Shown here piece by piece: positions 1 to 64,000 of a stretch of DNA of 64,000 bases. This DNA comes from an uncultured Methanolobus sp. (GTDB lineage Archaea; Halobacteriota; Methanosarcinia; Methanosarcinales; Methanosarcinaceae): contig OY776215.1 of NCBI GenBank assembly GCA_963675495.1, positions 576,001 to 640,000 of the forward strand, read 5' to 3'. The position numbers were made by a program, and so were the translations under genes. How positions within the stretch are numbered: position 1 is the first letter of the stretch; every line of letters starts with the position of its first letter. The notes under the pieces are model-generated. The model worked only from the letters and a program-made list of their open reading frames with translations. It made no database searches and was not told the DNA's origin.

Positions 1-817
1 CTGGGAAGGAGACCCGGTGTTCAATGATGACGGTACAAAGATATATTTTGCCGCTGAGAGTAAAAAAGCCTATTCCGCACGTTATATCAGTATCCATGTG
101 ATGAATTCTGACGGTAGCAACGGCCTGAAACTGACCGAAAATGCCGATTCAAGAGGACCTTCCGTAAATCCCGATGGGAGCAGACTGGTATATTCATCAC
201 GCGTCTCAGGAAATTATGACATATGGACCATGGCAACTGATGGAACAGATAATATCCGGCTTACTGATGGAGAAGGGGATGAAATGTCACCTTCATGGGA
301 TCCGGAAGGAAACACGATCGTTTATTCTTCTTCCGGAGATATATTTACAATAGGCATCGATTCCGTTAGACCAATTGGACTTATACAGGACCCTAACAAC
401 AATATTGAACCTGCGTATAGCCCGGATGGCGGAACCATAGTATACGCCTCTGATGTCGGCCGAGACTATGACCTGTGGCTGATGGATCCCAGTGGCAACT
501 CACAGATCAAACTGACCAGTGACCTATCTTCTGAGAGAGCACCTGCATGGAGTCCGGATGGCAGGAAAATTGCCTATGTATCCAACAGGGACGGGGAATA
601 CAATATATGGGTCATGACACTTGGAGACGAGGATATCGAATTTGAGCTCACGGAAAAAACTGTGGACATTGAAGAAAATCCGATCAGCAACGCCCAACTT
701 GTGAAACTACGCGAGTATGCAATAGATAAACCCCGGGAGTTCATAGGTATAGTACTTTTGTTTTCTTTCGTATTTGTTGTGTTGATCGTGGGATCTTTTA
801 TGCGTAAGATCTCATGA
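1..817 (+). CDS. TolB-like beta-propeller (PD40 repeat) protein with C-terminal membrane anchor; 5'-truncated by the window edge
   Basis: Repeated P-x-W/Y-S-P-D-G motifs (PSVNPDG, PSWDPEG, PAYSPDG, PAWSPDG); hydrophobic C-terminal helix; frame is open from base 2. Confidence 0.85.
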   Translation, partial: WEGDPVFNDDGTKIYFAAESKKAYSARYISIHVMNSDGSNGLKLTENADSRGPSVNPDGSRLVYSSRVSGNYDIWTMATDGTDNIRLTDGEGDEMSPSWDPEGNTIVYSSSGDIFTIGIDSVRPIGLIQDPNNNIEPAYSPDGGTIVYASDVGRDYDLWLMDPSGNSQIKLTSDLSSERAPAWSPDGRKIAYVSNRDGEYNIWVMTLGDEDIEFELTEKTVDIEENPISNAQLVKLREYAIDKPREFIGIVLLFSFVFVVLIVGSFMRKIS

Positions 818-912
818 TCGTTCTTTTTTACATAAGTTCCTGCAAAAAAAAGCAGAGAAGTCCATCGCAATGCTTATAGCCTATTCATCGCATGTATTCG
901 CAGGTTCTTAAG

Positions 913-2010
913 ATGAATGCAGTAATAGGATTAGAAGATGGGACTATTATAAAAGGCACTGGTTTCGGTGCCGAAGGTATCGTTTCCGGGGAACTTGTTT
1001 TCACAACTCAATATACTGGCTATGAAGAGGCACTAACAGACCCTTCATATAAAGGCCAGATCCTTATGTTCACTTATCCTCTCATTGGTAATTACGGTGT
1101 CAGTGACAACTGTTTTGAATCCGATGGTGTAAAAGCTGAAGGTCTTGTAGTGAGGGAGGCTTGTCCCGAGCCATCCCACCACATGTCAAAGAAGACCATT
1201 TTCGAGCTCATGGAGGACGAAGGCAAGCCCGGCATCGCAGGCGTGGACACACGTATGCTAACTATAAAGACACGAGAACATGGAACAATGCGTGCAGCCC
1301 TCATCAACGGAAGTGATGACGGTGAGGAGGCAGTCAGGATCGCCCGTGCACAAAAGAGCATTTCAGATATCGATCTCATATCGCAGGTAAGCTGCCCGCA
1401 GCCCTTTAAACTGGAAAGCCCGACCAGGGATCCAAATAACCCACTCAATGTGGTCCTTGTGGACTGCGGTCGCAAGCTGAGCATTGAAAAGAGCCTGATG
1501 GCAAGAGGTATGGATGTAACCGTTGTACCGGGTAACGCATCTGTCTCAACGATCGAGTCCTATGACCCGGACCTTCTGTTCTTCTCGAACGGTCCAGGAG
1601 ACCCGTTACAGGCACAGGATGCCATCTCAGCGGTCAAGCATTTTTCAGGTGAATTGCCTATAGTCGGCATATGCCTGGGTCACCAGATAATCTCCCTTGC
1701 GCTTGGAGCGCAGACATACAAGATGAAATTCGGTCACAGGGGTGCGAACCAGCCTGTAAAGGACCTGGAAACAGGAACAGTCCACATCACTTCCCAGAAC
1801 CACGGTTTTGCAGTGGATGGCAATTCCTTTGAAGAGGCTGATGTAGAGGTCACACAGTTCAATACCAATGACAGGACAGTAGAAGGTATTGCCCACAAGT
1901 ACCTGGACATATTCAGCGTACAGTATCATCCGGATGCACATCCAGGCCCAATGGATTCTGAAAAGTTATTCTTTGACAAGGTCCTCAAACTTGCAGGAGG
2001 GAAGAAATAA
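913..2010 (+). CDS. carA: Carbamoyl-phosphate synthase small (glutaminase) subunit
   Basis: [37 protein letters not shown] motifs; stop codon overlaps carB start; ATG at 913 preferred over 892. Confidence 0.97.
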
Positions 2011-5000
2011 TGCCAAAACACGAAGACATTAAAAAAGTACTCCTGATAGGTTCAGGACCTATAATGATAGGACAGGGTGCAGAGTTCGACTTCTCGGGGA
2101 GTCAGGCATGCAGGTCACTTAAGGAAGAAGGCCTTCAGGTAGTGCTTGTCAACTCCAACCCGGCAACCATTATGACAGATCCCGAAATGGCAGATGCGGT
2201 CTACATAGAGCCCATTGAGGCAAAAGCAGTAGAGAAGATCATTGCAAAGGAAAGACCAGACGGGATCATTGCAGGTCTCGGAGGACAGACCGGCCTGAAC
2301 CTTACAAGTGAACTTGCAGAGCAGGGAATACTTGAAAAATACAACGTCAAGCTTCTTGGAACAAACCTTGAAGCCATAAAGAATACCGAGGACCGTGAGC
2401 TCTTCAAACAGACAATGGAGAAAATCGGAGAGAAGGTACCACGAAGTAAGGCAATATCCACACTCAAGGAAGCAGAAGCTGTTATTGATGAACTGGGACT
2501 TCCCCTTATCATTCGCCCCGCATACACCCTTGGTGGTGCAGGTGGCGGTATTGCCCATTCAAAGGAAGAACTCCTGGAGATCACGGAAAGAGGTCTTCGT
2601 CGCAGTCGTATCAGTCAGGTACTTATCGAGGAAAGCGTACTCGGCTGGAAAGAGTTCGAGTATGAGGTCATGCGTGATGCAAATGACACATGTATAGTAA
2701 TATGTAACATGGAGAACCTGGACCCAATGGGAGTACATACAGGTGAATCCATAGTCGTTACACCATCCCAGACCCTCAATGACGAGGAACACCAGATGCT
2801 GAGGACCGCCGCTATTAAGATCATCAGGTCATTCGGTATTGAAGGTGGCTGTAACATCCAGTTCGCTGCCAAGGACGGCGATTACCGTATCGTGGAAGTA
2901 AATCCACGTGTATCACGTTCATCCGCCCTCGCATCAAAAGCAACAGGATATCCGATCGCCAGAGTGACAGCAAAGATAGCTATCGGTATGGCACTGGATG
3001 AGATCCTCAATGATGTTACTAAGAAGACCCCTGCATCATTTGAACCTACAATTGATTATGTCGTTACAAAGATACCAAGATGGCCATTCGATAAATTCGT
3101 CAACGCTGACAAGACACTTACCACTGCCATGAAGAGTACCGGCGAGGTAATGTCCATCGGTCGTACCATTGAGGAATCACTCTTAAAGGCCATACGCTCC
3201 CTCGATATCAAGATGGACTTCGGAACAGATGAATGGTCCAACAATGAGATCAAGACCCTGCTCCAGACACCTACAAGCGAGAGACTGTTCGTAATGTATC
3301 ATGCTCTTTGCAATGGTTTTTCAATTGAGGATGTTTCAAGTCTGACTGGTATTGATATCTTCTTTATCAGGAAGCTTAAGAATATCATCGATATGGAAGA
3401 CACTATCAGGGAAGAAGGACTTTCAGGAAGCCTTTCCAATGACCTGCTCCTTGATGCGAAACGTCTGGGACTTCTGGATTCCCGCATTGCAGAACTGGCA
3501 GGAAAGACCCGTGAGGACATCAATGACCAGAGGCGCAGTGCAGGTGTCGTATGTACCTACAAGATGGTAGATACATGTTCTGCGGAATTTGCAGCGGAGA
3601 CTCCTTATTACTACTCATGTTACGAGCAGATGTGTGAAGCAGAACCATCTGACCGTAAGAAGATACTGATACTTGGTTCAGGTCCCATACGCATAGGACA
3701 GGGTATCGAGTTCGATTACTGTACGGTGCACGCGGTTGCAGCTATCCGTGAGGCGGGCATCGAGGCTCATATCATCAACAACAACCCGGAAACCGTTTCC
3801 ACTGACTACGACACTTCCGATAAGCTCTTTTTCGAGCCTCTCACACTTGAAGATGTGATGAATGTCATCGATAAGGAGAATCCGGATGCAGTGCTTGTAC
3901 AGTTCGGAGGGCAGACCTCAGTTAACCTCGCACTTCCACTTGAGAAGGAACTCAAGAGACGTACTGACCTGAAGACTGTCATTCTGGGCACATCACCTGA
4001 AGATATAGATATGGCAGAGGACCGTGAGAAGTTCAACCTCAGGATGAGCAAGCTTGACATCAACCAGCCGGAAGCAGGTTACGCAACCTCACAGGACCAG
4101 GCAATCGAGATAGCCACAAGGATAGGTTATCCGGTACTTGTACGCCCTTCCTATGTACTCGGTGGCCGTGCAATGGAGATAGTCTACGAGCAGAGTGACC
4201 TTGAGCGTTACATGCGTGAGGCCGTAAAGGTTTCCCCCGAACATCCGATACTTATTGACGACTTCCTTGAAGGCGCAGTTGAGATCGATGTGGATGCTGT
4301 GTGTGACGGTAAGGACGTACTTATTGGTGCTATCATGGAGCACATCGAGGAAGCAGGCGTTCACTCAGGTGACTCTGCATGTGTTATCCCGCCACAGTCA
4401 CTTTCAGAAGAAGTTCTTGAAACTGTACGTGATTATACCCGCAAGATCGCTCTTGCACTCAATGTGGTCGGCCTTGTGAACATACAGATGGCAAAGAAGG
4501 GCGACAAGATCTATGTCCTTGAAGCGAACCCACGTTCAAGCAGGACCATACCATTCGTATCCAAGGCAGTTGGCCTGCCTCTTGCAAAGATAGCTGCCCG
4601 TGTGATAATGGGACAGAGTCTGGAAGAGCTGGGTTATTCAACATGCAACGAACCAAAGGTCAAGCATGTTTCAGTGAAAGAAGTACTTCTGCCCTTTGAC
4701 AAACTTCCGGGAGCAGACCCTGTACTTAGTCCGGAGATGAAGAGTACCGGAGAGGTCATGGGTATTGACTCCGATTATGGAAGAGCATTCTTCAAGGCGC
4801 AGCTCAGTGCTGATAATCTGCTTCCGCTTACCGGGAAGGTCTTTGTGTCCGTGAAGGATGAGGACAGGGAAGAGCTTATCGATGTAGCAAGTGAGCTTGT
4901 GAGCGCAGGGATCGAACTGCTTGGCACCAAAGGTACGGCAGACTTCCTTTCAGAACATGGTGTAGAGATGGGAATTGTTAAGAAGGTACATGACGGCAGC

Positions 5001-5234
5001 CCTAATGTCATCGATATGATGCGCAGGTATGAGGTTGCACTGGTCATCAACACACCTAATGACAAGCTCTCCCGTGAGGACAGCTCAAGAATACGCCGCG
5101 CAGCAGTGGATTTCAAGGTGCCTTACATCACCACGATCCAGGCAGCAGTTGCAGCATCCCATGCTATCGTTTCCATGAAACAGGGCGAGGGAGAGGTTAA
5201 ATCAATAAATGAATATCACAGGGAGATCGCATAG
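2010..5234 (+). CDS. carB: Carbamoyl-phosphate synthase large subunit
   Basis: 1074 aa; duplicated ATP-grasp halves (GSGPIMIGQ / [19 protein letters not shown] / EANPRSSRT); MGS-like C-terminus. Confidence 0.98.
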
Positions 5235-5258
5235 ATCTCCTATTAAGGATCAGATATT

Positions 5259-6440
5259 ATGACAAAGAAAGTAGTACTTGCTTATTCAGGCGGGCTTGAC
5301 ACTTCCGTGTGCATCCCGCTGCTTAAAGAGGAATACGGCTACGATGAAGTTATCACAGTAGCGGTAGATGTGGGACAGCCACAGGAAGATGTTAAACAGG
5401 CTGAGGAAAAGGCGCAGAAGATCAGCAACAAGCACTTCACACTCGACGTGCGTGAAGAATTCGTCAACGATTATATCTTCCCGCTAATCAAGGCCAATGG
5501 TGACTATGAAGGATACGTTATGGGCACATCCATCGCACGTCCGCTTATCGCTAAGAAGGTCGTTGAGATAGCAGAGCAGGAAGGAGCTGTTGCACTTGCA
5601 CACGGTTGTACCGGCAAGGGTAATGACCAGCTTCGATTCGAGGCAGTTTTCCGCCTGACCGACATGGATGTCATTGCACCCATGAGGGACATGAACCTCA
5701 CACGTGACTGGGAGATCGAGTATGCACAGAAACATGGCATACCTGTGACCGTCACGGCCGCAAAGCCATGGAGTGTTGACGAGAACATATGGAGCCGCAG
5801 TATAGAGGGTGGCAAGCTGGAAGACCCTGGATTCATTCCCCCTGAGGAGATCTACCAGTGGACCGTTTCCCCTGAAGCAGCTCCTGAAGGCCAGACAATA
5901 GTGATCGGTTTTGAGAACGGTGTCCCTGTCTCACTTGACGGTGAGAAGATGGATGGTGTCGAACTTATCATCAAACTGAACGAACTCGCAGGTTCCCATG
6001 GTGTCGGCAGGACCGATATGATCGAAGACCGTGTTCTGGGACTTAAAGCACGTGAGAATTACGAGCACCCTGCAGCAACAGTTCTCCTTACAGCCCACAG
6101 GGACCTTGAGAAGCTTGTGCTTACCAGGGCAGAGCTGAAATTCAAGAAAACTGTGGACGAACAGTGGTCTGAACTTGCCTACTATGGTCTTGTTGACGAG
6201 CCGCTCTACCACGACCTGAATGCATTTGTTGATAAGACCCAGCAGCGTGTCAGCGGTACTGTTACCGTGAAACTGCACAAGGGTAGTGTCATCATACTTG
6301 CACGTACATCCCCGTATGCTCTGTACTCAGAAGACCTTGTGTCCTTTGACAGTGCGACCATTGACCAGAAGGATGCTGAAGGCTTTGCCAAGTATCACGG
6401 GTTCCAGGCAAGGATGTATAAGAAGGTTATTGAGAAGTGA
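5259..6440 (+). CDS. argG: Argininosuccinate synthase
   Basis: AYSGGLDTS and [14 protein letters not shown] signatures. Confidence 0.98.
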
Positions 6441-6447
6441 AGTTAAG

Positions 6448-6495
6448 ATTGTGTGCCGTGGAGCATACAATTTTTTTCTTTTGTTTTCTTTTTTG
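6448..6495 (+). terminator. Putative terminator after argG: short hairpin plus long T-tracts
   Basis: ATTGTGTGC-CGTGGA-GCATACAAT stem-loop (one G-U pair) followed by TTTTTTTCTTTTGTTTTCTTTTTT. Confidence 0.55.
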
Positions 6496-6554
6496 CATTT
6501 GATTGAGCATTCTGGTTGGTTTCGATGTTTCTTTTGTTTTGGCTTTGATGGAAT

Positions 6555-6578
6555 GTGCCGCCTGCGGCGGGATGGATG
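6555..6578 (+). repeat. Cassette-boundary motif copy
   Basis: GTGCCGCCTGCGGCGGGATGGATG. Confidence 0.9.
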
Positions 6579-6698
6579 ACTGTGTGTTGGCTATTTTGCA
6601 AATATATTCTATGAATGTTAGCTGATTCTAAATTCATTGGATATCATGCGTACAGAATCCATATATAGTAAAGAAGCAAATAGAGAATGGGATACTGA

Positions 6699-6923
6699 AT
6701 GATGACAAAATTCACTGCATACATAGAGAGAGACCTTGAAACTGACTGCTATGTCGCCATCGTACCAGGAATTCCAGGGGCTCATACTCAGGCTGATACA
6801 CTTGACGAATTACATGCCAGATTAAAAGAGGTGATAGAACTCTGTCTTGAGGAAATGAATCCGGAAGAAAAAGGGTTGATTCCCGAGTTTGTAGGTGTTT
6901 CACAAATTGAGGTTACCGTATGA
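6699..6923 (+). CDS. hicB: HicB-family antitoxin
   Basis: YVAIVPGIPGAHTQADTLDEL HicB motif; ATGA overlap with hicA. Confidence 0.88.
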   Translation: MMTKFTAYIERDLETDCYVAIVPGIPGAHTQADTLDELHARLKEVIELCLEEMNPEEKGLIPEFVGVSQIEVTV

Positions 6924-7153
6924 GTAAGCTACCGTTGGTAGATGCCAAAAAAATGGAAAAGATATTATATCATCTTGGGTTTGAAAAGGTCAGACAAAAA
7001 GGTAGCCATGCATTTTATAGGCACGCTGATGGCAGAACAACTACTGTTCCTTTTCATTCAAGTAAGAAGCTTGCACGACCTCTCATTAGGGTCATACTTA
7101 GTGAAATTAACATTAACATTGAAAAGTATAATGAATTGATTAGGAATATTTGA
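6920..7153 (+). CDS. hicA: HicA-family toxin (mRNA interferase)
   Basis: LGFEKVRQKGSHAFY...TTVPFH HicA motif. Confidence 0.9.
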   Translation: MSKLPLVDAKKMEKILYHLGFEKVRQKGSHAFYRHADGRTTTVPFHSSKKLARPLIRVILSEININIEKYNELIRNI

Positions 7154-7279
7154 TTCTTTAATGTTGCTTAGATTCCTTAGTAACTATACATTTATGTGGA
7201 AAAATATTACACATCTAACATATCCAAGCGTGTAGACGAGATTATGAACAAGTTTCATAACTCATGACTATATGTTCAT

Positions 7280-7292
7280 CCACTTGCGGTGG
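7280..7292 (+). repeat. Degenerate cassette-boundary motif
   Basis: CCACTTGCGGTGG versus consensus CCGCCTGCGGCGG; same position relative to the HEPN remnant as the 11732 copy. Confidence 0.6.
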
Positions 7293-7339
7293 AATGCTGT
7301 TTTCGTGGGATACTCATATGAAAAATCAAAACAAGAGGA

Positions 7340-7465
7340 CTATGGATCCAGTTCGTTCAATAAATCCTCAATCACCGGCTTTGCTTCAGGAATACCTTCT
7401 TTTACACTAAGCCAGACAACTTCAAGATTGACGCCAAAATAAGCGTGTATTAATTTGTCACGAAT
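7340..7465 (-). pseudogene. HEPN (DUF86/HepT) toxin remnant with large internal deletion
   Basis: Reads IRDKLIHAYFGVNLEVVWLSVKEGIPEAKPVIEDLLNELDP*; the central part present in the 11810-12150 copy is missing. Confidence 0.85.
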
Positions 7466-7474
7466 GCAAATCCC

Positions 7475-7783
7475 TCAGATAGCTTCGACTTCTTTCAGTA
7501 TATATTTACCTATATTTGGCTTCAGTGAATCTTTCATGACAAGGTCAACTTTAACTCCCAGGGAATCGGAAAGATAGTTCTCTAAATGAACAAATCTAAA
7601 AATAGTAGGTGTCCTGCTGAACTCTACCAGTACATCAAGATCACTTTTCGGAGTATTCTCTCCCCGCACATAGGATCCAAACAATCCAATGTAACTGACA
7701 TTATACTCCTTTTTTAGCTGCGGTAGCATTTCATACAGCTGCTTTCTGTATTTTTCAATGTCTTTTTTATGTTGCATGATCAT
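7475..7783 (-). CDS. Minimal nucleotidyltransferase (MNT/MntA-type antitoxin)
   Basis: GLFGSYVRGENTPKSDLD (GSx10DxD); near-identical to 12160-12471. Confidence 0.92.
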   Translation of the reverse strand: MIMQHKKDIEKYRKQLYEMLPQLKKEYNVSYIGLFGSYVRGENTPKSDLDVLVEFSRTPTIFRFVHLENYLSDSLGVKVDLVMKDSLKPNIGKYILKEVEAI

Positions 7784-7931
7784 CCTTAAAAAGGTCTTAT
7801 TTGCATATATGTTAGTTTCATATGTATAATTATTTGTCTTGTTTGGAAAATTAATGAATGTTAAAAAGATTGATCTTTACTTGAAATGTAGTATGCAGTT
7901 CTTGCTTATTATTACTCAACAGTTTGGGAAT

Positions 7932-7954
7932 ATGCCGCCTTCGGCGTATGCTTG
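7932..7954 (+). repeat. Cassette-boundary motif copy
   Basis: ATGCCGCCTTCGGCGTATGCTTG. Confidence 0.88.
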
Positions 7955-8091
7955 TATTGGTCTTGTAGGGGAAAACAATCACGAATATATATCCTATGTA
8001 TGACAACCTATATACATAAGTAAGGACAATAAATATTTGATGCCAATATGGCTGATAATCCACATAAGTAAGATAACAGGAGAATAAGCTA

Positions 8092-8235
8092 ATGGCAAAA
8101 CCAATTGAACTTGGGCTGGTGCTGGAAGGTGAAGATGCAAAAGAGTTTTGGGAAAACGAGAGAAAGCCAGCTACAAAACAACAGATAAAAATGTTCAAAG
8201 AAGCCAGGAAAATATCAGATCGTATTCATTTTTAG
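8092..8235 (+). CDS. Small (47 aa) putative antitoxin upstream of GNAT toxin; not in the ORF track
   Basis: MAKPIELGLVLEGEDAKEFWENERKPATKQQIKMFKEARKISDRIHF*, preceded by AGGAG RBS, 14 bp upstream of the GNAT ATG. Confidence 0.7.
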   Translation: MAKPIELGLVLEGEDAKEFWENERKPATKQQIKMFKEARKISDRIHF

Positions 8236-8249
8236 TCCTGTTATTTGGT

Positions 8250-8762
8250 ATGTCTAAGTCTCAATTTTCTATTTCTCCTCTTTCTGAGAGAAACGGTGTT
8301 TTGTCTTTTTGCTGTCAGAACAAGGATCTAAACGACTTTTTAAAAAATGATGCCTTTGGTAATCAGGAACAACTCATAAGCAAAACTTATGTTTGTTATT
8401 ATCAGAAAGATTTTGCGGGGTATTTCACTTTGACCACGGATACTATGAAAGTCAAATATATTGATGATTCAGATTGTGTTGATGGTTTTCCATATTCCAG
8501 ATACCCGGCTGTCAAACTCGCAAGACTTGCCACTGATAAGAGATTTGAAAGGAGAGGAGTTGGCTCTTACATGCTGTTTGCAGCAATAGGTTTAGCTTAA
8601 AGGGTCGCAGATATCACTGGATGCAGATATATTACAGTTGATTCAAAACCCGAATCTATAGGATTTTACACCAAATATGGATTTAAGATCGTTAAGACTT
8701 CTCTTAAAAAAGACTATACCTCCCTATATCTGAACATGCAACCCATAGTAAAAGGCATTTAG
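8250..8762 (+). pseudogene. GNAT acetyltransferase toxin (AtaT/TacT-like) with premature stop
   Basis: FCCQNKDLNDFL, PAVKLARLATD, RRGVGS motifs; in-frame TAA at 8598-8600, after which the frame continues as RVADITGCRYITVDSKPESIGFYTKYGF to TAG at 8762. Confidence 0.85.
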
Positions 8763-9021
8763 GCAACTATTTTTCATTATTAAGCAGTGCTTACAAATTT
8801 TGTATGATCTCACAAATATTCTTTTTTGTCTCAAAAAATATCTTCTTGGTTCAAAGGTTTGATTATTTTTAAATTACGATATTACCGAGGATTTTGTCAG
8901 GTACATGACTATTACCCATATATTGCCAATCAGTATTGAATGCATCAGCCATGATAACTTCATTAAATGTGTGATCAATGTCCAATTATTTTATGAATAT
9001 GATAATCAGCAGTACAAGAAT

Positions 9022-9044
9022 GTGCCGCCTGCGGCTTATGGCTG
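9022..9044 (+). repeat. Cassette-boundary motif copy
   Basis: GTGCCGCCTGCGGCTTATGGCTG. Confidence 0.88.
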
Positions 9045-9093
9045 CACAGAATTTAAGAAATATACTCGAAAACTTATACGATAAAATACTAAC

Positions 9094-9402
9094 TCATTTC
9101 AGAAGTTCAATAAACTCCTTGACTGTAAGCCCCGATACCCTGATCAATTGCCTCAGAAGACCTGGTTTTAACTACCTGTGCTTTGGGACGGTCAGTGTTA
9201 TCCTGGAGCCTTCCTTTCTCAATACGACATGACTTCCTACTTGCCTGTGAGGATACCAGCCTGCTTTAGAAAAAGCTTTAATTGTATCCATTCCGAAAAT
9301 AACAGGTAATTTCGGTGTTCGGCTATCACTTCAACGATCTTGCAGGAAGGTCTTGTCATGCAGACATTAGATTCGTCCTCAGCAAGTGATTCAAAACATG
9401 CA
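9094..9402 (-). pseudogene. Decayed hicBA pair (HicB C-terminal fragment plus disrupted HicA)
   Basis: HicA-like PKLPVI...KAGWYPHRQVGSHVVL...TVPKHR*LKPGLLRQLIR with lost start, internal TAG and a frameshift before GLTVKEFIELLK; upstream ACFESLAED...IVEVIA resembles a HicB tail. Confidence 0.8.
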
Positions 9403-9438
9403 TGTTTCTGTTTTTTTGTCTATATGTGATAATGCAAT

Positions 9439-9461
9439 GTGCCGCCTGCGGCGTATGGTTG
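9439..9461 (+). repeat. Cassette-boundary motif copy (consensus)
   Basis: GTGCCGCCTGCGGCGTATGGTTG. Confidence 0.92.
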
Positions 9462-9477
9462 CAGTGAATAAACTACT

Positions 9478-9696
9478 CTATTCTCCAATCCACTCATCTC
9501 TGGATATATGAGCCTGTTTCAGGATTCTCTGCAGCAGATCTACACTAATCCTGCCTTTGTGAGGATTAGGGACTGTCAGAACAATATCTCCTTTTGTCAT
9601 GAAAGAATGTTTGCCACCTGAAAAAGGACCTTCGAATTCCAATTCCCTTAGTCGTTTGACAAGGTTTCGTTGGGTGACAGGAGTCAGCTTAGGCAA
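9478..9696 (-). CDS. hicA: HicA-family toxin
   Basis: FEGPFSGGKHSFM...TVPNPH motif; probable TTG start overlapping the hicB stop. Confidence 0.85.
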   Translation of the reverse strand: MPKLTPVTQRNLVKRLRELEFEGPFSGGKHSFMTKGDIVLTVPNPHKGRISVDLLQRILKQAHISRDEWIGE

Positions 9697-9940
9697 TAGC
9701 AACTTCTCCGGAGTCTTTTATTACATGATTGCCCATAGGTGGAAGGGTTAAGCCTTTTCTGAGTCTGAAAACTATCCATTCATCAATGGTATCTTCAAGG
9801 TTTTTCCTGCACTCTTCAAGAGTACTACCTGTAGCCCACACACCCTCGAGTTCAGGCACCTCGCCATAGTAGGGCTCATCATCTTCAATTATCTCATATC
9901 TGGCTTTCTCAAGAGCTGTCTGGATATATTCAATAAGCAT
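9689..9940 (-). CDS. hicB: HicB-family antitoxin
   Basis: YYGEVPELEGVWATGSTLEECRKNL HicB motif. Confidence 0.88.
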   Translation of the reverse strand: MLIEYIQTALEKARYEIIEDDEPYYGEVPELEGVWATGSTLEECRKNLEDTIDEWIVFRLRKGLTLPPMGNHVIKDSGEVAIA

Positions 9941-10075
9941 AATTGGTACCTGCATAAATTTTGTTCTGTGCTATGTATTCTTAATATAGTTTCATGAGTA
10001 TATGAACAATTTGTTTGATGAGATGTACTGGTTTAAAATTATGTATCCCTTTTTGCTACTCAGCAATATGGAAAA

Positions 10076-10098
10076 GTGCCGCCTGCGGCGTATGGTTG
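10076..10098 (+). repeat. Cassette-boundary motif copy (consensus)
   Basis: GTGCCGCCTGCGGCGTATGGTTG; 10059-10098 is identical to 10770-10809. Confidence 0.92.
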
Positions 10099-10194
10099 CA
10101 TATTCCAAAAAAATCATGTCCCATCATTAATTAAAGCAGACTATATGAAGGAGAAATTATTAATATCATATTAATACCATGTTATTATGATACT

Positions 10195-10434
10195 ATGGTT
10201 AAAGCAATAATTAATATTGATGACAAGACCAACCGGGTGCTGAACATAGTTAAAGCCAAGTATGGCCTGAAAGATAAGAGCTCGGCTATTGAACTTGTAA
10301 CAAAACAATATGAAGAGGAACTCCTGGAGCCAAAGCTTAGACCTGAATATATAGAAAAGGCTAAAAGGATAATGGCCCAGGACGCAGTGGACGTAGGTAC
10401 AGTAGACAACTTGAGGGAAAGATTGGGTATCTGA
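10195..10434 (+). CDS. Antitoxin (DUF2683-like, ribbon-helix-helix type)
   Basis: MVKAIINIDDKTNRVLNIVKAKYGLKDKSSAI; directly upstream of a RelE-like gene. Confidence 0.78.
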   Translation: MVKAIINIDDKTNRVLNIVKAKYGLKDKSSAIELVTKQYEEELLEPKLRPEYIEKAKRIMAQDAVDVGTVDNLRERLGI

Positions 10435-10435
10435 A

Positions 10436-10699
10436 ATGTATTATTTGAAGATCGAACCTGATCTTGAGAAAACACTTAAAAAACTGGCTAAGAAGAATAA
10501 GAAACAATTAGGGATGATTCTCAGTAAAGCTGAAGAAATTGTTGAAAATCCCCATAGATACAAAAATCTAAGGGCACCACTGAATATGTGGAAGAGAGTA
10601 CACATAGACAGACATTTCGTATTGGTTTTTTCGGTGGATGAGGAAAGCAATAGTGTCACACTTGAAGACTATGCCCATCACAATGACATCTACAAATAA
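10436..10699 (+). CDS. RelE/ParE-superfamily toxin
   Basis: 87 aa basic protein; NPHRYKNLRAPL...RVHI...FVLVF...YAHHNDIY. Confidence 0.85.
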   Translation: MYYLKIEPDLEKTLKKLAKKNKKQLGMILSKAEEIVENPHRYKNLRAPLNMWKRVHIDRHFVLVFSVDEESNSVTLEDYAHHNDIYK

Positions 10700-10786
10700 G
10701 ATTGTCAGTATTTGAGTAGCCGGGAATTGGCAGAACTCTAATATTTTTGTGAGTTTTTGATAGTTACTTCTCAGCAATATGGAAAA

Positions 10787-10809
10787 GTGCCGCCTGCGGC
10801 GTATGGTTG
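10787..10809 (+). repeat. Cassette-boundary motif copy (consensus)
   Basis: GTGCCGCCTGCGGCGTATGGTTG. Confidence 0.92.
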
Positions 10810-10914
10810 AACTACGTAAAATACCACCTATTTAAAATCGATTTCATTTTGAAATATCCTGCATGAAATTTAATAAGAATGATAACATATGTATGTGCAT
10901 TGAGATGTGATATT

Positions 10915-11205
10915 ATGGTGGAAATGCAGATCGAGAAATACAAAAAAACCATAATCCCGATATTGCTAAAAAATGATGTGGATGAAGCAGGCATTTTTGG
11001 TTCGTTTGCAAGAAATGAAGCAAAATTGGATAGTGACATCGATATTCTTGTTCATTTCAAGGACCGAAAAAGTCTATTTGATCTTGCCAGATTAGAACTG
11101 GAACTCGAAAAGGAAGCTCAAAGAAAGGTAGAAGTCATTACTTACGATTCCATAAATCCCCTTATAAGGAATCGAATCCTGAAGGAAGAAGTGAAGATAT
11201 TATGA
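10915..11205 (+). CDS. Minimal nucleotidyltransferase (MNT antitoxin)
   Basis: GIFGSFARNEAKLDSDID motif; ATGA overlap with the HEPN gene; start uncertain. Confidence 0.9.
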   Translation: MVEMQIEKYKKTIIPILLKNDVDEAGIFGSFARNEAKLDSDIDILVHFKDRKSLFDLARLELELEKEAQRKVEVITYDSINPLIRNRILKEEVKIL

Positions 11206-11546
11206 AAGATGATGAAGTGTTCATTGAACATATTATTGATTCTATCGAGAAGATAGAGTACTTCACAAACGATAAGAAAAAAGATGATTTTCTGGAAGAT
11301 GTGCAACTTCAGGACGCAACGATAAGGAGAATAGAGATTATCGGTGAAGCATCAAAAAACATCTCCGATGATCTCAAAGGACAACATCCAGATGCCCCAT
11401 GGAGTGAAATGGCAAGAACGAGGGACAAATTGATACACGGTTACTTTGGAGTAGACCTTGGACTTACATGGGACATTATTGAACATGATCTGCCTGAACT
11501 CAAGACTAAAATGAAACAAATACTTGATGAAATTAAGTATAAGTAA
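11202..11546 (+). CDS. HEPN (DUF86/HepT-like) RNase toxin, intact
   Basis: IEIIGEASK, PWSEMARTRDKLIHGY (Rx4HxY). Confidence 0.92.
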   Translation: MKDDEVFIEHIIDSIEKIEYFTNDKKKDDFLEDVQLQDATIRRIEIIGEASKNISDDLKGQHPDAPWSEMARTRDKLIHGYFGVDLGLTWDIIEHDLPELKTKMKQILDEIKYK

Positions 11547-11731
11547 GGAGATGGAGCTATTCCATGATTCTTCTTTGCGTGTTCATCCACTTGCAGCAGG
11601 AGAAGTTAGTCTGAGTGAGATCGAAGCTGAGAACTGCTAAAGATCTCTTTGATATTTCTACTGGGAAGTATTGCTTTTGATTTAAAATATTATAACAAAT
11701 TATTGTTTTCGCTCCTTAGCAGCTCAGCAAA

Positions 11732-11754
11732 ATGCCGCCTGCGGCGGGTGGTTG
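11732..11754 (+). repeat. Cassette-boundary motif copy
   Basis: ATGCCGCCTGCGGCGGGTGGTTG. Confidence 0.9.
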
Positions 11755-11809
11755 TTTTCTAGAGATAAACAAAAACAAGAAAAACCTTGAAAACTACAAA
11801 AAAATAGAA

Positions 11810-12150
11810 TTATGGAGGTAATTCGTTCAGCAGGTTCTCGATCACCGGCTTTGATTCCGGAATACCCTTTTTTACACTGAGCCAGACAACTTCAAGATTA
11901 ACACCAAAATAAGCATGTATCAGTTGTCCCGGATGCCTGCCAGATCCTTCCATGGAACTGAGGTGTATGTTTGCCTTATATCATCAGGAATGTTCTTTGC
12001 TGCTTCACCGATTATTTCCAGAACCCTTATAACAGCATACTGGGTTTTGACATCTTCGAGAAAATCCTCAAAGGTGCATTGATCCACAAAGCTCTCAGCT
12101 GCTTCCATGGAATTGTATATGTCCTGTACATAATCTCTTACGTCACGAAT
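11810..12150 (-). pseudogene. HEPN (DUF86) toxin frameshifted within the catalytic motif
   Basis: LEIIGEAAKNIP...PWKDLAGIRD, then a 1-nt deletion (GAC AAC TGA instead of GAC AAA CTG); LIHAYFGVNLEVVW continues in another frame; ATT in place of a start ATG. Confidence 0.85.
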
Positions 12151-12159
12151 GCAGATCCC

Positions 12160-12471
12160 TCAGAGAACTTCTACTTCATTCAGTATGTATTTGCCTATGT
12201 TTGGTTTCAGCGCATCCTTCATGACAAGGTCTACTTTTACCCCCAGAGAATCGGAAAGATAGTTCTCTAAGTGAACAAATCTGAAAATCGTATGTGTCCT
12301 GCTAAATTCTACCAATACATCAAGATCACTTTTCGGAGTATTCTCTCCCCGTACATAGGAACCGAACAATCCTATATAACTGATATTATACTCCCTTTTT
12401 AGCCGCGGTAGCATCTCATGGAGCTGTTTTCTGTATTCTTCTACGTCTTTTTTGTGTTGTATGGGTATCAT
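12160..12471 (-). CDS. Minimal nucleotidyltransferase (MNT antitoxin)
   Basis: GLFGSYVRGENTPKSDLD; paralog of 7475-7783. Confidence 0.92.
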   Translation of the reverse strand: MIPIQHKKDVEEYRKQLHEMLPRLKREYNISYIGLFGSYVRGENTPKSDLDVLVEFSRTHTIFRFVHLENYLSDSLGVKVDLVMKDALKPNIGKYILNEVEVL

Positions 12472-12788
12472 TTAAACGGTCTTATTTGCTTTATATGTTT
12501 GTTTCATATGTATAATTGTTTGTCCTGTTTGGAGAAACAAATGAATTTTAAAAAGATTGATCTTTACCTGAAATATAGCATGTACTTCTTGCTTTTTACT
12601 ACTCAACATGAGAGTGCTGCTTGTAGGATCAAGACTGAAAATTGCTGAAGATCTCTTTGAAGTCTGTATTAGAAAGTGTTGCTTCAGATTAGATATTAGG
12701 CTGGAAATGTAGGATCGTTACCTGATCGATTTTTGTTTTAGATATTTTATGCCTCTTCTTTTATTTTACTAGGCAGCAGTATAGGAAC

Positions 12789-12811
12789 GTGCCGCCTGCG
12801 GCGTATGGTTA
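12789..12811 (+). repeat. Cassette-boundary motif copy (last of array 1)
   Basis: GTGCCGCCTGCGGCGTATGGTTA. Confidence 0.9.
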
Positions 12812-13085
12812 TGTTGGTCTTGAACACTTAGTTCGGTTACTTTGCTAGTTAGTATCAAGGAAACTTTTGTTTTTAAAACTATAAAAGTGCCTTCAAACCC
12901 CAGTTAAATAGCCTTTTTACTACGCTGATCCACCTAACAGGCCATCAAAATCTCAGTTCATATCAATTATTTTTATCTTTATCCTAAACAGTCACTAGTG
13001 ATCGAATTATATTTTTTTGAAGAAGAAAAACAAAACGAACATTTTATAAAAGTGTTCTGTCTTTTCCTGCAACGAGGAGTATCAT

Positions 13086-14168
13086 TTGTCAGAAAAACAA
13101 GAACCCTGTTACGTAAAAAGATCATTTTACAATGAAGATATCCATTATGGGATACATTCCAGGAAGACGTACACAAGCTCACCTCAGGATGCTAAACCGG
13201 ATAATACCCTCGAGCTTCCAACATTTATCCCGAATGCACCCATGAGAGTATACTTTGACCCGACATACCGATGTAACCTCAGATGCAGACATTGCATTAC
13301 TTCCTCATCACCTGACATACAAGCTGAAAATGAACTGGACATCCTGCAGATAAAGAAACTCCTGAACGAACTGGAATCCATCGGGGTACTGGAGCTGGCC
13401 ATCACCGGAGGAGAACCGTTCATACATAAGGATATCTTTGAGATAATCGAATTCGTGCAGGATGGCAACATGAACCTGAGCATTACAAGCAACGGAACAC
13501 TACTAAGCCCGGAAAAAGCAAAAAAGCTTTCTGAGCTGGATGTATCCGATATAAGGATCAGCCTGGATGGTTGTGAGAGTGTGAACGATGACATCAGAGG
13601 CGATGGCTCATACAAAAAAGCCATGACAGGACTCAGAAACCTGATACAGGCAAATGTCCCAGCCACCGTAAGAATGACACTCACCAGTAAGACTCACGAA
13701 GGACTCGAACACCTATTCCATGACCTGCAGGACGTAGGAGTTACAAAACTCAAAGCCGCCATCATCAAGGAAGCAGGTAACGCCACCCTGGAAGAGAACT
13801 CAGACCTCTTCGGCTACCAACCCACAGAAGATGCTGTTCAAAGCTTAATGAAACTCGGAGAAGAAAATAACATATCTGTGGAACTGTCAAGCGAGGATTT
13901 TAATCTTGAACCTGAGCAATCAGGAGACAAAAGATTAAGAGCTGCTGAACACCATACATGCGGAGCAGGACATGAAACAGCCTACATCTCACCAATTGGC
14001 AATGTATTACCCTGCTCATCCATGCCCCACGTGATTTTAGGAAACATAGGAAATGACAGTTTCACAGATGTCTGGGAAGGTCGAGTTACAAAGAAATACA
14101 AGACTTTAGCTCGCCTTTCTGAAGAAAAAGCGATGTGCAAGGCAAATTTTGTAAAACTCTGGCTATAG
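13086..14168 (+). CDS. Radical SAM protein with short SPASM/twitch-type C-terminal domain
   Basis: CNLRCRHC, TGGEPF, ISLDG and CGAG...ISPIGNVLPC motifs; TTG start uncertain. Confidence 0.85.
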   Translation: MSEKQEPCYVKRSFYNEDIHYGIHSRKTYTSSPQDAKPDNTLELPTFIPNAPMRVYFDPTYRCNLRCRHCITSSSPDIQAENELDILQIKKLLNELESIGVLELAITGGEPFIHKDIFEIIEFVQDGNMNLSITSNGTLLSPEKAKKLSELDVSDIRISLDGCESVNDDIRGDGSYKKAMTGLRNLIQANVPATVRMTLTSKTHEGLEHLFHDLQDVGVTKLKAAIIKEAGNATLEENSDLFGYQPTEDAVQSLMKLGEENNISVELSSEDFNLEPEQSGDKRLRAAEHHTCGAGHETAYISPIGNVLPCSSMPHVILGNIGNDSFTDVWEGRVTKKYKTLARLSEEKAMCKANFVKLWL

Positions 14169-14373
14169 TCTGATATTGCAATCGAACAATTCCCAGAAAA
14201 GATGGAAGTAGAATCACCCATCTAATCCCCATACTAATATATATGTACATACATTATTTTGTGCTAATTTCACAAAACTTAAATATGTATAGATTGTTTA
14301 CTGTACCCATTGGCGTACATATAAACAGGCATATCTGGAATGCCTGAATAAAAACATTTGGGTGGATTAAAAA

Positions 14374-15336
14374 ATGGTGGATCACAATAGTTTATCTGAA
14401 AGTAACATACTCGTTACCGGTGGAGCCGGATTTATAGGCAGCCATGTAGTTGACAGGCTTCTGGACATGGGAAACAAGGTAACGGTCTTTGACGATCTGA
14501 GTTCTGGAAGAATGGATTTTATCGATCAACATCTTGACAACCCCAATTTTAATCTCATAAAAGGCGACTTACTTAACACTACAGAAATAGAAGCAGCCTG
14601 CAAGAACATGGATCTCGTTTTCCACATTGCTGCAAACCCCGACGTAAGACTTGGCGCAACAGACACAAAAGTACACTTCGACCAGAACATCACAGCCACA
14701 TACAACCTCCTTGAAGCCATGCGCAAAAGCGGGGTAAAGAACCTGGCCTTCACATCAACATCCACCATCTACGGAGAAGCCACGATAATTCCGACACCTG
14801 AAGATTACGGACCCCTGGTACCAATCTCACTCTACGGCGCATCCAAACTAGCCTGCGAAGCCCTGATCACATCCTACTCCCACACCTTCGACATGCATTC
14901 CTGGATCTTCCGCTTCGCCAACATAATCGGCGACAGAGGCACCCACGGGATCATAGTTGATTTCATAGAGAAACTAAAAAAGAATTCTGCTGAGCTGGAA
15001 ATCCTAGGCGATGGAAAACAATCAAAATCATACCTGCATGTAAGGGAGTGTGTGGATGCTATGATGTTCTCTGTATCTAATAGTAATGACGAGGTAAACA
15101 TCTTCAACATCGGCTCAGAAGATGCGACCAATCCCACCCGTATCGGTGAGATCATAGTCGAGGAAATGAATCTTCAGAATGTTCAGTTCAACTATACCGG
15201 CGGTTCCCGTGGCTGGAAAGGTGATGTGCCAGTAATGATGCTGGGAATCGATAAATTGAAGGAAATGGGCTGGAAGAATGAGTGGGAGTCTGAGAGGAGC
15301 GTTAGGGAGACTGCAAAGGCATTGCTTGGGATGTAG
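14374..15336 (+). CDS. NAD-dependent sugar epimerase/dehydratase (UDP-glucose 4-epimerase-like)
   Basis: VTGGAGFIGSH, YGASK extended-SDR motifs. Confidence 0.9.
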   Translation: MVDHNSLSESNILVTGGAGFIGSHVVDRLLDMGNKVTVFDDLSSGRMDFIDQHLDNPNFNLIKGDLLNTTEIEAACKNMDLVFHIAANPDVRLGATDTKVHFDQNITATYNLLEAMRKSGVKNLAFTSTSTIYGEATIIPTPEDYGPLVPISLYGASKLACEALITSYSHTFDMHSWIFRFANIIGDRGTHGIIVDFIEKLKKNSAELEILGDGKQSKSYLHVRECVDAMMFSVSNSNDEVNIFNIGSEDATNPTRIGEIIVEEMNLQNVQFNYTGGSRGWKGDVPVMMLGIDKLKEMGWKNEWESERSVRETAKALLGM

Positions 15337-15377
15337 AATGATGTTAGTTTCCTCGAGAATTACTCAAAAGGTGGACT

Positions 15378-15965
15378 ATGTTGCTTATTGAGTTGCTAGT
15401 TATGTTAAGTGGTGGTCTTTTTAATTTAAAAGAAAAATGTAGTGAAACAAATATCTTGCCATTACGCTACATATTTTTATTATTATATGTCTCATACCTA
15501 AAAGCAAATGGTAGTTTTATTGGGTATAAATCACAGTTCAAAAGTCCCCCTATCTTCCCCCATGGCATAAATGGAATATTTATTTCGGGAGATGCGAAAA
15601 TAGGATCTGAAAACGTCATATTCCAGAACGTGACTATTGGCTCTAATACTCTACCGCATTCTAAAGGTTTAGGAGCACCCATTGTTGGAGACAATTGCTA
15701 CATAGGGACAGGTGCTGTTATAATAAGTGGTATAAAAATTGGAAACAATTGCAGAATAGGTGCAAATGCTACAGTCGTTCAAGATATTCCTGATAATTCT
15801 TTAGTAGTTTCCCCAAAGTCTGTAGTTATAAAAAAAGAGCAGTTGATGAATAATGCCTTTTTCACAAAAAAGAATGGTAAATGGGGATGCTTTAAAGACG
15901 GTTCATTTTCTGAAGAACGTGATACTTTTGTTGTAGAACAGTTAAATGATGCTTTTTATAAATGA
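15378..15965 (+). CDS. Hexapeptide-repeat O-acetyltransferase (serine acetyltransferase-like)
   Basis: FPHGINGIFIS, VIFQNVTIG, PIVGDNCYIGTGA left-handed beta-helix repeats; start uncertain. Confidence 0.8.
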   Translation: MLLIELLVMLSGGLFNLKEKCSETNILPLRYIFLLLYVSYLKANGSFIGYKSQFKSPPIFPHGINGIFISGDAKIGSENVIFQNVTIGSNTLPHSKGLGAPIVGDNCYIGTGAVIISGIKIGNNCRIGANATVVQDIPDNSLVVSPKSVVIKKEQLMNNAFFTKKNGKWGCFKDGSFSEERDTFVVEQLNDAFYK

Positions 15966-16041
15966 TGATTTGTACAGGTCTAAATTCTGATAATGAAATT
16001 TTAATTGGATCTATAAAAAAAGTTGTACGTTGGTGAAATAA

Positions 16042-16626
16042 ATGAACAATAAAGAGTTAAGATCACTATGGCTATCTGATCTCTATAGATATTCAGGAGA
16101 TAGTACATTAAAGTCATTTGTCAAATGCATACTCTTTGTTCCAGGTTTTAGATATTCATTTTTTATGAGATTATGCAGTACATTAAACACTAGAAAAAGT
16201 TCATTTTTTGTTATTTTGTGTATAATATTTAGAGTATTTTTGGTGCATTATGAAGTAAAATATGGTATTTCTATTCCATATAATACAAAAATAGGAAAAG
16301 GATTTTACATAGGCCATTTTGGAACTATTGTAATTAATCCAAAAGCAGTAATTGGAAACAATTGTAACATAAGTCAAGGAGTTACAATTGGAGTTTCAAA
16401 TAGGGGTGAAAAGAAAGGCTGTCCTTCGATTGGAAATAATGTTTTCATTGGTCCTGGGGCCAAAATATTTGGTTCAATAAAAATCGGAAACAATGTTGCT
16501 ATAGGTGCGAATTGCGTGGTTACAAAAGATGTACCTGATTATGCAGTTGTTGTTGGAGCTCCAGGAAAAGTAATTTCATATAAAGGTTCGATGAGCTATG
16601 TAAACCACACGGATTATTCTATGTGA
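16042..16626 (+). CDS. Hexapeptide-repeat O-acetyltransferase (WcaB/CysE-like)
   Basis: IGKGFYIGHFG, ISQGVTIG, PSIGNNVFIGPGA, VVTKDVP. Confidence 0.88.
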   Translation: MNNKELRSLWLSDLYRYSGDSTLKSFVKCILFVPGFRYSFFMRLCSTLNTRKSSFFVILCIIFRVFLVHYEVKYGISIPYNTKIGKGFYIGHFGTIVINPKAVIGNNCNISQGVTIGVSNRGEKKGCPSIGNNVFIGPGAKIFGSIKIGNNVAIGANCVVTKDVPDYAVVVGAPGKVISYKGSMSYVNHTDYSM

Positions 16627-16764
16627 TTTATAATCATAAATAATCAAATTATACCACAAAACTACAAAAATAGTAATGTATGAACCCTAACACTACAAAA
16701 TGAAAAGAAAGCAAAACAGAGTAAATGACATGACCATCTTCTAAACATCAGTAGGATTATTATT

Positions 16765-17316
16765 ATGAAAGTAGCTAAAACAAAAATCAAAGATCTCTAC
16801 ATAGTAGAACCAGATGTTTTCGGTGATGAAAGAGGCTATTTTTTCGAGAGTTACACCAAGAAGAAACTCGACAGCTTAATTGATGAAAATTATGTCTTTG
16901 TCCAGGACAATGAATCCAGATCATCCTATGGAGTTCTCCGTGGGTTGCACTATCAATTAGCACCATACAGCCAGACAAAACTTGTCCGTGTTATACAGGG
17001 TACAGTGTATGATGTAGCTGTGGACCTGCGTAAAGAATCACCAACATTCGGTGAATGGGATGGAGTAGAACTCTCAGAAGAGAACAAAAAACAGTTCATG
17101 ATTCCAAAGGGATTTGCTCATGGGTTCGTGGTTTTGAGCGAGACTGCTGTTTTTGGCTACAAATGTGATGAATATTACAATCCTGAAGCTGAGAGGGGCA
17201 TTGTTTTCGATGATCCTGAACTTGGCATTGACTGGAAAATTGACATTGATGATCTCATAGTAGCTGAAAAAGACCGAGAATGGCCTGTGATGGCTGAAGC
17301 TGAAATGAACTTTTAG
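16765..17316 (+). CDS. rfbC: dTDP-4-dehydrorhamnose 3,5-epimerase
   Basis: DERGYFFES, VLRGLHYQ, PKGFAHGF. Confidence 0.95.
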   Translation: MKVAKTKIKDLYIVEPDVFGDERGYFFESYTKKKLDSLIDENYVFVQDNESRSSYGVLRGLHYQLAPYSQTKLVRVIQGTVYDVAVDLRKESPTFGEWDGVELSEENKKQFMIPKGFAHGFVVLSETAVFGYKCDEYYNPEAERGIVFDDPELGIDWKIDIDDLIVAEKDREWPVMAEAEMNF

Positions 17317-17318
17317 GT

Positions 17319-18278
17319 GTGGGAAAAATGAAATTATTAGTAACAGGTGGAGCCGGATTCATAGGAAGCAATTTCATAAGGATGATGTTTGCAAAATATC
17401 CCGGAATTGAAATTGTCAATCTTGACAAGCTCACATACGCAGGCAATCTCGAAAGTCTGAAGGATATCTCAGAAACAGGATACAATTTCGTTCAGGGTGA
17501 TATATGTAATCCTGATGTTGTCATGAATGCAATGGAAGATGTGGACACGGTATTACACTTCGCAGCCGAGAGCCATGTGGATCGCTCAATCGATGACAGT
17601 TCCGTTTTTGTCATGACCAATGTAGTTGGAACAAACAACCTCCTCAAATGTGCCATGGATTCCGATGTAAAGCAGTTCATCCATGTTTCTACCGATGAGG
17701 TCTATGGAAGTACCAATGATGATTCTTTCTGTGAAATTAACAATCTGAACCCATCAAGCCCTTATTCGTCAAGCAAGGCAGGTTCTGACCTCTTAGCATT
17801 ATCATATCACAACACATACGGACTTCCTGTAACTGTGACCCGTTGCACGAACAATTTTGGTCCTTACCAGTTCCCTGAAAAACTTATTCCCCTTTTCATT
17901 ACAAACCTTATGGAAGGCAAGCAAGTCCCGGTATATGGCACCGGCCTGAACGTCAGGGACTGGATACACGTTGAAGATCACTGCTCAGGAATCGAATTTG
18001 TCAGAGAACACGGCAAAGCCGGAGAAATATACAATATCGGCGGCGGCAACGAACTCACAAACCTTGAGATCACCCACAGGATCCTCAAAGCCCTTGGAAA
18101 AGATGAATCCATGATCCGCTACGTAGCGGACAGAAAAGGACATGATTTCCGCTATTCCCTTGACTGCAACAAGCTAATGAAAATGGGCTGGAAACCTGCA
18201 TACGACTTTGATTCAGCACTTGACCAGACTATTCAATGGTATATTGATAACAGATGGTGGTGGGAACCATTAAAGTAG
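17319..18278 (+). CDS. rfbB: dTDP-glucose 4,6-dehydratase
   Basis: HFAAESHVDRSI, STDEVYG, PYQFPEKLIP. Confidence 0.95.
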   Translation: MGKMKLLVTGGAGFIGSNFIRMMFAKYPGIEIVNLDKLTYAGNLESLKDISETGYNFVQGDICNPDVVMNAMEDVDTVLHFAAESHVDRSIDDSSVFVMTNVVGTNNLLKCAMDSDVKQFIHVSTDEVYGSTNDDSFCEINNLNPSSPYSSSKAGSDLLALSYHNTYGLPVTVTRCTNNFGPYQFPEKLIPLFITNLMEGKQVPVYGTGLNVRDWIHVEDHCSGIEFVREHGKAGEIYNIGGGNELTNLEITHRILKALGKDESMIRYVADRKGHDFRYSLDCNKLMKMGWKPAYDFDSALDQTIQWYIDNRWWWEPLK

Positions 18279-19063
18279 TGATTCTGGGTGCAGGTGGGAT
18301 GCTGGGTTCTGATCTCTGTGAAGTATTCTCTGATGCTATACAGTTCACACACAAAGAGCTGGACATAACCAACAGAGAGCTTGTGATTAATGCAATCAGA
18401 GAGAACAAGCCTGATGTGGTGATCAACGCTGCTGCTTACACAAACGTAGATCAGGCAGAAGACGAGCAGGAACTGGCGTTTGCTGTGAATGGATATGCAC
18501 CTGGCTATATCGCAGAAGCATGTTCAAATGTTGGTGCAAAGCTCATCCACTACAGTACCGACTACGTTTTTGACGGTACAAAGCAGGAATACATCGAATC
18601 CGACAAAACTAACCCCATTAATGCCTATGGCAGATCAAAGCTACTTGGGGAGCAGGAGATTGCCAGATGCACTGACAATTACATGATCATACGTACTTCC
18701 TGGCTTTTCGGAAAACACGGAAAGAACTTCATTGATACAATGCTGAGACTTTCTCCTCAGGTGGATAATGTAAGGGTAGTGAATGACCAGTTCGGTAAAC
18801 CCACATATACTGCAGATCTGGCATGCAAGACAGCAGAGATAATATATTTGGAGCCAGGAATTTATCACATCACCAACGATGGTACATGCTCATGGTACGA
18901 GTTTGCATCAGCAGCAATAGACAACACATCACCCTGTGCCAGTGAAGAATATCCCACCAAAGCAAAACGCCCTCAATACTCAATTTTAACTAACACCAAA
19001 ATAACTCCAATGAAACATTGGAAAGAAGCCCTAAACGATTACATAAAGGAGTGGAAAAAATGA
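18254..19063 (+). CDS. rfbD: dTDP-4-dehydrorhamnose reductase
   Basis: GAGGMLG, NAAAYTNVD, STDYVFDG, YGRSK. Confidence 0.93.
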   Translation: MVVGTIKVVILGAGGMLGSDLCEVFSDAIQFTHKELDITNRELVINAIRENKPDVVINAAAYTNVDQAEDEQELAFAVNGYAPGYIAEACSNVGAKLIHYSTDYVFDGTKQEYIESDKTNPINAYGRSKLLGEQEIARCTDNYMIIRTSWLFGKHGKNFIDTMLRLSPQVDNVRVVNDQFGKPTYTADLACKTAEIIYLEPGIYHITNDGTCSWYEFASAAIDNTSPCASEEYPTKAKRPQYSILTNTKITPMKHWKEALNDYIKEWKK

Positions 19064-19770
19064 AAGGAATAATACTTGCAGGTGGTACAGGCAGCCGTCT
19101 CTATCCCCTTACAAAGGTCACAAACAAACACCTTTTGCCAGTTTATGATAAGCCCATGATATACTATCCTCTGCAGACCCTCATAGATGCAGACATCAAG
19201 GATATTATGATTGTTTCAGGTCGGGGACACGCAGGTCACTTCTTGGAACTACTAGGCTCTGGAGCAGATTTTGGTGTGAAGTTCACCTACGAGATTCAGG
19301 ATGAAGCTGGTGGTATTGCTCAGGCACTTAGCCTTGCTGAGGACTTTGCTGACGATGATAACGTAACTGTGATTCTTGGCGATAATATCTTCCAGGACAA
19401 CATAAAGAAAGCAGTTCAGGAATTTGAGATGGGTGCTCATATTTTCCTGAAGCCTGTGACTGATGCTCATAGATTTGGTGTTGCTGAAGTTGATACTAAC
19501 AACGGATCTGTTTTAGGTATTGAAGAGAAACCTATTAATCCAAAATCTAATCTTGCAGTGACAGGGTTGTATATATATTCAAATGATGTCTTTGAAGTTG
19601 TGAAAACTCTCAAACCATCTGGCCGTGGTGAATTGGAGATTACAGATGTCAACAATGACTATATTCGGAAGGATGCGATGAAGTTCTCGATGATGGATGG
19701 TTATTGGAGTGATGCAGGTACATTTGAAAGCTTGATGAGAGCATCATTAATGATTGAAAGCAATAGATAG
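19060..19770 (+). CDS. rfbA: Glucose-1-phosphate thymidylyltransferase (short form)
   Basis: MKGIILAGGTGSRLYPLT, PSGRGELEITD; ATGA overlap with rfbD. Confidence 0.9.
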   Translation: MKGIILAGGTGSRLYPLTKVTNKHLLPVYDKPMIYYPLQTLIDADIKDIMIVSGRGHAGHFLELLGSGADFGVKFTYEIQDEAGGIAQALSLAEDFADDDNVTVILGDNIFQDNIKKAVQEFEMGAHIFLKPVTDAHRFGVAEVDTNNGSVLGIEEKPINPKSNLAVTGLYIYSNDVFEVVKTLKPSGRGELEITDVNNDYIRKDAMKFSMMDGYWSDAGTFESLMRASLMIESNR

Positions 19771-19794
19771 TTAAAAGCACAATGGGGAAACTGA

Positions 19795-21225
19795 TTGAAT
19801 ACAATTCGAAGAATTGCTAAAAACACTTTGGTATTATTAATATCTAAAGTCACTATTATTTTCTTTGGATTTTTTTATACTATCTATGCAGCTCGATACC
19901 TCGGAGTCGAAGGGTTTGGAGTATTGAGCTTTGCAATTGCTTTTACTGGAATAATAGTCCTTTTGGCAGATATTGGAATCAAGAACTTGACCATCAGAGA
20001 AATAGCACGTGATAAAACTCAAGCTGCTAAATATCTTGGAAATATTTCTATATTAAAATTGCTTTTAGTTTTAGTAACATTTTTTGTTGTGATTGTAGTT
20101 TCAAATTTTCTTGGCTATCCTCATCAAACAACAATGGTTATCTACATAATTACTGCTTCTTTTGTTTTGAGGAGCTTTTCAGAAATGTTTTACTCTATTT
20201 TTCAAGCATTTGAAAAAATGGAATATGCATCATTGGGAGGAATTTTGGATTCCATTTTAATGTTTTTTGGTGTGTTAATTGCAATAAAGCTAAATTTAGA
20301 AATAGTAACATTTGTAACAATTTATTTAATAACAAGTATCATTACTTTATTATACAGCAGTTTTATTTGCATCCACAAGTTTGCAATTCCACAAATTGAA
20401 GTAAATCTTGCTTTTTGGAAGCAACTTCTTGAAGAATCAATACCATTTTGGTTAACAAGCGTTTTTATAATAATATATTTTAGAATCGACATGGTGATGC
20501 TATCAGTATTGAAAAATGATATGGTTGTTGGATGGTATGCTGCACCTTATAGACTTGTAGATAGTCTAAGTCTGCTTCCAAGTCTAATCATGGCTGTAAT
20601 GTATCCTCTTTTTTCGAAGTATTATATTAATTCAACTGAATCACTTAATTTAGCTTTTCAAAAATCACTAAAAATCTTGATTATTATTGCATTACCAATT
20701 GGACTTGGAACCACTTTATTGGCAAAAGAAATAATATTATTGATATATGGGAGTGATTATTTCGAATCTATAATTGCTCTTCAGGTTCTTGCTTGGGCAG
20801 GTGTATTGGGAATTATTAACTTTACTCCAGCTACTTTGCTAAATTCAATCAATAAGCAAAGACCTCTCATGATTTTTACATTCATTGGAGCAACAGTAAA
20901 TATTATATTAAATTTTTTATTAATACCAACAATGAGTTATGTGGGTGCTGGAATTGCAACAATAATCACAGAATTTATTGTGGGAGTGCTTATATTATAT
21001 GAAGTTTATAGATTTCAGCCGGAATCTCTTATTGATGCACCTATAACAATTGCTAAATCAGTTACAGCAACTATTTTCATGGGTTTTTTCATATTTGCCT
21101 TTAAGCAATATACTATATTATTATTAATACCACTGGCAGCAATTTTGTATTTTATTTTGTTGTTTATGCTAAAAATACTTAGGAAAGATGAATATATTTT
21201 AGTAAAACAAATATTTAAAAAGTAA
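19795..21225 (+). CDS. Wzx/MOP-family oligosaccharide flippase
   Basis: RRIAKNT, ARYLGVEGFG, RIDMVML, VGWYAAPY; many TM segments. Confidence 0.9.
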   Translation: MNTIRRIAKNTLVLLISKVTIIFFGFFYTIYAARYLGVEGFGVLSFAIAFTGIIVLLADIGIKNLTIREIARDKTQAAKYLGNISILKLLLVLVTFFVVIVVSNFLGYPHQTTMVIYIITASFVLRSFSEMFYSIFQAFEKMEYASLGGILDSILMFFGVLIAIKLNLEIVTFVTIYLITSIITLLYSSFICIHKFAIPQIEVNLAFWKQLLEESIPFWLTSVFIIIYFRIDMVMLSVLKNDMVVGWYAAPYRLVDSLSLLPSLIMAVMYPLFSKYYINSTESLNLAFQKSLKILIIIALPIGLGTTLLAKEIILLIYGSDYFESIIALQVLAWAGVLGIINFTPATLLNSINKQRPLMIFTFIGATVNIILNFLLIPTMSYVGAGIATIITEFIVGVLILYEVYRFQPESLIDAPITIAKSVTATIFMGFFIFAFKQYTILLLIPLAAILYFILLFMLKILRKDEYILVKQIFKK

Positions 21226-21471
21226 ATTTTAAATGGATTATCCAAAAGTTGTTATTAGTATTAGCATGGAAAAGAAGATACGATTGAAAATCTTTAATTT
21301 TCAAAACATGTTACTTATTTAAACTATGAGATTAAGTAATTGACAATATGTCCACATATGGGTTAGTTGAATGCTTACAGAATTAAGATATGGATATACA
21401 ACTAATAGTAAATAAAGAAAAAATAGGATATTCAGAAGGTATTAATGTTCGCAAATTGAAAGCATTTAAAA

Positions 21472-23074
21472 CCCAAGTTTGACAGTCAAAAGTAATAAAA
21501 GTGTTCTTAATTCTGTTGTATTCGACCAAAAATGCAAACAAAACTAAGAACATTTAACATTATTCCCAATGGAAATATATGTTTTCCCATTGGGACGATT
21601 TTGGCTGTAAACCAACTTTATGGTATCCTTGATTTATCCACTGTTTTCAGCAAACACAAAAAGAATGGAATTGACATCAACAGCTTGCTGAAAGCTCTTG
21701 TCAGCTACAAGCTGACAGATAATTTCAGCATAAGTAAAACTCACGAATGGATAAATCGTGATGAAGTTCTTGATATTTTCAGTCTTCCAGAATTTAGTGA
21801 AAGAACTCTGTACAGGGTTCTTGAAACCCTGGGAAATAATCGTGAAACGATTATTTCTGATATTCAAGACAGGCTGTTTGCCAGATATGATTTTGAGCAT
21901 ACCTATATCAACTTGGACTGGACAAGTATCGTTCTACATGGTGACAAATCACCGTTAGGAAAGTATGGATATAGTCGTGACCATAGGTCAGATAAGAAAC
22001 AGATAACTTTGGGAATAAGTGAACTTGCTGATCCCATAAATGTCCCCATAGGTATTACAGTAGAAAAAGGGAATATGCAGGATCAGAAACATTTCAGGAA
22101 AACATACCAACAGGTAAACAAACGATTGAAACAAGAATCTCTTGTTGTTTTTGATAAAGGAGCACACAGCATAGGAAATACTTCTCTGATACGAGAGGAT
22201 AAGCTGCATTACCTGACTGCAAGAAAACTCAACACAAGTGATGATAAGAAAATATTAACATTCTGGAAATGTTCTCCTGAACTGATCGATCCAAAAAATG
22301 GAAAATATGGCCTAAAGATCATTAAACCAAGTAGTGTCAACTACTTCTATTTTTCAGAAAAACTCCAGAAGGAACAACTTGACTCCAAAGCAAGAAAAGT
22401 CATTAGACAAATGAAAGAAGCAAAGGCAATACAGGAGTCAATTGACAAGAAAAAGAGGCTTCCTAAAAGATTCAGGATCAATAATGTCCTTGTTGATGTT
22501 ACTTATTCTTTGCAGACTAAACTGATGAAACTTGATGAACAAGAAGCAATCAAACTCCTTGAAGAACACTTGATTACAGGTAGAGAAGGATTTTTCTGTT
22601 TGAAATCAAGCAAGAATTTGACACTAAAAGAAGCTCTTCAAACTTATCGAAAAAAAGATTCTGTTGAGAAGATCATCAATTCACTGAAGAATGAAATCGA
22701 GATTAAACCACTAAGAGTGTGGACGGATGCTAGCATTTATGGTGCCGTAATCATTGGATTCATTGCACAACTTTTCATATCGCTAATGCGATATGAGTTC
22801 AATGAACTCAAACATAAGTCTACAAAATTCATAAAAAATAGCCTATTGAATTTGACAGTAACCGTAGATTTCACGGGAAATGAGCAAAAAAAGTACATTT
22901 ACGCCAATTTCGATGAAATAAATTCACTGATATTAAGGCAAAAGTGGGTAAAATCGTAGAAAAATCTATGAAACTGACCTAACTGCCAAATAGGTTTTCC
23001 TGACAAAAAAAGAAAAATTAGGGTAAAAGAGAAAACATTCTCTTTATCAAGGAGTGAAAACTGTCAAAGTTGGG
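21472..23074 (+). mobile_element. IS1634-family insertion sequence, complete (1603 bp)
   Basis: Terminal inverted repeats CCCAAGTTTGACAGT / ACTGTCAAAGTTGGG (14 of 15 match); 6-bp TSD TTAAAA at 21466-21471 and 23075-23080. Confidence 0.92.
21532..22959 (+). CDS. IS1634-family DDE transposase
   Basis: NLDWTS, YGYSRDHRSDKKQI, VVFDKG, YRKKDSVEKIINSLK motifs. Confidence 0.9.
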   Translation: MQTKLRTFNIIPNGNICFPIGTILAVNQLYGILDLSTVFSKHKKNGIDINSLLKALVSYKLTDNFSISKTHEWINRDEVLDIFSLPEFSERTLYRVLETLGNNRETIISDIQDRLFARYDFEHTYINLDWTSIVLHGDKSPLGKYGYSRDHRSDKKQITLGISELADPINVPIGITVEKGNMQDQKHFRKTYQQVNKRLKQESLVVFDKGAHSIGNTSLIREDKLHYLTARKLNTSDDKKILTFWKCSPELIDPKNGKYGLKIIKPSSVNYFYFSEKLQKEQLDSKARKVIRQMKEAKAIQESIDKKKRLPKRFRINNVLVDVTYSLQTKLMKLDEQEAIKLLEEHLITGREGFFCLKSSKNLTLKEALQTYRKKDSVEKIINSLKNEIEIKPLRVWTDASIYGAVIIGFIAQLFISLMRYEFNELKHKSTKFIKNSLLNLTVTVDFTGNEQKKYIYANFDEINSLILRQKWVKS

Positions 23075-23217
23075 TTAAAAATAATACAGATTATGTAATG
23101 GTTCTAAACAATGACACGTTTGTTGGTTCCAATTTTTTAGTAGAATTATTTAATATTGCAGAATCGGATTCAAAAATCGAAGTGTTGGTTCGAAAACCCA
23201 TTAGGCAGATTCAATTA

Positions 23218-24279
23218 TTATATTAAATCCACATCTTCAAGCATTCTTTGGACACGATTGACATACGTATGATCCCTATAAACTCTTTTTTGTCCCCTTT
23301 TAGCAATTTTTTCCCTTTCATCTCCATTTTCAATATAGTAATTAATTTTATCGAACAATTCTTTTTCAGTACTATAGCATTCGATTTCTGTTCCAATTTC
23401 AAATAAATCATTCAAACTCGCTTTATAGTCTATCAATTCAAATCCTCCTGAACCTAATATCTCAAAAGTTCTTGGATTTAAACCTTCAAGAGATTGAGAG
23501 TGATGCATATTTAAACATATTTTAGATTGATTATAAATGTTGTTTATTCGATTATAATCTATATCATAATTATTAATTTTAGATGATAATTTTTGTGTTT
23601 TTACTTTATAATTATAGTACGATAAAGGATTATACCAAGTCCAACATCTTGACCATATTTGCAAATTAAGATTCTCATTTAGAGAGCAAACATTATCCAA
23701 TAATTCTTTTCTGGCAGGATATAAATTGCCAATAAAAGAAATGTCAATAGATTGCTCTATATCTCCCTTAAGTTTGAAATAGCAATCTGGATCATATGCC
23801 ATTGGAAGAACCTTTGCTTCAACTTTATATTTCTTCAATTTACTAACATCTGAAGGTTCAAAAGTATAAAAATAGTCATATAGTTTAGCGCTGTTAAGTA
23901 TATTCTTATATCGAAAGGGACTATCATAGCACCAAATAACATGAGGAGATGAAGTTATACTTTTTATAGATTTTACTGTTTCTGGAAATAAAATATCTCC
24001 CCTTAATGTTAATATCAAATCAGGTTCAATTTTTTTTATTTGTTCAATTAGTTTCTTATTAAAATCGATAATTTCATTTCTCATAAATTTGTTCAATCGA
24101 TCAGTTTCATCCATTTTCATATGAAGAATCTGGGAAACAAAAGACTTCCATCTATAACCAACAGCAGAATACAAATCAGGCCAATCTAATAATTCAGTAG
24201 TATCTGCAAAACTATCTATTGCTTTAGTAATCATAGAATTATATGTATAAAATATAGGACCATTCACTAATATTTTCAT
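23218..24279 (-). CDS. CgeB/DUF3880-like glycosyltransferase (GT-B)
   Basis: DISFIG, IYNQSKICLN, NPRTFEILGSGGF, HTYVNRV. Confidence 0.85.
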   Translation of the reverse strand: MKILVNGPIFYTYNSMITKAIDSFADTTELLDWPDLYSAVGYRWKSFVSQILHMKMDETDRLNKFMRNEIIDFNKKLIEQIKKIEPDLILTLRGDILFPETVKSIKSITSSPHVIWCYDSPFRYKNILNSAKLYDYFYTFEPSDVSKLKKYKVEAKVLPMAYDPDCYFKLKGDIEQSIDISFIGNLYPARKELLDNVCSLNENLNLQIWSRCWTWYNPLSYYNYKVKTQKLSSKINNYDIDYNRINNIYNQSKICLNMHHSQSLEGLNPRTFEILGSGGFELIDYKASLNDLFEIGTEIECYSTEKELFDKINYYIENGDEREKIAKRGQKRVYRDHTYVNRVQRMLEDVDLI

Positions 24280-24288
24280 AATCTACCC

Positions 24289-26148
24289 TCATTCAATTTG
24301 GTATAAACTCAATCCATCATTATCATATATTTTGAAAACATATGAATCTCTTTCGAGTAAACTAAAGTCACTTGGAAGTAACCTCCAATTTTCTTCATAC
24401 TCAGGAAAAACTGTTTGATAAAAATACTCCATTTGTAAAGGTATAACCATATATCTTTTATTTTGATAATAATTCCCTAGGGATACATTGCTTGTATACC
24501 CAAAATGATATGGAATCATTGTGTTTTCGTTCCTAATATCATTTTTTCGTGCCGCTACGCCAAACAACATATCATGAAATCTATTTTGATTAGTACCTAA
24601 TTCTTGGATTAAGTAACCTTCATCTCCATAATCAAAAAGCCACTTAAACCCAGTTACTTCCATTTCAGAAATTTGATGATTAGATAATCTGGCGTGGGGG
24701 GATGGGTAGAAAGTAATAACTGACGTAAAGACGAATGATAAAATTATCATATAGGTACATAATAATTTAAAAGTTGTCATACAATCAATTTTCTCTACAA
24801 ATTCATGCACAGATACTAGGTTCTTTTGTGTAAATGACTGAAGACCCAGTCCAACTACAATCGTACCAAAAAACATTGCAAATTTGTAAACTCGCCAAAA
24901 ATCAATTATGAAATCATTGAAGAAAAAGACTATAGATAATAAAACAAAAAGTAAAAAGCAAAAAGAATACAAAAAGTGATAATAACTATAATTTAGTGAT
25001 TTTTTCTTTCTCAATATAATGGCTATAAAGTAAATAGAGAATATACCTCCAATTATACTCATGATGATAATTAATCCAAACTGAAAATATGCAATTTCTA
25101 GCAATTTTGAAAAAGGTAACGTAATTTGATTACTGATGCTACTATACATTTGATAATTTGATGATTCTGAGCCATAAAGTAAAGAACTCAAAGCACTTTT
25201 AAGACTTCCAATTACTGACGAAAATGAGAAATACCAACTAAAAAAAAGAATAAAGGAAACTATTATTGCATTCAATCCACCGAAACCTGGCGATAAATAG
25301 TTTTTATTTTGTGAAAACTGAATATTATTAGAATAGGTTATAGAAGTTATTAGAACAGCCATAAAAATAGCCATAAAAAACAATATAGTCACTGGATGAA
25401 AGAAAGTAATGCAAGCCATTGTAATGAATAGCAAAATACGGAATTCTACACAATTATATATATCAGAATATGATTTAAAAAATAAATATAGTGTGAATGG
25501 TAGCAATAAAAATGATTGAAAGCTTGGAACAAAAATTAATTCACTACCGCCGAATAATAAAATTGTAGATAAGTTTAATGCAAATACAAAAAAAATTCTG
25601 TTTCTGAAAGTAGTCTTCATTAGCAAGTAAATGGAAATCATATAATAGATAGAAAATATGACTGGCGTAATTAGTATTATTTTTTCAATATTCAAATTCA
25701 AAAAGTATGATAAAGAAGTAGCAAATATATGATCAAGAGGATAATAATTCGACCCAATGCCTGCTGTTTCCATTAAATCTCGAATAATTCCGATATGGGT
25801 TGGAGGATCTCCTCTGCCATAAGTATAATAGCCCCGAATTAAAGGTAGAAATAATAAAATAGCATTTGTTAGTAAAATTGCTGTATAACCATAAATCCAG
25901 TATTTATTTTTGTTAGAAAATAAAGATGTCCTAATAAGAATTAATTGTCCAATAGAAATCGATAATAAAATTGATAGCCAAAAATACCATGGATAGACTT
26001 TATAAATTGAGATTTCATATCCATTAATGTTAGAAGTTGTTGCAAGAATACATAGCGCAAATTGAATTAAAGAAAATGAAACGATGCATAAAATCTTATC
26101 AAGATTTTTATTTGGCAAAATTAATAAGTCAATGTTCATATTAATCAT
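24289..26148 (-). CDS. Polytopic membrane protein of glycan locus (putative polymerase or GT-C-fold enzyme)
   Basis: About 13 hydrophobic segments; loop motif GRGDPPTH, YYPLDH, FFHP; soluble C-terminus ending KIYDNDG. Confidence 0.7.
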   Translation of the reverse strand: MINMNIDLLILPNKNLDKILCIVSFSLIQFALCILATTSNINGYEISIYKVYPWYFWLSILLSISIGQLILIRTSLFSNKNKYWIYGYTAILLTNAILLFLPLIRGYYTYGRGDPPTHIGIIRDLMETAGIGSNYYPLDHIFATSLSYFLNLNIEKIILITPVIFSIYYMISIYLLMKTTFRNRIFFVFALNLSTILLFGGSELIFVPSFQSFLLLPFTLYLFFKSYSDIYNCVEFRILLFITMACITFFHPVTILFFMAIFMAVLITSITYSNNIQFSQNKNYLSPGFGGLNAIIVSFILFFSWYFSFSSVIGSLKSALSSLLYGSESSNYQMYSSISNQITLPFSKLLEIAYFQFGLIIIMSIIGGIFSIYFIAIILRKKKSLNYSYYHFLYSFCFLLFVLLSIVFFFNDFIIDFWRVYKFAMFFGTIVVGLGLQSFTQKNLVSVHEFVEKIDCMTTFKLLCTYMIILSFVFTSVITFYPSPHARLSNHQISEMEVTGFKWLFDYGDEGYLIQELGTNQNRFHDMLFGVAARKNDIRNENTMIPYHFGYTSNVSLGNYYQNKRYMVIPLQMEYFYQTVFPEYEENWRLLPSDFSLLERDSYVFKIYDNDGLSLYQIE

Positions 26149-26163
26149 TATTATAGCACATTG

Positions 26164-27330
26164 TCATAATTTATTTACCACAGTTTCATACATTTCTAGT
26201 GTCTGTTTGACTACTACATCTGGATGATACTTTTTAATAGCAGTTTCTTTTGCATTTTCACCAAACTTGAATCTTTGATTAGATTTTTCAAGCAGTTCTA
26301 TTGTATATTTAGCTATTTTTTCATAATCATTATTTTTTACAATATATCCTGTTACTCCATTTTCAACAACATATCTATTGCTATTAATATTAGAAGCAAT
26401 TACAGCTGTTCCTGATGCCATTGATTCTATTATTGACATTGGTTGCGTTTCCTGATGAGAGAGAAGATATACAATTGATGTCTTTCCATACAGATTGATA
26501 ATTTTCTCTCTCGAAACACTTCCTAAATATTCGACATTTGCAGTAATATTATTTTTAACAATAGCCTCATTTACTTTTTTTAAGTATATTTTATCAGAAC
26601 TACCAGTCATTATCAGTTTTACATCAGGTATTTTTTCTTTTACTATTTTAATTGCTTCAATTGCAGCCAATTGATTTTTTCGTTCAATGATTCTAGCAGG
26701 ATAATAAATTAAATTATTATCTTGTTCATTTATAGTATTTGAAAAGAAAACATCATCAATAGGATTATTTATCTGAAAAATGCTATTCATTTCATCGTAT
26801 AAATTCAATTCTTGAAGTACATCTATTACATAAGGGCTGATAGCAACGAAACCATCTAATTTTGGCAAAATTTTTTTTAATATAAGCATATTATAATCAC
26901 TATATAATATATGAGATAAAGATTTTCTAGCAAATTTCTTTTCAATATGGAACATCCCATGCAAGGTCAATACAATAGGAACTTCCATATCTATGATTTT
27001 AGTTAGTGCTGTGGGATAATGAGCATGTATTAAGTCGAAAGTATTTGACTCTATGAATTTTCTCACTATCACTGAATCTCCAAAAATCCGAGGTAAAAGA
27101 TTTAAACGTGCAAAATAATGCACTTGCACTTTAGGAAAATATTCGTGAACAAAACTATCTTTGACAGTACTATGGATAGTTAGTATAGTTATGTCTATTT
27201 TTTGATTAAGGCTCATGTTTTTGACAAGATTATACAGCACATTTTCAGGTCCTGCATTCGGGCTATTATTTGGCAATGGAAAATCTCCAATAAAACATAT
27301 TTTCACTAAATTCACCACACTATTTTCCAA
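26164..27330 (-). CDS. GT4 glycosyltransferase
   Basis: DLIHAH, LTLHG, ETQPMSIIESMASGTAVI. Confidence 0.88.
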   Translation of the reverse strand: MENSVVNLVKICFIGDFPLPNNSPNAGPENVLYNLVKNMSLNQKIDITILTIHSTVKDSFVHEYFPKVQVHYFARLNLLPRIFGDSVIVRKFIESNTFDLIHAHYPTALTKIIDMEVPIVLTLHGMFHIEKKFARKSLSHILYSDYNMLILKKILPKLDGFVAISPYVIDVLQELNLYDEMNSIFQINNPIDDVFFSNTINEQDNNLIYYPARIIERKNQLAAIEAIKIVKEKIPDVKLIMTGSSDKIYLKKVNEAIVKNNITANVEYLGSVSREKIINLYGKTSIVYLLSHQETQPMSIIESMASGTAVIASNINSNRYVVENGVTGYIVKNNDYEKIAKYTIELLEKSNQRFKFGENAKETAIKKYHPDVVVKQTLEMYETVVNKL

Positions 27331-27339
27331 AAACTGAAT

Positions 27340-28452
27340 TTATCCTAATAATTTAAAGTACTGATTAGAGATTTGATTGGCAACATTTTTCCAATCATAC
27401 CTATCCTTGATTTTTTGTTTATTGCATTTACTCATCATCATTCTTAAATTAGGATTTTCAATCAATTTAATAATCCGATTTGCTAATTCAAGATGATCTC
27501 CGGGAGTTATTAGGTATCCATTTTCCCCATCATCAATGACCTCAGGAATACCACCAACATGAGAGCTAATTACAGGCAAACCACTAGCCATTGCTTCCAA
27601 CATGGCTATTGGTAAGCCTTCGGCATACGAAGGTAACAAAAAAATATCAGATACCGCAAACAATTCATACTTTTCTTCATCACTTATGTTAGGTTTGACT
27701 GTAACGTAATCTTCTAATCCTAAGTCTTTACAAGTTTCTCTAAATTCATCAATTTGCCCTTTTACTTCTTCTGAACCCGCAAAAGTAAAGTGTACCTGTT
27801 TGTTCTTTTTGGTAATACTGTTTATAGATTTTAAAACATCATAAATTCCCTTTCTTTCAACAAGATTTCCCAAAAATAAAATATTCGTATTATCATGATG
27901 GTACTTTTCAATTTCTGTATTTTTATTGTATGATTCATATTTGGAGTAATGTACTCCATTAGGAAGGACAAAAATTTTATTTTCATCAACAATCTTCCTA
28001 AAAAATGATTCCCAACTAGATGACAAAACAATAACTGTATCAGCGCAATTTAGAAGATATTTTATCAATCCTTTTTTAAGATGGTTGCTATTATTATAAA
28101 ACAAATCAAATTTTGCTCCATGAACATGCATTATTGTTTTTGATCCAAATATTTTAGCTACGATTAAAAGGAGGGATTTATCCCAGAATGCTAAATAAGA
28201 AGATGTATGAATATGGACAATGTCGGGCTTTTCGGTGGCAAGTATCTGACTTAGCCTTGAGAGTATGTTTAAGGAAAGTATCAAGTTCTTGATGTTCGAT
28301 TTTTTAATTGAAAGATCTCTTGCAGTATTGAGATGCATAATTGAAAATCTATCTTTTATTTCTGAAGCTAACATATCCTCTACGTATGTTGAGATTCCTC
28401 CCATTGGGGGGGGAGTTGGTCCCACTATAAGAACAGATTTATCTTGGTTCAT
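27340..28452 (-). CDS. GT4 glycosyltransferase
   Basis: PPPMGGI, PSYAEGLPIAMLEAMASGLPVI. Confidence 0.92.
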   Translation of the reverse strand: MNQDKSVLIVGPTPPPMGGISTYVEDMLASEIKDRFSIMHLNTARDLSIKKSNIKNLILSLNILSRLSQILATEKPDIVHIHTSSYLAFWDKSLLLIVAKIFGSKTIMHVHGAKFDLFYNNSNHLKKGLIKYLLNCADTVIVLSSSWESFFRKIVDENKIFVLPNGVHYSKYESYNKNTEIEKYHHDNTNILFLGNLVERKGIYDVLKSINSITKKNKQVHFTFAGSEEVKGQIDEFRETCKDLGLEDYVTVKPNISDEEKYELFAVSDIFLLPSYAEGLPIAMLEAMASGLPVISSHVGGIPEVIDDGENGYLITPGDHLELANRIIKLIENPNLRMMMSKCNKQKIKDRYDWKNVANQISNQYFKLLG

Positions 28453-28535
28453 ATGAAATTTTCAACATCCTTATATAAGTTTTTAAAAATATGTTCTGCT
28501 AATTATACTGACATTTTTTATTTCACAATATAATT

Positions 28536-29891
28536 TCAGCTATTGTTATATACCTGCGAAATCACCACACGATGCTTTCCTGAAGGAGGAGTCTTAATCG
28601 AGTCCACATAATTGATATGAATCGTGCAATCGTCATTAAAATATTTGTACAATGACTTTTTAATAGCTTCTGTTACTTGCTCATTATAAGTTTTCTTCTT
28701 CACAAGCAACAGTTCTAACTTATCTATATGTGTTTGAATCACTTGATATTTTTGAATGTCTTTTTCAAACATCTGAAAAATATCTGGTATAAGTGTACTT
28801 GGAATTAATTTTCCATCTTTTGTAACTAAAATGTCATTTTTTCTTCCGACAATAGAATGAATTAATGGTAAGCTTCTTCCACATTCACATTTTTTGCTTG
28901 TAGGAATTCCTAAATCACCATTTTCATAACGTATCAAAGGCATGCCTAAATTTGTATAATCAGTAACAAGAATGCTACCTATCTCTCCATCATTCACTCT
29001 TTTTCCATTATTGTCTATAAATTCTAAAAATACATTTTCTATTGCAATATGATATCCTGAATGATTATCACATTCCTGTGCATAAGTGGCTTCTTTACTT
29101 CCATAATGATCAAAGACTTTACAGTTCAATTGTTTTTCTATTGTTTGTCGATAATGTGGATGTAAAGTTTCAGAATCTGAGATTGCAGAACTTACATTTA
29201 AACAAATATTATTATTTTCTAAGAATTTCGAAAATAAGTATAGTGATGAGGAATAACCATAGAGAACTTTTGGACTAAAATTTTTAATAGTTTCAGTATA
29301 TTCGGCAAATATCCGGTCATTAACTCCAAATGTTGGTAATCTTTTTTGTCTCATCAATTTTAGATAAGCTTTTGCTTGGATTTTTCTAAAAATTTCATCA
29401 TCATATAATGATGCAGTCAAACTAATCCACTTGTCACCAAAGAAATCTAAACCAGCCCACTCAAAAAACCTGTATTGTGCAGCTCTTACGTGTCCCATAG
29501 ATGCCTTGTCACGTGCAAACCTCAAAGGAATACCTGTTGATCCACCTGTAGTTTTATAGAGCAATTTACTTTTTGGAATATTTTGTGCTACAAGTGAATC
29601 AAAATTGTTTCGAATATCTTTTTTAGTTAATAGTGGAAGTTTTATTAAATCGTCTGTTGTTTTAATGTCAGCAGGAGTTAAGTTCAGTTCGTTAAATAAC
29701 TGATGATAATATGGTACATTTTTATATGCATGATTAATGAGAATACGAAGCCTTTTGTTTTGTAAGTTCTGAATTTGTGCAGGAGTGTACCATTGTGTTT
29801 TTTTCAGATATTCTAAGTTCGATAGTGTTTTCGTTCCAAAATATAATTCCATTAAAGGGTATATGCATTTTTTTAGTAGATAATCATACAC
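28536..29891 (-). CDS. Phenylacetate-CoA ligase family (CapK-like) adenylating enzyme
   Basis: HAYKNVPYY, TTGGSTGIP, HYGSKE, MPLIRYENGD, GRKND. Confidence 0.88.
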   Translation of the reverse strand: MYDYLLKKCIYPLMELYFGTKTLSNLEYLKKTQWYTPAQIQNLQNKRLRILINHAYKNVPYYHQLFNELNLTPADIKTTDDLIKLPLLTKKDIRNNFDSLVAQNIPKSKLLYKTTGGSTGIPLRFARDKASMGHVRAAQYRFFEWAGLDFFGDKWISLTASLYDDEIFRKIQAKAYLKLMRQKRLPTFGVNDRIFAEYTETIKNFSPKVLYGYSSSLYLFSKFLENNNICLNVSSAISDSETLHPHYRQTIEKQLNCKVFDHYGSKEATYAQECDNHSGYHIAIENVFLEFIDNNGKRVNDGEIGSILVTDYTNLGMPLIRYENGDLGIPTSKKCECGRSLPLIHSIVGRKNDILVTKDGKLIPSTLIPDIFQMFEKDIQKYQVIQTHIDKLELLLVKKKTYNEQVTEAIKKSLYKYFNDDCTIHINYVDSIKTPPSGKHRVVISQVYNNS

Positions 29892-30882
29892 GCATTATCC
29901 CTCCAATCAAATTGAAAAGAGTGCCCAATCCATACATTATATGTTGTAAAGGAATTATCAAAAGAGTTAACAATGCTGCAGGAGACTTCATTTTAAGTAT
30001 AACACTTAAAGTTGAGTGCAAAACTAAAACAATATAAATCAATGTGAGTGCTCCCAGTATCCATAAAAAAAAGATATATTTCAACGAAGCAATTAACGCA
30101 ATTATAGCAAAAACTATGCAACTAGCTGGTAAAACCGCATACCACCTTACCATGTCTTTGTGTTTTTGGAATAATTTAGTCATCCATGTTCCATACTTAA
30201 ACATCCTTATTGAAAAAGACTTAACATTCCCTCTTCTATGGTGCAAAACGATTGCTTCAGGAACATATAGAAAACGATAACCCTTCTTTCCAATTCTATG
30301 ATTAAGGTCACCATCTTGACCTATTACAAAACACTCGTCAAAGCATCTAACTTCTTTAATTATGGACTTTCTATATAGTGCATTACAATTTGGCAACGAT
30401 GGGACAAATTTCTTTTTAGAAGAATTATTAGCTTGGGCGGAACCGCCTGATCCTAAAAAAGTTTCCTGTGCATAACCAACAACCTTTGCAAATGTAGGGT
30501 CCGTATCAAAAATGAGATTTGGACCGCCAACACATGCTACATCTTCGGGAGCTTTTGTGATTTCCTTAATTAATGTTTTAAGCCAAAGTTTATCTGCTTT
30601 GCAATCTCCGTCTGTGAATGAGACAAAATCTCCTTTAGCTGCCTTTACACCAAGGTTTCTAGCAGCAGCAACGTTCTTTCTTTCATTGAGTATCAGTTTA
30701 ACGGGATATTTTTTAACGATACTTTGAGTATTGTCAGTGGACATCCCATCAACAATGATAATTTCATAAAGTTCTTTAGGGTATTCTTGGCTGAGAAGTG
30801 ATTCGATACATTCAACAATGTATTTTTCCTCATTTCTAATGCCAACTACAACTGAAACAAAAGGATATTCCACGTTTTTCAC
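29884..30882 (-). CDS. GT2 glycosyltransferase with C-terminal TM helices
   Basis: VSVVVGIRNEE, VDGMSTD, AARNLG, FTDGD. Confidence 0.9.
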   Translation of the reverse strand: MKNVEYPFVSVVVGIRNEEKYIVECIESLLSQEYPKELYEIIIVDGMSTDNTQSIVKKYPVKLILNERKNVAAARNLGVKAAKGDFVSFTDGDCKADKLWLKTLIKEITKAPEDVACVGGPNLIFDTDPTFAKVVGYAQETFLGSGGSAQANNSSKKKFVPSLPNCNALYRKSIIKEVRCFDECFVIGQDGDLNHRIGKKGYRFLYVPEAIVLHHRRGNVKSFSIRMFKYGTWMTKLFQKHKDMVRWYAVLPASCIVFAIIALIASLKYIFFLWILGALTLIYIVLVLHSTLSVILKMKSPAALLTLLIIPLQHIMYGLGTLFNLIGGIMRV

Positions 30883-30894
30883 CCACCCTGATTA

Positions 30895-31980
30895 TTAATT
30901 CTTAATCTCATTCACTAATCTAGTCATAGCATGCAAATTCAAAGCTGTAGACAACGCTAGCAATCCCAGAATGAACAATAAAACCATCAGGATTGATGGG
31001 CCAAAAGGTATGTAGCTTTCAGAATTATAATGTGAAAGAACAAACCATCCATCAATCAACCCTGCAAACAACATCAACAACCCAGGAACACCAATATAGA
31101 ACAAAGGATGCTTATACTCTATCTCAGTGATAACTCCAGCAAGCACCTTCATACCATGAACCACGGGGTTATGTGTTGATGTATCTTCAATGTCATACCT
31201 GCAACTGATAGGCACCTCTTCGACCTTCAGGTCATGCTCATTGACCTGTAACAGAATCTCCGATCCAGCTGACATACCACTATTTCCAATCTTAATCTTA
31301 TTGATGGCTGAATTAGAATAAGCCCGGAAACCGCTCTGAGTATCACTGAATTTCACACCACCACCATGATTTGTGGCAACATCCAAAACCTTCATACCAA
31401 CTGTACGGTAGAATGGGATATTCTCAGCCTTATGTCCTTCTAAAAATCTAGAACCTATAGAAACATCAGCTCTGTCAGCCAAAATAGGCTCAAGAACCTT
31501 CTTGATCTCTTCTGGATTATGCTGGCCATCTGAGTCGATTATTACCATTGCCCTAGCTTTCATACCTTTAGCTGTTTCGAAGCAAGTTCGTATGGCTGCT
31601 CCATAACCTTTGTTTTCGTCGTGGTAGACTACTTTGGCTCCGCAGGCTGTGGCTATCATAGCTGTGGCATCGATGCTGCCGTCGTTGACAACTACTACCT
31701 CGTCTACGTAGGGTTTGCAACCAAGAACTGTCTTTGCTATGTATTTCTCCTCGTTGAAGGCAGGCATTGCAGCTATTACTTTGCCTGACTTTGTAATATG
31801 ATTATGATTAGAAGCTTTTGTCTTAGAAACAGAAGCAAAGATATCCGATTCTTCCGGGATGATCTCATGTTCTTCTGTGCTTGAGGATTCAGGGGAAATA
31901 TCAGAAAGATGTCCATTACCAGGAGCATCAGAAAGAGTATGCTTAGTAGGAACTTTGGAGTCTATGATTTCAGAAGACAT
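30895..31980 (-). CDS. GT2 glycosyltransferase (polyprenol-phosphate glycosyltransferase-like)
   Basis: AMPAFNEE, VNDGSID, NKGYG, DSDGQH, DTQSGFRAY, two C-terminal TM helices; start at ATG 31980 (MSSEII). Confidence 0.9.
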   Translation of the reverse strand: MSSEIIDSKVPTKHTLSDAPGNGHLSDISPESSSTEEHEIIPEESDIFASVSKTKASNHNHITKSGKVIAAMPAFNEEKYIAKTVLGCKPYVDEVVVVNDGSIDATAMIATACGAKVVYHDENKGYGAAIRTCFETAKGMKARAMVIIDSDGQHNPEEIKKVLEPILADRADVSIGSRFLEGHKAENIPFYRTVGMKVLDVATNHGGGVKFSDTQSGFRAYSNSAINKIKIGNSGMSAGSEILLQVNEHDLKVEEVPISCRYDIEDTSTHNPVVHGMKVLAGVITEIEYKHPLFYIGVPGLLMLFAGLIDGWFVLSHYNSESYIPFGPSILMVLLFILGLLALSTALNLHAMTRLVNEIKN

Positions 31981-32077
31981 AACGCACCGCCCCTGACGAA
32001 CGCTGCTTCGCGCGGGCGATAACACTACCTATGGCTATCTCCTCATTGAATGCGGGAATTACAGCTACTGTCGTCAT
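31970..32077 (-). pseudogene. 35-aa N-terminal fragment of a second GT2 gene
   Basis: MTTVAVIPAFNEEIAIGSVIARAKQRSSGAVRYVF*, with GGTGG RBS; overlaps the start of the downstream GT2. Confidence 0.7.
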
Positions 32078-32419
32078 TGATCCAACCACCACTTTCCTTT
32101 GTGCTGCGCAACCCCCGGCATTTGAAAATGCATTCGGGCGCAGACATCAATGTATATATGAGTTACATTTATCCAATATACTGCTTAAAGATTGCTTATT
32201 GGATATAAAACTTTCCAAGTCATCATGTGAATTGTTTTATAAGTGATATAAAATATAACTAGTCGCATATATTTAGCAATTGTTCGCTTGTGTGCGAATG
32301 TTTAACAGTGTGAAAATGAGAAACATCGGAAGTACACCATACTAACAGATCAATTAATTAAAAAGACTGCGCTATGGATCAACCTATAAAAGGAAAAAAA
32401 GTCTCAGCCTGCTTATCCC

Positions 32420-32602
32420 TTATACTGGGACCTGACGCTGAGGTACAGGGAAATCAGTGAGAGCGTGAATATTATTGTCAAATGAATTGGATCTTGCAGC
32501 CAGGACACGGTATTTGCCACAGTAGGTGCCGCCGCCGTTCTCAGTGCAGGTCATGGATGTAGAACTTGCGTGCTCGCACTTGTCATAGTATTTGCATTTC
32601 AT
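32420..32602 (-). CDS. Small Cys-rich hypothetical protein (60 aa)
   Basis: MKCKYYDKCEHASSTSMTCTENGGGTYCGKY...; four Cys; GAGG RBS upstream. Confidence 0.6.
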   Translation of the reverse strand: MKCKYYDKCEHASSTSMTCTENGGGTYCGKYRVLAARSNSFDNNIHALTDFPVPQRQVPV

Positions 32603-32877
32603 TTTTGTTCCTCTATATAGCCACATTATTAGTAATATGTTATATAGTTTTTTATTTATAAATTTAGATTGTGGAACAAGTGATCTTCGAGGAATTATAG
32701 GATACATCTTAGGGTATTTGTGTGCATTGGTAAGATTTTTGGAAAAATGAAGGTGGTGTGGATACTTAGATGCAATACAACCATCCGCCGCATGCGGCAC
32801 GGTCCATTGTCACTGATATAGAAAGACATATGCAGGAGCAACGCAAAGTGAAGAATCAGAATGATAAAATCCTGAGT

Positions 32878-33164
32878 TTAACAACGGTTAAATCTTTGCC
32901 TTAATTTATCGTAAATCGAAGATCTATAATCTACAGCATAAAAAATAATATTGTGCATGACATCAATATCAAACACTATTCTGTATTTCCCCACCCTATA
33001 CCTATAATATTCGAAACACTGCAATTGCTTGGTATTAGCTGTAAAAGGATCAATTAAATTATGCACTCTATTGAACGAACGATCTTTTTGACATCAGCAG
33101 GATGCTTCTTACGAATTGCTTTTAAATCTTTCTTAATTAAAAACATTCGTAAAGATACCTTCAT
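32878..33164 (-). pseudogene. RelE-family toxin, frameshifted
   Basis: MKVSL...IKKDLKAIRKKHPADVKKIVRSIE in one frame, then DPF...YRYRVGKYRIVFDID...RSSIYD in another. Confidence 0.75.
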
Positions 33165-33167
33165 ACC

Positions 33168-33347
33168 TCATTCTAATCCAAATTCATCTTTGAGCTCTTT
33201 AAGAGTACAAACATTGCCTTCTTTAAGATCTCTTTTTGCTTCCTCGATGCGTTTAATAGTCTTTGAGCTCAAAGGCATAGAGTCAACATCAGTAATTGTA
33301 GAACAAGATCTTTTCGTTTTAGAACATGGATGAGTATTTAGAACCAT
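33168..33347 (-). CDS. Putative antitoxin (59 aa); not in the ORF track
   Basis: C-terminus LSSKTIKRIEEAKRDLKEGNVCTLKELKDEFGLE typical of archaeal RelE-partner antitoxins; stop lies 3 bp before the RelE ATG. Confidence 0.65.
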   Translation of the reverse strand: MVLNTHPCSKTKRSCSTITDVDSMPLSSKTIKRIEEAKRDLKEGNVCTLKELKDEFGLE

Positions 33348-33689
33348 TTATATACAATATCTCATGCACACTTAAATAAGTAGTACCAAAAATGGCTCTT
33401 TAGAAATCTCCAATATTCGAACTTCTCAGCGGTTCGTATTTTAAGAAGGTAGCAAATTTATCTTTCCGACCTGCTAATTTAAGCTTTATTGTCGTAACAA
33501 TTATTGTTTAAACAATAATACGTAACATCTACCAGAATAGATTTACGACGTAGCTATGAACTATCAGGAATACAACGCAACCACCCCGCAAAAGGCGGCA
33601 CATTCCGACACCATAAAAGAACAGGACAAAACCGATATCCCATCAAAAATAGACCCACAAAAACATTTCCAGCTCCAAATACAAAAGAA

Positions 33690-33953
33690 TCAATATATTA
33701 CATCATGGTGATCATAATCAAGTATCATGATTGCTTTTTTATCCGCATCTATTTCATAGATCAGCACAAATGAAGAGTCAATATGTACCCTCCTTGCACC
33801 GTGCAGATCACCACGTAATGGTTTATAGTGATACGGATTCAAGATTATCTGTTGAACTTTCTTGCTGATAATATTCATCTGCTTAGGATTCTTTTTAGCA
33901 AGCTTCATGAATTTCTTATCAGCAAGCTCGGATACAACAACGCAATACTCCAT
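33690..33953 (-). CDS. RelE/StbE-family toxin
   Basis: NPYHYKPLRGDLHGARRVHIDSSFVLIY...YDHHDVIY; homolog of 10436-10699. Confidence 0.87.
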   Translation of the reverse strand: MEYCVVVSELADKKFMKLAKKNPKQMNIISKKVQQIILNPYHYKPLRGDLHGARRVHIDSSFVLIYEIDADKKAIMILDYDHHDVIY

Positions 33954-33958
33954 TATGT

Positions 33959-34177
33959 TTACCCGTAGCGTTCAGAAAAATCACTTACATGGACAAATTT
34001 ACCCTTCCTGATATTGTCAAGTTTTTCCAGGTATTCCTGACTTGCTTCCGGTTCCCTGGATATTACACTCTCCATGAACATCTGTATCTGTTTGCTCATG
34101 CTCATACCATGTGATTTACACAGGGCAGAGAACTCCTTATATGTATCTTCATCCACATTGAAAGTCTTTAATACCAT
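33959..34177 (-). CDS. Ribbon-helix-helix antitoxin
   Basis: MVLKTFNVDEDTYKEFSALCKSHGMSMSKQI RHH pattern, upstream of RelE. Confidence 0.78.
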   Translation of the reverse strand: MVLKTFNVDEDTYKEFSALCKSHGMSMSKQIQMFMESVISREPEASQEYLEKLDNIRKGKFVHVSDFSERYG

Positions 34178-34193
34178 TGAGATCACACCAATT

Positions 34194-34268
34194 ATTTAAT
34201 ATTTAATAATCTTATTTAATGTTTAATAACATTATTTAATCATATTTAATCATATTTAATCATATTTA
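34194..34268. promoter_or_regulatory. ATTTAAT iterations, including (ATTTAATCAT)x3, upstream of the RHH-RelE pair; putative autoregulatory operator
   Basis: Six ATTTAAT heptamers plus one GTTTAAT directly upstream of the antitoxin start. Confidence 0.45.
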
Positions 34269-34499
34269 CCCCCATACATATCAAGTTTTTTCAATTGATC
34301 AAAATGATATAGATCATTTAAACTTTGTAGAAAGATTCTACTTTAAATAAGCTGCAATACAACCATCCACTGCAGGCGGCACTATCCACAATTACTGCAA
34401 AAAAGAAGATATATAGCCTGCTGATCAAAGAACGATCTCCAGCATTATCAGCGTATTTTCCATAACACATAAATAGTACGGAATTAAATCATAATTATT

Positions 34500-35930
34500 A
34501 TGTTCCGTAATTTCATTAATCGTGTCCATGAACTGGAATTCCTTAACAGGGAATATAGTTCAAAAGATCTTTCTTTCACCGTCATCTACGGACGCAGGCG
34601 AGTAGGCAAAACAGAACTTATCCAGCAGTTTGTGAAAGACAAGCCCCATATCTTCTTTCTGGCGGACATGAGAGGCACACGATCCAATACCCTCAGATTC
34701 AGGAAAAAAGCTTCAGGCTTATTCGATGATATAGAACCTGCAGCAGAGGCATTTGATGATGTGTTCGAATACATAAGTAAAAAATGGAAAAGTTCCAAAA
34801 AGCTTGTCATAGTTATCGATGAGTTCTCCTATCTGGCACAGACCGATAGATCCATACCGTCAGTATTCCAGCTTATCGTTGATGAGATACTCAAAGGAGG
34901 ACATTTCCATCTGATACTCTGTGGCTCATCCATTTCCATGATGGAAAAAACAACTCTTTCCCATTCAAGTCCTCTTTATGGAAGGAGGACAGGACAGATC
35001 AAGGTCATGCCACTGAGTTTACGCCACATGACTGGTTTTTCCCCGGAATCAACACCAGAAGAGCTTTTAAAAATATATGGTGCAACTGGAGGAATTCCTT
35101 TCTACCTCAGATTCTTTGATCCTGGAAATGATCTTTATGAGAACATAGGACAACACATATTTTCCAAAGATGCAGTATTATATGCCGAAGGCGAGTTCCT
35201 TCTTCGCGAAGAATTGAGAGAGCCGGCAACTTACATGAACATCCTTTATTCCATCTCCAAAGGTAGCACAAAAGCAGGAGAGATCGCTGCTGGCGCTTTC
35301 ATTGAAACAAAGGATCTATCATACTATACAGATACTTTGATGAGGCTTGGCTTTATCAGGAAAGAGCACCCTGTTGCAGAAAAAACATCTACCCGTAAAA
35401 CGATCTACGTTATAGATGACCCTTTTCTGCGCTTCTGGTTCAGATATGTACTGATACATAGAGATTCCATAGAAGCAGGTGATAATTCGCATGCCATCCA
35501 GGACCTGGATAAGAGCTACGACCGTTACCTGGGGGAAACGTTCGAACAGGTATCCAAAGAGATCCTTACATACCTCAATTTACAGGATAAACTCCCTTTC
35601 AGGTTCAGATCCATAGGCAGACAATGGGGAAAGATACCTAATATACCAAAAGGTAAAAATGACTATGAAATTGACCTGGTGGCCCTTGATCAGGATTCAA
35701 AGAACATACTCTTCTGTGAATGCAAATGGCAGAAGCAGAAGGTCAATACAGATGTCTACTTCAACCTGAGAGAGAAAGCGTGTCATGTAAAGTGGTTCCC
35801 CGAGAGAAAAGAACACTTTGCACTTATCAGCAGATCGGGTTTCACAAAAAAGATGCATGAAATAGCAAAGCAGGAGAATGTTCTGTTACTTACCCTGCAT
35901 GATTATTTGTCCAGATCTTCTGCTGAATAA
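34500..35930 (+). CDS. Archaeal AAA ATPase with C-terminal DUF234/PD-(D/E)xK nuclease-like domain
   Basis: FINRVHEL, YGRRRVGKT Walker A, IVIDEF Walker B, LYGRRT, EIDLVA...FCECKW. Confidence 0.9.
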   Translation: MFRNFINRVHELEFLNREYSSKDLSFTVIYGRRRVGKTELIQQFVKDKPHIFFLADMRGTRSNTLRFRKKASGLFDDIEPAAEAFDDVFEYISKKWKSSKKLVIVIDEFSYLAQTDRSIPSVFQLIVDEILKGGHFHLILCGSSISMMEKTTLSHSSPLYGRRTGQIKVMPLSLRHMTGFSPESTPEELLKIYGATGGIPFYLRFFDPGNDLYENIGQHIFSKDAVLYAEGEFLLREELREPATYMNILYSISKGSTKAGEIAAGAFIETKDLSYYTDTLMRLGFIRKEHPVAEKTSTRKTIYVIDDPFLRFWFRYVLIHRDSIEAGDNSHAIQDLDKSYDRYLGETFEQVSKEILTYLNLQDKLPFRFRSIGRQWGKIPNIPKGKNDYEIDLVALDQDSKNILFCECKWQKQKVNTDVYFNLREKACHVKWFPERKEHFALISRSGFTKKMHEIAKQENVLLLTLHDYLSRSSAE

Positions 35931-35983
35931 GTTCAAGAATACAACCTCACTGCAAAGGCAACACATAAAAATAATATTGTGCA

Positions 35984-36044
35984 TTACGACTAAAAGGCGT
36001 AAGGGTAGAGAAAGCCCACGCACTTTAGTCATGGGAGCAGTCAC
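35984..36044 (+). mobile_element. Miniature IS200/IS605-type end remnant
   Basis: Two imperfect hairpins, TTACG-ACTAAAAGG-CGTAA and CCCACG-CACTTTAGT-CATGGG, ending GCAGTCAC as in IS605-family right ends. Confidence 0.5.
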
Positions 36045-36265
36045 AACCTATCAATTCATGCGTTGTTGTCATAACAATTATTGTTTAAACAATAATAAGT
36101 AACATCTACCAGAATAGATTTACGATGTATCAATGAACTATCAGGAATACAATACAACCATCCGCCGAAGGCGGCACGGTTCACAATTACTGAAAAAAGA
36201 TGAGTTATAGCCTGCTGATCAAAAAATATATATATATAAAAAATAAAAAAAATAATCAAAGGAAC

Positions 36266-36862
36266 TCAAAACATTATCTTTGCCTTTATCTGAGCTAATT
36301 CATGTTCTATTGTTGAGATCCTCTCGTCAAGATGAGACCTGAAATCATCCCTGTTCAACCGAACCTCGGATGCTATTTCTGTTCTGTTTTGGTCAATCTT
36401 TTCACCAACCACATCGATCTTATCACCCAATCCATCGATCTTCCCACTTACGACTTCGACTTTACTGCCAACCGAATCAACCCCATCACCGACCCTGTCG
36501 ATCTTCTGCCCGAGATTCGAGTTCATTTCACGCATATACCTCACAGCTGCATCCATTCGCTCATAAGTTGCTGTGGTCAGATCCTCGTCTCTGACTATCT
36601 CAAATGTACCATACTCGCCAGTTGCTTTTGTGTAGACTACATCGATATTCGTTACACGTATAGGATATTGAGTGATGTTGACTTTTTCAAGTAACTCCCT
36701 GATGCTGCCCTCTGTACCCTCACAGACAACTTGCACCGTGCCATCATCGAGATTTTTGACATATCCATTAAGAGCCAGATCAAAAGCTATTTCGTCAATG
36801 AAATCCCTGAAACCTGCTTTCTGAACTCTGCCATGTATTATGACCTCTGCACGCTTCTTCAT
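36266..36862 (-). CDS. Acylphosphatase-domain protein with C-terminal coiled-coil/heptad repeat tail
   Basis: GRVQKAGFR, GYVKNLDDGTV; tail with KIDRVGD/KVEVVSG/KIDGLGD/KIDVVGE repeats. Confidence 0.85.
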   Translation of the reverse strand: MKKRAEVIIHGRVQKAGFRDFIDEIAFDLALNGYVKNLDDGTVQVVCEGTEGSIRELLEKVNITQYPIRVTNIDVVYTKATGEYGTFEIVRDEDLTTATYERMDAAVRYMREMNSNLGQKIDRVGDGVDSVGSKVEVVSGKIDGLGDKIDVVGEKIDQNRTEIASEVRLNRDDFRSHLDERISTIEHELAQIKAKIMF

Positions 36863-37015
36863 AAGAGTTGATTTTTCCTGAAGCAATATAAACGTTATTA
36901 TCATATCTCATTAACAAGCCAGAAATAATCACAGAACTTAAACAACCACCCGCCGCAGGCTGCACACACCATCACCAAAAATGTAAAAAGAAAATCCGGA
37001 GAATAGTCTTTGCCC

Positions 37016-38275
37016 TCATTCAAGCAACCATTTCCACACAGGCCTAACACTTATTTTCCTGCCATCCATTTCAAGCGCTTCCTCCGTATCTTCCGTGAGT
37101 ATGAGACCTTCTTTCAGCCCGTACTTATCCATAGCTTCCAGAAGTCCTGCTATCTCTCTTTTTTCATTTGACCATTCCATCCTCTGAGTAACCTGTATTG
37201 CTTTTATGATATGTCCCTTCTCCATCAATATGAAATCACACTCATTCTTATCCACGTGGTAATAGATATCATGCCCCCTGTTTTTCAATTCAAGGAATAC
37301 AATGTTCTCAAGTGTTTTGCCTGTATCCTTTGAGAATTTGAAGGCAAGAACGTTCATCAGTCCTGTATCTATGATATAGGCCTTCTTCTTTGAATATATC
37401 TGCTTTTTAAGAGAGTAATCAAAAACATTGATCGTAAAGATCAGATAAGAGTTCTCCAGATGATCTATGTAATTTTTCACTGTTGTCTGGCTGCCAATTC
37501 CTAGGACGTTCTTTAACCTGTTATAGCTTATCTCAGTTCCGGGATTAGTTATCAGATAATACGCAAGGGATCTTATTGCAGTCTCGTCCTTAATACCATA
37601 TCTTGCGATAATATCCCTGTACAGGATGTTATCATAGAGGTTCCTGATTATGTCCTTATTTCCGTATTTATAATACTCTGGAATGCCGCCATTTTCAAGA
37701 TACTGACTGAATTCTTTTTTGATCCTTGCTCTCTCCTCTGTCAGATAAAACTCCTTTTCAGTTTCTATGCCTTTTGAACCCATCAGCTCTTTGAATGAGA
37801 AAGGATAGAGTTCAAGTTTCACATGTCTTCCGGTAAGCTTTGTCCCCAGCTCCCTGCTCATCAAAGAAGAATTTGAGCCGGTGATGTAGAATTTGAAACC
37901 CCGGTCATACATCCGCCGTATGAATGCTTCCCAGTTGGGTATGTTCTGTATCTCATCAAAGAAAAAGACCTTGCTCTCTTTTGATGTTTCCAGAAATGAT
38001 TCATACAGGGCATTGAAATCGCCTACTTTGAAGTCAAGCAACCTTTCATCTTCAAAATTCATGTAATATATGTTATCTTCCGGATAGTATCTTTTTTTTA
38101 TCTGTTTTAAAAGGGTGCTTTTACCCGCACGTCGCAGACCAGTGATAACCACTATATGAGGAATTTGGGAGTAACTTTCTATTTCTTCAAGCTTCTGGCG
38201 CTTTATTGTCGGCACCTCCATTTCAAACTCCTGCTTTTGCTCTGCTATAAGCTCCTTTATCTGCATAATATCCAT
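37016..38275 (-). CDS. ATP-binding protein (AAA_14 + DUF4143)
   Basis: GLRRAGKST, FFFDEIQ, TGS, LTGR, IDTGL, LENIVF, ECDF; start uncertain. Confidence 0.9.
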   Translation of the reverse strand: MDIMQIKELIAEQKQEFEMEVPTIKRQKLEEIESYSQIPHIVVITGLRRAGKSTLLKQIKKRYYPEDNIYYMNFEDERLLDFKVGDFNALYESFLETSKESKVFFFDEIQNIPNWEAFIRRMYDRGFKFYITGSNSSLMSRELGTKLTGRHVKLELYPFSFKELMGSKGIETEKEFYLTEERARIKKEFSQYLENGGIPEYYKYGNKDIIRNLYDNILYRDIIARYGIKDETAIRSLAYYLITNPGTEISYNRLKNVLGIGSQTTVKNYIDHLENSYLIFTINVFDYSLKKQIYSKKKAYIIDTGLMNVLAFKFSKDTGKTLENIVFLELKNRGHDIYYHVDKNECDFILMEKGHIIKAIQVTQRMEWSNEKREIAGLLEAMDKYGLKEGLILTEDTEEALEMDGRKISVRPVWKWLLE

Positions 38276-38577
38276 AAATTGCATTCTGTGATGAATGCAT
38301 ATATATATTTCCATTTAAAATGGAGATTATTACTCACAAATTGTCATTGATAATGGAGATTATAGCAATGATATCTCCATTTAAAATAGAGACATTGCAC
38401 TCCAAAGTACATTATACGAAAAGTCTATGAACGCATATCGACCAAAACCATCCCGCTGCAGGCGGCACAGTCCATCAATACTGTTGTAACAAGAATGTAT
38501 AGATATTCTCTAGGCAATGTTGCAAAGAAAAAAGAACATAAACACATGTGATCAGTTATGATCTTTATTGCATCCAT

Positions 38578-39858
38578 TCACTCAAGCAGCCATTTCCACA
38601 CAGGCCTCACGAAGATCTTCCTTCCATCCCTTTCGATCATATCTTCAGTATCCTTTGTAAGTATGAGACCTTCCTCCAGATCATAGGTCTGCATTGCTTC
38701 ACGTAAACCTTCGACCTCACGTTTTTTGTTGTCCAGGTTCAGCTCCTTTGTCACCTGAATAGCATTGGTTATTTTATTATCTGCTTTTATCAGAAAATCG
38801 CACTCATATGTACCTTTATGGTAGTAAACTTCGTTCTGTCTTCTTATAAGCTCTATAAAGATCAGGTTTTCAAGCAGTCTGCCGTAGTTCTCTGAGAACT
38901 TGAAAGACACTGCATTTATCATACCAGTATCAAGGCAGTATATCTTCTTTGGATTTGCAAGTTGTTTCCTGAGAGAATAATCAAATTTTTTGATGGAATA
39001 TAATAAGTATGAGTCTTCTGCGTAGCTCAGGTACTCTTTTACCGTATCTGCAGATATTTCCAAGACATTTGCTATGCTGTTGTAAGAAAAAGGCTTGCCA
39101 ACATTTGAAATAATGAAGTATAGCAAGTTTATTACATCCCTGTTATTCCTCAGTTTATGTGGAAAGATTATGTCTTTCAGGTATATGGTCTCATAATAAT
39201 TTTTTAAAAGCTCTTCTTTGATGTCATTGTCCCCTTCAAGAGAGATCCGGGGGAAAGAACCATGCTTGAGATATTCCTCGAACTCCAGTTTTTTCTCACC
39301 GGATGTCAGCCTTTTGAGTCCTTTGAAATCCAGATATTCTTTAAAGGTTAGTGGAAAGACCGTTACTGCAAGGTATCTTCCTGAAAGACGTGTGATGGTC
39401 TTCTTTTTAAGTAGGGATGATGTGGAACCCGTCAATACAAATTTCAGGCGCTTGTCAGTATCGTATAATATTTTCAGTGTCTGCGTCCAGTACCTGAAGT
39501 TCTGGACCTCATCAAGAAAAATGTAGTATCTTTCTTTTTTCGTTGCCGCGATATGATCTTCAATGATACCCGAAAGAAGAACGGCACTCTCTGACCTGCT
39601 CTGGAACACCGGTTCATCAAGGTTTATGTAAAGTACCGACATGGCCTCGTTTTCAGGCAGTTCAAGACTGCTGATAAGCTGGTATATGAGAGTTGACTTG
39701 CCCGTCCTTCTTGCACCAAGTATTAGCAGTATCTCTTCCGTACCCATATATTTGGCTAAACGTGGATAATAATGAAGACGAGGTATACTCGTACTGTAAC
39801 TTTTTCCGAACCACCCCGGATTCTGCTTTTCCAGCACTTCTTCGATCAGTTGTTCCAT
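38578..39858 (-). CDS. ATP-binding protein (AAA_14 + DUF4143)
   Basis: GARRTGKST, IFLDEVQ, LSGR, LDTGM, LENLIF, ECDF; paralog of 37016-38275 (both end RPVWKWLLE). Confidence 0.9.
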   Translation of the reverse strand: MEQLIEEVLEKQNPGWFGKSYSTSIPRLHYYPRLAKYMGTEEILLILGARRTGKSTLIYQLISSLELPENEAMSVLYINLDEPVFQSRSESAVLLSGIIEDHIAATKKERYYIFLDEVQNFRYWTQTLKILYDTDKRLKFVLTGSTSSLLKKKTITRLSGRYLAVTVFPLTFKEYLDFKGLKRLTSGEKKLEFEEYLKHGSFPRISLEGDNDIKEELLKNYYETIYLKDIIFPHKLRNNRDVINLLYFIISNVGKPFSYNSIANVLEISADTVKEYLSYAEDSYLLYSIKKFDYSLRKQLANPKKIYCLDTGMINAVSFKFSENYGRLLENLIFIELIRRQNEVYYHKGTYECDFLIKADNKITNAIQVTKELNLDNKKREVEGLREAMQTYDLEEGLILTKDTEDMIERDGRKIFVRPVWKWLLE

Positions 39859-50094: not shown

Positions 50095-51105
50095 TTACTC
50101 TATGTTTATATGAAGTTTCTTTGCAGCCTCCTTAATCAAAGGCTGGCATAGCTCCTGATCAAGTTTTTTCCGGCCGGCTTCCCTTGACATATCCCCGCTT
50201 CTGACAATTCCCGCTATGTCAAAAGCATAGGGATGTATTCCATATTTTTTCATATGATTGTAGCAGGCAAACGAATTCAATGTGCAATTAGTCGAATTGC
50301 TATCATTTATATCCGGAGGATTCCAGCCGATCTCCACCAGCTTTTCCAGGATCTTCTCCTCATCATAATCCCACAGACACAATGGGTGTAGAATTTTTGG
50401 AATGTTTTTGCCCATGTTTTCAATGACGTCCTTTTTTATCAAAAACAGTTCATCACTATCATCGACACCTATATTTTCAAGCTGTTTTTCAAAAAGGCTC
50501 CTTGATAATTTTATAAAATTACCCGATAAGTTGATGATGGGATTTGGGGACTGCCCGGATGTGAAAGCAAACATGATGAAAGGGGTTTTACGAACAATCG
50601 CCTGTTCTATCAATTTCTGTTTGATGATGCTGATACAAGTATTGCATATGTCACTTGCCCTGTATTTGGCTAACCTGGGAAATGCATCATAGGAATTGGC
50701 AGCCTTACGGAATATATCATACAGCACCTCATCTTCCATACCCAGTTTGAAATAGTCACATCCTGTGATCTCGCACATCTTTATGGCATTTGCGATTGCA
50801 TTCTCAGATATGAACCCATTATCGAACTGGACAGCCAGTACTTTAAGGAAAGGATAATCCTGTTTCAGCTTATAGAGCGTGTATGAAGAGTCTTTACCTC
50901 CTGAAAGTGCAAAGATCACATCATATTCTTCCCTGCCCTTATACTCCTCAAAGAGTTTTTCCATCCGGGACAGGTATTCGCTCTTTTCCTGTGAAGAAAC
51001 TGGTCTATAGGTCTCACAGAAATGGCAAAGGCCACTATTTTCATTGATCGTTATGCCTGGAATATCCGAATCCAGAATGCATTTTTCACATGCTACTTTT
51101 GACAT
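50095..51105 (-). CDS. N-type ATP pyrophosphatase, N-acetyl-sugar amidotransferase (WbpG-like) family
   Basis: CEKC...CHFC N-terminus, YDVIFALSGGKDSSY, FDNGF, CNTC, STNC. Confidence 0.75.
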   Translation of the reverse strand: MSKVACEKCILDSDIPGITINENSGLCHFCETYRPVSSQEKSEYLSRMEKLFEEYKGREEYDVIFALSGGKDSSYTLYKLKQDYPFLKVLAVQFDNGFISENAIANAIKMCEITGCDYFKLGMEDEVLYDIFRKAANSYDAFPRLAKYRASDICNTCISIIKQKLIEQAIVRKTPFIMFAFTSGQSPNPIINLSGNFIKLSRSLFEKQLENIGVDDSDELFLIKKDVIENMGKNIPKILHPLCLWDYDEEKILEKLVEIGWNPPDINDSNSTNCTLNSFACYNHMKKYGIHPYAFDIAGIVRSGDMSREAGRKKLDQELCQPLIKEAAKKLHINIE

Positions 51106-52573
51106 TTTGATACTCCATTATAATAGTTCGATTGCATATTTTCCCATTTTCGCTAAGTGGAAGATGATCGATAAAAACCACTTCCTGTGGATACAGGTAC
51201 CCAGGCAGATTCTTTCTGCAGAATGAGAACAGGACATCGGCATCTGTGCATTGTTCAGATATCACCATAAGAGAAATGGCATTCCCCAGAAGCTCGTGGA
51301 AAACCGGAACGACAAAAACTTTTGCAACTTCATTGTTGTCCTCTATATATTTCTCAACTTCCCGTGGATTGACACGATGATCGCCTATTTTTATAATATC
51401 GTCCTTACGGCCCAGCAACCTGAAATAACCATTGGATAACTTCTTCACAAGGTCTCCGGTGTGCATCCAGCCGTTGATGATCTTATTTCTGGAGGCAATC
51501 TCATCATCCAGATAACCCATCATTATGTTATCACCCCTGGCAACCAGTTCACCTTCCACATTCGGTCCCAGAGGCATATTATCTGCACCTACCACGTCCA
51601 GTGTAACACCAGGAATAGCTTTGCCTATTGTATGAACAAAATCATCCACATCTTCAAATGGCAGGTATGCCAGTCTTGCTGTGGCTTCGGTCTGACCATA
51701 CATTGGTACTATCTCAATACCATTATTCAAATCTTTTAAATTTTTAACAATGAACCCATCCATTGCCCCACCTGCCGACGCAGCGAGCCTGATATTTTTG
51801 AATGCCGTTTTGAACCTGTCGGGATATTGGAGGAGTATGCGATAGGTACTGGGAACCCCATAGAATATGGATACTCCGGATTCCAGCAAATTGAATGTCG
51901 AGCCTATAAAATTCATGTTCCCTATCTTTACAGAGCCTCCGGCCATCAGGTGAGAATCGATTATGGAATTGCCATAAGCATGATGCGGGGATATGACCAG
52001 TGCTGCTTTATCATTGGGTGTTATCCCTAGTACCTCTACTATAGACTCTGCATTTGCAATCAGGTTCCTGTCACTCAGCATGACCCCTTTTGGAGTACCC
52101 GTTGTGCCAGAAGTGTAGAGCACAAGAGCCAGCTGCGGATCATTGTTCTCATCTACGATACTTGCTCGCAGGGTCTTCATAGAAGTATCATTTGAAACAA
52201 CTATTACTGTTCCAAAACGATCAAAAAAATCCTCCCCAAACCTGGAATACTGCATTTCAGTTGCAATTATATTATTGACATGAGCGGTATCGAGAATTCG
52301 CTCCAGGCTGGACATCGGCAATTCGATCGGCAGGGGGATTGCGATGTCGTCCGACCTGTATACTGCCATGAGCATCTTTATGTATTGAATACCGGATTCT
52401 GCCAGTATTGCGAACCTGCAGTTCCCATGGTCCATCATAGATGAAGCAATTGTGCTTATGTCCCTGTCAAGACAAGCATAAGAGACAGTTTTTTCACCTT
52501 CTTCCAGAGCAATCCGGTAAGGGTATTCCTTTGCATGCCTTGTTATGAAAGAATCAATTTTCATGACCATCAT
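51086..52573 (-). CDS. AMP-forming acyl/aminoacyl ligase (ANL family)
   Basis: YTSGTTGTPKGV, MYGQTEA, HTGDL, GRKDD, NGK. Confidence 0.9.
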   Translation of the reverse strand: MMVMKIDSFITRHAKEYPYRIALEEGEKTVSYACLDRDISTIASSMMDHGNCRFAILAESGIQYIKMLMAVYRSDDIAIPLPIELPMSSLERILDTAHVNNIIATEMQYSRFGEDFFDRFGTVIVVSNDTSMKTLRASIVDENNDPQLALVLYTSGTTGTPKGVMLSDRNLIANAESIVEVLGITPNDKAALVISPHHAYGNSIIDSHLMAGGSVKIGNMNFIGSTFNLLESGVSIFYGVPSTYRILLQYPDRFKTAFKNIRLAASAGGAMDGFIVKNLKDLNNGIEIVPMYGQTEATARLAYLPFEDVDDFVHTIGKAIPGVTLDVVGADNMPLGPNVEGELVARGDNIMMGYLDDEIASRNKIINGWMHTGDLVKKLSNGYFRLLGRKDDIIKIGDHRVNPREVEKYIEDNNEVAKVFVVPVFHELLGNAISLMVISEQCTDADVLFSFCRKNLPGYLYPQEVVFIDHLPLSENGKICNRTIIMEYQNVKSSM

Positions 52574-52814
52574 TTGTCATTTTGACTATCATATTCGTGA
52601 TTCCCTGCAATGAATCCAAATTCTCCGGGGTCAACATGTCCTCCGGGATTTCTATTGAATAATTCTCACAGATAAAATCCAGGAGTTCCAGCAGACCGAT
52701 AGAATCCATGATCCCGTTCTGTGTGAGAGAATCCGTATCATTTAACTGAGTATTGTTGTCCATAAAAGATTGGACTTTCAGATAGTCAAGTATATCATTT
52801 TTAATTTGTTGCAT
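52554..52814 (-). CDS. Acyl carrier protein
   Basis: 86 aa acidic protein; GIMDSIGLLEL phosphopantetheine-attachment Ser motif; IEIPEDMLTPENLDS. Confidence 0.88.
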   Translation of the reverse strand: MQQIKNDILDYLKVQSFMDNNTQLNDTDSLTQNGIMDSIGLLELLDFICENYSIEIPEDMLTPENLDSLQGITNMIVKMTNDGHEN

Positions 52815-53000
52815 GTGCTATTACCACCACTTTTTTAGTACCACTTCTCTTCCAAATCAACCTGTAAGCACTATAGGCTGATTTGCTCCCATATACACGA
52901 CGTTTTAATGATATATAAAAATTATTGAATGTCTTTATGAACCCAGGGTCTTTGTAATTATAGTCAAATATCATGTGTATCAGACTGATTTCTTTAACAT

Positions 53001-53729
53001 TCACCTGATATCCCCCTCATTATTCAATTCATTCTTGATCTGATTCTTTTTACCGCAGGCAATTTTCTCAAGGCGACATATATTGATCCTATGCTGACTG
53101 GAACCATTAATAATAGCAAGAATGTATTTGTTGTTTATGAGATAACTTGAATGGCATATACTGTCAAGGTCTAATTCCTTATTGAGAGCAGAAAAAAGAC
53201 TCTTATTTGAAAACTTACAATATGCTTCTTTAAGGGCCCATATAGTTAGATTGTCGAGCTCTTTTGAACATTTGTCATCATCTGAATTTTTTGTCTGCAG
53301 GTATTTTGAAACACTTTTAAGACAGAGAGACCTTTTCACCTCAATATCGATACCGATCTCTATCTTTGAGATTGCCAGAACAACTGTATTTTCAGTATAC
53401 GAGATGCAAAGGTTTAAGTCATCATGATCACGCACATGGAGCCTGCCGTATTTATCCTTATACAGAGATATGTCGGATAGGGATCTTCCATTTAGAAGAC
53501 TACACAGAATATATTTGAGAACCATTCTGGAAATGATATATCTTTTTTTGAAATATTCGGTTTTTAGACCTTCCAGATGTTCCTTTTCGCTGTTATCCAG
53601 ATGATCTTCATCCAATGAGCTATAGTCATCCAGATCGATCAGAAAGATAAGAACATCATTCTGCTCCCACAGGAAAGGTATGTGCTCCGGAGAACTAGTG
53701 GATGGTATCTCTAAATTTATAATTCCCAT
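53001..53729 (-). CDS. 4'-phosphopantetheinyl transferase (Sfp-like)
   Basis: KYGRL, ISYT, IGIDIE and WALKEAYCK motifs. Confidence 0.82.
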   Translation of the reverse strand: MGIINLEIPSTSSPEHIPFLWEQNDVLIFLIDLDDYSSLDEDHLDNSEKEHLEGLKTEYFKKRYIISRMVLKYILCSLLNGRSLSDISLYKDKYGRLHVRDHDDLNLCISYTENTVVLAISKIEIGIDIEVKRSLCLKSVSKYLQTKNSDDDKCSKELDNLTIWALKEAYCKFSNKSLFSALNKELDLDSICHSSYLINNKYILAIINGSSQHRINICRLEKIACGKKNQIKNELNNEGDIR

Positions 53730-54122
53730 GCAAACTCCCTATATCTATTACAATGAACTGCATATTAAGAAGTAGTGCCCAGAATTGGAAAATATGGGAA
53801 CAATCGAGTCCAGCATTATAATACTGAAACCGATGCGTATTATGATGATGATAATATAAAATATGCAGATTTTACAGGGATATTATTATATGCAATAACT
53901 TTTCTATAGAAGTTGCGAAGATTATGGTCATGGGTGGTATTGACTATGGGGTGGCTTCAAATTAATTTATTTGTGCTTAAAGATATTTATAGCTATAATT
54001 GGTGCTTTGGTAAATTCAAGAAACGTGCTGATGAAAACATGGAAAAAGAATCAGGCTTGGTGGGTTCACACTGTTTAGATGAAGTCGACCATTACACGTA
54101 TAATTATGTGGGAGCGAAATAA

Positions 54123-55811
54123 ATGGTACTGAACCTTGAGAATCATGATTTCACACTCAATAAATTTAGTCAATTATGCGAAGTAATAGTCCAAAACTAT
54201 CCAACCATAACAGTAGCAGAGTATCTGGAAAAACAGTGCCCAAACAAATTCGTTATAATGCGTCATGATATTGACAGGATGCCTGGAAACGCATTGAAGA
54301 CCGCAAAGATCGAGCAGGAATTAGGTATAAGGTCAACATACTATTTCCGATCGAACAAAAATGTATTTCGCCCGAAGATAATCAAGCAAATTGAAGATAT
54401 GGGCCATGAAATTGGTTACCATTATGAAACATTAAGTGAAGCAAACGGAGACTATGAAAAAGCTATCGAAATATTCCGATCTACCCTGGATGAATTCAGA
54501 AAGATAAGTGATGTTAAAACGATCTGTATGCACGGAAAACCTCTGTCAAAATACGATAACCGTGATATATGGAATGTCTACGATTTCAGGGATTATGATA
54601 TAATCGGGGAAGCTTATTTATCTTTAGATAAAGGGCTTGATTACCTCTCAGATACCGGAAGAAATTGGGGTTCCGGAAACAACCTGAGAGATTTTATACC
54701 AGGTAAAAAAGAAAAAGATCTTGCTGATAAAACTGATGATATCATTGAAGTGATCAAGAGTAACAAGATCGATCATTTGTATATTCTAACACATCCGGAA
54801 AGATGGTCTTCAAATATTGCTGAGTGGAGCTTGTATTATTCAGTTGATCATACAGTTAATCTTGGGAAAAAAATGTTGATGATGTTAAATAGGAAGGATA
54901 AGCAGATGCCACAAGAGAAAAACAGTAGTTTATCAGTTACAGTTGACATTGAAGACTGGTATCATATCCCTTCTGTTTGTGGGTCTACTTTTTCAGTATA
55001 TAAAGATGTTAACGAATTTTTTGAGAACTGGAAAGACAGGTATGATTATTTGACAGAGCCAACAGGAAGAGTGCTGGATCTTCTTGATGAATTTAATATA
55101 ACTGCCACATTCTTTGTTGTTGCAGATGTTGCAGAAAATTACCCGGGATTAATTGAATCAATTGTTGAAAGGGGTCACGAGATCGCATGTCATGGTTCAC
55201 ACCATACATGCAAGATAAATTTAAAAACAAAACAACCTCTTATGAGTATTGAAGAATTTGAAACTGATGCCTTAGAAGCAAAACAGATCCTTGAGAAAAT
55301 ATCAGGACAAGAGGTAATTGGGTACAGAGCACCAAACGCAGCAGTTACAGGAGAGATGCTGAACTCACTTGAAAGACTTGGATATAAGTACGATTCTTCG
55401 GTCTCTGTGAATTCACTGTACAATAAAACAGATTCTTCCCTACAAGGAGTCTCATCCATACCATATTATCCAGCTTCTGGAAGCTTGGAACCCACTGAAA
55501 AGAGAGATTTTGTTGAGTTTCCGTGGGCCTATTATGATACAGGTATTAAAATTCCTTCATCGGGTGGACCAATGTTGAGATTTTTGGGAGCAAATGTCAT
55601 TTTGAAAGGACTAAAACAGAGTTTGGACAGGGGACATACCATATTTTATTTTCACTCCATTGATATTTCTAATGAAGATTTTCCGCGTATAGGCAAAGGT
55701 AGACCTATGTACTGGTCTATAAAAGGAAATGTGGTTGAAAAAAAGATCAGACATGTGTTGAAAAATTTAAAACATGTAGAAAAAGTTCCATTGAGAGACC
55801 TGGTGCAATGA
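54123..55811 (+). CDS. Two-domain polysaccharide deacetylase-like protein (NodB-fold domain plus DUF3473-type deacetylase)
   Basis: MRHDID/GHEIGYHYE N-terminal domain; TVDIEDWY, ATFFV, GHEIACHG, GYRAP, YDSS C-terminal domain. Confidence 0.8.
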   Translation: MVLNLENHDFTLNKFSQLCEVIVQNYPTITVAEYLEKQCPNKFVIMRHDIDRMPGNALKTAKIEQELGIRSTYYFRSNKNVFRPKIIKQIEDMGHEIGYHYETLSEANGDYEKAIEIFRSTLDEFRKISDVKTICMHGKPLSKYDNRDIWNVYDFRDYDIIGEAYLSLDKGLDYLSDTGRNWGSGNNLRDFIPGKKEKDLADKTDDIIEVIKSNKIDHLYILTHPERWSSNIAEWSLYYSVDHTVNLGKKMLMMLNRKDKQMPQEKNSSLSVTVDIEDWYHIPSVCGSTFSVYKDVNEFFENWKDRYDYLTEPTGRVLDLLDEFNITATFFVVADVAENYPGLIESIVERGHEIACHGSHHTCKINLKTKQPLMSIEEFETDALEAKQILEKISGQEVIGYRAPNAAVTGEMLNSLERLGYKYDSSVSVNSLYNKTDSSLQGVSSIPYYPASGSLEPTEKRDFVEFPWAYYDTGIKIPSSGGPMLRFLGANVILKGLKQSLDRGHTIFYFHSIDISNEDFPRIGKGRPMYWSIKGNVVEKKIRHVLKNLKHVEKVPLRDLVQ

Positions 55812-55929
55812 TCAATATGGAATTTGATATCAAACAATTGAAGCCTAAAGATGAAAAGAACCGGGGTGACTTTGTCATGGAAAATGACATTGCTTTTCAC
55901 AAATGTTTTTTAAGAGGGTGGGATTTATA

Positions 55930-56706
55930 ATGTTGAATTTTCACGACCTTGATTTCACACATGAAAAATTCTCTCAACTCTGTTCTACAGTAGCAAACAA
56001 CTATACCACCATTACCATGGATCAGTATCTCAACCCGGATAATGAGCTTCCAGAACGTTTTATCCTGATGCGCCATGATGTGGATGGATGGGCAAAGAAC
56101 GCATTAAAAACTGCGCACATAGAAAAGAAACTTGGGATACAGGCAACTTATTATTTCAGAATGAACAAAAATTCTTTTGTTCCTGCCATCATAAAAGAAA
56201 TCGAGGATATGGGGCATGAGATTGGTTACCACTACGAGACTTTGAGCACTGCAAAAGGGGACTACGAAAAAGCTATCGAATTATTCAAGAATAATGTGAA
56301 TGAATTCAAAGATATCTGCAGCCTCAAAACGATTTGTATGCATGGAGCCTCGCTATCAAAACATGACAACCGAGATCTCTGGAACGTCTATGATTTCAAA
56401 GATTTTGGAGTTCTTGGAGAAGCATATCTATCTGTTGGAGAAGAACTAAACTATTTCACTGATACTGGAAGAGGATGGAACTCAAAGAACAATCTAAGAG
56501 ATTTTATTCCTGGCAAAAAAGAAAGGATATTTGCTGATACAACGGATAATCTTATTAAATTGATAGAGAGCGGAGAAATTAATAACTTTTATATTTCACT
56601 TCATCCGGACCGATGGACACCAAATGCTTTTAGATGGGGGTTGTTCTGGTTACAGGATCTTGCATTTAACTCGGGGAAGAAGGTTTTGAGGGGGATACGG
56701 AAATGA
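55930..56706 (+). CDS. NodB-fold (deacetylase-like) protein; paralog of the N-half of 54123-55811
   Basis: MRHDVD, GHEIGYHYE, TICMHG, DTGRGW, LHPDRW. Confidence 0.8.
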   Translation: MLNFHDLDFTHEKFSQLCSTVANNYTTITMDQYLNPDNELPERFILMRHDVDGWAKNALKTAHIEKKLGIQATYYFRMNKNSFVPAIIKEIEDMGHEIGYHYETLSTAKGDYEKAIELFKNNVNEFKDICSLKTICMHGASLSKHDNRDLWNVYDFKDFGVLGEAYLSVGEELNYFTDTGRGWNSKNNLRDFIPGKKERIFADTTDNLIKLIESGEINNFYISLHPDRWTPNAFRWGLFWLQDLAFNSGKKVLRGIRK

Positions 56707-57380
56707 AATTAATTGACAAGATCATCAACAAGCTCATTTTGATGCGGAGTTTCAAATATTACTCAGAAGACAAATATCTAATAAAAAAAGCATTGGAGTA
56801 TCCTTTAAACAAAAATCCAAAAGTTCTGGATGTTGGTTGTGGAATTGGGCATCATTCATTCCTGTTCGAAAAATATGGAGCAAGCGTAATTGCTTTTGAT
56901 TGTGATCAAAATGTAATTAAAAAAGCAAACGAAAAAAAGAAAGAACTCAACTCAAATGTAGAATTTTTGATTGCTGATGGAAGATTTCCGGAAAAATACT
57001 TTGCTGAAAAATTTGATATTATTTTTATGGCTGGTTTCTCAATATTTGGAACTGAGCTGAACAAAGAAATAATGAAAAAATATCTATCGCTGTTTAGTGC
57101 AGAAGGTAGACTGGTTTTTGTACATAATTCTAATCTAACGGGGACTGTTAGACAGACAAATTGGAGAAATCATACGATTGAAGAGTTAAAATCTTTTTTT
57201 GAAAGTTCCGGATACAACATCCAAAATATTTATTTTTATGATCGACATGTTATTGTTAAAATATTGCGCCACTTTGCCATTACAAACTTTTCAACAAAAC
57301 TTCACATTTTAATATCTCAAATAACACAATTGCCTTGTTCTTTGGTTTTTGTTGTAAGGAAAAGTGAATATGACAGTTAA
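56703..57380 (+). CDS. Class I SAM-dependent methyltransferase
   Basis: VLDVGCGIG, FDIIF. Confidence 0.85.
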   Translation: MKLIDKIINKLILMRSFKYYSEDKYLIKKALEYPLNKNPKVLDVGCGIGHHSFLFEKYGASVIAFDCDQNVIKKANEKKKELNSNVEFLIADGRFPEKYFAEKFDIIFMAGFSIFGTELNKEIMKKYLSLFSAEGRLVFVHNSNLTGTVRQTNWRNHTIEELKSFFESSGYNIQNIYFYDRHVIVKILRHFAITNFSTKLHILISQITQLPCSLVFVVRKSEYDS

Positions 57381-57413
57381 TGCTTGTACAAAAACTTTAG
57401 TGCTGGTGATAAA

Positions 57414-58448
57414 ATGAGAATACTTTTTAACGTAGGTCATCCGGGTCAAATTCATTTATTTAAGAATGTAATCCGAATTCTGGAGAAACATGGCCATGAT
57501 TGTAAGATAACAGCAGTTGACAAAGAAGTATCTATTGCCTTATTGGATGCTTATGGATTCGAATATGAAATTGTTGGAAGCGCAAAACCGTCTCTTTTTT
57601 CAAAAGCTACAGAATTATTAAAAATTGAATACAAACTGTACAGGATATCAAGGTCATTCAAACCTGATATCCTGGTAGGTGGAGTAGGTAATGCATATCT
57701 TGCTCATTTAGGCAAGGTTATCGGTAAACCTTCTATAATATTCGATGATACTGAGCATGCAAAAATAGAACGTCTGCTGACAGACCCCTTTGCAACTGTG
57801 ATTTGCACGCCTTCCAGTTTCCAAAAAGATCTGGGACGAAAGCAAGTTCGATACAACGGATATCATGAACTTGCATACATCCACCCTAATTATTTCGCAC
57901 CAAATCCTGAAGTTCTAAATGAACTTGGGTTAAAAGAAAATGATATTTTTATAATTTTACGTTTCGTCTCGTGGGATGCAGATCATGATTTTGGCCATCA
58001 TGGAATACAGAACAAAATTGAATACGTAAAAGAGCTTGAAAAATATGGAAGAGTGCTAATTACCTCTGAAGGCAAATTAGATGGTATGCTGGAGAAGTAT
58101 CGTATAAAGGCATCGCCAGAGAAACTACATGATTTATTATCTTATGCTACACTATATGTGGGAGATGGTGCAACAACAGCTGTTGAAGGTGCAGTTTTGG
58201 GCACTCCTTCGATTTATGTCTCATCGCTTGCCGGGACAATGGGTAATTTCATTGAACTCGAAGAAAAATATAGACTGCTATTCAATTATGAAGATTGCGA
58301 TGAAGCTTTGAATAAAGCGGTTGAACTTGTCCAGACTTCAAATATCAAAAACGAATGGAAAAAGAAAAGAGATCAATTATTTAAAGAAAAAATTGATGTG
58401 ACTGCATTCATGGTGAAATTCGTAGAAGAATATCATAACCATTTCTAA
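57414..58448 (+). CDS. DUF354 family GT-B-fold protein
   Basis: HPGQIHLFK, FDDTEHA, YNGYHELAY, LRFVSW, EGAVLGTP. Confidence 0.82.
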   Translation: MRILFNVGHPGQIHLFKNVIRILEKHGHDCKITAVDKEVSIALLDAYGFEYEIVGSAKPSLFSKATELLKIEYKLYRISRSFKPDILVGGVGNAYLAHLGKVIGKPSIIFDDTEHAKIERLLTDPFATVICTPSSFQKDLGRKQVRYNGYHELAYIHPNYFAPNPEVLNELGLKENDIFIILRFVSWDADHDFGHHGIQNKIEYVKELEKYGRVLITSEGKLDGMLEKYRIKASPEKLHDLLSYATLYVGDGATTAVEGAVLGTPSIYVSSLAGTMGNFIELEEKYRLLFNYEDCDEALNKAVELVQTSNIKNEWKKKRDQLFKEKIDVTAFMVKFVEEYHNHF

Positions 58449-58484
58449 GTATGAGCTCGAAAGCGAGGGAAAGTAAGTGATTTT

Positions 58485-59540
58485 ATGTATGAGAGTTTAA
58501 AGGATAACACAGAAATGTGGGATTTGTTCACCGCAAAAGAAGAGTACTTTCCAAGACAATTGGATAATCATAGACGATGTACTTATGCTTATAGTAATTC
58601 CAAGGATGTTTTAGAACCTAGGGTTTCAAAATTCCTAACTCAAACTGGTTTAGATGTTGAATACCCAAATAATACAAATTTTGCTGTTTGTTTAACGCAC
58701 GATATAGATGATATTTATCCTCCTTTACAACATACTCTTTTAGCCTCTGCATATTGTTTAAAAAATTTACATTTCAATGAATTGAATAAGCAAATGTTTT
58801 GGAAATTTAAAGGCAAAAAAATATCTCCCTATATAAACTTCAAGCAAATTATAGAATTAGAAGATAAATACGATGCTAAATCGTCTTTTTATTTTATTGC
58901 AGCAAAAGAAGACGTTAAGCGATTTAGATATAATATTGAAGACATCAAAAATGAATTAAGATTCATTGCTAATAGTGGATGGGAAGTTGGCTTACATGGA
59001 GGATACTATTCATATGACAATTTTGATGAGATTGTGAAAGAGAAAAATAGATTAGAGGCTGTCCTAGGCCAAGAGATTATCGGATTTAGGAATCATTATC
59101 TCAGGTTTAAGGTTCCTGATTCATGGGATTTGCTATCAAAAGCTGGCTTTAAGTATGATACTACATTTGGATATAGTGATATGGTTGGTTTTAGAAATGG
59201 AATGTGTCATCCATTTAAACCATATAATCTGAATGAAAACAAAGAAATCGATATTTTAGAAATTCCTTTAGTTGTAATGGATGTTGCACTTTTTGATGTT
59301 GCTACCTCTTTTGATGATGCCTGGAAATATACTAAAAATCTAATCGATGTTGTCGAAAAACACAAAGGAATTATAACTATTTTGTGGCACAACAATGTAT
59401 TCAATTGCCCATTTAGAGTAACTTGGAGTAAATTATACGAAAAAATCCTGAAATACTGCTATGAAAAAAATGCTTGGATGACAAGTGGAAAAGAAATATG
59501 GAGGTGGTGGTGCCATGAAAACAGAACTCTTAGTTACTGA
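58485..59540 (+). CDS. Polysaccharide deacetylase family protein
   Basis: LTHDID, EVGLHG, RNHYLR, YDTTFG, GFRNG, LWHN. Confidence 0.85.
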   Translation: MYESLKDNTEMWDLFTAKEEYFPRQLDNHRRCTYAYSNSKDVLEPRVSKFLTQTGLDVEYPNNTNFAVCLTHDIDDIYPPLQHTLLASAYCLKNLHFNELNKQMFWKFKGKKISPYINFKQIIELEDKYDAKSSFYFIAAKEDVKRFRYNIEDIKNELRFIANSGWEVGLHGGYYSYDNFDEIVKEKNRLEAVLGQEIIGFRNHYLRFKVPDSWDLLSKAGFKYDTTFGYSDMVGFRNGMCHPFKPYNLNENKEIDILEIPLVVMDVALFDVATSFDDAWKYTKNLIDVVEKHKGIITILWHNNVFNCPFRVTWSKLYEKILKYCYEKNAWMTSGKEIWRWWCHENRTLSY

Positions 59541-59945
59541 TGGCTCAGATATAAATAACCATTCAATTATTACAACCTTTGAAAAAAACAAGTTTTATTA
59601 TTATATTATGAACAAGATTCTAAAACAGAACAAAATTATTAACCATGATAAAAATCCCCTGTTAACAAAACAATCGAACATTTTGTGAATATATATATAA
59701 AAATGTTAATACCTATCCTTATGCTAGTTCAATAAAAATTAAAACCGTTGTATCTTATTCGAACTATCGCTCTGGATATACATCGGAGGATTCACATTAT
59801 TCTTTGCCTATTATTGGTTTTAATCGATTGATCTTTTGAATAGTGTTGTATGTATTAACTTATTTGTGTATAACTCTACAGAAAAATGATAGAATTATTA
59901 TTTATAATATTAGTTACACGAAATACTTTGGAGTGTGGTGCATAA

Positions 59946-60824
59946 ATGAATAACTTAATAATAGTAACTCCGGCAAAAAATGAAGGTGATAACCTCTCAG
60001 AAGTTGCATCAGCTGTAATCAAACAGACAATGAAACCAACGTTGTGGATAATAGTTGACGATGGCAGCACAGATGAAACACCAGATATCATCAAAAGTTT
60101 TGAGACTAAACATAACTGGATAAAAAGTATAAAGTTGAATCCAACAGATCGAGATATCACCTTTCACTATTCACATGTTTGCAAAATGGGTTTTGATTAT
60201 GCTACTAAATACTGTGATTTGAATGCTATTGACTATAGATATATCTTATTACTTGATGCAGATACAATATTAGAAAGGCAGTATGTAGAAAAACTTACAA
60301 ATGAATTTAAAAAAAATACAAAACTTGGCATCGCAAGTGGGGGTATTTATTATAATATAAATGGAAAACTAAAATGGCTTAAAAGTAGTGAGACTTTACC
60401 TGCGGGTACTGGGAGAATGTGGTTGAAAGAATGTTTTATGGAAACGGGTGGATATATTGTTGAACCATCTCCAGATTCGATATCCAATGTTAAAGCGGTG
60501 TTACGCGGTTGGGAAATTAAAAAATTTAAACACATCGTTGCAGTCCAAAAAAGAGTAACCAGTAGTGCAGAAGGATTCTGGAATGGTTACAAAGCGAACG
60601 GATTTATGTATTATTATTTAAATAGCCATCCATTATTGGTTCTTTTAAACACTATTTATTATACTACCAAAAAACCATATTATATTGGTATAGCATTTTT
60701 TTATGGATATCTGAGTTCAATTTTGAAAAGAAAAACAAAAATAGATGATGAGGAAATTAAAAATTATTATTGGAATGAAAAATTTAAAAGTATAATAAAA
60801 GAAATTAAAAATATTCGAATATAA
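59946..60824 (+). CDS. GT2 glycosyltransferase
   Basis: VTPAKNE, VDDGSTD, LDAD. Confidence 0.9.
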   Translation: MNNLIIVTPAKNEGDNLSEVASAVIKQTMKPTLWIIVDDGSTDETPDIIKSFETKHNWIKSIKLNPTDRDITFHYSHVCKMGFDYATKYCDLNAIDYRYILLLDADTILERQYVEKLTNEFKKNTKLGIASGGIYYNINGKLKWLKSSETLPAGTGRMWLKECFMETGGYIVEPSPDSISNVKAVLRGWEIKKFKHIVAVQKRVTSSAEGFWNGYKANGFMYYYLNSHPLLVLLNTIYYTTKKPYYIGIAFFYGYLSSILKRKTKIDDEEIKNYYWNEKFKSIIKEIKNIRI

Positions 60825-60841
60825 AGATGTGAGGGATTTAT

Positions 60842-62089
60842 TTGAAAATACTGATGCTAGACATACTTAAGCCATTAACATCCGCAGATGGTTCTTTAAT
60901 TCATAGATATGAACTACTAAGCAATTTAGCTAAATCAAATCATGAAATTCATACCTTTGTTATGAACAATTTTAATTATTCAATACCTGATATAAAATGT
61001 TACCACATATCATCTACTAATATTTTTACAACATTTTTAAATTATATAAGTACTCTAACATATGTATTTATATTTAAAAAATACGATATAATAAGCACAA
61101 GAAATTCAAATTTTGTTTTATTCTTTGGTTTGTTTTTTAAAAAAATAAAAAATAGCCACTTAATTTATGAATTAAATGGTATTCCTGAAGATGAACATCA
61201 AATCACAAGAAATTATTCGATGAAAAATGGAACCGAAATAACAGAAATTAATCCATTTACCAAATATATAAGTGGTATATTTCGGTACATTCTAACAAAA
61301 TACCAGCTCACCCAATCTAAGATCAGATGTTTAATATTTGAAAATGCAATGAGATATTCTACTAAAATAATCGCCGTTACTCCAGGTATCAAAGAATTCA
61401 TACATAATAATTATGGAGTTAATAATGAAAAAATTGTTGTAATTAATAACGGTGCAAACACGGATTTATTTAGACCAATGAATCAAAAAGAAAGCAAAAT
61501 TAACTTGAAATTACAAGTATCAAAAAATTATGTATGCTTTGTAGGGAATTTTGCTCCGTGGCAAGGTGTTGAATACCTTATACAGGCTGCTACATTTGTC
61601 TTAATAGAATGTCCAAATGCACGTTTTTTGATCGTAGGGGATGGTGATATGAAAGAAGACTGGATGAAACTTACTCATAATCTAGGATTAATTGACAAAT
61701 TTATCTTTACTGGCAAAGTACCATATGAATTAATTAATTTATATATTAATACTAGTGATGTTTGTGTCGCTCCTTTCGTGGTGGCTAGAAATGCCAAAAT
61801 AGGATTATCTCCGTTGAAAATTTATGAATACTTGTCATGTGGTAAGCCTGTTGTAGCAAGCAATATACCCGGTGTAAGTGATTTACTTCAACATTCAGGT
61901 GGAGGAATTGTTGTGACGCCTGAAAGTCCCATAGATATTGCAGCGGCAATCATTCAATTGATTCGAAGTGAAAGTCTTAAGATGCAAATGGGTTCAAATG
62001 GTCGTGAATATGTCATGAAGAATCATAGCTGGGCTAGCTCTACAAAGAAAGTATTAGATGTTTATGAAAATGTTATTGCTGACTATTAG
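60842..62089 (+). CDS. GT4 glycosyltransferase
   Basis: FVGNFAPWQGV, SPLKIYEYLSCGKPVV. Confidence 0.9.
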   Translation: MKILMLDILKPLTSADGSLIHRYELLSNLAKSNHEIHTFVMNNFNYSIPDIKCYHISSTNIFTTFLNYISTLTYVFIFKKYDIISTRNSNFVLFFGLFFKKIKNSHLIYELNGIPEDEHQITRNYSMKNGTEITEINPFTKYISGIFRYILTKYQLTQSKIRCLIFENAMRYSTKIIAVTPGIKEFIHNNYGVNNEKIVVINNGANTDLFRPMNQKESKINLKLQVSKNYVCFVGNFAPWQGVEYLIQAATFVLIECPNARFLIVGDGDMKEDWMKLTHNLGLIDKFIFTGKVPYELINLYINTSDVCVAPFVVARNAKIGLSPLKIYEYLSCGKPVVASNIPGVSDLLQHSGGGIVVTPESPIDIAAAIIQLIRSESLKMQMGSNGREYVMKNHSWASSTKKVLDVYENVIADY

Positions 62090-62184
62090 CCTATTTAAAG
62101 CAAACTTTTAAGAATAGAACCCCATAACTTGAACGTATAGTTTAGCAATGTATGATTTATCTTAAATTGTTGGATTGAATACTT

Positions 62185-64000
62185 ATGAATAAAAAAGTTA
62201 ATAATATATTAAATAAAAATTATATTTACAGAAATTTTGATGTCATCATTGGAGTTGCGTCATTGATTTTTGGTGCATCAATTGTTTATGTATCTATTGG
62301 TCTAAGGGAAATATATCAAGAAGACCTCGGCACAATTGTGGTATTGTCATCATTATTTTATTTATATTTTAAAAAAAATATTATTAAAAAACGTACAATC
62401 TCTATACATATTAGCAATACTATAAAAATATGTAATAATATATTATTTGCAATTTCAATTTTAGTTAGTATGTGGATTGTCTGGAACTCTTTGTATTATC
62501 GTCCTGCTACTTTTTTTATATTCATTACCATAGCTGCTGCATCTATCATATTTGAAATATTTTACACAGAAAATGCAAAAAAACATTATTTTATTTTAAT
62601 TAAAATCCTCGTTTTAAGTCTAATAGTACGTGCAAGTTTATATTACGAATTTTCTGGAATATATGGTGTTGATCCCTGGATACACAATGAATTAATAAAA
62701 GCTACAATTGCCACTGGACATGTAGTTAAGGGTACACATTTTCGTTCAAATTCGTACTATGAATTTCCAATATATCATATCGCTTGTGCAATAGTACACA
62801 TAGTATCTTCATTAAACATATACAATGGAATATTCCTTTCTATGGGGTTTATTGCAAGCATGTCGAGTATATTCGTGTTTTTCATTGGTACAAAAATTGC
62901 AGATTCAAGGGTCGGTTTACTTTCGGCATTGGTTCTAAATCTTAGTGAATATAGTATTCTATGGGGTATTAATATAATGCCAATGTCACTTGGATTTTTC
63001 TTTGTATCAATCATTATGTATATTATTCTATGCAAAAATGGACTGAATTATAAATACTTAATGATGATTTTATCTTATTCCTTGATATTAACACATACAA
63101 TTGCAACAATTATAATGTATCTTATTATTACTGTTACTGTTGCAGTCAACAATTTATATAGTCGTATAGAAAATACCAAAGCAAAAAATCAAATGATAGT
63201 ATCTATAGGATTCCTAACCCTTTTTAGTGTTGTGATGATTCAAATGTGGATGAAGACGTCCCCTATTGAATCTAGATCTTTTTTTGAGACGATAATGAGA
63301 GGATTGATTTATTCAATATCTAATGATGCTGAACTGGTGGTTCATCGACCAACAAATATAGCTGAAATTGACACCCCTTATATCAATACAGTTCTTTCTC
63401 ATTTGGGATATTATCTGCTATTGGGATTAGGTTTAATAGGATCATTAATTTGGTTGAATATTAAAAACCGTGATTTGCATAAAATAACATTAGTTTCAAT
63501 TGTACTGATGTTCATTATTTGTATATATTCTTTTATTATAGTTTCATTAAATAACATATTACCGGATCGTTGGTTTTCATTTATGTATATTCCACTTTTA
63601 GTTATTGGCATGCAAGGATTAATAAACATGACAAATATATTTCGAAAAGATACTTCCCGTGTCCTCTCAATAGTATTTGTGATTATTACAATAATATTTA
63701 TGATGACGACAAATTCATTGGTAAATCCTGATAATCCCCTCTATCCACAAGAATCTGCCATTAGACTAGGATATACTCAATCAGAACTTGCTGCAGTGGT
63801 CAGCATATCTCAAATGCAAGTTAGACCTATTACAGATTTATATTATGCACTAATATTTCCTTATGTAATAGGAGATGAAAATTATGATAATATGAGTTTA
63901 AGTAAGTCTCAAATTATTGTAATTCGAAATTATAATCTTCATAACCCATCACATAATGATGAATACCGAGCTTCTTTGCACTATGGTAGGAGTTATTACG
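62185..64000 (+). CDS. Polytopic membrane protein of glycan locus (putative polymerase/GT-C-like); 3'-truncated by the window edge
   Basis: ATG at 62185; reads open where translated and is absent from the ORF track, consistent with no stop before the window end; many TM segments; YGVDPWIH and YYEFPIYH resemble GDPPTH and YYPLDH of 24289-26148. Confidence 0.72.
   Translation, partial: MNKKVNNILNKNYIYRNFDVIIGVASLIFGASIVYVSIGLREIYQEDLGTIVVLSSLFYLYFKKNIIKKRTISIHISNTIKICNNILFAISILVSMWIVWNSLYYRPATFFIFITIAAASIIFEIFYTENAKKHYFILIKILVLSLIVRASLYYEFSGIYGVDPWIHNELIKATIATGHVVKGTHFRSNSYYEFPIYHIACAIVHIVSSLNIYNGIFLSMGFIASMSSIFVFFIGTKIADSRVGLLSALVLNLSEYSILWGINIMPMSLGFFFVSIIMYIILCKNGLNYKYLMMILSYSLILTHTIATIIMYLIITVTVAVNNLYSRIENTKAKNQMIVSIGFLTLFSVVMIQMWMKTSPIESRSFFETIMRGLIYSISNDAELVVHRPTNIAEIDTPYINTVLSHLGYYLLLGLGLIGSLIWLNIKNRDLHKITLVSIVLMFIICIYSFIIVSLNNILPDRWFSFMYIPLLVIGMQGLINMTNIFRKDTSRVLSIVFVIITIIFMMTTNSLVNPDNPLYPQESAIRLGYTQSELAAVVSISQMQVRPITDLYYALIFPYVIGDENYDNMSLSKSQIIVIRNYNLHNPSHNDEYRASLHYGRSYY

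Follow-up and report, generated by a model that had tools for sequence, protein, structure and literature searches.

The question raised by this locus is how two neighbouring copies of an otherwise variable repeat came to be identical, base for base, on either side of a small putative toxin-antitoxin module. The locus lies in a 64,000-nucleotide stretch of contig OY776215.1 from an uncultured Methanolobus sp. (assembly GCA_963675495.1), referred to here as the window and numbered from its first letter. Coordinates of the features discussed are collected in Table 1.

The identical repeat pair and the module between its copies

An exact 40-mer, CTCAGCAATATGGAAAAGTGCCGCCTGCGGCGTATGGTTG, was found twice on the + strand, confirming the perfect direct repeat that a sequence-only reading had reported. 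The spacing between the two copies is 711 bp and the insert between them 671 bp. No third copy was detected in the window at up to three mismatches, and the same search in 100 shuffles gave no match. The left 40-mer holds the core GTGCCGCCTGCGGCGTATGGTTG preceded by a 17-base left arm, CTCAGCAATATGGAAAA, and the identity ends abruptly, the abutting bases being A versus T on the left side and CATATT versus AACTAC on the right. When 14 window copies of the repeat were aligned on the core and all 91 pairs were scored, this pair scored 40/40 whilst the next best reached 33/40 and the mean was 26.5; across the 17 bases left of the core the corresponding values were 17/17, 13/17 and 8.1. The identity is therefore specific to the 40-mer pair and is not a matter of conservation across the repeat family, and the earlier statement that other copies differ outside the core was borne out. 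Other adjacent pairs in the window scored 28–31/40 and some non-adjacent pairs 32–33/40, so that neighbouring copies do not, as a rule, resemble each other more closely than copies further apart. A second perfect adjacent pair was found neither among the other 13 window copies nor among 16 copies in six further loci, where the longest exact run was 30. The exact 40-mer had no match in two public contig collections, which may not include the record of the window itself. These data confirm the 40-mer observation as real and non-random.

The insert carries two whole open reading frames encoding proteins of 79 and 87 amino acids, and the description of the enclosed putative toxin-antitoxin pair as intact was upheld. 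The first matched Pfam PF10884 with an E value of 7.8e-10 and a score of 39.3 bits, above the cut-off of 27. The second starts one base past the antitoxin stop codon and matched NCBIfam TIGR00053 (YafQ family) over its full length with an E value of 8e-19, although its 68 bits lie below the cut-off of 87.25; it was borderline for RelE_StbE (27.5 versus a cut-off of 27.9) and for Pfam ParE_toxin (21.2 versus 23). The name DUF2683-RelE given to the module thus holds for its first part, whereas with all toxin profiles below their cut-offs the label RelE appears valid at the superfamily level only, and "RelE unit" is used in that sense below. No solved structure matched the toxin by sequence at E <= 0.1; relatives 84–89% identical at the protein level were present in other Methanolobus records. 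Upstream of the antitoxin gene lies a near-palindrome, TTAATATCATATTAA, at 10160–10174, with an AT-rich, TATA-like stretch just 5' of the ATG. The block that contains these elements is kept in the RelE units of the genomes G010, G009 and G002, the stretch between it and the repeat is not, and the block is likely to be the promoter/operator of the module. With the antitoxin first, two short proteins of these sizes, a single base between the genes and a palindrome in the probable promoter, the gene layout fits that of a putative type II toxin-antitoxin module. At the other end of the unit cross-species homology stops at approximately 10702–10708, and the remaining approximately 62 bp of the cassette, which finish with a T-rich run, are unique.

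Table 1. Positions in the window of the repeat pair, the parts of the enclosed cassette and the two repeat arrays
Feature	Position	Strand	Basis and remarks
Left 40-mer (repeat R4)	10059..10098	+	Exact match; profile match spans 10050–10102
Right 40-mer (repeat R5)	10770..10809	+	Exact match; followed by AACTAC (family-unlike), then the MNT-HEPN cassette
Likely promoter/operator of the module	10156..10194	+	Sequence reading; putative function
Putative antitoxin, 79 aa, DUF2683	10195..10434	+	Pfam PF10884
RelE/YafQ/ParE-superfamily toxin, 87 aa	10436..10699	+	Profile matches
3' tail of the cassette	10700..10769	+	Cross-species comparison
Array 1, eight co-oriented repeats	6548..12816	+	Profile search
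Array 2, seven repeats, inverted orientation	32773..40018	-	Profile search

A Methanolobus repeat family and its arrays

The repeat to which the 40-mers belong is Methanolobus-specific, about 45–50 bp in length, and has a core, GTGCCGCCTGCGGCGKATGGTTG, with a 12-bp GC palindrome. A search with a 19-base core at up to three mismatches returned 11 window copies, and a profile built on window copies returned 15 (eight on the + strand and seven on the - strand) together with six more elsewhere in the 2.87-Mb genome. With a 23-base core and up to two mismatches, matches were obtained in 17 of 24 other Methanolobus genomes versus none of 16 genomes of the order's other genera, and a reversed control pattern gave no match. 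Across 53 distinct copies the block of conserved bases extends from TCAG to ATGGAATGTGCCGCCTGCGGCGGATGGTTG and is followed by a weaker yATTG; the pattern required a match in the central 25 bases, so that only the flanks give an unbiased measure of conservation. The 40-mer extends from one base before TCAG through GGTTG, without the weakly conserved last five bases yATTG. It had been proposed that the identity marks the functional extent of the site. The 40-mer does nearly coincide with the conserved block, which leaves a functional extent of this size plausible rather than demonstrated.

The palindrome GCCGCCTGCGGC is 87–93% invariant per position pair across 92 distinct copies, and when the pairs of two pairing schemes were tested a both-sided, pair-keeping change occurred in only two of these copies. 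Since the palindrome hardly varies, covariation is uninformative and would speak neither for nor against a folded form. Its invariance fits sequence-specific recognition of duplex DNA rather than a mere hairpin; the site looks like one that is read base-specifically as a duplex by a protein whose core has two-fold symmetry, and the asymmetric arms would give it direction. No Rfam match was found over 6000–13500 at E <= 1. A promoter just upstream of the repeat was considered and rejected: TATA-like words are enriched approximately 3.5-fold at 41–50 bases before GGAATG (16 matches versus about 4–5 in distant bins, 69 copies), an enrichment that is weak and confounded by the T-rich run 5' of the repeat, where the T fraction just upstream is 0.54.

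Fifteen repeats form two arrays. The first starts 108 bp past the stop codon of argG (5259–6440), which itself follows carA and carB, and has repeats at about 6548, 7906, 8998, 9413, 10050, 10763, 11706 and 12764. Its cassettes are, in order, HicB-HicA, MNT(-), a GNAT-like pair, a gene-less 365-bp unit, HicA-HicB(-), DUF2683-RelE, MNT-HEPN and a frameshifted HEPN with MNT(-). A low-GC sugar/polysaccharide island of 20 kb follows, and then array 2, with repeats at about 32773, 33572, 34355, 36149, 36939, 38446 and 39994 and cassettes that include a RelB-RelE pair, a ParE fragment, a DUF234 ATPase, an acylphosphatase-domain protein and two DUF4143 ATPases. The repeats are co-oriented within each array (8/8 and 7/7) despite the presence of cassettes on both strands. 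Repeats were also found in the 12.5-kb stretches downstream of argG in 8 of 16 relatives, 14 of these 15 copies being on the argG strand, and two genomes (G019 and G049) have one copy just past argG as in the genome studied here. As argG was present in all 36 Methanolobus genomes whilst the radical-SAM gene that follows array 1 was found in only two of the 36, the region downstream of argG is a hot spot of turnover.

Sequences related to the repeat also occur outside arrays. In genome G006 the core is embedded in a MITE of about 350–420 bp with 18-bp terminal inverted repeats (20/20 fetched copies), and that genome holds 77 core matches at up to two mismatches. Of the six dispersed copies in the genome studied here, five are MITE-like, of greater length and with their modules arranged differently, and the sixth, at the fibrillarin gene, is a core match only; these dispersed copies sit between ordinary genes. 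Because the core is internal to the G006 MITE and five dispersed copies are MITE-like, the repeat is not exclusively a cassette boundary, and its core is a module found in two settings, at array boundaries and as cargo of MITEs. Window copies match the MITE model at positions about 216–268 only, the central approximately 47 bp. The 18-bp MITE terminal repeat had 25 matches in the genome and none in the window. Lacking terminal inverted repeats and consisting of the central part only, the window copies were rejected as MITEs in their own right.

The occurrence of the core within MITEs and of dispersed copies between ordinary genes raises the prospect that the repeat is passive, a REP- or MITE-derived or terminator- or insulator-like intergenic element that takes no part in cassette movement. 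Species would then differ in their cassettes through insertion, deletion and transfer of the ordinary kind, the identical pair would be due to common descent or chance, and the T-rich run before the repeat is what an archaeal terminator would have. Against this, window copies comprise only the central part of the MITE, co-orientation within each array is strict whatever the strand of the genes, and a score of 40/40 versus at most 33/40 is too extreme for chance in this repeat family. Breakpoints between lineages moreover fall at repeats and a single inter-cassette junction exists in three states (see below), and a passive repeat is considered improbable.

Cassette mosaicism across species and lineages

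Every cassette of array 1 has homologues in other Methanolobus species, at 73–93% identity, in other orders and at other loci. With array 1 as query, homology begins 30–90 bp past the repeat and stops at or shortly after the last stop codon of the cassette. The DUF2683-RelE unit itself occurs in G010, G009 and G002 at 84–88% identity and in other contexts; in all three a more or less decayed repeat lies 5' of the unit, and homology stops approximately 10 bp past the toxin stop codon. In G002, as in the window, the RelE unit directly adjoins HicAB, with 74% identity over both, and the layout with RelE next to HicAB therefore looks old. In G048, HicAB is followed by a decayed repeat, about 570 bp, the RelE unit and another repeat. 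Three further genomes have the HicAB and MNT-HEPN homologues side by side without the RelE unit, separated by a single repeat in G007 and by two repeats about 230 bp apart in G013 and G042. The HicAB | MNT-HEPN junction thus appears in at least three states, with one repeat, with two repeats approximately 230 bp apart, and with two identical repeats plus the RelE unit.

The two repeats of the pair also have positional counterparts. That of the left repeat occupies the same place beside HicAB in G013, G042 and G048, about 95–105 bp from the hicB start, and is also found 5' of RelE in G002, G009 and G010, whilst that of the right repeat lies 23–36 bp 5' of the MNT-HEPN homologues in G007, G013 and G042. 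The repeat tends to accompany a cassette on its upstream side. These comparisons support the view of the RelE unit as a single cassette, bounded by putative recombination sites, in a row punctuated by repeats.

Part of the stretch was found in 9 of the 11 sequencing runs listed, with no RNA run among them, and four of these (X4–X7) were compared, all as contigs. A 31.7-kb contig of the cold-seep metagenome X6 shows 94% identity over argG (65 differing letters and six gaps in 1070 bases) and has 1940 other letters in place of 6570–9467. Its left break, at 6569, is the end of the first repeat's core and its right break lies six bases past a repeat; X7 also breaks at 9468. From there the X6 contig resumes over 9468–10088 with one difference in 621 bases and ends at 10088, inside the 40-mer, as expected from a duplicate longer than the 31-letter word of the assembler. 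Other X6 pieces cover 10069–10617 (eight differences), 10617–10799 (none) and 10780–11639 (two), the last of which runs on into another RelE-type unit that is only about 85% identical. Cassettes that are 98.5–99.8% identical are common to lineages whose adjacent argG differs by 6%, and the data support an X6 lineage that differs by whole cassettes with breakpoints at repeats. Divergence from X6 was 8/549 in the RelE unit versus 3/1481 in the two neighbouring cassettes (Fisher p = 0.002). This greater divergence fits an exchange of the RelE unit alone, in contigs of a kind that can mix strains.

Candidate histories of the pair and related systems

These findings are best accommodated if the 40-mers are the boundary repeats of one cassette, comprising its own promoter, a DUF2683 antitoxin and a RelE-type toxin, in a hypervariable, repeat-bearing array downstream of argG. 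In such an array small self-contained units, mostly toxin-antitoxin and ATPase genes, would be gained, lost and re-ordered at a directional site of approximately 45–50 bp whose near-invariant 23-bp core would most likely be read as double-stranded DNA by a host-encoded protein unlinked to the array. The perfect identity would be a record of recent recombination at the two ends of the RelE cassette. The donor, a circle or a segment with one repeat, would have recombined with a single resident repeat between HicAB and MNT-HEPN, and after the exchange the whole shared block would be identical on both sides. Recombination at the repeats, its recency and its direction (insertion rather than conversion) are what we infer from the comparisons above, and RadA-type homologous recombination at the repeats may provide an alternative route. 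Recent insertion or re-insertion of the RelE cassette by recombination at the repeat is given slightly less than an even chance.

The earlier claim that this is the most recently integrated cassette accordingly holds as regards a cassette of a repeat-punctuated array, but the recency of its integration is not established. It is only one reading of the identity, and gene conversion between neighbouring repeats fits equally well. A conservative exchange yields hybrid sites, so that identity over 40 bp needs either identical parent sites or conversion of the whole tract. The identity tract is the maximal homology block, and homologous recombination or gene conversion would give the same. Given the counterparts of both repeats elsewhere and the HicAB-RelE layout in a distant species, the RelE unit need not be new at this position. 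Conversion without recent movement would mean that the flanking repeats of a long-resident RelE cassette, 711 bp apart, were homogenized over their common block, through repair or homologous recombination. The ends of the tract fit this, beginning within one base of where family conservation begins at TCAG and stopping at GGTTG where homology ends, as do the contiguity of HicAB, repeat and RelE in G002 at 74% identity, the attachment of both counterpart repeats to neighbouring cassettes in other species and the lack of a recombinase nearby in the window. Heteroduplex formation would be hard, however, between left arms that are typically approximately 8/17 identical, unless the copies were already similar; adjacent copies are not in general more alike; and the excess divergence of the RelE unit from the X6 lineage is left unexplained. 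Conversion alone is judged somewhat unlikely.

Searches for a recombinase that might act on the repeat gave no candidate linked to the arrays. None was found in the window, and all six Phage_integrase (tyrosine recombinase) matches of the genome lie at least 77 kb away. Pfam scans of the array ORFs detected none, and beside argG in 16 relatives none was found in the 49 of 147 ORFs scanned, which included only one TnpB-like protein. The genome gave no match to a Y1 (HUH; IS200/IS605) transposase and none to Cas1. These last two results bear on a further possibility, in which an integrase cuts the strands at opposite ends of the 40-bp site, the cassette enters and gap filling duplicates the site, as for the CRISPR repeat at spacer uptake or the target duplication of casposons. 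A perfect duplicate spanning almost exactly the conserved block is the outcome predicted by such staggered cuts. The absence of Cas1 and Y1 matches from the genome, the absence of any other perfect adjacent pair among the copies compared and the positional counterparts of both repeats in other species make it very improbable.

Integrons offer a parallel. Integron-like capture is well worked out for bacteria with IntI and folded attC sites, which are 55–141 nt long with imperfect inverted repeats (R''-L''...L'-R', with R' = GTTRRRY) and fold as single strands; its archaeal form is known mainly from metagenome bins. As in integrons and CALINs, short co-oriented sites here separate small swappable cassettes, many with toxin-antitoxin or defence genes, and the array is anchored beside a conserved gene with content that varies between relatives. 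A classical integron array without integrase (CALIN), served in trans by an integrase acting on folded attC, could therefore be envisaged, the more so as archaeal integrons and CALINs have been described (Ghaly et al. 2022, PMC9668308). Methanolobus and Methanosarcina-type archaea are, however, absent from the main text of that article, and the site itself argues against such an array. Single-stranded folds gave only a 4-bp GC mini-hairpin, with z-scores of -1.5 to +0.5 in five of six folds, R''/R' boxes are not conserved at the ends of the approximately 45-bp block, and GTTRRRY fits the right copy only; both attC-like folding and attC boxes were rejected. The sites are about 45–50 bp long with a 12-bp GC palindrome, no attC-like fold and no R/L boxes. 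No IntI lies beside the array and no integrase in the window, although CALINs too lack one, the cassettes have their own promoters and lie on either strand, and the repeat tends to be carried upstream of its cassette. A CALIN of the classical type is hence extremely improbable.

Three other known arrangements share part of these features. In the pdif modules of Acinetobacter plasmids, genes that are often toxin-antitoxin pairs are flanked by 28-bp Xer sites of alternating orientation. The cassettes here are likewise small modules, including toxin-antitoxin pairs, bounded by short sites for a host recombinase that would be encoded elsewhere, but their repeats are chromosomal and direct and the GC palindrome is not dif-like. 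As with REP/BIME elements and MITEs, a genus-specific short palindromic repeat is dispersed between genes, with its core in the G006 MITE, whereas the array copies correspond to the central approximately 47 bp of the G006 element, all point one way within an array and lie at the boundaries of cassettes. Viral and plasmid integrases of archaea duplicate att sites, tens of bp being common to attP and attB, and here too a perfect direct repeat of about 40 bp lies on either side of the insert; the insert is, however, only 671 bp in length and without an integrase, and the repeat is multi-copy and restores no gene. Mimicry of tRNA gene ends was rejected after comparison of three repeat copies with 50 tRNA genes and their flanks (best match 15 bases, in a flank, E 0.09), as was mimicry of the argG end, the argG 3' region matching elsewhere in the window only via its own repeat copy.

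No description of these repeats or arrays was found in full-text literature searches. These are integron-like cassette arrays of a methanogen, with sites of another kind and without a linked recombinase. The most complete reading is of a cassette recombination system proper to Methanolobus, with a site of approximately 45–50 bp through which toxin-antitoxin and defence cassettes would enter and leave chromosomal arrays, a 23-bp core read as double-stranded DNA, a distant host recombinase, a MITE that carries the core as a rider, and the identical pair as a fresh insertion that displays the full site. Taken with all its parts this is doubtful, and rather unlikely to hold throughout. Methanolobus is a cultivable and genetically approachable methanogen genus that carries cassette arrays, and if the site is a true recombination target it would open the way to a new archaeal recombinase with its site, and give insight into the circulation of toxin-antitoxin and defence genes among methanogens.

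If the site is such a target, the identical pair would be where the reaction could best be observed under way. An empty allele or 711-bp circle of the same lineage, by which the integration had been expected to reveal itself, was sought in the contigs of the runs and in the public contig collections and was not found. No joint of 10058 to 10810, the empty site, was seen in X4–X7, where contigs built from 31-letter words break at the 40-bp duplicate, cannot bridge it and drop rare variants. X4, a second sample with the same organism label, had the same layout and no joint, and short-sided joints in X5 and X7 (sides of 21–26 letters) were set aside as repeat matches. Separately, depths in X6, which as averages along entire contigs support no conclusion, were 61.8 for the argG-HicAB contig and 25–31 for the RelE and MNT-HEPN pieces, a difference that could mean a mixed population.

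Cassettes shared with the cold-seep lineage

Comparison of the first array, the row of repeats and toxin-antitoxin cassettes that follows argG, with contigs of the cold-seep metagenome run X6 revealed 98.5-99.8% identity across three neighbouring cassettes, whereas the adjoining argG was merely 94% identical between the window and the X6 lineage. This difference suggests recent transfer between lineages, either of the whole three-cassette block or of single cassettes. Identity with the X6 lineage stops at 11639, inside an element of approximately 86 bp. This element was found again at 84-87% identity in four relatives (G015, G007, G045 and G046) and at 80% in two others (G013 and G042), where it follows MNT-HEPN homologues. 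In the last cassette of the array the HEPN (HepT-like) gene is broken into a 62-aa and a 47-aa frame that overlap and cover profile positions 6-88 and 90-119, respectively, and the adjoining MNT gene is intact; the frameshifted HEPN is probably a dead toxin.

One unit of the array appears empty. Its sequence is kept at 74-79% identity in four relatives (G006, G009, G002 and G048), and the G006 counterpart sits 4 kb after the argG of that genome. No ORF in the unit gave a family match and there was no Rfam match; a small protein or RNA may be encoded there.

Coordinates of features discussed here (window positions unless a contig is named)
Feature	Position	Strand	Remark
Three cassettes shared with X6	9468-11639		neighbouring cassettes
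Empty unit	9087-9405		between two repeats
TATA-like words (examples)	10033-10040, 10739-10746, 11683-11690		upstream of repeat copies
Element of ~86 bp	11559-11646		directly after HEPN stop codon
Split HEPN gene	11810-12108	-	last cassette of array 1
Array 2	32773-40018	-	seven inverted copies of the array 1 repeat
Fibrillarin-gene insert	source genome contig C1, 1948760-1950545		outside window
MITE-related core copies	source genome contig C1, ~1471469-1471713, 2328553-2328858, 2806701-2806907, 2850088-2850321, 2857220-2857452		

Second array and fibrillarin insert

A 20-kb island of polysaccharide genes with low GC content (28-31%) lies between the two arrays. Cassettes of the second array include three large ATPases (DUF234, DUF4143) and a RelB-RelE pair with, by eye, approximately 45% identity to the RelE-type toxin of the DUF2683-RelE cassette. 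Elsewhere in the source genome, a 1.6-kb insert containing one repeat copy and a DUF4143 ATPase gene is flanked on both sides by the last 149 bp of the fibrillarin gene (87% identity), the old gene end remaining downstream. This arrangement marks an element carrying its own copy of the end of its target gene.

Repeat core within a MITE and TATA-like words

At twenty loci of the relative G006 (L039-L058) the repeat core forms one of the modules inside a MITE. This MITE measures approximately 350-420 bp, is bounded by terminal inverted repeats of 18 bp and also contains a second GC-hairpin module; in the source genome the order of these modules is reversed. Elements of approximately 1 kb bounded by terminal inverted repeats also exist, without any ORF of at least 80 amino acids. 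Among 69 repeat copies, TATA-box-like words were mildly enriched at a set distance, approximately 29-38 bases upstream of the TCAG that begins the conserved block, with 16 words in one 10-base bin against approximately 4-5 in distant bins. If real, this enrichment would mean that transcripts begin at the repeat's left edge.

Follow-up and report, generated by a model that had tools for sequence, protein, structure and literature searches.

Few small modules of archaeal genomes are as mobile or as multiplied as toxin-antitoxin pairs and "archaeal ATPase" genes, but we know of no mobility mechanism so far for archaeal toxin-antitoxin modules. Integrons account for module movement in some bacteria, and their attC sites have paired R''/L'' and L'/R' boxes. 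The pdif modules of Acinetobacter plasmids are small units, toxin-antitoxin pairs included, with short bounding sites and a housekeeping recombinase encoded elsewhere, whilst some MITEs (such as Correia-type elements) have a stable internal hairpin. Archaeal integrons and CALINs with canonical attC sites have been reported by Ghaly et al. 2022 (PMC9668308), in the main text of which Methanolobus and names beginning Methanosarcin- or Halobacter- do not appear. In the account of the dif architecture given by Cortez et al. 2010 (PMC2958812) there are two ~11-bp inverted arms and a spacer of 6-8 bp. A literature search on repeats, hairpins, MITEs and toxin-antitoxin genes in Methanolobus and the Methanosarcinales found no relevant prior description of the repeat considered here.

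The DNA analysed is a window of 64,000 nt, starting at 576 kb, from the genome of an uncultured Methanolobus sp. (G000), which was compared with 35 relatives in a set of 36 genomes, one per species, and with metagenomes in the form of assembled contigs. A short motif in the window punctuates two co-oriented, divergent arrays that flank a glycosylation cluster, with about one module per interval. The core of the motif is 22 nt long (AACCATMCGCCGCAGGCGGCAC), is accompanied by ~5 nt on its left and ~15-33 nt on its right, and forms a hairpin with a 4-5 bp stem and a 3-nt loop. Ten copies with three or fewer mismatches were found in the window, where 100 shuffles gave an expectation of 0; the total rises to 16 if degenerate copies such as those at 33579 and 35942 are included, and the orientation is alike for 8/8 copies in array 1 and 8/8 in array 2. 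The modules are self-contained and of two kinds, type II toxin-antitoxin pairs and genes for AAA-ATPases with a DUF234 or DUF4143 domain. Most intervals hold a single module between adjacent motifs; one interval of array 1 holds two modules without a motif between them. The features are as follows.

6555-12810, minus strand: array 1, with eight motif copies (6555, 7932, 9022, 9439, 10076, 10787, 11732, 12789); its modules are HicB-HicA, MNT (with a HepT remnant), two unnamed intervals, HicA-HicB, a ParE-like pair, MNT-HepT and HepT-MNT
13086-32025: centre between the arrays, with a radical-SAM gene, dTDP-sugar and glycosyltransferase genes, a flippase-type gene and a DDE transposase (21532-22959)
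32779-32800, plus strand: motif m0, first copy of array 2
32801-33578, minus strand: cassette X1, a frameshifted ParE-like toxin and small upstream ORF (32878-33347), with the 5' remnant and promoter of a DUF234-type ATPase pseudogene
33469-33577: left flank copy A (L110), with a 20-nt perfect palindrome ATTATTGTTTAAACAATAAT (33500-33519) and a degenerate ATPase gene start
33579-33601, plus strand: motif A, a 23-nt variant AACCACCCCGCAAAAGGCGGCAC
33690-33953, minus strand: ParE/RelE toxin (PF05016, 30.5 bits, cut-off 23)
33959-34186, minus strand: RelB-like antitoxin (PF04221, 20.3 bits, under the cut-off of 22.4)
34191-34260: repeats of 20-nt period in the RelBE promoter region
34361-34382, plus strand: motif B
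34383-34429: right flank copy B (R47)
34500-35930, plus strand: ATPase with ATPase_2 and DUF234 domains
35942-35964, plus strand: probable degenerate motif, left box AATAC retained
35965-36155: cassette X2, a deleted copy of cassette X1, including left flank copy C (36046-36154)
36156-36177, plus strand: motif C, the chimeric joint
36178-36223: right flank copy C (R47')
36266-36904, minus strand: acylphosphatase-domain protein, its C-terminal half repetitive
36944-36965, plus orientation: motif E, array 2
37016-38314, minus strand: ATPase with AAA_14 and DUF4143 domains
38447-38468, plus orientation: motif F, array 2
38578-39858, minus strand: second ATPase with AAA_14 and DUF4143 domains
39989-40010: motif G, last copy of array 2, with a YdjM-family gene next, at 40085

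As a candidate "platform" the conserved stretch 32031-32800, ahead of array 2, was rejected, since it has only a small cysteine-rich ORF without a family match.

The arrays resemble sedentary chromosomal integrons and CALINs (attC clusters that have no integrase) in their co-oriented repeated sites between single-module cassettes, in having toxin-antitoxin cassettes with their own promoters, and in a cassette content and order that vary among related genomes with breaks at the sites, although two of the differences here break elsewhere; as with CALINs, there are many such arrays without an adjoining integrase. They differ in that the core is of 22 nt with a 4-5 bp hairpin, whereas attC is an imperfect hairpin of 55-140 nt, in the two divergent arms around a gene cluster, in having genes in both orientations, in the occurrence of the same core within a MITE-like element, and in having no IntI or other tyrosine recombinase nearby. 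CALINs are without an adjacent IntI by definition and therefore the missing IntI does not by itself exclude a CALIN. When 15 sites (96-98 nt, as DNA) were folded, only the core hairpin of 3-5 bp appeared in 13, there was no recurrent long stem and z-scores ranged from -2.12 to +1.18, so that an attC-like site was rejected; since there is neither a neighbouring integrase nor an attC-like fold, the arrays are not an integron. A housekeeping recombinase encoded elsewhere, as in the pdif/Xer arrangement, would suit the missing linked enzyme, but the motif does not have the 11-bp arms and 6-bp spacer of dif, its perfect inverted arms being of 4-5 bp only and 3 nt apart (for 11-nt arms at site C, again with a 3-nt spacer, 7/11 positions match), and the sites are direct repeats whereas those of pdif modules alternate in orientation. 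The motif is also reminiscent of REP, BIME and REPIN sequences in being an extragenic palindrome, short and GC-rich, that has conserved bases on its flanks and is confined to one genus, where a genome has anything from a few copies to over 100; but its copies stand singly between modules, all pointing the same way, and do not form inverted doublets (one convergent pair was seen, at locus L045), and REPIN-RAYT systems differ further in that no Y1 transposase was found in G000, G009 or G019. RAYT/IS200-type machinery was rejected for G000, which has neither Y1 transposase nor TnpB.

It had been claimed in an earlier note that the copy at 36156 joins the left flank of one site to the right flank of the next and thereby forms an empty site for the toxin-antitoxin module lying between the two. 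Pairwise alignment bears out both flanks. On the left, 36046-36154 and 33469-33577 are identical at 95/109 positions (87%), a longer match than the 89 nt originally given, and on the right, over the ~46 bp concerned, 36178-36223 and 34383-34429 are identical at 40/46 positions (87%) with one 1-nt gap. With the motif included, BLAST gave 88% over 125-126 nt (E 3e-39 / 1e-39) between the 36156 and 33579 sites and 86% over 78 nt (E 4e-19) for the right flank, and a repeat search of the window recovered the left-flank pair as 118 nt at 87%. The module is present as described, the RelB-like antitoxin and ParE/RelE toxin at 33690-34186 being adjacent small genes on the same strand, 5 nt apart. In a three-way alignment copy C tracks site A through ...GGAATACAA (36147) and site B from 36178, the first base past the motif, and its 22-mer has 4 differences from copy A and 3 from copy B, so that the homology switch is placed at 36147-36177 and no more finely, which is on the motif and not well outside it. 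Between the matched left and right flanks of copy C there is exactly one motif, with nothing extra or absent. Nor do most copies have these flanks: of the 16 motif copies in the window, two have the left flank and two the distal right flank, which is found nowhere else in the genome. Searched alone against the 2.87-Mb genome, the right flank matched only at the 34383 and 36178 sites (90.7% over 43 nt, E 1.7e-6), and R47 had no match in the 35 relatives. An exact 18-mer scan of metagenome contigs for R47 gave 21 loci, which were rejected as chance matches with no adjoining motif.

We would put at about an even chance the reading that 36046-36223 is a recombinant joint in a cassette array, the modules of which move by crossing-over in the core or at its edge, and that RelBE was lost there after a duplication. 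On this account such crossing-over would add, remove and reorder modules. L110-motif-R47 is a segment present twice, as 33469-34429 with RelBE and two motifs and as 36046-36223 with one motif; it would have been duplicated first, with RelBE then excised from one copy between its two direct motifs. The divergence of the two flanks is equal, as expected from one duplication, which, at 87% identity and with only 46 nt on the right, hints faintly at flanks of the same age. That identity and the shortness of the shared homology (109 nt on the left of the joint, 46 nt on its right) indicate an old duplicate and not a recent empty allele. In G024 the same left flank and motif are followed by RelE (83% over 387 nt), so the filled state is old, and we infer that, if there was an event, loss of RelBE from one copy is more likely than its insertion into the other or a site never filled. 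The empty site with crossover in the motif that had been proposed is supported in part, the chimeric joint and the switch on the motif being borne out.

A rather unlikely alternative dispenses with any RelBE event and ascribes the joint to two coincidences, in which cassette X was copied whole and then decayed, and R47 is a longer right-extension variant present at two sites. The stretch 32779-33601 does pair with 35942-36177, both bounding motifs included, and the second copy, although heavily deleted, retains the left motif, a 21-nt piece (35967-35987, 95% to 32941-32961) and the 109-nt right end; since the cassette was copied with both of its motifs, the left-flank match alone requires no RelBE event. 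This left flank comes from an ATPase (pseudo)gene, of which it is the promoter and 5' end, and that (pseudo)gene adjoins the motif in at least 7 relatives. The right flank opens with 15 nt (TCCAnnnTnACTG) that belong to the repeat itself; most copies have at least 15 nt of this extension, and those at 32779 and 38447 share it weakly over ~33 nt. Array 1 provides a parallel in copies 10076 and 10787, which have in common the motif and 23 nt of extension on its right (95.7% over 46 nt) and have unrelated left flanks. R47 is also followed by two unrelated neighbours, the DUF234 promoter at copy B and the 3' end of the acylphosphatase gene at copy C; homology to relatives begins only at 34457, which places R47 outside the conserved upstream region of the DUF234 ATPase gene. 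Against the two coincidences, the distal 30 nt of R47 (..TATAGCCTGCTGATCAAA) occur at these two sites only in the genome and in 0/35 relatives, unlike a site variant in general use, and the divergence is equal on both sides of the joint.

Comparison with the relatives provides filled and empty versions of such sites, with modules present or absent and ends at motifs. There are six differences between genomes: in three both ends are at or near motifs, in two neither end is, and in the remaining one a motif holds just one of the ends. At the orthologous site in G001 and G016, L110, the motif and the YdjM flank follow in direct succession, whereas G000 has an extra 6.4 kb with six modules, extending from motif A (homology ends at 33601) to 40041, 31 nt beyond the last motif. 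The DUF4143 block (36944-38468) is shared with G008 at 91.5% over 1536 nt between unrelated neighbours, the homology beginning 4 nt ahead of motif E and stopping ~6 nt past motif F. At the left edge of motif F, between 38427 and 38449, one metagenome contig of ~96-97% identity has an additional ~1.7 kb, and in locus L055 the HicAB cassette and the 9044-9392 cassette follow another order than in G000. Neither end is at a motif in the difference 13066/33233 in G001 or in 36863/38274 in metagenome contig X1, and the difference from 36863 to 38453 in contig X2 has a single end in the motif; both contigs cover the stretch in part. The joint was not found among the assembled contigs of metagenome run X6, in which the stretch is covered by short near-identical pieces. 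Co-orientation extends to the relatives, with 8/8 copies in locus L016 of G008 and five of the six multi-motif loci among 35 named loci, and G016 has the same layout of minus-strand copies, centre and plus-strand copies. Taken with the switch at the motif, recombination at the motif is likely, and the joint is a real sign of module gain or loss at the repeat. Counted against crossing-over at the core as its cause are the failure to find a motif-linked recombinase, a site that is of neither attC nor dif type, the core within a MITE, the two-module interval and the breaks away from motifs.

The search for an enzyme found no recombinase gene in Pfam scans of 50 window ORFs, no tyrosine recombinase beside the arrays of G008, G012, G013, G002 and G001, and no recombinase in a set of ten ORFs that flank the arrays of G008 and G016. 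Six tyrosine recombinases (PF00589) are the only site-specific recombinases recognisable in G000, and all are outside the window, at 248, 484, 495, 498, 862 and 2353 kb; serine recombinases, like Y1 transposase and TnpB, are absent from that genome. The Y1 family (PF01797) had 0 matches in G000, G009 (56 motif copies), G019 (21 copies) and G001, and its matches in 20/36 genomes are unrelated to motif counts. The core is present in 18/24 relatives at two or fewer mismatches, with 0 control matches, and 33/35 exact-match loci come from Methanolobus or Methanosarcinaceae records. It is kept as sequence across the genus, with no compensating stem changes seen among the motif copies listed, which suggests recognition by a protein. 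The window had no match to Rfam at gathering thresholds or in a tRNA scan. Ordinary recombination between two 22-nt direct repeats would yield the same product as a dedicated recombinase, and we lean only slightly towards a sequence-specific enzyme acting in trans over general short-homology recombination.

The dispersed copies have a bearing on this choice. The sister species G006 has 133 of them, and 20 that were sampled sit in a MITE-like element of ~175-346 nt, short, non-coding and multiplied, with terminal inverted repeats CTCTGTAGAAATCCTG / CAGGATTTCTACAGAG; only 1/20 is next to a homologue of a window cassette gene. A near-complete copy of the element is present in G000 at genome position 1471472-1471707. 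The motif could therefore be a passive dispersed repeat, a MITE core or REP-like palindrome built up in a permissive toxin-antitoxin island, with the joint and the differences between genomes arising via ordinary homologous recombination or replication slippage and no dedicated system. The missing linked recombinase and the breakpoints away from motifs are also in keeping with this, but as a whole we regard it as improbable. Of the 346 positions in the profile of the element, the array copies in the window match only ~85-139 (in one case up to 176), and by that profile they have neither the arms nor the terminal repeats of the MITE; neutral decay would have had to strip both arms from every array copy and yet spare the core. 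Random insertion would not be expected to give 8/8 and 8/8 co-orientation with one module per interval, and homology of 22-29 nt is short for efficient homologous recombination. The DDE transposase in the window (21532-22959) was rejected as the parent of the MITE, 0/22 genome matches to the MITE terminal repeat being in the window.

A wider and more tentative reading, which we hold to be on balance doubtful, is that of a hitherto undescribed gene-cassette capture system in Methanolobus, in which the 22-bp mini-hairpin core would be the crossover site for an enzyme encoded elsewhere, there would be two arms, and a proliferating MITE would have borrowed the site. The enzyme might be a tyrosine recombinase of the housekeeping kind; conceivably, the AAA-ATPase genes that dominate the array supply it instead, their DUF234 and DUF4143 domains presumably belonging to the PD-(D/E)XK nuclease clan. 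Such a system would stack and shuffle toxin-antitoxin and ATPase modules on both sides of a surface-glycan cluster, in divergent arms, and would provide a mobility mechanism for archaeal toxin-antitoxin modules. A short defined site that bounds modules is conserved across one methanogen genus, with filled and empty states within and between genomes, and a 22-mer in a culturable genus is a concrete and testable handle. The arrays are the variable flanks of a surface-glycosylation cluster and may bear on phage-host dynamics. In the centre between them (13086-32025) the GC content drops to 0.28-0.31.

The motif, a short hairpin repeat with a 22-nt core (the 22-mer), occurs ten times in the window at up to three mismatches, against an expectation of zero, and with degenerate copies there are 16, divided equally between two strands and two arrays; genome-wide, 11 of the 16 matches at up to four mismatches fall in the window. 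In its behaviour the array resembles a cassette array, with genes between motif copies, and its features are as follows.

Left of the arrays: argG
6555-12810, (-): array 1, eight motifs
Between the arrays, about 19-20 kb: glycosylation cluster, low GC, one transposase gene
32779-40010, (+): array 2, eight motifs
Intervals, toxin-antitoxin and similar modules: HicAB (two), MNT/HepT (three), a ParE-like pair, RelBE
Intervals, others: DUF234 ATPase (one), DUF4143 ATPase (two), an acylphosphatase-domain protein, and two intervals without a family match
From the copy at 32779 to that at 33579: cassette X1, with a frameshifted ParE-like toxin gene besides the ATPase remnant
33579-33601: motif copy A
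Between A and B: RelB-like antitoxin gene, score just under the family cut-off
Between A and B: ParE/RelE toxin gene (PF05016), above the cut-off
34361-34382: motif copy B
35965-36155: cassette X2, a heavily deleted X1 copy, with a degenerate motif before it (35942)
36156-36177: motif copy C, at the joint
36944-36965: motif copy E
38447-38468: motif copy F
Right of the arrays: YdjM-family genes

One interval holds two modules, an MNT-HepT copy abutting a HicBA module, and as no motif intervenes it was either lost or never present there. The MNT-HepT cassettes at 7319-7921 and 11788-12608 in array 1 are paralogous (87% over 467 nt). The transposase gene of the glycosylation cluster (DDE_Tnp_1, 21532-22959) lies in its lowest-GC part (0.28-0.31).

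An earlier note had proposed that 36066-36223 is the junction expected before insertion, or after excision, of the module between A and B, with the crossover inside the motif. When the stretches 33440-33680, 34300-34470 and 36017-36260 were aligned with one another, the flank matches on which it drew were borne out. The left side of copy C matches the left side of copy A, with 95 of 109 positions identical between 33469-33577 and 36046-36154 (E = 3e-39 and 1e-39 by BLAST with the motif included), and its right side matches the right side of copy B, with 40 of 46 identical between 34383-34429 and 36178-36223 (86% over 78 nt with the motif, E 4e-19). The alignment, which the note had suggested as a way of mapping the homology switch, places the switch within 36147-36177, on the motif, and no more finely than this because the joint 22-mer differs from A at four positions and from B at three. 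The joint at 36046-36223 is thus real and situated on the motif.

The shared left flank, here called L110, comprises the promoter region and first codons of a (-)-strand ATPase gene, as alignment with relatives shows. The gene is complete in the related genomes G024 (474 aa) and G016 (484 aa), and in the present genome (G000) only a remnant is left, its start codon degenerated by our reading of the alignment, with the same remnant (87.6% identity) in G001. The motif follows the ATPase promoter at a similar distance in seven sequences (copies A and C, G001, G016, G024, G002 and G012) and is degenerate or absent in two (G042 and G008). L110 contains a perfect 20-nt palindrome, ATTATTGTTTAAACAATAAT, at 33500-33519 and 36077-36096; it precedes the start of genes of the DUF234-type ATPase family by about 20 nt, is kept with small changes in at least seven Methanolobus genomes (L003-L009) and is likely to be an operator. 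What cassette X2 still has of X1 is 21 nt at 95% identity and the right-hand end of 109 nt. Since a motif precedes it also, the left-flank match reflects a complete cassette having been copied along with the motifs that bound it.

The shared right flank, R47, matches just two places in the 2.87-Mb genome, B and C, when searched alone. Its first 15 nt (TCCAnnnTnACTG) are part of the repeat at most copies and about 33 nt are weakly common to the copies at 32779 and 38447; the distal part is found at B and C only. It was absent from the 35 relatives searched, in which homology to the DUF234 gene region starts only at 34457, and an exact 18-mer scan of metagenome contigs gave chance matches only. 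The joint is most simply explained by duplication of a segment that would have read ATPase end, motif, (RelBE, motif), R47. Of its two copies one has RelBE and the other lacks it, a difference that would have come from crossing-over between direct motif copies. A rival account is that the copied cassette and the R47 variant came together by independent coincidence. The search of relatives for filled and empty versions found both L110-motif-RelE, in G024 (83% identity over 387 nt), and L110-motif-YdjM flank, in G001 and G016. As the duplicate inside the present genome stands at 87%, the adjacency of ATPase end and RelBE in G024 is older than that duplicate, and loss of RelBE at the joint is therefore favoured over a site that was never filled. 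Of the earlier proposal, the position on the motif stands and the pre-insertion reading is the less favoured.

Six structural differences between genomes had usable breakpoints after same-DNA duplicates among the fetched loci (L002=L014, L003=L015, L004=L013, L016=L058) were dropped. Homology to G001 and G016 breaks off in G000 at 33601, the last base of copy A, and picks up again at 40041, which is 31 nt past the last motif; six modules lie between, and at that place G001 has 75 nt without a match. The DUF4143 module is shared with G008 (91.5% over 1536 nt) from 4 nt before copy E to about 6 nt after copy F, between unrelated neighbours. A 25-kb metagenome contig (about 96-97% identity) is longer by about 1.7 kb between 38427 and 38449, where copy F has its left edge, and also has 266 nt in place of 36864-38273, neither end of which is at a motif. 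In a second metagenome's contig 36863 is joined to 38453, which is inside copy F, so that one end is at a motif. Finally, in G001 (locus L014) 12873-13066 is joined directly to 33233-33601, without 13067-33232 (the whole glycosylation cluster); since G008 runs unbroken through 33233 (33137-33341), G001 seems to have undergone a deletion, again with neither end at a motif. Both ends are thus at or within 31 nt of a motif in three of the six, a single end in one and neither end in two; by our calculation, sequence that close to a motif makes up about 9.5% of the arrays.

The motif is restricted to one genus: at up to two mismatches, 18 of 24 same-genus relatives have it and none of 16 genomes of the order's other families does, with no control matches, and 33 of 35 exact-match loci in named records come from Methanolobus or Methanosarcinaceae. 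Cassette order differs between the present genome and locus L055, and G016 likewise has (-) copies, a centre, here shrunken, and (+) copies. Copies are co-oriented in G008 (8/8) and in five of six further multi-motif loci. It is this co-orientation, with about one module per interval and a 22-mer conserved as sequence, that inclines us towards a dedicated mechanism. A second rival is that the motif is only a passive repeat, at which ordinary short-homology recombination would have produced the events. Four things count against a dedicated mechanism: no enzyme was found, the site is unconventional, the motif also occurs in MITE copies, and some breakpoints fall without regard to it.

The MITE-like element was characterised in G006, which has 133 motif copies around its chromosome. 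An alignment of 20 sampled copies spans about 350 nt and places the motif in a sub-unit about 175 nt long; just one of the 20 sites has a homologue of a window cassette gene next to it.

L017-L036 (G006) and 1471472-1471707 of the G000 genome: MITE-like element, about 175-346 nt, terminal inverted repeats CTCTGTAGAAATCCTG and CAGGATTTCTACAGAG

Besides the motif, the element contains a second conserved double hairpin (..GCCGGCTTCGCCGGACCCTTCGGG..). The element profile finds one near-complete copy in G000, elsewhere in the genome, and array copies cover just profile positions of about 85-139, with one reaching 176; the 22 terminal-repeat matches in G000 include many of another short element family.

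Folded as single-stranded DNA, 13 of 15 sites give a core hairpin of 3-5 bp only (z -2.1 to +1.2). Its loop is mostly GCA or GAA, and GNA loops of this kind are specially stable in DNA. An attC-like site was rejected, as no such stem recurs among the 15. Archaeal integrons with canonical attC sites have been described from 75 MAGs in nine phyla (Ghaly et al. 2022, PMC9668308), the main text of which mentions neither Methanolobus nor Methanosarcinales. Nor is the motif a dif-type site: the architecture that Cortez et al. 2010 (PMC2958812) give for dif, two 11-bp arms with a 6-bp spacer between them, is absent from it. Literature searches for a description of the repeat found nothing. No recombinase gene was found in the window, and searches of G000 for a Y1 transposase, TnpB and a serine recombinase found none; its six tyrosine-recombinase matches all lie outside the window. 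In five relatives no tyrosine-recombinase match adjoins the arrays examined, G002 having one such match in its whole genome, and no Xer-like recombinase gene was found next to the arrays.

Several smaller features were observed within the modules. Directly upstream of the RelB gene, 34191-34260 holds at least three repeats of 20-nt period (ATTATTTAAT..), which probably serve the antitoxin as an array of operators. Three palindromic copies of ATATTTCCATTTAAAATGGAGA at 33-nt spacing (38305-38395) have the look of an operator for the DUF4143 ATPase gene at 37016-38314, upstream of which they lie. The acylphosphatase-domain gene is an unusual fusion, its C-terminal half being repetitive (21-nt period, 7-residue repeats, 36384-36506) with a weak DUF1664 match. 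A small cysteine-rich ORF without a Pfam match (MKCKYYDKCEH..., 32420-32602, (-) strand) is kept just inside the array start in G008, in two copies, and in G016.
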